A stretch of 38,315 nucleotides of DNA, taken from NCBI GenBank assembly GCA_014304875.1, contig JACRUD010000052.1, positions 1-38,315 of the forward strand, in the 5' to 3' direction. This document shows positions 1-38,315 of the stretch, in pieces. The position numbers and the translations under genes are program-made. This DNA is from Vulcanimicrobiota bacterium. Lineage in GTDB: Bacteria > Vulcanimicrobiota > Vulcanimicrobiia > Eremiobacterales > Eremiobacteraceae. Numbering within the stretch: position 1 is the stretch's first letter; every line of letters begins with the position of its first letter. The notes beneath the pieces were generated by a model. That model made no database searches, was not told where the DNA came from, and saw only the letters and a program-made list of their open reading frames with translations.

Positions 1-99
1 CTCAGATCGCGTAATGTCCAATCACCAACCGTCTACGAAAGCGGTACAGCTTCACTCAGGTCCAAAAGCGACGACTAAAAGCGCAAGCACGGCAAAAGC

Positions 100-515
100 A
101 AGGATTCTCTTGAAAACAGCATCACCCAATAAAGCCACGGCGAGCAGTGCTAAACAACAGAGCAAAGTTAAGGCTCGAATATATATTGGTCTCTCCACGG
201 GTGGGATAGCTGTTCGTCTGCCGTTGGAGCCCGGCCTCGTTTCCATCTCTGCCGCTATTCTAAAGGCTCTTATGAGGCCGTTCGGCATTGTATTGGGCAC
301 GCCAACGCTCGAAGATAGCGCTCAGCTCATCCAGCGACGTAAATCATGCTAGTTCAGGCATTCGTCTCGTAAGCGTTCGTCGAAGCTCTCGATGAATGCG
401 TTTTGCGCTGGCCTTGCCAGACTCGATGTGATGCAGCCGGACGCTGCGTTCCTTGCGCCCAGCGGAGCAGCGCAAGGATATCGGGGAGCCGCGCAATTTG
501 GTCGTGTCCCCGATT
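100..515 (-). pseudogene. IS3-family transposase (integrase-core C-terminal half) remnant with stops and frameshifts
   Basis: Minus-strand codons 405..352 read QNAFIESFDERLRDECLN, then TAG (351..349). After a frame change, 343..263 read FTSLDELSAIFERWRAQYNAERPHKSL, then TAG. Upstream frames give DILALLRWAQ and VRLHHIESGK. This matches, from memory, the conserved GKPxQNAFIESFNGRLRDECLN ... YNxxRPHxSLG block of IS3-family OrfB transposases. There is no intact ORF and the boundaries are approximate. Confidence 0.6.
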
Positions 516-790
516 TTACTCCGCGCTAGTCTTAGAAACTGCGGCTGGCAAAGATCCGTTCGTTACTCGCCGAGCGAACTCTTCAGGAGCGAGATTTCCC
601 AGCGGAGCTGTGCGGATGGATTGTGTTGTAATCTTATCGCCATTGCGTTGCGTGAGTGCAAGCATCAAGCAACGACGTAAACCAGTTTGGGTTGAGTAGA
701 TCCTGCCGCACGCGCCTAAATTGGCGGACATTATTGACAATCGCGCAGCCTATTTAGTTTTCTTAACTCCCAAGGGGGGGTCTATACGTT
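516..790 (-). pseudogene. Second IS3-family transposase C-terminal remnant, directly upstream (minus sense) of the first
   Basis: Minus-strand frame from 711 reads VRQDLLNPNWFTSLLDACTHATQWR(stop)DYNTIHPHSS. One frame over, 605..567 read PLGNLAPEEFARR (inside the 516..740 ORF). Together these give the ...LN.NWF.SL....W...YNT.RPHSxLGNLxPEEF end of IS3 transposases, broken by a stop and a frameshift. The upstream limit is uncertain. Confidence 0.5.
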
Positions 791-1231
791 ACGCAAAAAA
801 CGCAACAGGATTCACCGTAAAGGAAAATGTTGCGGACATAGCAACGCCGTGTTCGACTACCGCATAGTTGCCAAGCCATTCGACAAACGCGGGAAGATTA
901 CCAACAATGGCTCATGCCCTCCACTCAGGCTGAAGTACAGCAGCGTCTAAGAATGAGAAGAGCTTGAACCGTAAAGTCGGCATGTTCGTGGCGCGGCGGG
1001 GGGCCGGGGGCGCTGTCGGCTACTGCCGAGGGCTTAAGTAGCCGAAGCGACTCGATGGAAACACCCTAGCCGCTTGTCAGACGATGCGAATGCAAGACGA
1101 TCCGCTGAACTGAGCGGTCTTCTCGACGCCGGCGCCCTTTAACACAAGCGACTGAGCAAGTGGTTTATAAGTCGTTGTCAGACGATGTAAAGTTGAGCGT
1201 GTGCTCCTATACCCCCCAAACCCCAATGCTC

Positions 1232-1260
1232 TTGACATATTAGGCGCTTAACCATATAAT
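1232..1260 (+). promoter_or_regulatory. Consensus sigma70-type promoter of the marR-emrAB-like operon
   Basis: TTGACA (1232-1237), exactly 17 nt spacer, TATAAT (1255-1260). The -10 box ends 16 nt before the marR-like ATG (1277), which implies a very short or absent leader. Confidence 0.7.
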
Positions 1261-1286
1261 AAAGCCGTAAATCATTATGTTGGTAA
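1248..1286. promoter_or_regulatory. Imperfect inverted repeat (candidate MarR operator) spanning the -10 box and the start codon
   Basis: TTAACCATATAAT (1248-1260), N13, ATTATGTTGGTAA (1274-1286). The arms are reverse complements at 10 of 13 positions and the outer ATAAT/ATTAT is perfect. MarR-family repressors typically bind palindromes that overlap their own promoter. Confidence 0.4.
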
Positions 1287-1828
1287 CAAACGCTGAAGCT
1301 AAAGACCCCCTCGAGCAAGTCCGCCGGGCGCTTCGTCTGCGTCACGCGCTCAAGCGCCATCCCGGCGTTTTTGACGCGATCAACGCATTGCTCACGCTCA
1401 AGCGGACGGCGGCCGATCTGCAAGGTCTCATCGAAGGCGGCCTAAAGCAGGTCGACCTCAGCGGCGGTCGGCTCAACGTGCTCATGGCTTTGCATTCATC
1501 GCCGAATCACATGATGGCGCTGTCGGATATCGGCGAGTATTTGGTCGTCACCCGGCCCAACATCACCGGACTGGTCGACGGCCTCGTTAGCGACGGTTTC
1601 GTTCGCCGAGTCGATCACCCGGCCGATCGTCGCATGATCTTAGCACAGTTGACCGAGCGCGCTGTAAAGTTTATGGATTCTTTCGTCCCGCAGCACTTCC
1701 GATACGTCGATGATCTTATGAAGTGCCTGACCGACGCAGAGCAAAAGCAGCTCGTCGGTCTGCTCGATAAAATCCGCGCCCGAGCGCGCGCCACGGCCGC
1801 GCCGGAGTACCGAATCGTCTCGACATGA
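1277..1828 (+). CDS. MarR-family transcriptional regulator
   Basis: 183-aa ORF with a winged-helix MarR pattern (LNVLMALHSSPNHMMALSDIGEYLVVTRPNITGLVDGLVSDGFVRRVDHPADRRMILAQLTERA). It sits directly upstream of EmrA-like and EmrB-like genes, as in emrRAB. Confidence 0.9.
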   Translation: MLVTNAEAKDPLEQVRRALRLRHALKRHPGVFDAINALLTLKRTAADLQGLIEGGLKQVDLSGGRLNVLMALHSSPNHMMALSDIGEYLVVTRPNITGLVDGLVSDGFVRRVDHPADRRMILAQLTERAVKFMDSFVPQHFRYVDDLMKCLTDAEQKQLVGLLDKIRARARATAAPEYRIVST

Positions 1829-1864
1829 GATTTATAGCCCGGCTACTCAGGAGAGCATAGTAAG

Positions 1865-3217
1865 ATGCCCGAACAAACCACGACGATCGAACGCCCTCGG
1901 ACCGCCGAGCCGTCGGACCGTGACGTTGTCCTCACGAAAGACGATGCGCCGGCGCGCGGCCGCAAGCGGCGGATCATCGTTCCGATCGTCGTCATCGTGC
2001 TGCTTATCGCCGCCGTCTTCGGCATTCGCTACTTCACGTTCGCGGCGCACCATGTGTCGACGGACGATGCGCAGATCAGCGGCGATATCACGAACATCAG
2101 CCCAAAGGTCAAAGGGCAGATCCAGCAGGTTTACGTGCATGAAAACCAGTCCGTCCGTAAGGGCGATATGTTGGTGAAAATCGACGACCGCGACTACGCG
2201 GCCGCCGTCGCGCAGGCACAAGCCGGCGTCGCGCAGGCGCGAAGCGGACAACAAGCGGCCGTTGAAGCCGTGCCGCTGCAAAACAGTTTGACCGGCGCTC
2301 AGGTCGCGCAAGCGGAGGCCGGCATCTCTCAAGCCTCCGGCGGGGTCGCCGCCGCGGAAGCGCGCGTCGCTAACGTGCGCGCTGCCGCCGAGGCTGCGCG
2401 AGAAAAAATCGCGCTTGCCCAAGCGCAGCAGAGCGCCGCGCAAGCCGCCCTGACCAAAGCCGGTCACGACCTGGCTCGTTCCAAGACGCTGGTCGCTCAG
2501 GGGGCGATTTCGCGCGAACAGTTTGACGCCGCGCAAGCCGGTTATTCCACCGCTTTGGCCAACGCAGACGCAGCCGCGCTAGGTGTAGCCGTCGCGCGTG
2601 CCGGCACCCAGCAAGCACAACAGGACATCACGCAAGCGCAGGCGGCTGCCGACCAAGCGCGAGCCCAAATCTCCGCCGGCAACGCCCAGCTCGCGCAGGC
2701 GCAAACGGGGTCGGGGCAATCCGCGATCAAGACCGCGCAAGCGCAGACCAGCGGCGCGCAAGTGCAAGCGGCAGAGGCGGCGCTCGCGGCAGCCCAACTG
2801 CAGTTGTCGTACACGGCGATCCGTGCGCCGGTGGACGGAATCGTCAGCAAAAAATCTGTCAATCCCGGAGATACGATCGCGATCGGGCAGCCGCTGCTCG
2901 CGCTCGCAAACCAGCGCTCGCTTTGGATCACGGCAAATCTAAAGGAGACGCAGTTGGGGAAAGTCCGCATCGGACAACCGGTGCAGTTCAAAGTAGACGC
3001 CTATCCGCACCAGACATTCAGCGGCAAAGTGGACAGCATCTCTCCGGCAACCGGGGTGACGTTCGCTCTCATACCGCCGGACAATGCGAGCGGAAACTTC
3101 ACAAAAGTCGTTCAGCGGGTTCCCGTACGCATCGCCATCGATACGCGGTCCGATCCGCAGCACATGCTGCGCCAAGGCTTGTCGGTCAGCGTCTCTATCG
3201 ACACATCCTCGCGCTGA
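1865..3217 (+). CDS. HlyD/EmrA-family membrane fusion (periplasmic adaptor) protein
   Basis: 450 aa. Single N-terminal TM (IIVPIVVIVLLIAAVFGI), EmrA-like lipoyl half (VSTDDAQISGDITNISPKVKGQIQQVYVHENQSVRKGDMLVKIDDRDY), a very long Ala/Gln coiled coil, and a C-terminal beta-barrel (YTAIRAPVDGIVSKKSVNPGDTI ... FTKVVQRVPVRI). AGGAGA lies about 10 nt upstream of the ATG. Confidence 0.9.
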   Translation: MPEQTTTIERPRTAEPSDRDVVLTKDDAPARGRKRRIIVPIVVIVLLIAAVFGIRYFTFAAHHVSTDDAQISGDITNISPKVKGQIQQVYVHENQSVRKGDMLVKIDDRDYAAAVAQAQAGVAQARSGQQAAVEAVPLQNSLTGAQVAQAEAGISQASGGVAAAEARVANVRAAAEAAREKIALAQAQQSAAQAALTKAGHDLARSKTLVAQGAISREQFDAAQAGYSTALANADAAALGVAVARAGTQQAQQDITQAQAAADQARAQISAGNAQLAQAQTGSGQSAIKTAQAQTSGAQVQAAEAALAAAQLQLSYTAIRAPVDGIVSKKSVNPGDTIAIGQPLLALANQRSLWITANLKETQLGKVRIGQPVQFKVDAYPHQTFSGKVDSISPATGVTFALIPPDNASGNFTKVVQRVPVRIAIDTRSDPQHMLRQGLSVSVSIDTSSR

Positions 3218-3246
3218 GCAAGACCTCTCCCGTCGCTGCTTCCCCC

Positions 3247-4809
3247 ATGATGTCCGCGCCTCGCGATAAGCTCATCGTCGGCAACAAGTGGCTGATCGCG
3301 CTGCCCGTCATGCTTGCGGCTTTGACCGCTGTGCTCGATGCCAGCATCGTCAACGTTGCGCTGCCCAAAATGCAGTCGACGTTCGGCTCGAGCGTCGACG
3401 AGATCGACTGGGTCATCACCGGCTATCTTATCAGCAACGTCATCATCATTCCGACGACCGGTTGGCTCTCCGGACTCGTCGGGCTCAAACGTTATTTCAT
3501 TCTGAGCCAAGTGGTCTTCTTAGGCGGGTCGCTGCTGTGCGGTTTTTCGTGGAACCTTTCGTCGCTGGTCTTTTTCCGCATCGTGCAAGGCATCGGGGGC
3601 GGCGCGATCCTGCCGGTCACGCTCACGATCTTGCTGGAGGCTTTTCCGCCGCAGGAGTTCTCGATGGCATCCGCGCTCTACGGAATCGGCGCGACGTTGG
3701 GCCCCGCCATCGGCCCGACCCTCGGCGGCTGGCTCACCGACACGCTTTCCTGGCAGTGGATCTTTTTCGTCAACGGACCGCTCGTCGTGCTGTCGATCTT
3801 CTTGAGCCAGATCCTCATCGGGGAGAATCGCGCCGTCTCGAGACACCGCGGCAAAGCGCCTATCGATGCCGTCGGACTGGCGGCCGTCGCGGTCTGGCTG
3901 GGCGCACTGCAATTCGTGCTGCAAAACGGTCAAAGAGACGACTGGTTTCAATCGCCGACGATCGCCGCTTTGTCGGCGGCCTCGTGCATCGCATTCGTGT
4001 GGTTCGTGGTGACCGAGATGCGGGCCGAGCATCCTTTGATCAACATCCGCATCTTCTACAACCGTAATTTTGCGTTGGGATCGATCGCGGGAGCCGTGCT
4101 GGGCGCTACGCTTTTCGGCGCGATCTTTCTCATCCCGCTGTTCGCCGGCTCGCTCTTGCACTACACCGCTTTGCAGATCGGCTTGCTTTTGCTGCCCGCC
4201 GCACTCGTGAGTTTGGTCATCTTCCCGCTCGCTGGGCGGCTCGGCACGAGCATCGATCCGCGGTTCATGCTTGCGGCCGGTACCGGGCTATTTTTTCTCT
4301 CCTTGCTCGGCAACAGCCGCATCGACGGTCAATCGTCATTCGCCCAGCTGGCATGGCTGCAAGTGTTGCGCGGCGCGTCCTTGCCTTTTCTCTTTACATC
4401 GATCGGAACGCTGGCTCTCACCGGCTTGCAGCCTCGCGAGAAGGCGGACGGTTCGTCGCTTTTCAATCTGACGCGCACGCTGGGCGGTTCGATCGGCATA
4501 GCGCTCTTGGGGGCTTTTGTCGTCAGCCGTGAAAGATTTCACTTCGAGCGCTTCGGCGAATCGCTCACCCAGTATGCGACCGCCACTCGGGCACGGCTGG
4601 ATGCGCTGGCTGCCGGCATCACCCGGCATTCCGGCGCCGACTCCACAACGGCTGCGCACCAGGCCACCGCAGTGCTCTCGGCTCAGCTGACGCAGGCGGC
4701 TTTCGTGTCGGCGTTCGATGACGCGTCGCTCGTCTTAGCCGTCACCGTCTTGTTGTGCGCAGCGCTGTTGCCGTTTTTTCAGCGGACGCGCGGCTTGAGC
4801 CACCACTGA
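3247..4809 (+). CDS. EmrB/QacA-type (DHA2, 14-TMS) MFS multidrug efflux transporter
   Basis: The ORF track gives 2923..4809, but 2923-3246 overlaps the emrA-like gene in another frame. The first ATG after the emrA-like stop (3247) gives about 520 aa with the EmrB N-terminal pattern (NKWLIALPVMLAALTAVLDASIVNVALPKMQSTFGSS..DWVITGYL) and many hydrophobic segments. Confidence 0.9.
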   Translation: MMSAPRDKLIVGNKWLIALPVMLAALTAVLDASIVNVALPKMQSTFGSSVDEIDWVITGYLISNVIIIPTTGWLSGLVGLKRYFILSQVVFLGGSLLCGFSWNLSSLVFFRIVQGIGGGAILPVTLTILLEAFPPQEFSMASALYGIGATLGPAIGPTLGGWLTDTLSWQWIFFVNGPLVVLSIFLSQILIGENRAVSRHRGKAPIDAVGLAAVAVWLGALQFVLQNGQRDDWFQSPTIAALSAASCIAFVWFVVTEMRAEHPLINIRIFYNRNFALGSIAGAVLGATLFGAIFLIPLFAGSLLHYTALQIGLLLLPAALVSLVIFPLAGRLGTSIDPRFMLAAGTGLFFLSLLGNSRIDGQSSFAQLAWLQVLRGASLPFLFTSIGTLALTGLQPREKADGSSLFNLTRTLGGSIGIALLGAFVVSRERFHFERFGESLTQYATATRARLDALAAGITRHSGADSTTAAHQATAVLSAQLTQAAFVSAFDDASLVLAVTVLLCAALLPFFQRTRGLSHH

Positions 4810-4905
4810 AGTGGCGGCACTACATTGGGACGGGGCGCGGAGGCTCGGTTTAAGCCGCCACTAAAGCGGCGGCACTACATTGCGACGGGGCGCGTGCCCC
4901 CGCCC
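4799..4905. repeat. REP-like intergenic element, two tandem units (hairpin + 27-nt tail), the first overlapping the emrB-like stop codon
   Basis: Unit A is GCCACC-ACTGAA-GTGGCGGC (4799-4818). Unit B is GCCGCC-ACTAAA-GCGGCGGC (4854-4873). Each is followed by GGCGGCACTACATTG(G/C)GACGGGGCGCG (4813-4839 and 4868-4894, 26/27 identical). A GGGGC-GCGT-GCCCC hairpin lies at 4887-4900. The element sits between convergent genes. Confidence 0.75.
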
Positions 4906-4909
4906 GTTC

Positions 4910-6511
4910 TTAATAGCCGTTGCTGCCGGCTTGCGCCGTGTCGCCTTCTCGGCGGTAGACGGCTGTAAGGAAAGCCTGCGTCCGGACCGGGGCACCGCCC
5001 AAAGCCACGGCGGCTGCAAGATGACGTTCCGCAGCAGGCACATTGGCATTCATCAGCGCGAGCATGCCGGCCACGAATCTGCCGGGTTCGTACGACGGGT
5101 CAAGCGCGGCCGCTCTCTTGGCGTCCGTGAACGCAGCCCCGACGTCCCCGTCTTCCATGTCGACGATGGCGAGACTCGTAAACGGTTCGGGCCGGGCGGA
5201 GCGGTTCGCCGCTTCAAGAAACGCGATCCGCGCGTGCGCTTCATCGCCGCGCGCCTGAGCCGCGAGACCGCTGAAATAGGGTCCGCGCCAATCCCGCGGG
5301 GCTTGATCGCTCGCGGCCGCAAAAGCGCTCGCGGCCAAAGAGAGGCGCCCGCTTTCCAGCGCGCCGGCTCCCAGCCGCAACAGTTCTTCCGCGGAGCCGC
5401 GTGACCGCGTCAATGCATTGAGCCGCGATTGCATTGCTTCGGTCGGCTCATCGGAATTCGCGCCGGGCAGCACATGGGTGAAGTTCAGATCCGACGTGAC
5501 TCCCTGCAGGTAGCCGCGCGCATCGCTTGCAAGGTCGGTCAAGGGCGCCGGATGCGATGGCGGCGACAACGTCACCGAAGCTGGATGGCGGGCTTGGACC
5601 TGCGGCGCGGAGGCGATGATTTGGGCCTTCGGCTGCGCCAGCGCCAGCGCTTGGTGCGGCCGGGCGGTCGGCTTGGGGGACGGCGCGACGGTCGCTTGCG
5701 GGGTCGGACTTGGAGTCGCGGTCGGCGCGACCGCCACAACTTTATTCGTCGACGCGGCGCGCGGCGAAGGTGATGGTGCCGCGATCTCTTGTAGGGCGAG
5801 GTTCACCTTGGGGGCCTTGTTTGTGTTAGGCCGGGCGGACGGCCGCCCTTTCTGTGTGGAACCGTTTGCGCGTTTGTGCGGCGCTCCGTTGACTGCCGCC
5901 GCGACGATGCGCTGACCCATCCGCGCGAGCGCCTCGGTGCGGCCCGTCGCGGCCGGCGCGTACGTCGGGTTCTGGGTGAGCTCCGCGTTAAAATCCGCGA
6001 GAGCCGCGGCGCCTAAACCTTCCTGAAGCTCTACAACGGCGAGGTCGTAGTGCAAGAAGTTCGTCTTCGGGGCGAGCGAGAGAGCCGCACGAAGCTGAGC
6101 ATCGGCTTCGGACAGCTTGTTTTCGCGGGCGTAGAGTTGGCCGAGCGCAACGAAGTTCCACGGATTGCGCCTGTCGGCCGCCTCGCCGAGCGTGTAATCG
6201 CGTTCGGCCGCCGCGGTGTCGCTCGCCCGCAACGCCACGTTGCCGGCTCGGTTGTCGACTTGAGCATCGGACGAATCTTGCGCGACCGTCTGCGCGGCCA
6301 GTGCGAGCGCCTGCTGGGTATCCCCGCGTGCCAGAGCGGCTTCGGCGGCGTCGATGGACGCGCTCGAGCCGGCGTCATCTGAGGACACGTCCTGAGCGCC
6401 GTGCCACGGATTCCATTTCTGGGGCAGCATCGCAAAACCGGCAACGACCACGACGCCGATCGAAACGACCGCAGCGATCCACACCACGACGCGCTCGAGT
6501 GTTTGGGCCAT
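4910..6511 (-). CDS. Membrane-anchored TPR-repeat protein with a long Pro/Thr/Ala-rich linker
   Basis: 533 aa. N-terminal TM anchor (VVVWIAAVVSIGVVVVAGFAML) and two Ala-rich TPR-like blocks (e.g. NFVALGQLYARENKLSEADAQLRAALSLAPK; YFSGLAAQARGDEAHARIAFLEAANR), separated by about 150 aa of low-complexity sequence (PSPSPRAAS..PTATPSPTPQATVAPSPKPTARP). Confidence 0.8.
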   Translation of the reverse strand: MAQTLERVVVWIAAVVSIGVVVVAGFAMLPQKWNPWHGAQDVSSDDAGSSASIDAAEAALARGDTQQALALAAQTVAQDSSDAQVDNRAGNVALRASDTAAAERDYTLGEAADRRNPWNFVALGQLYARENKLSEADAQLRAALSLAPKTNFLHYDLAVVELQEGLGAAALADFNAELTQNPTYAPAATGRTEALARMGQRIVAAAVNGAPHKRANGSTQKGRPSARPNTNKAPKVNLALQEIAAPSPSPRAASTNKVVAVAPTATPSPTPQATVAPSPKPTARPHQALALAQPKAQIIASAPQVQARHPASVTLSPPSHPAPLTDLASDARGYLQGVTSDLNFTHVLPGANSDEPTEAMQSRLNALTRSRGSAEELLRLGAGALESGRLSLAASAFAAASDQAPRDWRGPYFSGLAAQARGDEAHARIAFLEAANRSARPEPFTSLAIVDMEDGDVGAAFTDAKRAAALDPSYEPGRFVAGMLALMNANVPAAERHLAAAVALGGAPVRTQAFLTAVYRREGDTAQAGSNGY

Positions 6512-6576
6512 GCAGGAAAATTCGTAAGTCTAAAGCGGACGCCCTTGAGCACTAAAGGCCTAAAGAGTCCCAGTTT

Positions 6577-9500
6577 GTGACGTTATGCCTAGGGATGAGC
6601 GGCCGCCTTGAGCGAAGGCAGGCGACGACGATGGGTATCGTACTTTCGCTGTTTTTATGCCTTCGCCACCGAGCGGGCCGCGGCCTCATGGCCGCGACAT
6701 CTGCCGCCGTTTTGGTCCTGCCCTCGCTTCCGCTCGCCGTTCCGACGCCAGCGCGGGCAGCAGACGCGCCGCCAGTCCCGGTCGTGACGAATATCAGCGG
6801 CCTGCTGACGGTGCGCAACGCGCACGGCGACGGCCATGAGGTCGCTTCGACTCAACTGCTGCATCAGGGCGACGTCGTTATGACGGGCGTGGACGCGCTC
6901 GCCGCGGTGAATCTTTCCGGCATCGGGAAAGTCCGGCTTGGATCCGCGACCACGGCGCAAATCTTCCGCACCCACGACGATCTTTCGGTTCGACTGACGA
7001 GCGGTGCCTTATGTGTCAACGCCGATGCTGCACACATCACCGTGGCGGCTTCCGCCCTGACTTTGTCCGCCATCTCGGCGAAGACGGATTTCAACGTCGA
7101 GAATCACGCCAACGGCGCGAAAGTCGCGGTCTACCGCGGCGCTGTCGCCGCGACGTCGTCCGGCAAGCCGGTCGGCACGTACAAGGCAGGCGACGCTTTC
7201 AGCGCGCCGCTCCACGGTACTTTGAAGAAAGTCGCCAGCTCTTCGCTTGATCACGATTTTGCCGGCTTGCACTGCCCGGCAGTTGGCGTGGCCCAGGCTT
7301 CCCCGACACCCGCGCCTGTGGCTGAGCAAACACCGGCGGCGAGCGGCGGCGGAGGAGGGGGCGGAGGCGGAATCATCGGGATTCTGCTCGGCCTTGCGGC
7401 GATCGGGGCGGCAGCCGGACATGGCGGGGGTGGGGGCGGAGGCGGGAGCAGCCCGACGTCCCCGCCTACGACGCCAACGCCGACTCCGTCACTGATGCCT
7501 ACCCCTACCCCGACCCCCACTCCAACGGCGACGCCGCCCGGAACGCTGACCGTCAATCCGGCGACTCTCTCTTTTGACGCGGTCGGATCCGGCAACAGCA
7601 AGACCTTCACCGCGTCGGAGAGCAACTACAACGGTACGTTGGTGGCCGTCAGCGACAACCCCCAGCACGCTACTGTCAGCCCGGCGACCGGCGCAGGACC
7701 CAACCAAGTTTTTACGGTGACGCCGGTCGCTGGCGGCACCGCGCACATCATCGTGAGAGACGACCACGGGCAGTCCGCGACCGTCACCGTCAACGTGGCG
7801 CCGCCCGGCGCGCTCGCCGTCAATCCGGCCGCGCTGACGTTCGATAACGCTCGATCCGGACCCCAAAGCTTCACCGCCACGGAAGCGATTTATCTAGGGC
7901 CGATTTTCGCCCGCGGCTGCGCCGGCGTGGCGGCGGTCGATCCGCCGACGGGGAGCGGTCCGACCCAAAGATTTACCGTGACGCCGCAAACGCCCGGCAG
8001 TTGCCAAATCACGGTGACCGACGACCACGGCGGGGTTCAGAGCGTCAGCGTGACGATTTACGGCACCTTAACGGTCAGCCCGACTAGTCTATCGTTCAAC
8101 ACTTTGGGATCGAGTCAGGACATTACGGCTTCGGAGCCGTTCTATTCGGGCAACTTCTCGGCCGTTCCGATGAACTGCGGGGGCATCGCCACCGTGTCAG
8201 GCACCAGCCCAACGTTTACCGTTACGTCGGTCGGCCCCGGCACGTGTACCGTCGTGGTGAGCGACGGCCATGGCGGAAGCGTTTCCGTGAGCGTTACCGT
8301 TGCGCCTCAACCAGGGCCGCTGACGTTGCGCCCTAACTCCGTAACGTTCACAGACGTGGGTGCTGCTAACGCAGCAACGGTCACCGTGTCTGAAACCAAT
8401 TACAGCGGCGCCTTCACGATCGCGAATGACACTTGCTCCGGCACGATCGCGACGATCGGCGCTCCGTCGAGCAACGGGCCCACCGCGACCATACAGATAA
8501 CTCCGCTTTCCACGCCGTCCGGCGGCTCCTGCTCGTTCGCCGTCCGCGACGATCACGGCGGCAGCGCGACCGAAACCGTCACCGTGGGGCCGTTCGGTGC
8601 CATCGTCGCGAATCCGAGCAGCTTCACGCTCACCGTCGGGCAGACCGCGCCGCTGACCATCACCGAATCGAACTACAGCGGGCGCTTCACCCAGAGCGGC
8701 TGCACGGGGATCGCCAGGCTCGATGGTACGAAGCCCAACTTCACGATCACGGCGCTCGCCCCCGGCACTTGTAGTTTTACGATCAATGATGATCACGGGC
8801 AAAGCACGATGATCTCCGTAACCGTAACTGCTGCGTTGACTGTTAATCCAACATCACTTCAGGTTGCCACTGGCACATCGGGGACCTTTACCGCGACTGA
8901 TTCTTCGTGCGGTCCTAGCGATACTATCAGCGCGTCATCAGCCAACACCGCCGTGGCCACCGTCACGCCATCGACGGCGCCGTGCTCGGGTGGCGCGACG
9001 TTCACAGTCACCGGCGTTTCAACTGGAACGACTACGATTTCCGTAACGGACACTTTAGGAGGCACGGCGACCGTCAGCATCGGTGTCGACGTCCCGCCGG
9101 CCGCGCTGAAAAAGCGCGCCGTCGTCGGCAAACATCCTATAACTGCCCCGACCGCGCCGCGCAAAGTCTTGCCGGGTACGCCGCCTTCCGGTAACGCACC
9201 GAGCCGGCCGAATCCGAGCCAGCGTCCGGCTGCCCAGTGGACAGTTCCTGGCGTCGCGGCGCTGATCGTGGGAACCCCAAATCTCGATTTCATCCTCAAC
9301 GGCGCGCCGCAAGCGGTGCCGGTAAGCGAAGCTTTCTACAACGGAATGTTCCATGCGATGAGCTCGAATCCGCAGTCGCTCGCTGTGACGGCGGCATGCG
9401 CCGGCCCGATGTGCACGCTGATCGCTACACCGTCCAAAGCGGGAAGCGGCACCATACGCGTGAGCGACGATCGCGGCACGGTGCGCCTTATCGAGTTCAC

Positions 9501-9603
9501 CGTCGCAGGTCCGCGACAGACCACGCCCGCGCAACCCCCTGCGAAAGTTTCTGCACCTGGAGCGCCGAAGTCGGCCGCGCCCATTCCACCCCATGCGCCA
9601 TAA
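6577..9603 (+). CDS. Giant envelope protein: signal peptide, FecR-like domain, glycine-zipper helix, PT linker, 7 Cys-pair Ig-like (Big_2-like) modules
   Basis: 1008-aa ORF. The start is uncertain (GTG 6577, ATG 6595, 6631 or 6688). Signal-like AAVLVLPSLPLAVPTPARA-AD. Residues about 66-212 fit the FecR/LipL45-type pattern (GDVVMTG..ALAAVNLSGIGKVRLG...LSVRLTSGALCV...DFNVEN..GAKVAVYRGAV...YKAGDAF). Poly-Gly/TM at 257-290, a PTPTPT linker, then repeated modules. It is collinear with the next gene. Confidence 0.85.
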   Translation: MTLCLGMSGRLERRQATTMGIVLSLFLCLRHRAGRGLMAATSAAVLVLPSLPLAVPTPARAADAPPVPVVTNISGLLTVRNAHGDGHEVASTQLLHQGDVVMTGVDALAAVNLSGIGKVRLGSATTAQIFRTHDDLSVRLTSGALCVNADAAHITVAASALTLSAISAKTDFNVENHANGAKVAVYRGAVAATSSGKPVGTYKAGDAFSAPLHGTLKKVASSSLDHDFAGLHCPAVGVAQASPTPAPVAEQTPAASGGGGGGGGGIIGILLGLAAIGAAAGHGGGGGGGGSSPTSPPTTPTPTPSLMPTPTPTPTPTATPPGTLTVNPATLSFDAVGSGNSKTFTASESNYNGTLVAVSDNPQHATVSPATGAGPNQVFTVTPVAGGTAHIIVRDDHGQSATVTVNVAPPGALAVNPAALTFDNARSGPQSFTATEAIYLGPIFARGCAGVAAVDPPTGSGPTQRFTVTPQTPGSCQITVTDDHGGVQSVSVTIYGTLTVSPTSLSFNTLGSSQDITASEPFYSGNFSAVPMNCGGIATVSGTSPTFTVTSVGPGTCTVVVSDGHGGSVSVSVTVAPQPGPLTLRPNSVTFTDVGAANAATVTVSETNYSGAFTIANDTCSGTIATIGAPSSNGPTATIQITPLSTPSGGSCSFAVRDDHGGSATETVTVGPFGAIVANPSSFTLTVGQTAPLTITESNYSGRFTQSGCTGIARLDGTKPNFTITALAPGTCSFTINDDHGQSTMISVTVTAALTVNPTSLQVATGTSGTFTATDSSCGPSDTISASSANTAVATVTPSTAPCSGGATFTVTGVSTGTTTISVTDTLGGTATVSIGVDVPPAALKKRAVVGKHPITAPTAPRKVLPGTPPSGNAPSRPNPSQRPAAQWTVPGVAALIVGTPNLDFILNGAPQAVPVSEAFYNGMFHAMSSNPQSLAVTAACAGPMCTLIATPSKAGSGTIRVSDDRGTVRLIEFTVAGPRQTTPAQPPAKVSAPGAPKSAAPIPPHAP
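7345..7446 (+). other. Poly-Gly-flanked glycine-zipper hydrophobic segment (GGGGGGGGG-IIGILLGLAAIGAAAG-H-GGGGGGGG)
   Basis: Direct translation of residues 257-290 of the 6577..9603 ORF. A near-identical segment occurs in the paralog at 10413-10502. Confidence 0.8.
7540..9090 (+). repeat. Intragenic tandem array of six 80-94 aa modules (a seventh at 9256-9504 after a basic Pro-rich linker)
   Basis: Modules start at GTLTVNPATLSF, GALAVNPAALTF, GTLTVSPTSLSF, GPLTLRPNSVTF, GAIVANPSSFTL and AALTVNPTSLQV. Shared signatures are SE(S/P/T/A)NY(N/S)G, two Cys in all but the first module, and (V/I)xD(D/G)HG(G/Q)..V.VTV. Confidence 0.8.
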
Positions 9604-9692
9604 AGCGTTCTGACGCGAAGAGGCCGACGAATCAACCGCCCGCACGCTAGCTGCGGAAAAGACTCCAGCTAACGGGCGCGAACGACCGGCTA

Positions 9693-12086
9693 ATGCGGAT
9701 GACTCGGCCGCGCATATCTGAGTTCGGAAAGCGACGCGTTCGGGCTTGTATTTGTGCGACGCTCGCCTGGGCTCTCCTCGCGCCGCCCGTCGCCGCTTTG
9801 ACGGCGCCGTCGCCGACTTCGTCGCCAACCTATTCGCAGCCGGTCCCGGTCGTCACCAACATAAGCGGCGTTCTCATGGTGCGCAGTTCGCACGGCGCGG
9901 CGCACGACGTGGCCTCTTCGCATATCTTGCAGCGCGGCGACGTCGTGATGACCGGGATCGGCGCACTTGCGGCGGTCAACTTGGAAGGCGCCGGCAAAGT
10001 GCGGCTTGGGCCTGCCACGACCGTACGCGTCTTTCAAACCGGCCGCGATTTGTCGATCCGCCTAACCGGCGGAGCGTTGTGCGTCAGCGCGGCCACCGCG
10101 CATATCAAAATCGCGACTTCGCGCCTGACGCTGGCGGTCGCATCGGGACCGGCCGACTTCAATATCGAAAACCTTTCCGACGGCGCCAAAGCGGCGGTCT
10201 ATCGGGGAAGCGTCCTCATTCGCGCCGGCGGCACTCCCAGCTCGACCTACAAAGCCGGCGAGGCGTTTGCCGCGCCGCTGCGCGGGTCGGTGCGCAAAGT
10301 GTCGCCGACCTCGTTGACGCGCGACTTTGCCGCTCTGCGTTGCCCGGACGCCGCCGTTGTCGCCCAAGCGTCGCCCGCGCCCGCCGCTGCGCCGCAACAG
10401 CAGGCTGCACCCGGCGGCGGCGGAGCCGGCGGAATCATCGGCGTGCTGCTTGGAATCGCGGCCATCGGCGCCGCCGCGGGTCATGGCGGTGGCGGAGGCG
10501 GTTCATCGACACCTGGGGCGCCGGCCCCGGGATCGTTGACGATATCCCCCTCGGCGCTGACTTTCGCCGGTCCTTCAGCAGCGCAGCAGCCGGTGGCCGT
10601 CAGCGAGAGCAACTATTCCGGCCCCTTCACCATTACCGCCCCGGCGTGCGCTGCGGTCGCAACTTTTAATCCGGCCGCGGGCAGCGGGCCGGCCGCGACG
10701 TTCCAAGTGTCACCTAAAGGAGTCGGAAGCTGCACGGCCACCATCGCCGACAACCATGGCGGAGGGCAGCAGCTCGGCGTGACGGTCTACGGAGCCTTGA
10801 CGACGGACAAAAGCAGTCTTACCTTCACCGACCTGGGCTCCGCGCATAGCCAGCAGTTCACGGCATTCGAACCGCAATACGGCGGACCGATCGCGGCCGC
10901 CGCCGCGAATTGCAACAACGTCGCTTCGGTGGCGCCTGCCCAAGCCAACGCGCCGGCCGCGTTCACCGTCACGCCCATAGCGTCCGGCACCTGCTCCGTT
11001 ACGCTGACGGACAACCACGGCGGCACGGTAAGCGTACCGGTGACCGTCGGTCCTTTCGGTCCGGTGGTAGCCGCCCCAAATACGGTCAGCCTCACCTCCA
11101 TCGGAGCTACCCAATCGATATCCGTGAGCGAAGCGAACTACACCGGAAACTTCTTTGTTGACGCCGGCAGCTGCGCCGGCATCGCGAGCGTCACCGGCTC
11201 AAGCCCCAGTTTCGTCGTCACCGCAACTGCACCGGGTAATTGCAGTCTCAGCATCACGGACGGACATGGCGGCGGCGCGAACGTCAGGATCTTCATAACC
11301 ACAGGAGCATTGGCCCTGACTCCCAACACTCTTCAGTTCCCTAGTGGCGCGGGCCAAAACGGTTCGTTTACAGCGAACGATCCGGCATGTACTTTTCCAG
11401 GTTCCATCTCGGCCACGGTCACTTCCGGGCAAGCGGTCGTGACGGTGTCGCCGTCGACGCCGGTGTTTTGCCTTGGGGCGATTACATTTAGCGTCACCAC
11501 CGGCACTGACGGCCGGGCTACCATTACCGTCACCGACACGGCCGGCGGCACTGCGGTCGTCAGCGTGGGCGTCGGAACGACACCTTTGGCTGTGAAAAGA
11601 CATCTGCTGGGCGCGCGTCTGCCGCTCAAGCGATCTCAGCCGCCGACTGTCCACGCGGGTGCCGCTCGCCAGCTGCCTGCGCCTGAGCGCCAACGCTCCA
11701 TCGCAAACGTGGCACAGCAGCCGCCGTCGCTCGCAGGGCCCGATCAGTCGTTCTCGCTGAGCCGTGCCGCGCTGTCGCTGAACCTTTCAGGACCCGGCCA
11801 ATCGCTGACGGTCGGCGAACCGGGATATTCGAGCGCTTTCCATGCCGTGAGTTCCGACCCTAGCATATTGACGGTGACAGCGACGTGCCAAGGACCGACC
11901 TGCGCGTTGATTCTGACCCCACTGCGGGTAGGCAGCGGAACGATCAGCGTCCGGGATGACCGCGGCGACGTGCGCACGGTTCCGTTCGCCGTCACGGATC
12001 ATAAAATGCCGAGCATGCATCCGCCTGTGCTGAAAACGCCGCCGTCTCCTACGCCGCCCAGACCGCATTCGGCGCCGCCTCATTGA
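9693..12086 (+). CDS. Paralog of the preceding giant envelope protein (FecR-like domain, glycine-zipper helix, 5 Ig-like modules)
   Basis: 797-aa ORF with the same order of elements. Signal-like ACICATLAWALLAPPVAA and a FecR-like region alignable residue by residue with the first gene (VPVVTNISGVLMVR...GDVVMTGIGALAAVNLEGAGKVRLG...LSIRLTGGALCV...DFNIEN..GAKAAVYRGSV...YKAGEAF). It also has DFAALRCP, GGGGAGG-IIGVLLGIAAIGAAAG-H-GGGGGG, modules with SESNYSG / DNHGG, and a final module after a basic linker plus a Pro-rich tail. Confidence 0.85.
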   Translation: MRMTRPRISEFGKRRVRACICATLAWALLAPPVAALTAPSPTSSPTYSQPVPVVTNISGVLMVRSSHGAAHDVASSHILQRGDVVMTGIGALAAVNLEGAGKVRLGPATTVRVFQTGRDLSIRLTGGALCVSAATAHIKIATSRLTLAVASGPADFNIENLSDGAKAAVYRGSVLIRAGGTPSSTYKAGEAFAAPLRGSVRKVSPTSLTRDFAALRCPDAAVVAQASPAPAAAPQQQAAPGGGGAGGIIGVLLGIAAIGAAAGHGGGGGGSSTPGAPAPGSLTISPSALTFAGPSAAQQPVAVSESNYSGPFTITAPACAAVATFNPAAGSGPAATFQVSPKGVGSCTATIADNHGGGQQLGVTVYGALTTDKSSLTFTDLGSAHSQQFTAFEPQYGGPIAAAAANCNNVASVAPAQANAPAAFTVTPIASGTCSVTLTDNHGGTVSVPVTVGPFGPVVAAPNTVSLTSIGATQSISVSEANYTGNFFVDAGSCAGIASVTGSSPSFVVTATAPGNCSLSITDGHGGGANVRIFITTGALALTPNTLQFPSGAGQNGSFTANDPACTFPGSISATVTSGQAVVTVSPSTPVFCLGAITFSVTTGTDGRATITVTDTAGGTAVVSVGVGTTPLAVKRHLLGARLPLKRSQPPTVHAGAARQLPAPERQRSIANVAQQPPSLAGPDQSFSLSRAALSLNLSGPGQSLTVGEPGYSSAFHAVSSDPSILTVTATCQGPTCALILTPLRVGSGTISVRDDRGDVRTVPFAVTDHKMPSMHPPVLKTPPSPTPPRPHSAPPH
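10413..10502 (+). other. Poly-Gly-flanked glycine-zipper hydrophobic segment of the paralog
   Basis: Residues 241-270 read GGGGAGGIIGVLLGIAAIGAAAGHGGGGGG. This matches the segment at 7345-7446. Confidence 0.8.
10530..11573 (+). repeat. Intragenic tandem array of four Ig-like modules (a fifth at about 11754-11993)
   Basis: Modules start at GSLTISPSALTF, GALTTDKSSLTF, GPVVAAPNTVSL and GALALTPNTLQF. They carry SESNYSG / FEPQYGG / SEANYTG, two Cys per module, and IADNHGG / LTDNHGG / ITDGHGG / VTDTAGG. Confidence 0.8.
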
Positions 12087-12919
12087 GCATCGACCTCGAT
12101 CTTGAAGATACTTTCGGGGACATCGTCCGCAAGGCGAGTAAAGGCCGCGCCGTATCCGCGCAGCGCCTTGCCGAAGCGGCGGGCATATCGCAAGGACGGC
12201 TGCAGTCGCTGTTAGCGGATTCCGAAAAGCCCGACGACGGCGAAGCCCGAGCTATCGCCCGGGCGTTCGGCCTGGACGGCGGCAAATTGGCCGACATCGC
12301 GCGCGGCCGCTGGCGGCCGCCGGCGGTCGACATCGGGGCGCATCTCGACACTCAAATCAACACACCGCATTCGAGCAACGGCTACTTCGTGATCCTAAAG
12401 GAAGCTAAGGTCGCCGCCTTGATCGATCCGGGCGGAAACGCGCGCAACATCGTGACGACGGTGCAGCGCTCCCCAGTCGCGCTTCAATACATCTTGCTCA
12501 CTCACAAACATCCCGACCACGTCGATGCGCTGTCCGACGTGCGCAAGGCGTTTCCGCAAGCGCACGTCGTCGTGCACCGACTGGACGCGCCGGCCATCGG
12601 TCCCGACGTACGCGATGCGATCGCCATCGTCGACGGCGACGCGCTGCCCTTCGCCGACGGTGAAATCCGCCTCTTGCACACCCCCGGCCACACCGATGGA
12701 TCGTGCTGCTTCCTCTTCAAAGGCGCCCTTTTCAGCGGCGACACGCTCTTCGCAGGTTCCGTGGGCGGGGTCTTCGGCGAGCGCTTCGGCTACGAAGATT
12801 TACTGCAGGGAATCGACGGCAAGCTGTTTGCCTTGCCTCGGGACACGATCGTGCTGCCAGGCCATGGACCGCCGTCGACCATCGAAGGTGAACGGGCACA
12901 CAACCCGTTCTTCGCCTGA
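12083..12919 (+). CDS. XRE-type HTH domain fused to an MBL-fold (glyoxalase II-like) metallo-hydrolase
   Basis: 278 aa. The N-terminal ~85 aa fit an XRE HTH (IVRKASKGRAVSAQRLAEAAGISQGRLQSLLADSEKPDDGEARAIARAFGLD). The C-terminal part is MBL-fold, with the HxHxDH motif (LTHKHPDHVDAL) and later HTPGHTDGS and GDTLFAGSVG. The TTG start (12083-12085) overlaps the TGA stop (12084-12086) of the upstream gene. There is no ATG alternative near the 5' end. Confidence 0.85.
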   Translation: MSIDLDLEDTFGDIVRKASKGRAVSAQRLAEAAGISQGRLQSLLADSEKPDDGEARAIARAFGLDGGKLADIARGRWRPPAVDIGAHLDTQINTPHSSNGYFVILKEAKVAALIDPGGNARNIVTTVQRSPVALQYILLTHKHPDHVDALSDVRKAFPQAHVVVHRLDAPAIGPDVRDAIAIVDGDALPFADGEIRLLHTPGHTDGSCCFLFKGALFSGDTLFAGSVGGVFGERFGYEDLLQGIDGKLFALPRDTIVLPGHGPPSTIEGERAHNPFFA

Positions 12920-12950
12920 CCGCGCGGAAAAGGAAGGCGCGACGATGGGG

Positions 12951-13014
12951 GCCGCCACTAAAGCGGCCGCGCTACTGAGAAGCGTAATGTAGCCACGGAC
13001 CTTCAGGTCCGTCC
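12951..13014. repeat. REP-like intergenic element (two hairpins)
   Basis: GCCGCC-ACTAAA-GCGGCCGC (12951-12970) followed by TAATGTAGCC and the hairpin ACGGACC-TTCA-GGTCCGT (12995-13012). It shares both parts with the copy at 30549-30633 and the first hairpin with 4854-4873. Confidence 0.75.
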
Positions 13015-13092
13015 GTAGCGACCGCGGCTGTGGAGCGTGGTGTGACGCCGCTTGCAGAGGCCGGGTTCTCGCCGCTACCGAAGCAGAGCGAA

Positions 13093-14028
13093 ATGAGCTT
13101 CTCTTCGATCGGACGCCGCACAATCGTGCTATTTTTGGCCTTCGCCGCGCTGGCGGGATGCAGCACCAACGGCGGCTTCGGCAACGCGGGCGCCGGCCAA
13201 TTCCCGCCCGGAAACCAAAACGGCCCGCTCAACTCAAGCCAACAAAATCCCGCTGGTTCACCGCCGCCGTCCGGATCGGACGCCGCGGGCGACCAGCCTT
13301 CCGGGTTCTCGCCGTCGCCCGGTTCAACGGCGACCCCGGTCACCGCGCTCTCGGTCGACAGCGCAAGCGCCCGGCTCGCCTTCGACGCGGCCGCAAACGT
13401 GTCCGATCGCCTGCTCGACGTCGCCTTTGCGTTGAAGAATCCAGGCGCCAAGCCGCTCACGGCCAAGAGCTTGACCCTGACGGCCGAGGGTAAGCCTGTC
13501 GGCGCGGTCAGCTTCGTCGTCACTGCGCTGCCCAACCAGACCACTCAAGTGACCGCCGCGGCGATACCGCTGGCGAAAGGTCAGGATGCCGCAAAGCTGC
13601 AGCGGCTGACTTTGGTGTTCGCGGACGCAGCCGGAAAGATGCTGGCCCAAAGCTCTATCGACGCGCCGCATCCCGGCCTCACTTTCGGACCGCTCGATGA
13701 GACGCATCCCGCGGGGCCGCCCAGCATCGACAGCCTGGACGTCGAAAGAGTCGCAGAACTAGGCCGCCATCCTCGCTACGAGTGCAGCTTCGCGATCACG
13801 AATCCAGGAAAAGAGAAGTTGTCGATCGCGAAGGTGACTATTGCGCCGCCCAAGGGGCGAGCAACGGATGCTGCTATCGGCGTGGACGTCCCGCCGCGCA
13901 CGATGAGCGGGATCATCACCGTTGTCCTTCCCTACGGAGGCAAATCCTTGCCGGCCGGCAAGTACACCGCGACGGCGACCGGTCGAGCGGGTGAAGTCAT
14001 AACCAAAGCCAGCGCCGAGTTGATGTAG
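13093..14028 (+). CDS. Lipoprotein of unknown function with an internally duplicated beta-sandwich-like domain
   Basis: The ORF track starts at GTG 13030, inside the REP element. ATG 13093 gives MSFSSIGRRTIVLFLAFAALAGC, a classical lipoprotein signal with lipobox LAGC. A Gly/Pro/Ser-rich linker is followed by two similar halves (LDVAFALKNPGAKPLTAKSLTLTAEGKPVG and YECSFAITNPGKEKLSIAKVTIAPPKGRAT). Confidence 0.75.
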   Translation: MSFSSIGRRTIVLFLAFAALAGCSTNGGFGNAGAGQFPPGNQNGPLNSSQQNPAGSPPPSGSDAAGDQPSGFSPSPGSTATPVTALSVDSASARLAFDAAANVSDRLLDVAFALKNPGAKPLTAKSLTLTAEGKPVGAVSFVVTALPNQTTQVTAAAIPLAKGQDAAKLQRLTLVFADAAGKMLAQSSIDAPHPGLTFGPLDETHPAGPPSIDSLDVERVAELGRHPRYECSFAITNPGKEKLSIAKVTIAPPKGRATDAAIGVDVPPRTMSGIITVVLPYGGKSLPAGKYTATATGRAGEVITKASAELM

Positions 14029-14052
14029 TTCTCCCAAGGATACGAATCGCTC

Positions 14053-15789
<1,737 letters not shown>

Positions 15790-15794
15790 ACGCG

Positions 15795-16964
15795 TCAGTT
15801 CCCTTCCGCGACCGAGTTCATCAAAAACGTCTGCTCGAATAAAGCGTTCACCCATCCGAAGCGCGAGCGCGTGAAGCGGCGCGGATCGTTCGCATCGAAC
15901 GATTCATGCAGCGCGCCGTCGCCGGCGCCGGAGCCGGCGAGTTCTTTCAGGATCGACCCGCGTTCTTCGGAGTCCGAAGCCGTCCGATACTGCACGACCA
16001 GGCTCATCGGCCATATATAGTTGGCCGGGGTGTGCGCGCTGCCCACGCCCGATGCGAAGCGGCCGCGGAAGTAGTACGGGTTGGCGGAACTGAGGATGAA
16101 ACGTCGCGTCGCGGCGTAGGCATCGTGATCGTACGGGTAACCCAATAGCGGCATCGAGAGCAGGCTTGGGACGTTAGCGTCGTCCATGAACTTGGCATTT
16201 CCGAGACCGTCGATCTCGTACGCATACAGCCGGCCATGACGGGTTTTAAATATGGCGTCCTTCGCGATCGCGTTTTCGATGCTGTCGGCCATGGCGGTGG
16301 CCCGGTTGGCGTCGTGGTCGTTGTGGTAGCGCGTTGAAAACGTATTGGCCATCGAGCGTAAGGTGACGGCGGCGAAGATGTTCTCCGGAATGTTATAATT
16401 GTACAACTGGCGATCGTCGCTGGGCCGGTACGCGCTCCAGATCAGGCCGATATCCGAGGCGGCCTTGCGCTCGTTTTGATGGTAGACGGAACGGTCCGCA
16501 TGCCGCTGCTCGATCGCAAAAACGTTGAGGATCACATGCATCGCGGCATAGAGGCGGCTGTCGAAGACCGACGTATCGTTTGTGGCGCCCACGTAGCGGT
16601 CCACTAAGTGGATGGGATAACAAAGCGAATCGATTTCGAATTTTCGTTCGGCCACGCGGTAATCGCGCGTGAAGGCGTTGGCGTACGGGTCCAGAGCCAG
16701 CAGCCGCTCTTGGCGCGCGATTACCCCGCGCACGAGGCTGCGATCGCTGAGATAGGACATCGCTTGCACGCTGGAATCGCGCAGCCACATTGCGTCGATG
16801 TCGCCGGTGCTGACGTACGTCGTCTTGTCGGGCGCGCGGAAAAAGCACGCGGCGTTGACGTCCGCCGCATGATTGTACACCGACCCGATCGTCGACGATC
16901 GCGCAACGCTTGCGCATAGGACCAAAGCGACGGCACCTCCGGTGAGTTGTTTTAGTATGCGCAT
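15795..16964 (-). CDS. Glycoside hydrolase family 125 (metal-independent exo-alpha-1,6-mannosidase-like), secreted
   Basis: GH125 hallmark TGDIDAMWLRDSS. The ORF track start (17036) would overlap the upstream gene. ATG at 16964 gives MRILKQLTGGAVALVLCASVARS, a signal peptide. The stop lies only 5 nt from the convergent ETF-QO stop. Confidence 0.85.
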   Translation of the reverse strand: MRILKQLTGGAVALVLCASVARSSTIGSVYNHAADVNAACFFRAPDKTTYVSTGDIDAMWLRDSSVQAMSYLSDRSLVRGVIARQERLLALDPYANAFTRDYRVAERKFEIDSLCYPIHLVDRYVGATNDTSVFDSRLYAAMHVILNVFAIEQRHADRSVYHQNERKAASDIGLIWSAYRPSDDRQLYNYNIPENIFAAVTLRSMANTFSTRYHNDHDANRATAMADSIENAIAKDAIFKTRHGRLYAYEIDGLGNAKFMDDANVPSLLSMPLLGYPYDHDAYAATRRFILSSANPYYFRGRFASGVGSAHTPANYIWPMSLVVQYRTASDSEERGSILKELAGSGAGDGALHESFDANDPRRFTRSRFGWVNALFEQTFLMNSVAEGN

Positions 16965-17019
16965 CGCATGAGGAGACCGACGGTACATTTGGTAATAGTA
17001 TCGGCAGCCCGCACGCCCT

Positions 17020-18183
17020 TCACGCCGGCCAGGCATCGATCAGCGGCGCATCGTCTTCCACCGCGATGTGCGCGATCGGGGCTCCGGGGTAGGCGAGCAT
17101 GCCGTCCTCGATGCCCAAGATCCACGCGTCGGTCGACACCTTGACGAAGCCGTCGCCGATGGGGCGGCCCCAGATGTCCTTGAGACCGGCCACGACTCCG
17201 CCGGCTTTGACGAAGCTGCCGGGGCCGACGCAAAAGTCGAGCAGACCGGTGCCGGCCGGATACGGCCCTTCTTGGCGCCGCAAGCGGCGCCCGTGCGGCG
17301 GCTGCGGAATGGCGGCGATCTTCTCCGCCGGTCCGGAAAGCATCCCGGCCCAACGCATGACGTTGCGCAATCCGCCAACCGTTGCGGCGACGGCTTGCTC
17401 GTCGACGATCGTATGCGCCCCCAGCTCCGCGGTCAGCGAAGGCAGACGCAGCTCCTGCAGCGCCGCGCCGGTCGTAGAGCGATGCAGCTCCTTCGCGACG
17501 TACGCCGACGGCGGATATTCGGCCACCACCGGAAAGCCGAAAGCCGCAGCCATCGCGTCGAGCGCATCGGAAAGAGCCGCGGCCCCGGAACGCTGCGCTT
17601 CGTTTCGATAGAGGACGCGATCGCGAATGACGAACGGAACGGAAAGAATCGACGCGCAGTGAAGGTCGATGTAGTAGTCGGCCGTGTCGCCGATCGCACC
17701 GAGAAGCCGTGACGCCAGCCGCTCGTAGACGGTGAGTTCGCTCCCTTCGTCCGCTGCTTTGCGCGCGCCGGGAAAGGTGCGGTTGGGGTCTCGGTCGTCG
17801 TTGTATGGACGTCGCTTGTTCGTGCGCAAGCCGGCAGGATTGAGCGTCGGCAGCGCGACCACCGCTCCACGCAGCGCGCCGCATAATTCATCGTTCAGCA
17901 GCCTGTGCACAGCCGGAATCCCGGCCACTTCGTTCCCGTGGATGTTCGCAGTCAGCCAAAGGACCGGCCCGGGCTCCTTTCCCTGCGCGATGATGACGGG
18001 CAGCGCGTCGGCGCTGCCCGTCGGAAGATCGGCCCCTGGAAATATCCCGTACGTCAAGCGGCCCGGCTCGCCCGAACACGTTCCCACCGTTAACGCCGCC
18101 GTCCGCAGATGCGCCTCCTCGCGACTGGCCAACATCCAAGCGTCACCGCAAAACGGCCGCTGCTTGCGCCGCGGCGGAGCCAT
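17020..18183 (-). CDS. Succinylglutamate desuccinylase/aspartoacylase (AstE/AspA, M14-like) family deacylase
   Basis: 387-aa ORF with PVLWLTANIHGNEVAGIPAVHRLL (zinc-binding HxxE region) and DLHCAS further on. The start is uncertain (ATG 18183 or ATG 18135). Confidence 0.8.
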   Translation of the reverse strand: MAPPRRKQRPFCGDAWMLASREEAHLRTAALTVGTCSGEPGRLTYGIFPGADLPTGSADALPVIIAQGKEPGPVLWLTANIHGNEVAGIPAVHRLLNDELCGALRGAVVALPTLNPAGLRTNKRRPYNDDRDPNRTFPGARKAADEGSELTVYERLASRLLGAIGDTADYYIDLHCASILSVPFVIRDRVLYRNEAQRSGAAALSDALDAMAAAFGFPVVAEYPPSAYVAKELHRSTTGAALQELRLPSLTAELGAHTIVDEQAVAATVGGLRNVMRWAGMLSGPAEKIAAIPQPPHGRRLRRQEGPYPAGTGLLDFCVGPGSFVKAGGVVAGLKDIWGRPIGDGFVKVSTDAWILGIEDGMLAYPGAPIAHIAVEDDAPLIDAWPA

Positions 18184-18218
18184 GCCGTGCTGCGGTCGGC
18201 CCTTACGTTAGTTGCACG

Positions 18219-18249
18219 AAAAAAAATTCCCGCGCGGCGACGAAACGCC
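18219..18249 (-). terminator. Candidate intrinsic terminator after the 151-aa orphan gene
   Basis: The minus strand just after the stop reads GGCG-TTTCGT-CGCC, then GCGCGGGAA, then T8 (A8 on the + strand at 18219-18226). The stem is short and lies 9 nt from the T run, so confidence is low. Confidence 0.3.
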
Positions 18250-18705
18250 TTAAGGACCAAGCCAACGGACAACGGCGACTTGTTCGTCGTCGATGGTCAC
18301 GTTGAGCGCGCCTGAAGGGAACCTGATCTTCGTGGGGCCGTCAGACTGCATGGTGACGTAGAGCACCGATCGTTCGATTCGCTCGCCTTGACGCGAGGTC
18401 TCCCGGATGACCAGAGTGCGGATATCTTGCACGCCCATGTAATCGTACACGATGCTTTCGATGAACGGTGTGGTGGCTCGCGGCGACGTGCCGTCGAGCA
18501 CATCGGCGCGCGCGTGGTCCCGCTCCTGCTGCATCTTGACGTCGATGTGCACTTCGGCGAAGAGACGATCTCCGATGGTCGCCCGGTGAGTGCCGCTCTT
18601 GGGAAAGGCAAGCGTCGGTTCCCACTTGGTGGTCCCGCGACCGAAATCCATGCCGGTGTCGGCCAGCTGGCCGGTATCGTTGGTCCAACGCCTTGATCTG
18701 GGCAA
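18250..18705 (-). CDS. Hypothetical protein (151 aa), no recognisable family
   Basis: TTG start at 18705 preceded by AGGAGAGG, with GAGG 7 nt upstream. The composition is protein-like and not Arg/Ala-rich (KWEPTLAFPKSGTHRATIGDRLFAEVHIDVKMQQERDHARADVLDG...IESIVYDYMGVQDIRTLVIRETSRQGERIERSVLYVTMQSDGPTKIRFPSGALNVTIDDEQ). Confidence 0.6.
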   Translation of the reverse strand: MPRSRRWTNDTGQLADTGMDFGRGTTKWEPTLAFPKSGTHRATIGDRLFAEVHIDVKMQQERDHARADVLDGTSPRATTPFIESIVYDYMGVQDIRTLVIRETSRQGERIERSVLYVTMQSDGPTKIRFPSGALNVTIDDEQVAVVRWLGP

Positions 18706-18830
18706 TGTCTGACCTCTCCTGGGGCGCTTTGTAGTCCTCGCCCTAGGTTATCGGCCTCAACCGGCAATGATGAAGCACGGACCGATGAAGCCTTGGCAGC
18801 CGCTGGCGACCACTCGGCGGACCTTACCTC

Positions 18831-19346
18831 TTAAGGGCGCGGGAGGCATTCGACGACCGTGGCACCGCACCAGCGTTCGTAGAACTTTATCGGACCCACC
18901 GCCGGAATCACGGCCCGTCGAAAACCTCGCTGCTGCAGCGAGTCGAGCGCGCGGCGAAGTACGATCGCGCCGATGTGCTGGCCGCGCATCGACTTATGAA
19001 CGCCCATAGGCCCGAATATGCCGACGTCGTGCTGGGACAGCCATCGCGCCAGCCACCACCAGCGGTGCTCGCGCTGTTCGTACGTCGCGAAACCGACGGG
19101 AGCGCCGCGTTCATCGTTCGCGAACCAGTTCCAGCCGTGTTTGGCCTCATCGGCCCAGATCGAGCGAAACGTGCGGGCGATCCACTGCACTTGGGCGGGC
19201 GTAGCGCTTCGTTCGTTCGCCAGCGAAACGCGTGCCTGTGCAAGCCATTGCTCTTCTTGGGGAGTTGCGAAAGAGCGGCCCTCAAGCTCCACAAGCATGT
19301 TGGTGATCACGCCAATGTTGCAGAACAATAAGAATCGGTGCGCCAC
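18831..19346 (-). CDS. GNAT-family N-acetyltransferase
   Basis: 171-aa ORF with an acetyl-CoA-binding motif A-like segment (GVHKSMRGQHIGAIVLRRALDSLQQRGFRRAVI). The start is uncertain (GTG 19346 or ATG 19298). Confidence 0.8.
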   Translation of the reverse strand: MAHRFLLFCNIGVITNMLVELEGRSFATPQEEQWLAQARVSLANERSATPAQVQWIARTFRSIWADEAKHGWNWFANDERGAPVGFATYEQREHRWWWLARWLSQHDVGIFGPMGVHKSMRGQHIGAIVLRRALDSLQQRGFRRAVIPAVGPIKFYERWCGATVVECLPRP

Positions 19347-19459
19347 CGCGAGGTTGGCTCATTCATCGCCGTGAAAAGAACCGATACTCCAAGAAGAAAG
19401 TCGCACGAAACTTCCGCCGCGCATGCGAAAGCATTTGCGGCGCCGAGAGAGCTTTTCCT

Positions 19460-20737
19460 TTGTCGACCCGCATCGCTTCGACCGGCAACGTGATCTTCGC
19501 GCGCACCTTCGCGGCGTTTCGCCATCGGAACTACCGTCTCTACTTCGGCGGCCAAACGCTATCGCTGATCGGGACGTGGATGCAGATCGTGGCCAGCGGC
19601 TGGCTCGTGCTGCGCATCACAGACTCCGCTTTCTTGCTGGGCGTCGTCACCGCCATGGAGTCCTTGCCGTCGCTTTTCCTCTCGCTGTTCGCGGGCGCTT
19701 TGGCTGACACGCTCGACCGCCGCCGCATCGCGATGTGGACGCAATCGCTGGCGGGCATGCAGGCTCTCGCCCTCGGCATTTTGGTGATCACGCACCACGC
19801 CACTTTCTGGAACGTCTTTTGGCTCGCGCTTTTCGCCGGATTGGTGAACGCGATCGATCTGCCCGTACGCCAATCGCTGGTCTACGACCTCGTCGGCAGG
19901 CGCGACATCCTCAATGCCATCGCGCTTAACTCGATGCTTTTCAACGTCGCGCGGATCATCGGGCCCGCGATCGCCGCCATCATAATCGCGCGCGCCGGCG
20001 AGGCGGTCAACTTTTTCGCGAACGCGACATCGTACATATTCGTGGTGTTCGCGCTAGGCGCTATGCGGCTGAACGACGGAGCGGGCAAACCCCAGCGTCG
20101 TGAGAACGTCTACGATCAGATGGCGCAAGGCGTCCGCTATGTCGTTCACCACCCGTTGCTCGCTCGGCTTTTCGCGGGGATCGTCGTGTTCAGCATCTTC
20201 GGCTTCAACTATATCCTCTTGATGCCGGTGTTCGCTCGTTTCACGCTCCACGGCGGCGCCAACACGCTCGGTCTCCTGCTCACCTGCCTGGGAATAGGCG
20301 CTTTGGGCGGGTCTTTCACGATGGCCGGACGGCGCAAGGGATCCATGCGGACGCTTGTCATCATGGCCTTCGTTTTTCCGATCTCCCTGATCGCGTTCGC
20401 CTATTCACCGACGCTCCTAGTCGCGATCTTCACCGTTATGGGCCTGGGATACGCGATGATACTTTTCGTCGTCCGCTTTTCCACGTTCTTGCAGATCGAG
20501 GTGCCCGACGCGATGCGCGGCAGGGCAATGGGGCTGTACAACACGTGCATGATGGGCCTGGCTCCGATCGGAGCGTTGCAGGCCGGAGCGTTCGCGCAGG
20601 CGCTCGGCGCCGGCCGGGCGCTGGCCATCGGCGCCGCCGTCTGTGTGGTCGCGACCCTCGCGCTGCTTTTCTTCCCCAGACGCACCGTCTCGCAGTCCAT
20701 CGTCCGGACGTCGGCCGGCAGCGGCGCAGCGAGATGA
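19460..20737 (+). CDS. MFS_3 (EntS / transmembrane secretion effector-like) transporter
   Basis: 425 aa with about 12 hydrophobic segments and an N-terminus typical of the family (FAAFRHRNYRLYFGGQTLSLIGTWMQIVASGWLVL). The start is TTG. The TGA stop (20735-20737) overlaps the ATG of the next gene. Confidence 0.85.
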   Translation: MSTRIASTGNVIFARTFAAFRHRNYRLYFGGQTLSLIGTWMQIVASGWLVLRITDSAFLLGVVTAMESLPSLFLSLFAGALADTLDRRRIAMWTQSLAGMQALALGILVITHHATFWNVFWLALFAGLVNAIDLPVRQSLVYDLVGRRDILNAIALNSMLFNVARIIGPAIAAIIIARAGEAVNFFANATSYIFVVFALGAMRLNDGAGKPQRRENVYDQMAQGVRYVVHHPLLARLFAGIVVFSIFGFNYILLMPVFARFTLHGGANTLGLLLTCLGIGALGGSFTMAGRRKGSMRTLVIMAFVFPISLIAFAYSPTLLVAIFTVMGLGYAMILFVVRFSTFLQIEVPDAMRGRAMGLYNTCMMGLAPIGALQAGAFAQALGAGRALAIGAAVCVVATLALLFFPRRTVSQSIVRTSAGSGAAR

Positions 20738-22296
20738 CGCTGCGCCGCCTTTTCAGGCAGGCATGCGCCGCGCTGACGTGCGCCGCTTTGGGCGCGCTTC
20801 AACCATACCAGGCAGCGGCGACGCCGTCATCGGCTTCATTGCTGGCAGCGGCTGCTGGCCAATCACCGCCGACGACAAGCGACGCCGCTTCGCTTGCCAA
20901 GACGGTCGACGCGATCGCACGCCGGTCTCCGATGAGGACCGCCCAGTTGGGCGTCTCGATCGTCCAGGCCACCACCGGCCGCACGCTCTTGAGCCGCTTG
21001 GCCGATAGCGAGTTCGCGCCGGCTTCCAATTTCAAGCTGCTCGTCGGCGCTGCGGCGCTGGCATATCTCGGTCCTCACTTCCGCTACACGACGTCCGTGA
21101 TCGCGCGCGGCGTGATCGCAGACGGCGTACTGAAAGGGGATCTCATCCTGGTCGGGGGCGGCGACCCGCTGCTCTCACGCGATGATCTGCGAGCGGCCGC
21201 GGCCGCCGTCGCGCGCTTCGGGATCAGCAAGGTGGCGGGATCGGTGTTGGGCGATGCATCGCTTTTCGACGGCCAGCGATACGGCGGCGGCTGGGCGTGG
21301 GATGACATGCCCTACTACTATCAACCTCCCATCGAGGCTCTCGCCGTGGATGAGGGTACGGTCGGCGTGACGGTGAGCGCGGGGAAGGCTCCAGGCGATC
21401 CACTAGCGGCGACGATCGAACCCAACGGCAACGTGATGACGCTTGCGGTTCGGGCGCTGACCACGCCCCGCGGCGGCAAAAACGACGTTGATTGTTTTCG
21501 CAGCCCTGGCCTGACCGAGATCATCATCGTCGGCCACTACCCGATAAGCGCAGGGCCGACCACTTTTCGCTGTGCCGTGAACGACTCCACCGACTACGCG
21601 ACCGGCGTCTTCCGCCAGGTTCTGCGCGATGGCGGAATCGGGAGCGGACAAATGCCACTGGGACCGCCGCCAGCCAACGTCGCGCTTGACGTCACGGACG
21701 CAAGCGCGGCACCGCCGCCTCCGCCCGCCCGCTACCCCGGGTCCACCCTGCTGTGGACGCACGACTCCCCTCCGCTGAACCGGATCATCGCGACGATGAT
21801 GCCGCCCAGCGACAATTTTATCGCCGAACATCTGATGAAGACTTTGCCCGTGGCCGCCCTGGGGGAACGCGGCTCGTTTGACGGCGGCGCGCAAGTCGAG
21901 CGGAAGTTCGTCGCCGGGCTCGGGTTGGATCCCGGCACGATCGACAACGGCGACGGCTCCGGGCTGTCGCAAGGCGATCGCATCACTCCCCACGATCTGA
22001 CCACGATCTTGCGATGGGAGACCTTGAGCTTCACCGGCAAGGACCTGATCTTCGCGCTCGGCAGGCCCGGCATCAGCGGAACCGTCAAGCGGCACCTGCA
22101 GGGAACGGATGCGGTTGGACGCGTCTGGGCCAAAGACGGCTACATTTGGCACGTGTCTACTTTTTCGGGCTACGCCTTCACGCGCCGACACGGCTTGGTC
22201 GTGTTCTCGATCATGTTCAACCAAGCCGTCGGGCTGTTGCGGCCCTTTCAGCGGGCGCAGGATGAGATCGTGAAGGCTATTGTCGATATGCCGTAA
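20734..22296 (+). CDS. dacB: D-alanyl-D-alanine carboxypeptidase/endopeptidase, PBP4 (peptidase S13) family
   Basis: The ORF track starts at 20545 inside the MFS gene. ATG 20734 gives MTLRRLFRQACAALTCAALGAL, a signal peptide. Motifs are SxxK (APASNFKLL), SDN (PPSDNFIAEHL), DGSGLS, and KDG in place of KTG (VWAKDGYIWHVSTFSGY). Confidence 0.85.
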   Translation: MTLRRLFRQACAALTCAALGALQPYQAAATPSSASLLAAAAGQSPPTTSDAASLAKTVDAIARRSPMRTAQLGVSIVQATTGRTLLSRLADSEFAPASNFKLLVGAAALAYLGPHFRYTTSVIARGVIADGVLKGDLILVGGGDPLLSRDDLRAAAAAVARFGISKVAGSVLGDASLFDGQRYGGGWAWDDMPYYYQPPIEALAVDEGTVGVTVSAGKAPGDPLAATIEPNGNVMTLAVRALTTPRGGKNDVDCFRSPGLTEIIIVGHYPISAGPTTFRCAVNDSTDYATGVFRQVLRDGGIGSGQMPLGPPPANVALDVTDASAAPPPPPARYPGSTLLWTHDSPPLNRIIATMMPPSDNFIAEHLMKTLPVAALGERGSFDGGAQVERKFVAGLGLDPGTIDNGDGSGLSQGDRITPHDLTTILRWETLSFTGKDLIFALGRPGISGTVKRHLQGTDAVGRVWAKDGYIWHVSTFSGYAFTRRHGLVVFSIMFNQAVGLLRPFQRAQDEIVKAIVDMP

Positions 22297-23125
22297 GCGG
22301 CATCGACCCATCGGCGCCGACCAAGACCGTATCCGCGCGGTCTCCCGATAAAGAGACGATTCGAGCCGCGGCTTGAGATCCGCGATCGCCGGCGAACTCA
22401 GGAGAGCGCGGCTTGAACTGAAAGAAAGTGGACGGGACGCTCATGTAGGCCGTTCCGTTGCGTCGCACATCGAATTGCTGATGGATGTGGCCGAATAAGA
22501 CGCTCTTGACCTGGGCGGCACCATCGAGGATTTTCAAAAGCGGCTCAGCGTCGGCGATCGTCATGGCGTCCAGCCACGCGGAGCCGACTGGCAGAGGATT
22601 GTGATGCATCGCGACGATCGTCGGCGTCAGCGGCGCGGCCTCAAGGGTCTTCCCGAGCCAGATCCGTTGGTCGGAACCGATACAGCCGCCGTCCTGGCCA
22701 GGCACGGCGCTGTCGAGCAATATCAACCGCCACCCACACGTGTCGAAGACCTGCACGAGCTTGGCATGAGGCGCGAGTTCGCGCCCGGCAAACAGCTTCG
22801 CCATCAGCACAGGATCATCGTGGTTTCCGGGAAGGTAGTGGACGGGCGCGCTCAAGCCGTTCAGCTTATCTCGTAACCGTAAGTAGGATTGTCGACTGCC
22901 GTCCCCCGAGCAGTCGCCGGTGACGAGCACGAATTCGGGATCGGCAGCCGCGGCCAGCAGCACGTCAAGCGTTCGATCGAGCATGGCGTCGGGAGCGACA
23001 TCCCACAGCCGCGCCGCCGGATCTTCGAACAGATGCGTGTCGGATATCTGGATGAAAAACGGCTTGCGAGGCGGCACGTCCCTGATTGTCTTGCAGACGG
23101 CAGCGTAGCGTTCCTCCGGCGCCAA
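22277..23125 (-). CDS. Calcineurin-like metallophosphoesterase (CpdA-type cyclic nucleotide phosphodiesterase-like)
   Basis: 282 aa with the full motif set: QISDTH, VTGDCSGDG, LPGNHDD, AMHHNP, FGHIHQ. The start is TTG at 23125. The 3' end overlaps the convergent dacB-like gene by 20 nt. Confidence 0.85.
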   Translation of the reverse strand: MAPEERYAAVCKTIRDVPPRKPFFIQISDTHLFEDPAARLWDVAPDAMLDRTLDVLLAAAADPEFVLVTGDCSGDGSRQSYLRLRDKLNGLSAPVHYLPGNHDDPVLMAKLFAGRELAPHAKLVQVFDTCGWRLILLDSAVPGQDGGCIGSDQRIWLGKTLEAAPLTPTIVAMHHNPLPVGSAWLDAMTIADAEPLLKILDGAAQVKSVLFGHIHQQFDVRRNGTAYMSVPSTFFQFKPRSPEFAGDRGSQAAARIVSLSGDRADTVLVGADGSMPLTAYRQ

Positions 23126-23161
23126 TCCAGGCGGGGCAGCGCTCCTCGTCGAAGAGCAAAA

Positions 23162-24130
23162 ATGATGTCCGCCCTCACACTTCCCGTCGATGATGGAACT
23201 CGCGCGCGATCGCAGACGGCGGAGCTACAGGTGCTAGCGCAGCGCATCCGGGCTCTTGCAAAGCGCAAGAACGCCGTCATCCTGGCGCACATCTATCAGC
23301 GTCTTGAAGTGCAGCAGGTCTCCGACTTCATCGGCGATAGTTTGAACTTGAGCCGCGAGGCGGCAAAGACGGATGCCGACACGATCGTGTTCTGCGGCGT
23401 TCACTTCATGGCCGAAACGGCCAAGCTGTTGAGCCCCGCGAAGCTCGTGCTGCTGCCGGACATGAAAGCGGGCTGCGGCATGGCGGACATGTTGACCGCG
23501 GACCAGACGCGCGATTTCCGCCGCCGCTATCCCGGCCGGCCCTTGGTCTCTTACGTCAACACGTATGCCGAAGTCAAAGCCGAATCGGATATCTGCTGCA
23601 CGTCGACGAACGCGGTGCGGGTCGTGCGCTCCCTGCCCGATCGCGAAATCTTGTTCGCACCGGATAAGTTTCTGGGGGCATTCGTGCAAAAGAATGCACC
23701 GGAAAAGAAGATCATCTCGTGGGACGGCTATTGTCCCACTCACTTCGTCATCCGCCCGTCGATGGTGGAGGCGCGCAAGAAATTGTCGCCCGACGCGCTC
23801 GTTCTGGCGCATCCAGAATGCGCCCCCGAAGTACTGGAAATGGCGGACTACGTCGGCAGCACGCAAGGCATCATGGATTACGCGGCTCGCAGCCATCGGC
23901 GCGAGTTCATCATCCTGACCGAAGCCGGGCTGCTGATGCGCCTGAAGGACCTGCACCCCGACAAGCGCTTTCACTCGATCGCGCCGTGTCCGCATTGCCC
24001 TTACATGAAGTACGTGGAACTGGAAAAGGTCCTCACTTGCTTGGAGCAGGAGCGCACCCCCATCGAGATCCCGACCGACATCATGAGCCGAGCTCGACTC
24101 AGCATCGAGCGTATGATGGCGATCGCCTGA
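23162..24130 (+). CDS. nadA: Quinolinate synthase NadA
   Basis: Conserved NAVILAHIYQ...VSDFIGDSL...FCGVHFMAETAKLL...CGMADM...VSYVNT...ICCTS.NA...HPEC pattern. The ORF track start (22889) is antisense to the cpdA-like gene. Candidate starts are ATG 23162 or GTG 23231, the latter with GGAG 6 nt upstream. Confidence 0.93.
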   Translation: MMSALTLPVDDGTRARSQTAELQVLAQRIRALAKRKNAVILAHIYQRLEVQQVSDFIGDSLNLSREAAKTDADTIVFCGVHFMAETAKLLSPAKLVLLPDMKAGCGMADMLTADQTRDFRRRYPGRPLVSYVNTYAEVKAESDICCTSTNAVRVVRSLPDREILFAPDKFLGAFVQKNAPEKKIISWDGYCPTHFVIRPSMVEARKKLSPDALVLAHPECAPEVLEMADYVGSTQGIMDYAARSHRREFIILTEAGLLMRLKDLHPDKRFHSIAPCPHCPYMKYVELEKVLTCLEQERTPIEIPTDIMSRARLSIERMMAIA

Positions 24131-25719
24131 CGGTCCCCACGCCCGCGGCGCTTCGCACCGACGTCTTGATCGTCGGCTCGGGGGCCGCCGGTTTGCTGCT
24201 CGCTTTACGCTGCGCCTCTCATGGGCGTTCGGTGGTGCTCGCGACCAAAGGCACCGTCGGGGAATCGAATACGGCTTGGGCGCAGGGCGGCGTCGCGGCC
24301 GCGCTGGACCTGGAAGAGGACTCCGCCTTTGCCCATTTCACCGACACGCTCGCGGCGGGAGCCGGCCTTTGCGACGAGCGGGCTGCTGCCGTGGTCGCGG
24401 CCGAGGCCCCGGAGCGGGTTGAGGAACTGCGCCGGATGGGCGTGCCCTTCGATCTGACGGTTGGCGGCGGCCTTGAGCTCACCCGCGAGGCGGCGCACAG
24501 CCGAGCGCGCGTGGCGCATTCCGCCGATGCGACCGGGCATGCGATTGCGACCACCCTCATAGCCCGCACGTTGCGCCACCCCCACGTCACGCTGCTCGAG
24601 CGCGCAACCGCGATGCAGCTCCGCGTGGACGGCGGCGTGTGTCGTGGAGCGCTGCTGTTATCCGACGGCGCGCCGTTGATCGTTTCGGCGCGCTCTGCGA
24701 CGGTTTTGGCGACCGGCGGCTGCGGCCGCATCTTTGCTCGAACCACGAATCCGCCGGCCGCCACCGGCGACGGGCTCTCGCTCGCACTGCGGGTCGGCGC
24801 ACGGCTGGCGGATCTGGAGTTCGTTCAGTTTCATCCCACCGCTCTAGCGCTTGAAGGCGCCCCAGCCATGCTGGTCTCCGAGGCGGCGCGCGGCGAAGGG
24901 GCGATTCTCACCGATCTTTGCGGACGGCGATTTTGCTTCGACGAAGATCCGCGGGGCGAACTTGCGCCGCGCGACGTCGTCGCCCGGGCGATCTGGCACG
25001 AGCTGCAAAAGCGGTCCAGCCATCACGTCCTGCTCGACATGCGCCCGATCGGTTCGCCCGACATGGTGCGCATGCGTTTTCCGAACATCGCCGAGGCATG
25101 CGCACGGTACGGCATCGATATCGGCGACGCTCCGATCCCCGTCTCTCCTGCGGCGCATTACCACATGGGCGGCATCGTTTCTGACCTGTGGGGCCGCACG
25201 TCGGTGCCGTCGCTGTACGCGCTGGGCGAATGCGCTTGCACCGGTCTGCACGGCGCGAATCGGCTGGCCAGCAACTCGCTGGCTGAATGCCTGGTCTTCG
25301 CCTCGCGCGCCGCCGAAGACATCGGCGCCATGCAGTCACCGCCGGAGAAATCGACTTCGCTCGCAGGGTATCACCCAAGCGATGCGATCTTCGCTCCGGA
25401 ACATCGCCATGCGATCGCCGATACGATGTGGCAGGCGGCCGGAGTGGAGCGCGACGGCCCGAGCCTTACAACGGCCGCGAGCTCTTTGTCGAACTGGCCA
25501 ACGCCGGGGGCGCCCCTTGCGTCCGAGTCACTTGAAGGGCACGCGCTGCTGACCGCAGCCCGCTTGATCGCCGAATCGGCTCTGCTGCGCGAAGAAAGCC
25601 GCGGCAGCCACTTCCGGCGCGACTTTCCGAAGCGAGACGATTCCCGATGGCAGCAACGCATCGTCTGGGACTCCAAAGGACACTCTCTGCAGCCCATCGC
25701 CGGTTTGCGCGAGCGCTGA
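24127..25719 (+). CDS. nadB: L-aspartate oxidase NadB
   Basis: DVLIVGSGAAGLLLAL FAD fold, NTAWAQGGVAA, HSADATGH, ATGG..R....TNP..ATGDG, HYHMGG, GANRLASNSL, ESRGSHFR. No ATG or GTG lies upstream of the FAD motif. The in-frame candidates are CTG 24127 (overlapping the nadA TGA as CTGA) or TTG 24166, which would truncate beta-1. Confidence 0.9.
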   Translation: MTVPTPAALRTDVLIVGSGAAGLLLALRCASHGRSVVLATKGTVGESNTAWAQGGVAAALDLEEDSAFAHFTDTLAAGAGLCDERAAAVVAAEAPERVEELRRMGVPFDLTVGGGLELTREAAHSRARVAHSADATGHAIATTLIARTLRHPHVTLLERATAMQLRVDGGVCRGALLLSDGAPLIVSARSATVLATGGCGRIFARTTNPPAATGDGLSLALRVGARLADLEFVQFHPTALALEGAPAMLVSEAARGEGAILTDLCGRRFCFDEDPRGELAPRDVVARAIWHELQKRSSHHVLLDMRPIGSPDMVRMRFPNIAEACARYGIDIGDAPIPVSPAAHYHMGGIVSDLWGRTSVPSLYALGECACTGLHGANRLASNSLAECLVFASRAAEDIGAMQSPPEKSTSLAGYHPSDAIFAPEHRHAIADTMWQAAGVERDGPSLTTAASSLSNWPTPGAPLASESLEGHALLTAARLIAESALLREESRGSHFRRDFPKRDDSRWQQRIVWDSKGHSLQPIAGLRER

Positions 25720-26597
25720 TGCGTCACCCTTATCAGAATCACGGCGCCTTCTCGCCTATGACGCAGGACCAGGCGGCTGCCTTCGATCCAGCCATTGCTG
25801 CGGCGCTGCGGGAAGACGTGGGAAAAGGAGACATCACGACGGCAGCGGTCGTTGATGAAGATGCGCGCGCCGGCGCGGACATCGTGTTCCGGTCGCGCGG
25901 CATCGTTGCGGGCTTGGCTATTGCCGAGCGCGCATTTGCTCTAGCCGACGCCCGACTCAAACTCCGTCTGGCCGCCCATGACGGTGCGATGGTCGCGGCA
26001 GGCACCGCCGTCGCCTCTATCGATGGCCCGGTTCGCGGCATGCTCGGCGCTGAGCGGGTGGCGCTGAACTACCTGGGCCGTCTGAGCGGCATCGCCACCC
26101 TCACCTTCTCTTACGTCAGCGCGCTTGGCGGCCTGCCCGCGCGCATCGTCGATACGCGCAAGACGACCCCCGGCTTGCGGGCGCTCGAGCGCTACGCGGT
26201 CAGGGCCGGAGGAGGCTACAACCACCGCTTCGACCTTCACGAGGCGATTCTCATCAAAGACAACCACATAGCGGCGCTGGGTTCGCTCGGCGAAGCCGTG
26301 CGCAGGGCGCGCGAACGAAACGGAAGCGGTGTTGTCGTCGAGGTGGAGTGCGATACGCTCGCGCAAGTGACCGAAGCGCTTGGCGCCGGCGTCGATGCGG
26401 TGTTGCTCGACAACATGGCACCCGAAGACATGCGGGAGGCGGTTCGGCAAGCGCGCGAGCGAGCGATGGTGGAAGCGTCGGGCGGCGTCGGTCTCGAAGG
26501 AGTGCACGAAACCGCCCTGACCGGCGTCGACGTCATATCCGTCGGCGCGCTGACCCATGGTGCCAGGTCGCTGGATGTGGCACTGGATTTTCACTGA
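25719..26597 (+). CDS. nadC: Nicotinate-nucleotide pyrophosphorylase (carboxylating) NadC
   Basis: REDVGKGDITT, ERVALNYLGRLSGIAT, DTRKTTPGLR.LERYAVRAGGG.NHR..L.EAILIKDNHI, VEVE, LLDNM, EASGG. ATG 25719 shares its A with the nadB TGA (25717-25719). ATG 25758 is an alternative. Confidence 0.9.
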   Translation: MRHPYQNHGAFSPMTQDQAAAFDPAIAAALREDVGKGDITTAAVVDEDARAGADIVFRSRGIVAGLAIAERAFALADARLKLRLAAHDGAMVAAGTAVASIDGPVRGMLGAERVALNYLGRLSGIATLTFSYVSALGGLPARIVDTRKTTPGLRALERYAVRAGGGYNHRFDLHEAILIKDNHIAALGSLGEAVRRARERNGSGVVVEVECDTLAQVTEALGAGVDAVLLDNMAPEDMREAVRQARERAMVEASGGVGLEGVHETALTGVDVISVGALTHGARSLDVALDFH

Positions 26598-27081
26598 CCT
26601 CCGTGCAGAGCCGCCCGGGGCAGCGGCGCGAATCCATCAACCGCCCGTCGCCGACTTGGCGGAGCTTCATTCGCCCGCGTCGAACCGCGCAACCGTGCCG
26701 CCCGAGCGAAGCGATCCGCAACAAGACTGGGTGAACGCGCACTTAGGGCGAACGTCCAAGGAAGTCGCCAAGCGCCTGTTGTCGAGCCGGCAGCCGCCGC
26801 CTCGGTCCGACAGCCCGGTTCTCACGTTGCGAGGCGTGCAAGGGCGCTGCGTCGCGGGAGGGGCGTCTAACTTCTGGATCATCGGTTCCCCGGCGGCCGA
26901 ACCGGTGTTCACAGGCGACTACCCGTTGACCGATATCTCGCCCACGGCGTACTTCATCCTGGCGCCCGAGTTCAATAACCTTCCCTATTGCATCGATCGC
27001 AATCGTTTGACGGCGACCAATCATAGCATCCGCGGCGATCTGCAGCGTCTGGAAACGGCGATGCGGGAGGTCTACGGGTAA
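26557..27081 (+). CDS. Hypothetical protein (true start probably internal)
   Basis: This is the longest ORF in the nadC-hflX gap. The 3' half has GC-rich third positions and a non-repetitive sequence (NFWIIGSPAAEPVFTGDYPLTDISPTAYFILAPEFNNLPYCIDRNRLTATNHSIRGDLQRLETAMREVYG). The first 41 nt overlap nadC. Candidate starts are TTG 26656 and GTG 26731, neither with a clear SD. Confidence 0.35.
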   Translation: MVPGRWMWHWIFTDLRAEPPGAAARIHQPPVADLAELHSPASNRATVPPERSDPQQDWVNAHLGRTSKEVAKRLLSSRQPPPRSDSPVLTLRGVQGRCVAGGASNFWIIGSPAAEPVFTGDYPLTDISPTAYFILAPEFNNLPYCIDRNRLTATNHSIRGDLQRLETAMREVYG

Positions 27082-27156
27082 TCCAAGAAATCCCGCGACG
27101 GACGGCGGGCCGGCGGGCCCGCGTCAACCTTCCCGTTGCGACAAGAGGAGGCGCTC

Positions 27157-27552
27157 GTGAGCAAACCCATCGAGCCCGAACACGTCCTGCTGGAATTTTT
27201 CACGATCTGCAGCTTCCATCCCGATGACGAGACGACGGCTCAGCCGGTTCCGCTTTTCGTCCTGGGATTTCGCGAAGGCAGCGAGCCTGTCTACGTCTGG
27301 CTGGTCGATAAGAATCGCTTCGATGCAAAGCGCCTGACCAAGGACCGGTACTGGCTGCACGCCCTCAGCAATCTGGAAGAATATTTCAACAAGAAGCTCG
27401 GCAAATGCGTCGCTGAAGAGGGCTCGGTCCGCGGCGGCATCGAGTTGCTCGTTTCGACCTACCAAACCCAACTGCGCTTCACTCCGCTCACTCCTGTGGC
27501 CGACCATGCATTCGGTCTGCGACGCGGCTCACCGACCCTGACCGCCGTCTGA
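27157..27552 (+). CDS. Hypothetical protein (131 aa), no recognisable family
   Basis: GTG 27157 is preceded by AGGAGG (27146-27151) with a 5-nt spacer. The sequence is protein-like and Lys/Glu/Phe/Tyr-containing (LLEFFTICSFHPDDETTAQPVPLFVLGFREGSEPVYVWLVDKNRFDAKRLTKDRYWLHALSNLEEYFNKKLGK). The antisense ORF 27124..27507 looks less protein-like. The TGA stop (27550-27552) overlaps an in-frame CTG of hflX. Confidence 0.6.
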   Translation: MSKPIEPEHVLLEFFTICSFHPDDETTAQPVPLFVLGFREGSEPVYVWLVDKNRFDAKRLTKDRYWLHALSNLEEYFNKKLGKCVAEEGSVRGGIELLVSTYQTQLRFTPLTPVADHAFGLRRGSPTLTAV

Positions 27553-28673
27553 CCACAGTAGCCACCGCGTCGCCGCGTCAGCGCATCATCGTCGCAGGCG
27601 TGGACACGGGCGACGATCGCGTCCGCTTCGACGTCGAGATGGCGGAGCTGGAGGCCCTGGCGCGCGCGGCCGGTGCCGACATAGTCGGGCGCATGGTGCA
27701 GCGGCGACCCTCGGTCGACCCTTCAACGTTGCTTGGGTCGGGCAAGGTCAGCGAGATCGCCGATGCCATCAAAGAATCCGGCGCCGATGCCGTGGTCACG
27801 CTGAACCCTCTTCGGCCCCGGCAGAGAAATGCGCTCGAAAAACAGCTAGGCCAGGATATCGCGGTGATGGACCGCTCGGTCGTCATATTGGATCTTTTCG
27901 CGGCACACGCGCGAACCAGCGAAGGGAAGCTGCAAGTCGAGGTGGCGCAGTTGCGCCACCGTGCGGCGAACCTCATCGGCGCAAGCGACGCGCTGTCGCG
28001 ATTGGGAGGCGGCATCGGCACCCGCGGACCCGGCGAGACAAAACTCGAAGCGGATCGGCGCCGCATCAGGTTGCGGATCACCCGGCTTGAAAAGGAACTG
28101 AGCGTCGTCGCCAAACGGCGTCACGAGCAGCGTCGCAGCCGGGCTTCCACGCCTGTTATCGCGCTCGTCGGGTACACGAACGCGGGCAAGTCTTCACTGC
28201 TCAACGCTCTTTCGGGCGCCAAAGTCTTCGTCGCGGATCAGCCCTTCGCCACGCTGGATCCGACCCTGCGGAAAGTTCGTTTGAACGACAGGATCTATGC
28301 GGTGCTCGCCGATACGGTCGGGTTCGTCAGCGATTTGCCGAAGGAACTGGTCGCGGCTTTCAGGGCGACGCTTGAAGAGGTCGTCGATGCCTCGCTGCTG
28401 CTGCATGTCATCGACGCGAGCAACCCGTTCTGGGAACGCCAACGTCATGCGGTTGAAGCGGTCTTGCGGCAGCTCGGCGCGGGTGACAAACCGCTCATCA
28501 TCGCATGGAACAAGATCGACGCGGCCGAAGATTTCAGCGCCGGCGTCGACGGCGTCGCTTTGTCCGCCAAGACCGGCGCCGGGTTGGTGAAGCTGAGAGC
28601 CGTCCTGGCGGCCGCATTGAGCGAGATGGGACCCGCGGCAAAAGGCCGGCGCACTTCTCCCGGCGCTTCGTAG
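27549..28673 (+). CDS. hflX: GTPase HflX
   Basis: HflX N-terminal domain (QRIIVAGVDTGDD...EMAELEALARAAGADIVG...KP.PSTLLGSGKV.EI), coiled linker, and G domain (LVGYTNAGKSSLLNAL, ATLDPT, DTVGF, NKID). The first canonical start (GTG 27600) lies inside the conserved QRIIVAGV-D block, so CTG 27549 is proposed. The start is uncertain. Confidence 0.9.
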   Translation: MTTVATASPRQRIIVAGVDTGDDRVRFDVEMAELEALARAAGADIVGRMVQRRPSVDPSTLLGSGKVSEIADAIKESGADAVVTLNPLRPRQRNALEKQLGQDIAVMDRSVVILDLFAAHARTSEGKLQVEVAQLRHRAANLIGASDALSRLGGGIGTRGPGETKLEADRRRIRLRITRLEKELSVVAKRRHEQRRSRASTPVIALVGYTNAGKSSLLNALSGAKVFVADQPFATLDPTLRKVRLNDRIYAVLADTVGFVSDLPKELVAAFRATLEEVVDASLLLHVIDASNPFWERQRHAVEAVLRQLGAGDKPLIIAWNKIDAAEDFSAGVDGVALSAKTGAGLVKLRAVLAAALSEMGPAAKGRRTSPGAS

Positions 28674-28722
28674 CCTGACCGAGACGGCGCCAAGCAGCCG
28701 TCGCGGAGGAGCGGGACTCCCC

Positions 28723-29265
28723 TTACGGCAGCTTTACGCCTTCGCGCGCGAGCAAAGCGCGCTTGCGAGCATTGCCCTTTCGGCCGTAAGGTCCGAGCGT
28801 TCCGTCCGCATAGATCACTCGGTGGCATGGCACCAAGAGCCAGAGCGGGTTATTGGCGATAGCGCTGGCCGCGGCGCGAACCGCCAGCGGCCGGCGTGCC
28901 TGGCGCGCAAGCCAGCTGTAGGAGCGCGTCTGGCCGGCCGGTATTTCGCGCGCCGCGATGAGCACGTCGCGCTCGAAATCACGAGCCCAGGTTAGATCGA
29001 TCGGAACGTCGACGTCAACGCTCGCCGTCGCAGCCCGCTTGAGAGCGCGTGCGATCACTTTGGGCACGGGGCGCCCGACGAGCTCCATGCGCAGTCGCCG
29101 CCGGACTTGGGCCGCTGCGCCCGGCGACTCTCCGGTGACGAACGCGAGTCCGGCGTGCGTCCAGGCCACACGCAAAGAGCAACCAGCCACCCGGCAAACG
29201 CCGCTCGAGCATGCTGCTGCGTAGGATTTCGCCGCCGTGTCGGCGTGCTTGGACGTCCGACGCAT
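28723..29265 (-). CDS. ogt: Methylated-DNA--protein-cysteine methyltransferase (Ogt/MGMT)
   Basis: 180 aa. The active site is NPLWLLVPCHRVIYADGTLGPYG (PCHRV motif), preceded by IPAGQTRSYSWLA. An N-terminal domain of the usual size is present. Confidence 0.88.
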   Translation of the reverse strand: MRRTSKHADTAAKSYAAACSSGVCRVAGCSLRVAWTHAGLAFVTGESPGAAAQVRRRLRMELVGRPVPKVIARALKRAATASVDVDVPIDLTWARDFERDVLIAAREIPAGQTRSYSWLARQARRPLAVRAAASAIANNPLWLLVPCHRVIYADGTLGPYGRKGNARKRALLAREGVKLP

Positions 29266-29305
29266 CCGCGGCGCCGGTAAGTCTTGTGACGCGGAGCGCC
29301 GCGTT

Positions 29306-30472
29306 CTAGAGCCCGTAACTTCGGAGAATGCGCATCAGCCGATCGTGCGGCAATGCGTAGACCGTGTTGCCGTCGCGTCCGACCATGGTGCGACCGGCCA
29401 GCAGCGCGTTGACGATGGCTTCCTCGGTCGACTCCTCCGTCGCATCGAAAAGGGAGTTGATGTGGTACTGGTCGAGGACGGTCACCGTAAAAGTACGCGC
29501 CCGGGGGTAGTGAGGCACGATGTTGGCCGTGGAAAACGCGATGATCAGATCACCGCTGCCCGTCCGGGAGGTTGCGCCGGTGCGCGCGAGTCCCAAAGCT
29601 GCCCGCTTTGCTAGACGGAGCAGTTGATCGTGGAGCAACGGCGCGTCCGTCGCGATCACGATGATGATGGAACCGTCGCCGGCGTGCGGCTCCTTGGGCA
29701 GAAAATCGCCGATCCGGCTGCCGACCGGAACACCCGCGACGGTCAGTTCATTTCGCCGGCCGGTATTGGTATTGACCAGCACCCCGACCGTGTAGCCTCC
29801 CGCTGCCGCTGGCAATACGCGCGATGCCGTACCGATGCCGCCCTTGAACTCGAAGGACACCATCCCGGTCCCCGCCCCGACGCCGCCTTGGGACACCGGG
29901 CCGCCTACTGCTCCACTCAGAGCCGCGACGGCATCGGCGGCCGTATTATGCCGTCCCGGCTGATCGTTCAAAAATGCGTCATCGCACTCGGCGACGACCG
30001 GCAGCGGAACGTCATCAGTCGTCCCGATGCCGGGATAACGCCCGAGCATCCACGATACCACACCGTCGTCGACTCGGCCGACCGATAGCGTGTCGGTTAG
30101 CAGAATCGGCACCTCCATCCAGCCGGCTTCGTTGATCCAGGTCGTCCCGGTCATCTCACCGTTCCCGTTGAGCGCCCAGGCCGCCGCGAATACCTTTTTG
30201 TGCCAAACATCGTCCCGTGGAATAATCGCCGTCACTCCCGTACGAGCCGGACCGCGGCCGGGGATGAGACGACCTGCGCCCTCGATATGCGTGATTTGCC
30301 CGACCCGGACCCCGGCTACGTCGGTGATCGCGTCGTTGCGGCCGTGCCCCAACGTCCCGATATGAATGCCGAGCGCTGGAGCTTTTGCGTAAGGCCCTTC
30401 CGCTGCGATGAATCGTGATGCCGACGCCGCCACGGCGACGGCAATCGTAACGGCGAGCATAAGCGCTTGCAT
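29306..30472 (-). CDS. Peptidase family S58 (DmpA/BapA-like aminopeptidase, P1 family), secreted
   Basis: 388 aa. Signal peptide MQALMLAVTIAVAVAASA, NAITDVAGVRVGQITH near the N-terminus, and the self-processing/nucleophile region GDGSIIIVIATDAPL typical of DmpA-type Ntn hydrolases. Confidence 0.85.
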   Translation of the reverse strand: MQALMLAVTIAVAVAASASRFIAAEGPYAKAPALGIHIGTLGHGRNDAITDVAGVRVGQITHIEGAGRLIPGRGPARTGVTAIIPRDDVWHKKVFAAAWALNGNGEMTGTTWINEAGWMEVPILLTDTLSVGRVDDGVVSWMLGRYPGIGTTDDVPLPVVAECDDAFLNDQPGRHNTAADAVAALSGAVGGPVSQGGVGAGTGMVSFEFKGGIGTASRVLPAAAGGYTVGVLVNTNTGRRNELTVAGVPVGSRIGDFLPKEPHAGDGSIIIVIATDAPLLHDQLLRLAKRAALGLARTGATSRTGSGDLIIAFSTANIVPHYPRARTFTVTVLDQYHINSLFDATEESTEEAIVNALLAGRTMVGRDGNTVYALPHDRLMRILRSYGL

Positions 30473-30548
30473 GCGACGCGCGATTCGAGAACTGGTGCAA
30501 AGCCGCCTACGTGGATCCGATGCGCCGTCGTCGACTAATGACGACTAG

Positions 30549-30633
30549 GCCGCCACTAAAGCGGCGGCGCTAAATCACGCCGTTCGAACGCCATGCAAAG
30601 CCTAATGTAGCCACGGACCTTTAAGGTCCGTCC
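30549..30633. repeat. REP-like intergenic element (two hairpins plus a 10-nt palindrome)
   Basis: GCCGCC-ACTAAA-GCGGCGGC (30549-30568), palindrome CGTTCGAACG (30581-30590), then TAATGTAGCC and the hairpin ACGGACC-TTTAA-GGTCCGT (30613-30631). It lies between two minus-strand genes. Confidence 0.75.
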
Positions 30634-30648
30634 GGCCGTACCGCGAGG

Positions 30649-31452
30649 CTATATCGATCCGTCGCTCAACGCCGCCGATGCCGCCTTCGAAGAATCGAAG
30701 CGTCTGAAGTGGTCGAAGTTCGCCGTAAACGTCGCCCTGCCTGACACCAAAAAGGCTCGGCCGCGAAACCGCTGGTCGATATGCGTGACGTACCACATGC
30801 CCGGCAACGCTTGGCCCCCCGTTTCCGTGATCGTCGCGGAGGTGGCGTGTTGCGGCAAGACTTTCGGCGTGTAGGTCAGGCTCGCCACATGACCGCTGCT
30901 CCGATCGATCATCATCGTGCCGTCACCGTGCTGGTCGTCATTCAGCCTGCTTGTGAAACGGATAGAGACGGCATCCGCAGGGCAGCCGTCGCAGTTGCCG
31001 GATTCGGCGTAGCTGTAGTCGGCAAGATAGCGCGCATCGTACGGCTCTTTGAAAAAGACCCGCCCTTGCTTCCACTTCCCATTGGCGTCCGCATCGCGGC
31101 CGGCAAGTTGGGACGAGCCGTAAACCTTGGCGTCTTCAACGATACGCGTATATTTGATCTTCGTGAACGCGCCGTCAGTCATCAAGAAGTCGCTGTCGCT
31201 TACTTCGCTATGATTGATAGGGCCGCCATGGATCTCCGTCTGGAAATGCCGCTGGAACCCGACGATGCCGGCCGTCTCTTTGGAAAAGGTCCGCGCTGCC
31301 TTTTCGACCACAGCAGGGATATCTGAAGTCGAGGCGCGGGCGCACGGCGCACCGGCGACGAGACCGCCTGCGGCGAACAAGACCGCAAGCGTAGAGCTTT
31401 CGAGCCGGCGCCGCGCTGCCAGCCCCCGATCGCCTGGAGTTATCTCGAGCAT
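30649..31452 (-). CDS. Secreted hypothetical protein
   Basis: The ORF track start (31656) overlaps the upstream gene. ATG 31452 has GGAGGA 6-7 nt upstream and gives MLEITPGDRGLAARRRLESSTLAVLFAAGGLVAGAPCARA, a signal-like segment. The rest is a beta-rich-looking sequence with a CDGC motif. No family was recognised. Confidence 0.65.
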   Translation of the reverse strand: MLEITPGDRGLAARRRLESSTLAVLFAAGGLVAGAPCARASTSDIPAVVEKAARTFSKETAGIVGFQRHFQTEIHGGPINHSEVSDSDFLMTDGAFTKIKYTRIVEDAKVYGSSQLAGRDADANGKWKQGRVFFKEPYDARYLADYSYAESGNCDGCPADAVSIRFTSRLNDDQHGDGTMMIDRSSGHVASLTYTPKVLPQHATSATITETGGQALPGMWYVTHIDQRFRGRAFLVSGRATFTANFDHFRRFDSSKAASAALSDGSI

Positions 31453-31546
31453 GGGCTTTCCTCCGGACAGCCGCATCGACGCCGCCATCATAGTAACGGA
31501 ACGACGATGGGCCGGATTTCGTGCGCTTCGCTCGGAGCTGAGACGC

Positions 31547-31918
31547 TTAGGGCCGCCCCATCCCAGGATCTTTGGCCAGCTCCGCGATCTCGTCCCTGAC
31601 CGCGGCTGCGATCTCTTCGGAACGTCCTTCCAAGCCGACCGCTTTATTGGTCGCATTCGGATTGGCGGCGATGAGCAGATCGAGTTTCAGGAGCAGCGCC
31701 TCGGTGTCGCGCTTCTGCGCGTTTGCGATGATGAACACCATGAGAAACGTCACGATCGACGACGTCGTATTCATGACGAGCTGCCACGTGTCGGAATAGT
31801 GAGCTCGCGGTCCCGTAAGCGCCCAGCCTATGACCAGGGCAAACACTGCGACCGTCATCAGCGGGTGGGCACACGAGTTGTTGACCACACGTGACGCTTT
31901 GTTGAACGCATTTTTCAT
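31547..31918 (-). CDS. Low-affinity iron permease (Fet4-like, PF04120-type) family small membrane protein
   Basis: 123 aa. HPLMTVAVFALVIGWALTGP..HYSDTWQLVMNTTSSIVTFLMVFIIANAQKRDTEALLLKLDLLI matches the conserved FSDTWQL.INT.TTI.TFLMVFLIQN.QNRD...L..KLDELI core as I recall it. Confidence 0.8.
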   Translation of the reverse strand: MKNAFNKASRVVNNSCAHPLMTVAVFALVIGWALTGPRAHYSDTWQLVMNTTSSIVTFLMVFIIANAQKRDTEALLLKLDLLIAANPNATNKAVGLEGRSEEIAAAVRDEIAELAKDPGMGRP

Positions 31919-31993
31919 GTCGCAGGCTCCGCCCCGAAGCTGTGTGACCGCGGCGATCGCGGCAGCGCTTCAGGCCCCTCTATCGTTGGAACG

Positions 31994-33628
31994 TCAGCGA
32001 CGGCTGAGGCGTGCCAGCAGCTCGTCCTCGCCGCTCCAGATAGCATCCAGCCCCTTTTGCCAGTCATCGACCAAGAAGGCATAGATAAGCACGCCGTGAT
32101 GCGCGGTCTTGACGTAGCCCGCTAAACCGCTTGCGCCTTCGATGTAGCCGTCTTTTCCGAGTATTCTTCCCTTCGCGTCTTCTTCCAAAGGCCGGTATTT
32201 CGCGGTCCCATCGACGCCGACGCGCGGCAAAAGCGAAGCCAGCACCGCAGCGTCGCTTTGTCTCACCATCGATCGAAGGACCGCAGCCAAGACGCGGGCC
32301 GTGACCCGGTCGGCCGTCGACAGACCCGAGCCGTCGGACAAGACGATGCCCTTATCGTCCGCCCCGATTCGATGCAGGAAGCTGCGCTCGGCGGCGATAC
32401 CATTCGCAAGCGTGCCGCTGCCGTACGCTTGCAGGCCCACGGCGCGCAGGAGCTGTTCGGCGATGTGGTTGTCGGAATCGAAGGCCATTTTCTTGATGAT
32501 GTCTTGAAGCGGGCGCGAGCGATGAGACCACAGCTCGGTCGCATGCTGCGGCGCTCTGCGCGCAGCGGCCACGCCGTTCACCGCGATGCCGGCTTGCAAC
32601 AACAGCGCCCGCAACGCTCGCGCAGCGCTGACGGTTGGATGTTCGAGACTACGCCAATACTTTTGCGGCGGTCCGTCGGGAATGCTTCCGGACAGCGCGA
32701 AGCCCCAGCCGGCCGGCAGCGGGTCGATGCGCAAGGTGTTCTCACTCCAGGCTGGTCCGCTGGACACCTCGCCGACCATTTTCTCGGCGGCAGCCGGCGG
32801 GTCGACATCGACGGCGGCCCGTCTACCGGACGCATCCGGCGTGATCGTGAACTGGACCGTGCCGCCTCCGATGCTGACCGCGCTGGCAAGCGCCGCATAA
32901 CCGTACTGCAGGTCATCCAGCAACCATGTCCTATTCGCAGCCTCCGTTCCGAAAGCGGAACCGTCGGCATAGACATTTCCCGCGACGCGCCGCACGCCGG
33001 CGGACCGTAAGCTGCGCACGGCAGCGCGCAGGTCGTCGCTGAGCAAATCCGGGTCGCCGTCGCCGACCAGCCAAATGCTGCCGTGCAGCTCGCCGGCTTG
33101 AACCGTGCCGTCGGTCGCTAAAAGAGAACGAAACCTATATGCCGGCCCCAAATCATGCAAAGCGGTGCCGGCCACGATGAGCTTGATGGTGGAAGCCGGC
33201 GTGAGCGGGACGTCAGCGTTGTGAGCGTAGAGCGTTCGGCCGGAGCGGGCGTCGAGCAATAGCACGCCGGTCGCGGCCGGAAAGGCAGAACCGTTCACGA
33301 CGTCGGCCGCGTCGGCCGCGATGCTGCGCCGGTCCGGGTCGCTCAGGGGAACGCCGGCGGTTAAGAAACGGCTGGAGAACGGCGGCCCGCTGTCGGTTTT
33401 GAACGATGCCGGCAACACGGTGGAAGCGAAACCGACGTCCGAAGGCGGCGCGCGATGAAATCGGACCACCGCCATGGCGAGAACGCACGATAGCGCGACG
33501 ATCACCACCACTGCCAACCGGCGCAAGCGCCGGGCGCGTCTGCGCGTTCTCCGCCAGCGAGCGATCGCTGCGGGAGGAACACCTCGCGTCGCTTCGCCCT
33601 TGCTACGAGGAGGCGCGCCCCTGCGCAT
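31994..33628 (-). CDS. dacB: Second PBP4 (peptidase S13) D-Ala-D-Ala carboxypeptidase/endopeptidase paralog, membrane-anchored
   Basis: SxxK (TPASTIKLIVAG), SDN (DSDNHIAEQLL), DGSGLS, and KDG in place of KTG (ILGKDGYIEGASGLAGY). The N-terminal anchor is LAVVVIVALSCVLAMAVV. The start is uncertain: ATG 33703 would overlap the upstream gene by 101 nt, ATG 33628 by 26 nt, and later TTG/GTG codons are possible. Confidence 0.85.
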   Translation of the reverse strand: MRRGAPPRSKGEATRGVPPAAIARWRRTRRRARRLRRLAVVVIVALSCVLAMAVVRFHRAPPSDVGFASTVLPASFKTDSGPPFSSRFLTAGVPLSDPDRRSIAADAADVVNGSAFPAATGVLLLDARSGRTLYAHNADVPLTPASTIKLIVAGTALHDLGPAYRFRSLLATDGTVQAGELHGSIWLVGDGDPDLLSDDLRAAVRSLRSAGVRRVAGNVYADGSAFGTEAANRTWLLDDLQYGYAALASAVSIGGGTVQFTITPDASGRRAAVDVDPPAAAEKMVGEVSSGPAWSENTLRIDPLPAGWGFALSGSIPDGPPQKYWRSLEHPTVSAARALRALLLQAGIAVNGVAAARRAPQHATELWSHRSRPLQDIIKKMAFDSDNHIAEQLLRAVGLQAYGSGTLANGIAAERSFLHRIGADDKGIVLSDGSGLSTADRVTARVLAAVLRSMVRQSDAAVLASLLPRVGVDGTAKYRPLEEDAKGRILGKDGYIEGASGLAGYVKTAHHGVLIYAFLVDDWQKGLDAIWSGEDELLARLSRR

Positions 33629-34568
33629 CCTCCCACCACGCCAGTCCGGGAGACCAGCGCGCGAACCAATAGACGAGCGACTGCCAGTTGCCGAACTGTG
33701 CAAAGCGACGGCGGATTTGCCGCTCAGTGGGCCGCTTCCCTTTGAATAGCGCGCGCTTAGCGTACGCGTACGTGGCGCTGTCCACCGCGATGTGATCGTA
33801 GTGACGCAGCAGGTTCATCAAAAAATGCGCAGACGATTTGCCGACGCCCTTGATCGCGACGAGCGCTTTGAACAGTTCCGCGCTGTCCATGCCGGCGGCG
33901 CGCGCATCGAGCGACTCTAAATCGATGTCGCCCGCTTTCTGGCGGTGTGCCAGCTCGACGATGTACGGAGCTCGATAGCCTGCGCGGACATAGTCGCGCA
34001 GATAGCGTTCCCCGGCCCGCGTGACCTGCCCCGGCGATGGCCACGCGCGCAAAGCGGGTCGGGCTGGGCAGACGTCGCCCAATTCAGCGAGTCGATTTAT
34101 CATCACGACGGCTTGGCGCCAGAGCACGTTGGTTCCCAAGATCGCCTTGACCGCATCTTCCCAAAGCGATGAGCCGCGCATGCACCGCCCCGCTCCGGCT
34201 TTGAGGGCAACGCGCAGCTCCGGACGGGACCTGCATATCGAGTAAAAACCGCTCAGATCCTCGTCGAGATGAAGCATGGCGATGCAACGGCGCATCATTT
34301 CGCGCGCGACGCCTCGATGGCTCGCTCCTTCTCCACGCACCGTGACGATAACGTCTCGGTAACCGCGGCGAGACGAACGCTCGTCTCGGATCCCGAGCAG
34401 CATGACCCGACCATCCCGCAAGGCTTCAGCACGCTCGAGGGACTCCAGCTCAGGGTCCAGCCGAAACGGCATAGTCTGGTACCAACCATGCGAAGTCGCC
34501 GTGGCCAGGACGGTGAAAGGCGTTCTGACCGGCAAGCGTATCGTCTGTGTCTCCATCCGCGCGGCCAA
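33603..34568 (-). CDS. HhH-GPD superfamily DNA glycosylase (AlkA / 3-methyladenine glycosylase II-like)
   Basis: 321 aa. Helix-hairpin-helix plus Gly/Pro loop and catalytic Asp region (ELFKALVAIKGVGKSSAHFLMNLLRHYDHIAVDSATY). An N-terminal non-HhH domain is present, as in AlkA. The start is TTG 34568 or ATG 34556. Confidence 0.75.
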   Translation of the reverse strand: MAARMETQTIRLPVRTPFTVLATATSHGWYQTMPFRLDPELESLERAEALRDGRVMLLGIRDERSSRRGYRDVIVTVRGEGASHRGVAREMMRRCIAMLHLDEDLSGFYSICRSRPELRVALKAGAGRCMRGSSLWEDAVKAILGTNVLWRQAVVMINRLAELGDVCPARPALRAWPSPGQVTRAGERYLRDYVRAGYRAPYIVELAHRQKAGDIDLESLDARAAGMDSAELFKALVAIKGVGKSSAHFLMNLLRHYDHIAVDSATYAYAKRALFKGKRPTERQIRRRFAQFGNWQSLVYWFARWSPGLAWWEDAQGRASS

Positions 34569-34620
34569 TTAGGTTACCAAAGCCCAGGGGCCCTGCGCGA
34601 CGCGGCAGAAAATCACAAGC

Positions 34621-37600
34621 GTGCTTGTCCAACGGCTTAAGCTGAGAGTGCCGCAAATTTCGCCGTCGTGGATAGAGCGTCCGCATCTGCAAAGCCGCGT
34701 CCTAGGCGATAAGCCGGTCGTCTCGATCGTCGCGGGACCCGGTTACGGGAAGACGACGCTTGCGGTCGAGGCGGCCGCGGCCTGGAAAGGCCCCACACCC
34801 TGGTACAGCCTAGACGAGACTGACGCCGATCTGCCGGTTTTCGCGGCCCACGTCGAATCGGCGCTGCGCAGTTGCCGCCCCGATGGAAGCGGCAATGCGA
34901 GCAGTGCGGCGGCGCCGGGAACTCCGAAAGAACTCGGTTACCGTCTGGCGGAGGCGCTAGGCGACCTCCCGCAGCCGGCGTTGTTCATCTTCGACGACGT
35001 GCAGGCACTCGAAGGGGGTCGCGCCGCTATCGCGCTGTCCGAATTCGTCGAACGGGGCTCTCGCCTGGGGGCGCATTTCGTTCTTTGCGGGCGATCCATG
35101 CCGTTTGCCTTGCATCGCCTCGCCGCATCGGCTTCACTGCATTCCATCACAGCCGCCGATCTCGCGTTCAATGCCGCCGAAGCGGAGACATACCTGCACG
35201 GCATGCTGCACGAAGCGGCGCAACAAGGCTACGTCGCCGGCCTAGCACGGCGGGCAGAAGGCTGGCCCGCGGGCTTGGCGCTGATCGCGTCCAGCGCACC
35301 CCGCAGCGGTAAGGCCGCAACACCAGATGGATTCGTCGGTGAAGGCGACGAAGCGCGCCGGTATTTGTTCGAATACCTCGCCACTGAAGTGTTGGCGAGC
35401 CTCTCGCAGGATGAGCAACGCTTTCTGCTTCACACTTCTGTCGCAGCCCGCTTGGAGATCGATCTCTGCAACGCCGTGACCGGCGACGACAACGCCGGCA
35501 AGATCCTCGATTCTTTGACGATGCGCGGACTTTTTGTGACGAGACTGACGTCGAGCGCATATTCTTCGCATCAGCTTTTCCGCGAATTTCTCCAGCAAGC
35601 TCTTAAACGATCCACGAGCCCCGATCAGGTCGCGTCACTGCATCGCCGCGCGGGGCAGTACCTCGCCGCGCGGTCGGACTTCCTCGCGGCGGCGGAACAT
35701 TTTCTAGAGGCGGGGGACGTCGAGTCGGCCGCCGCCATTTTGGAGCGCGAAAGTTCGGCGCTGCTGCGGAGCGGCCTCATCGGCGCCGTGAACAACCTCA
35801 TCGCACGCATAGGAAAGCAGCGCATCGAAGAAAGCCCGGCGCTCTCGGCCGCCCAAGGGCGCGTTCAGCGAGAGCGCGGTGAGTGGGACGCCGCTTTAGC
35901 TTCGCTGGAGCAGGCCATCTCGCTCGCTCATTCCGCAGGCGAATACGACATCATCGCCGAGGCGGTACGCAGCGCGGCTCCCATCCTTGCCGCGCGCAAC
36001 GAGTTGGAGCGGCTGCGGTCGATGCTCGATGATGCGCTTGCCCTCCGTGATCATCTGCAGCCGGCAAGCGTGAACAGCCTGCGCACGACTCTGGCGGCCG
36101 TCCTACTGGAAACCGACATGCTGGACGAGGCCGTCGCCATGTATCGCGACATCACGCCCCTGCTTGTGGCCACGGGTGATCTGGCCGCACAGGGTCTCGT
36201 GCTGCATAATCTCGGCGTCGCTCAGCTGCGTCGCGGTGACGTCTACGCGGGTTTGTCGACGTACGAGCGGGCCGCCAAGCTCAAAGAAAACGCGGGCCAG
36301 CGGGTTTCACTGCTTCATACGCTCGCCGACACCGTCTATGCCAAGACTCTTTTAGGATACTTTGAGGAAGCCGACAGGCTTGCCGAGTCCCTCCTGTCGC
36401 AGGCCCGCGACGTCGGCGCCTCCGGCATAGCGGCCCGCGCACACGAGCAGCGAGGCGTGCTCGCGCTGCTGCGAGACAGCGTCGTCGCCGCCGACGATGA
36501 GTTCCGCGCCGCCCAGCAGGCGTGCGACCCCGGCGATGTCTTCCTGCTCCCTGAAATCGAACACGGCCTAGCGCAGTGTGCTCTGCTTTCGAAAGACATG
36601 GCGGCCGCGGAATACTTCGGCGACCGTGCAAGCAGCGCGTTCCTGGGAGCCAAGCGCCACCAGCAACGCGCACCGGTTCTGCTCACTCAAGCCGCCTGTG
36701 CGCTGGCACGGGGCGACCCGCACGCGGCGGCGCGATTGGCCGGCGAAGCAGGCGAAGCCGCGGGGCAGGGCAAGAACGCGCTGCTTGAAGCGACGTCCGC
36801 GTTAGGCGTGGCGGACATTTTGATCCAATGCGCCGCCGTCGTCGGCGACCCCGAAATAGACAGGCGAGCGGCCGCGGCAGCGACGGCGGCGATCGCGCTC
36901 ATCCACCAGCGGGACTACCGATTCTTGCTGCGCACGCGAAGCGCTGCATTCGATCGCCTCAAGCCGCATCTCCGGCGCTGGGGCATCGGGGGCGGCCTGC
37001 TTCCCGAGTTGCGCCCCGCCGAACCGGCTGGAGCGCTGCGGGTGGAGATGCTCGGACCGTTTCGCGTGCTGCTGAGCGGTCGCCCCGTGCCGCCGGAATC
37101 GTGGAAACGGCGCAAGGCGCCGGAGCTGTTCGCATTCTTGATCGCTTCAAAGGGGGCGCCCGTGTCGCGAGCGCGCCTGATCGATCTCTATTGGCCCGAC
37201 AGCGATGCAGATGCTGCCCATGACAGCCTGCGAGTCACGATCAGCGCGATCCGCAAAGCCGTCGGCGACGTCGTTCAATTCCAAAGCAACGGCTACCGCT
37301 TCGCGGCGCCTGCGGACGCTGTCGTCGACGCAGACTTGTTCGAGAATCACATCGAGCAGGCACGTCAAGCGGACGTTCGCGGTGACGCACCGGGGGCTCG
37401 GCGCGCGTATCAGCTCGCCGCCGACCTTTACCGTGGGGATTATTTGGACGGCTTGGGGGATGCGGGTTGGCAGTGGCGCCAGCGCGAACGCTTCCGCGCT
37501 GAATGTCTTGAAGCTTTACGCTGGTTGGCACGAGACTGCGAGAGATCGAATGACGCTGTGCGCCAGCGGTCTTTGCTGGACCGCCTGCTCGAAGTCGCTC

Positions 37601-37797
37601 CCTTCGATCTCGAGGCCGTGCGCATGCGGTTGCGATCCCTGGTAGCAGACGGCCGCCTGGCTGACGCCCGCAGGGATTACCTCGCGTGGTGCTCCAGTTA
37701 CCGCCACGCCGTCGGCATGGACCCTCCGCAAGTTTGGCCGGGCGGCGCGGCAGAAGATATCAAACCAAACGCTGAAACCATCGCCGCCGAGGCGTGA
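34621..37797 (+). CDS. STAND-type regulator: MalT-like NTPase + TPR-like superhelix + C-terminal SARP module (OmpR-type winged helix + BTAD)
   Basis: 1058 aa. MalT-like N-terminus (RPHLQSRVLGDKPVVSIVAGPGYGKTTLAVE..PWYSLDETDADLPVF; Walker A at 34735-34755; Walker B-like ALFIFDDVQ). A long Ala/Leu-rich helical repeat region follows. The last 253 aa (from 37036) are LRVEMLGPFRVLLSGRPV...WKRRKAPELFAFL...LIDLYWPD...SLRVTISAIRKAV (winged helix) followed by DLF...ARRAYQLAADLYRGDYLDG...W...ERFRAECLEALRWLA...LLEVAPFDLEAVRMRLRSLVADGRLADARRDY (BTAD). Confidence 0.85.
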   Translation: MLVQRLKLRVPQISPSWIERPHLQSRVLGDKPVVSIVAGPGYGKTTLAVEAAAAWKGPTPWYSLDETDADLPVFAAHVESALRSCRPDGSGNASSAAAPGTPKELGYRLAEALGDLPQPALFIFDDVQALEGGRAAIALSEFVERGSRLGAHFVLCGRSMPFALHRLAASASLHSITAADLAFNAAEAETYLHGMLHEAAQQGYVAGLARRAEGWPAGLALIASSAPRSGKAATPDGFVGEGDEARRYLFEYLATEVLASLSQDEQRFLLHTSVAARLEIDLCNAVTGDDNAGKILDSLTMRGLFVTRLTSSAYSSHQLFREFLQQALKRSTSPDQVASLHRRAGQYLAARSDFLAAAEHFLEAGDVESAAAILERESSALLRSGLIGAVNNLIARIGKQRIEESPALSAAQGRVQRERGEWDAALASLEQAISLAHSAGEYDIIAEAVRSAAPILAARNELERLRSMLDDALALRDHLQPASVNSLRTTLAAVLLETDMLDEAVAMYRDITPLLVATGDLAAQGLVLHNLGVAQLRRGDVYAGLSTYERAAKLKENAGQRVSLLHTLADTVYAKTLLGYFEEADRLAESLLSQARDVGASGIAARAHEQRGVLALLRDSVVAADDEFRAAQQACDPGDVFLLPEIEHGLAQCALLSKDMAAAEYFGDRASSAFLGAKRHQQRAPVLLTQAACALARGDPHAAARLAGEAGEAAGQGKNALLEATSALGVADILIQCAAVVGDPEIDRRAAAAATAAIALIHQRDYRFLLRTRSAAFDRLKPHLRRWGIGGGLLPELRPAEPAGALRVEMLGPFRVLLSGRPVPPESWKRRKAPELFAFLIASKGAPVSRARLIDLYWPDSDADAAHDSLRVTISAIRKAVGDVVQFQSNGYRFAAPADAVVDADLFENHIEQARQADVRGDAPGARRAYQLAADLYRGDYLDGLGDAGWQWRQRERFRAECLEALRWLARDCERSNDAVRQRSLLDRLLEVAPFDLEAVRMRLRSLVADGRLADARRDYLAWCSSYRHAVGMDPPQVWPGGAAEDIKPNAETIAAEA

Positions 37798-37826
37798 TGG
37801 CGGCCTTAGCGAACGCTTGGCATAGA

Positions 37827-37855
37827 TTGCAAAGCTAGTGGGTAAAGGCTAAATT
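37827..37855 (+). promoter_or_regulatory. Weak candidate sigma70 promoter for the sedolisin-like gene
   Basis: TTGCAA (37827-37832), 17 nt, TAAATT (37850-37855). The -10 box ends 13 nt before the ATG, so it would leave almost no leader and would place the GGGGGA SD-like element at or before +1. This is speculative. Confidence 0.2.
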
Positions 37856-37868
37856 GGGGGATTTTTCG

Positions 37869-38315
37869 ATGAAGCGTCTCTTTTGGGGCTCATTTTTGTC
37901 GAGCGCGCTCACACTCGTCATTTTGTTTCCAGCGCAGGCTTCGGTAAGCGATGGCATCCTCGCCACCGTGCCGCAGTTCACAAACGTTGCTCAATACATC
38001 GGGCTCGCACCGCCCGCTCAGCCGGTTCGGCTGGTGGTGTTTTTGGCCTATCCTAACAAAAGTGCGGTTGACGCTTTCGCGCAGTCAGTGAACGACCCGT
38101 CATCCCCCTCGTACGGAGCGTTTTTGACTCCGACACAGTTCTCCGCAAACTTCGCACCGTCGCCCAACACCTATTCGATGGTCGAATACGTCTTAAGCGG
38201 AGCGGGCTTCAGCGTTTACAAGACCTACCTCAATCGCAAGGTCATCGAGGTCATCGGAAGCGTGGCGCAGGCGGAGGCTTTCTTCGGCACTCTGATAGCG
38301 CAGTATCAGTATAAC
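37869..38315 (+). CDS. Peptidase S53 (sedolisin/kumamolisin-type) precursor, N-terminal signal peptide + pro-domain only (3' partial)
   Basis: The frame is open from ATG 37869 to the window end (149 codons), so it is not in the ORF track because there is no stop. Signal peptide MKRLFWGSFLSSALTLVILFPAQA. The pro-kumamolisin activation-domain pattern is present (VRLVVFL...N..AVDAFAQSVNDPSSPSYGAFLTPTQFSANFAPSPNTYSMVEYVLSGAGFSV......RKVIEVIGSVAQAEAFFGT.I..Y). Confidence 0.8.
   Translation, partial: MKRLFWGSFLSSALTLVILFPAQASVSDGILATVPQFTNVAQYIGLAPPAQPVRLVVFLAYPNKSAVDAFAQSVNDPSSPSYGAFLTPTQFSANFAPSPNTYSMVEYVLSGAGFSVYKTYLNRKVIEVIGSVAQAEAFFGTLIAQYQYN

Follow-up and report, generated by a model that had tools for sequence, protein, structure and literature searches.

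Bacterial surface proteins that combine a small membrane-proximal domain with a stalk of Ig-like repeats have been described in several systems. In LapA, the retention module is followed by a segment between two glycine-rich motifs, which has been modeled inside a TolC-like pore (bioRxiv 10.1101/198937). Two neighboring ORFs, A and B, in a stretch of 38,315 nucleotides from a Vulcanimicrobiota bacterium (contig JACRUD010000052.1; hereafter the window) encode proteins of a partly similar plan. As in the LapA/MpIBP-type RTX adhesins, a small N-terminal beta domain that may serve as an anchor precedes a glycine-bracketed segment, a variable array of Ig-like extender modules and a distinct distal region. 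Unlike these adhesins, A and B have a Sec signal peptide and no C-terminal type 1 secretion signal, lack the conserved LapG TAAG site, and their bracketed segment is hydrophobic; the sole LapG-like AAAG sequence lies inside this segment and is not conserved. RTX nonapeptide repeats were absent from both proteins (0 GGxGxDxUx motifs), and the genes of the window that were scanned with Pfam included no ABC, TolC or LapG/LapD gene. The LapA retention-module HMM NF033682 scored 20.5 bits for B and 16.8 bits for A, far under its cut-off of 50. By structure, the first ~63 residues of the N-terminal domain resemble the "Cell surface anchoring domain" 5IX9 (TM 0.71, target-normalized; rmsd 1.9 A; probability 1.00; E 0.066), a match to part of the domain only, and the sequence profile finds the same entry weakly (E 0.48).

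The second group for comparison is the FecR/PupR-type anti-sigma regulators, with which the N-terminal domain shares the same beta fold (probability 1.0, 129-136 aligned columns, rmsd 2.8 A) and a predicted extracytoplasmic position beside a membrane-type segment. In contrast to these regulators, the domain of A and B is on the N-terminal side of the hydrophobic segment instead of its C-terminal side and is followed by a long Ig-like array, and both a cytoplasmic anti-sigma domain and an STN-like subdomain are missing. Pfam gave no anti-sigma or zf-HC2 match in A or B, in which the domain is preceded only by the signal peptide, and no STN match, the domain being followed at once by a Pro/Ala spacer and then by the Gly-flanked segment. 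Genes for ECF sigma factors or TonB-dependent receptors were found neither among the Pfam-scanned window genes nor in the syntenic loci L001, L004 and L008; the only ECF sigma gene lies near a non-syntenic paralog (locus L002), 2.5 kb downstream. The initial annotation of this DNA had called the domain "sensor-type", a term that is dropped here given that neither the accompanying domains nor the partner genes of such sensors occur at the locus.

Leptospira LipL45 and Lsa33 are likewise envelope or surface proteins in which an exported FecR-type domain serves outside anti-sigma regulation, but these two are lipoproteins and lack both an Ig array and a Gly-flanked segment; the NCBIfam Lsa33 model matches at E 0.007, with a negligible 15.6 bits against a family cut-off of 420. 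Inverse autotransporters (intimin/invasin) and Big_2-stalk adhesins resemble A and B in having an N-terminal periplasmic domain, a membrane-crossing element and a variable C-terminal tandem of Ig-like domains, and in each of A and B a single module is where the Big_2 model matches best. LysM domains and a C-type lectin tip, as found in inverse autotransporters, are lacking in A and B. Neither do they contain an outer-membrane beta-barrel, because only ~60 residues, mostly Pro/Ala/Gly plus the hydrophobic segment, separate the N-terminal domain from module 1; Pfam likewise returned no barrel match in either protein. A and B join a FecR-like domain and a Gly-flanked segment to a stalk of Ig-like modules in an uncharacterized, putatively exported type of protein.

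Organization of the Gene Pair

The features of the locus are as follows (aa, residues of the encoded protein).

4910..6511, minus strand: gene of a membrane-anchored TPR-like protein, divergent from the pair; kept at the syntenic position, with 45% identity to its L001 counterpart
6577..9603, plus strand: ORF A, longest ORF of 1008 aa from a GTG start; complete member of the family, carrying 7 Ig-like modules
6577..6759, plus strand: A putative signal peptide region, aa 1-61; hydrophobic core aa 36-56 (Kyte-Doolittle 1.95)
6772..7281, plus strand: A FecR-fold domain, aa 66-235, from PVVTNISG to DFAGLHCP
7345..7446, plus strand: A Gly-flanked hydrophobic segment, aa 257-290, G9-IIGILLGLAAIGAAAG-H-G8; no Pfam match
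7537..9090, plus strand: A modules 1-6, aa 321-838; five standard modules and a penultimate variant (aa 753-838, passes Pfam Big_2)
9091..9252, plus strand: A basic Pro-rich linker, aa 839-892, after the conserved junction VSIGVDVPPAALKKR
9253..9603, plus strand: A last module (aa 893-976, with a C-x-G-P-x-C loop), Pro-rich tail and stop
9693..12086, plus strand: ORF B of 797 aa from an ATG start; complete member of the family, carrying 5 Ig-like modules
9693..9797, plus strand: B putative signal peptide region, aa 1-35; hydrophobic core aa 16-38
9840..10352, plus strand: B FecR-fold domain, aa 50-220
10413..10502, plus strand: B Gly-flanked hydrophobic segment, aa 241-270, G4AGG-IIGVLLGIAAIGAAAG-H-G6
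10527..11576, plus strand: B modules 1-4, aa 279-628; three standard modules and a penultimate variant
11577..11735, plus strand: B basic Pro-rich linker, aa 629-681, after VSVGVGTTPLAVKRH; predicted disordered
11736..12086, plus strand: B last module (aa 682-767), Pro-rich tail and stop
12083..12919, plus strand: gene of an HTH and metallo-beta-lactamase-fold protein, whose start overlaps the B stop codon by 4 nt

Both same-strand ORFs were recovered with the lengths and positions first reported for them, although "giant" is overstated for proteins of 797-1008 aa. They share one order of parts, from the signal peptide through the FecR-type domain, an F-x-x-L-x-C-P motif, the Gly-flanked segment and the modules to the tail. 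Codons 19 and 38 of ORF A are alternative ATG starts. In the public annotation, B is called as P0001 (736 aa) from M62 onward, which cuts off the signal peptide together with the invariant PVVTNISG motif. Nothing in a promoter and terminator scan of the locus exceeded shuffle expectation.

Signal Peptides and the FecR-Fold Domain

Each ORF had been described as having a signal-like N-terminus, and hydrophobic cores of Sec type were indeed found in both. An AxA-type site is present in A (ARA-AD), cleavage of B is likely at VAA-LT as judged from its sequence, and signal-peptide-like N-termini are kept throughout the homologs in the family alignment.

The FecR-type domain occupies ~175 aa in each paralog. 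Against PF04773, for which the Pfam gathering score is 24 bits, B is above the cut-off as a whole protein (25.7 bits), as an N-terminal region (26.9 bits) and as an isolated domain (28.3 bits), with A slightly under it at 21.8 bits; 11 of the 15 family N-termini examined match FecR at E <= 0.01. AlphaFold models residues 52-225 of B with pLDDT >90, and Foldseek pairs the domain with the PupR cell-surface signaling domain 6ovk_R (E 4e-5) and the putative anti-sigma factor BDI_1681 (4m0n; E 1e-4), both at probability 1.0. The former was also matched by the PDB sequence profile (E 0.0055). The FecR-like assignment therefore holds by both profile and predicted structure. Beyond the family, the domain is most closely related to anti-sigma-type FecR proteins.

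Between A and B the domain aligns residue by residue, as first noticed: the alignment is nearly gap-free over 222 codons, the helix included, and amino acid identity is 65%. The reported DFA.L.CP motif is present as DFAGLHCP at A227 and DFAALRCP at B211, with its F, L, C and P fully or almost fully conserved in the 15 family members. Two Cys are conserved in each domain, Cys146 and Cys233 in A and Cys130 and Cys217 in B.

The Gly-Flanked Hydrophobic Segment

A poly-Gly-flanked hydrophobic helix had been noted in both proteins, and the segment was located at A257-290 and B241-270. Its Kyte-Doolittle hydropathy is ~1.9-2.0 over 19 residues. The rough free energy of insertion has a median of +1.3 kcal/mol among 53 members, in which K and R are nearly absent within 20 residues on either side, and the segment can be described as marginally hydrophobic, charge-free and Gly/Ala-rich. 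In the alignment of 15 members, G, LLG, A, A and GG positions are invariant, a conservation that far exceeds that of a generic membrane anchor. AlphaFold confidence is low across this part. When three isolated segments were compared with Pfam, including the glycine-zipper families, nothing was found at E <= 10 except SseC (E 3.2), which was dismissed as a chance match.

Ig-Like Modules, Linkers and Tails

The count of seven modules in A and five in B was upheld, at 80-95 aa apiece. Exactly two Cys occur in 11 of the 12 modules, as reported, the exception being A module 1 with zero. The two sequence signatures proposed for the modules are widespread only in relaxed form: SE[STPA]NY[SNT]G is exact in 4 of 12, with a looser E-x-x-Y in 10, and [VI]xD[DNG]HGG is exact in 5 of 12, with D[DNGT]xG in all 12. 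In both proteins the last module is set off by a basic Pro-rich linker and followed by a Pro-rich tail, in agreement with the first description; the net charge of the linker is +8 in A and +7 in B. The stalk is acidic, and there are PT-rich linkers. A conserved junction in the family has the form PL-x-x-K-(R/H)-(R/H).

Resemblance to Big_2 had also been suggested, and Big_2 (PF02368, cut-off 22.8 bits) is the Pfam family nearest to the modules. The whole A protein scores 25.4 bits, its best stretch lying in module 6 (aa 753-829), and the C-terminal region of B including module 4 reaches 17.1 bits, under the cut-off; the remaining modules match BiPBP_C, Big_9 and similar families weakly. An Ig-like fold is predicted for modules B3, B4 and B5, modeled by AlphaFold at pLDDT 82-96. 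Foldseek returned 483 PDB matches for the modules at E <= 0.001, with tandem Ig-type arrays listed at the top, whereas the module sequence profile found no significant relative in the PDB. Since the structural matches are generic tandem-Ig ones, the modules do not map onto a characterized adhesin or S-layer family. RTX repeats, a sortase LPxTG motif, a lipobox, PEP-CTERM and a terminal aromatic residue were all absent from A and B in motif tests.

Distribution of the Family and Age of the Duplication

Oligotrophic and polar soils are rich in Eremiobacterota. To our knowledge the phylum has one cultured representative only, and its cell surface is essentially unstudied. An exhaustive HMMER search of 1.84 billion proteins placed the family at ~43 representative clusters; all named members are from Candidatus Eremiobacterota, a taxon range that rests on few named proteins and records. 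As far as sequence searches go, this type of protein is so far seen in Eremiobacterota only and has no characterized member, the family annotations saying nothing beyond "hypothetical" or "FecR domain-containing protein". The exhaustive search was substituted for a search of a word-indexed protein database with the N-terminal profile, which gave 4 matches, its prefilter being probably swamped by poly-Gly words. A search of GTDB genomes, itself swamped by the pattern A[AG][GS]HGGGG, confirmed one further Eremiobacteraeota locus. The module profile retrieved only proteins of ~76-148 aa on small contigs, which carry little weight for distribution.

Members range from 404 to 1742 aa. Both ends are conserved and the stalk between them varies from 0 to ~15 modules, so that minimal members have two C-terminal modules only. 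The conserved C-terminal unit consists of the penultimate module variant, the basic Pro-rich linker, the last module and the Pro-rich tail. Some paralogs are built solely of modules and bear lipoprotein signal sequences. In one member, P0010, the C-terminal modules are missing; a frameshift was considered as the cause and rejected, as no remnant was found in any frame.

A and B had been proposed to be collinear paralogs from an old, maintained duplication, and both parts of this proposal are borne out. In BLASTP the two proteins are 42% identical across 648 aa (E 1e-106), in an alignment that reaches from the N-terminal domain as far as the C-terminal tail. DNA identity is moderate and drops from 64-66% over the N-terminal part to 52-57% over the modules, and third codon positions are 36-43% identical. 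Since these positions are near saturation and DNA-level tandem repeats of module length are absent from A and B, the duplication is old, and recent repeat expansion or an assembly artefact is ruled out. ORF A is 59% identical to, and collinear with, the first gene of a tandem pair in locus L007. The tandem pair is common to two other MAGs and is older than their split. That the architecture is present twice, as first stated, is true of the tandem here, but most relatives have a single gene in the same syntenic slot and the pair is confined to a sub-lineage.

Proposed Location and Function

The reading preferred here, to which a probability of about 0.5 is given, is that A and B are two old paralogs of Sec-exported, envelope-anchored fibrillar surface proteins. 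From the signal peptides found family-wide, the Cys pairs and the module-only lipoprotein paralogs we infer an envelope location, and together with the PT-rich linkers these sequence features suggest extracytoplasmic placement. An outer membrane is present in the phylum (PMC9758169, PMC6664022). By analogy with the LapA-type retention module, there is perhaps an even chance that the N-terminal domain is the anchor.

After Sec export and signal-peptide cleavage, the FecR-fold domain, putatively stapled by a disulfide, would stay periplasmic as an anchor or plug. The Gly-helix-Gly element would sit in the outer membrane or be threaded through it, either as a glycine-zipper oligomer or inside a pore, and the Ig-like stalk would project the conserved two-module C-terminal head outward from the cell. 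In use the three parts would correspond to the retention module, the glycine-flanked pore segment and the Ig extender of LapA/MpIBP-type adhesins, with export via Sec in place of type 1 secretion. The likely role of such a device would be adhesion or surface spacing, and paralogs with unequal stalks would hold their two diverged heads at unequal distances from the cell. Neither A nor B showed an adhesive or ligand-binding domain, and in the loci compared the family has no conserved neighbor that encodes an outer-membrane translocator or belongs to type 1 or type 5 secretion. Counting against surface fibers, the naive topology of a signal peptide and one hydrophobic segment puts the Ig array in the cytoplasm. 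It would be a long shot to regard the FecR-fold domain and Gly-zipper segment as an undescribed display device for Sec-exported outer-membrane fibers in diderm Terrabacteria, that is, a Sec counterpart of the LapA retention module in which a short oligomerizing helix or threading of an unlinked pore replaces the type 5 cis beta-barrel.

The lack of an outer-membrane export partner nearby is also what a periplasmic structural protein would predict. In that case the FecR-fold domain would remain in the periplasm along with the Ig array and the segment would dip into a leaflet of the inner or outer membrane, the whole forming, for example, a tether or scaffold along the membrane; a marginal, charge-free, Gly/Ala-rich segment could insert monotopically, and peptidoglycan or anionic lipids could be ligands of the basic linker and tail. 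Two S13 DD-carboxypeptidases, which are peptidoglycan enzymes, occur in the wider window, not adjoining A/B. Nevertheless, 2 to ~17 modules would give a contour of ~8-70 nm, taking ~4 nm per Ig domain, a poor fit to a compartment of fixed width, and copy-number variation of this kind is a hallmark of exposed fibrillar proteins. A periplasmic scaffold is accordingly considered unlikely.

The strong conservation of the segment and its GxxxG-like pattern suggest helix-helix packing, which could drive formation of an oligomer or lattice, not anchoring, if the mature protein left the cell, for example by type 2 secretion, and assembled into a surface layer. SbsB, SbsC and EA1 are among the Foldseek matches of the modules. 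These are, however, generic tandem-Ig matches with poor global superposition (rmsd >16 A), and Pfam detects no SLH or other S-layer anchoring domain in A or B. For the cultured relative, the published ultrastructure study describes an outer membrane covered with LPS and nowhere mentions an S-layer, and self-assembly of this kind is regarded as improbable.

A type I inner-membrane protein, in which a periplasmic FecR-fold sensor, a stop-transfer segment and a cytoplasmic Ig array would serve trans-envelope signaling or scaffolding by the logic of FecR regulators, is the default topology and accords with the segment hydropathy, the anti-sigma-type relatives of the domain and the ECF sigma gene near the L002 paralog, yet it is very unlikely given modules with conserved Cys pairs that come after PT-rich linkers and are found again in module-only lipoproteins, the absence of a K/R cluster past the segment (against the positive-inside rule), a variable stalk typical of surface fibers and not of cytoplasmic output domains, and the lack of both a signaling output domain and an ECF sigma factor or TonB-dependent transducer at the A/B locus.

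The topology of these proteins is a puzzle in its own right, as a signal peptide is followed by a conserved, marginal, charge-free segment bracketed by Gly and then by a long array of extracytoplasmic type. Were the segment of the proposed surface fibers an outer-membrane anchor or threading element, it would represent a new mode of tethering surface fibers in diderms. With an ordinary anchor, the family would still be a candidate major surface protein of the phylum, and as such could be an antibody or labeling target or a phage receptor.

Gene Neighborhood

The family gene sits at one and the same chromosomal site in divergent Eremiobacterota, and the family has no characterized relative. The gene of the HTH and metallo-beta-lactamase-fold protein is immediately 3' of the family gene in all syntenic loci, and the TPR and lipoprotein neighbors are orthologous within syntenic loci only. 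The non-syntenic paralog in L002 has no neighbors in common with the A/B locus. A conserved functional partner was considered and the linkage rejected as unsupported, the gene downstream of the L002 paralog being unrelated to the downstream lipoprotein of the window. Upstream of the pair lies a set of MarR, HlyD-like membrane-fusion protein and MFS efflux genes.

Two Tandem Paralogs With a Shared Domain Order

Two neighboring ORFs of the window, named A and B, are followed by two genes that also recur at related loci:

6577-9603, same strand as B and adjacent to it: ORF A, 1008 aa
9693-12086, + strand, adjacent to A: ORF B, 797 aa
12083-12919, + strand: HTH and metallo-beta-lactamase-fold (HTH-MBL) gene, starting 4 nt before the B stop codon
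13030-14028, + strand: conserved protein of ~300 aa with no Pfam match, carrying a lipoprotein signal with an LAGC lipobox

In BLASTP, 648 residues of A and B align with 42% identity (E 1e-106) and a further alignment continues collinearly to both C-termini, in agreement with the initial annotation, which had described collinear paralogs. Each protein has just two hydrophobic segments, one signal-peptide-like at the N-terminus (aa 36-56 in A, with ARA|AD; aa 16-38 in B) and one flanked by Gly (aa 257-290 in A; aa 241-270 in B), and the DFA.L.CP motif occurs as DFAGLHCP at A227 and DFAALRCP at B211. Seven modules in A and five in B, of 80-95 aa each, contain exactly two Cys in 11 of 12 cases. 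In both proteins the last module stands between a Pro-rich linker of basic character (net charge +8 in A, +7 in B) and a tail that is again rich in Pro. This anatomy agrees with that given in the initial annotation. The module signatures first proposed proved too strict: as quoted, they match only 4-5 of 12 modules, and the looser E-x-x-Y and D[DNGT]xG are found in 10-12 of them.

DNA identity between A and B is 64-66% in the N-terminal part and 52-57% across the modules, third-codon identity is 36-43%, and Tandem Repeats Finder detected no module-length repeats. The pair is thus an old duplication, as had been judged from its moderate DNA identity, and an assembly artefact or recent expansion is ruled out. 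In the public annotation, B (P0001, 736 aa) begins at Met62, which leaves out window positions 9693-9875 (codons 1-61). Since that version loses the signal peptide and the PVVTNISG motif, invariant in the family, the longer start is, judging from the sequence, almost certainly the correct one.

The FecR-Type N-Terminal Domain

The Pfam FecR model (PF04773, cut-off 24 bits) matches B with 25.7 bits, or 28.3 bits for the isolated domain, and A with 21.8 bits; 11 of 15 family N-termini are matched. An AlphaFold2 model built from the 15-sequence family alignment (pLDDT >90 for B residues 52-225) shows an all-beta fold that ends in two short helices bearing the F-x-x-L-x-C-P motif. Foldseek against the PDB assigned probability 1.0 to the C-terminal cell-surface signaling domain of PupR (6ovk_R, E 4e-5) and to BDI_1681, a putative anti-sigma factor (4m0n/4m0h, E 1-2e-4), with 129-136 columns superposed at rmsd 2.8-2.9 A, and the sequence profile also matches 6ovk_R (E 0.0055). 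On these Pfam, model, Foldseek and profile results the predicted FecR assignment stands, rather than the generic beta-helix raised as its alternative. The fifth Foldseek match, 5IX9 ('Cell surface anchoring domain'; 63 columns, target-normalised TM 0.71, rmsd 1.9 A), agrees with two weak sequence matches, to the NCBIfam LapA 'retention module' (20.5 bits, cut-off 50) and to 5ix9 (E 0.48). Two Cys, C130 and C217 of B, are invariant across the family alignment.

Ig-Like Modules and the Gly-Flanked Segment

AlphaFold models of B3, B4 and B5 (modules are numbered from the N-terminus) are beta-sandwiches with pLDDT 82-96, and the basic linker of B is modeled as disordered. Foldseek returned hundreds of generic tandem-Ig matches, including the S-layer proteins SbsB/SbsC/EA1, an RTX adhesin repeat, phage fibres, cadherins and titin; the module profile found no significant relative in the PDB (best E 0.04). 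The modeled fold supports the Ig-like reading of the initial annotation. The Pfam Big_2 threshold is passed by A module 6 only, and the modules are divergent Big_2-like Ig domains. Three subtypes can be distinguished: standard, penultimate (A6, B4) and last (A7, B5), the last carrying a C-x-G-P-x-C loop.

Across 53 family sequences the Gly-flanked segment follows the pattern G5-9, (I/L)(I/L)G-x-LLG-(I/L)-x-x-(I/L)-x-A-x-A, His, G5-10, with several positions invariant. It matched no Pfam family, and AlphaFold confidence is low within it. A rough membrane-insertion estimate over 19 residues gave a median of +1.3 kcal/mol (approximate Hessa-scale values, no position weighting). Lys and Arg are nearly absent within 20 residues on either side.

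Distribution and Length Variation

A search with B recovered 32 proteins, and all those with a taxon name belong to Candidatus Eremiobacteraeota or Ca. Eremiobacter antarcticus; the few named proteins from searches with the module profile and the N-terminal profile were likewise Eremiobacteraeota. Exhaustive HMMER with the N-terminal profile against 1.84 billion representative proteins gave 43 representatives at E <= 1e-30, and nearly all full-length members among them align right through the Gly-flanked segment. Below these come lower-scoring short or partial proteins, after which most matches end before the segment; the weaker matches inspected were mostly classical anti-sigma-type FecR proteins. 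The sole extra genome locus recovered was again from Eremiobacteraeota.

Member length varies between 404 and 1742 aa. Among complete members, P0044 (493 aa) and P0048 (477 aa) are the smallest; in these, the N-terminal domain and Gly-flanked segment are followed by a PT linker and two modules only, of penultimate and last type. In 19 sequences the junction V-S-(I/V)-G-V-G-x-x-P-L-x-x-K-(R/H)-(R/H) is kept, 135-166 residues from the C-terminus. The two ends are thus conserved, with a variable spacer between them.

Related modules are also found in module-only lipoproteins. Seven proteins encoded outside the window (P0018, P0020, P0022, P0024, P0026, P0030 and P0031; 613-1021 aa) form a second, lipoprotein family built solely of 80-90-aa Cys-paired modules akin to those of A and B, with neither FecR domain nor Gly-flanked segment.

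The A/B family is uncharacterized, envelope-type and so far restricted to one phylum. No description of its domain order was found; the constituent kinds of domain are already known. The initial reading of an undescribed envelope-type family was essentially right, the envelope location itself being predicted. From sequence and models, the family would be a variant of the fibrillar surface proteins with Ig repeats, set apart by its unusual anchor region.

Locus, Synteny and the Tandem Pair

The gene order MarR, HlyD-like membrane-fusion protein, MFS transporter, minus-strand membrane-anchored TPR-like protein and family gene(s), followed by the HTH-MBL gene, the ~300-aa lipoprotein, ETF-QO and GH125, is kept in four other contigs. 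The duplication seen in the window recurs as a tandem pair in two MAGs (L006, L007); three of the four contigs hold a single gene (1326, 828 and 1219 aa). A is 59% identical, collinearly, to the first gene of the L006/L007 pair and the identity of B to the second, P0010, is 53%, against 42% between A and B, so the duplication is older than the split of these lineages. P0010 (4696-6615 in L006/L007) lacks the conserved penultimate and last modules and ends in an Arg/Pro/Ala-rich tail of ~150 aa; tblastn found no frameshifted remnant of them.

Syntenic neighbors diverge about as fast as the family gene (38-45% identity), and a non-syntenic paralog in L002 has none of them, so the neighborhood is synteny and no evidence of a functional system. 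One exception is the HTH-MBL gene: in all syntenic loci (L001, L004, L006, L008) it touches the stop codon of the family gene or overlaps it, suggesting co-transcription. No linked secretion or outer-membrane genes were found in the loci examined. The likely true start of the 13030-14028 lipoprotein is the Met at codon 22, and it shares 38% identity with its syntenic counterpart in L001.

Topology and Comparison With Known Systems

Eremiobacterota are diderm. The envelope of cultured Vulcanimicrobium alpinus comprises an inner membrane, thin peptidoglycan and an outer membrane covered with LPS (PMC9758169), and genes for LPS synthesis and for BamA are present in WPS-2 genomes (PMC6664022). Starting from the observed anatomy, folds and distribution, we infer a localization and topology, together with possible oligomerization and adhesion. 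Four features point to an extracytoplasmic location of the entire mature protein: the signal peptides, the Cys pairs in the N-terminal domain and modules, the PT linkers, and the lipoprotein paralogs made of modules only. In that case the Gly-flanked segment could not be an ordinary inner-membrane stop-transfer anchor, which fits its marginal hydrophobicity, lack of flanking charge and unusually strong conservation.

The A/B family shares the FecR domain with FecR-type anti-sigma regulators at HMM and fold level; it is not such a regulator, because it has no anti-sigma domain, STN-like subdomain, or ECF sigma or TonB-dependent partner. Nor is it an inverse autotransporter, since the barrel is absent. 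Functionally, the nearest parallel is the LapA/MpIBP class of RTX adhesins, in which the N-terminal retention module (modeled on 5IX9) remains in the periplasm and the next segment, with two glycine-rich motifs around it, was modeled inside a TolC-like pore (bioRxiv 10.1101/198937). A and B fall outside this class: they carry a Sec signal peptide, lack both RTX repeats and type 1 secretion genes, and score below the cut-off of the retention-module HMM.

By this analogy, an arrangement of anchor, outer-membrane element, stalk and head is favored. The FecR-fold domain, probably disulfide-stapled, would be a periplasmic anchor. The Gly-flanked segment would lie in the outer membrane or pass through it, with the acidic Ig stalk as a variable spacer and the conserved two-module C-terminal unit as the distal functional head. 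Three less probable arrangements are a secreted, S-layer-like assembly, a purely periplasmic scaffold, and a type I inner-membrane protein whose module array is cytoplasmic, the last at odds with the Cys pairs, PT linkers and lipoprotein paralogs.

Other Features of the Window

Two paralogous S13-family (PBP4-type) D-Ala-D-Ala carboxypeptidase genes, at 20545-22296 (+) and 31994-33703 (-), lie <12 kb apart, with a nadA-nadB-nadC cluster (22889-26597) between them. Positions 1-1200 have a markedly lower G+C (0.53, against ~0.64 elsewhere) and short ORFs only, with no tRNA or Rfam match. A 1058-aa regulator-like protein at 34621-37797 (+) has TPR/MalT-like repeats followed by a C-terminal winged-helix (Trans_reg_C) and BTAD, a SARP/AfsR-like domain arrangement.
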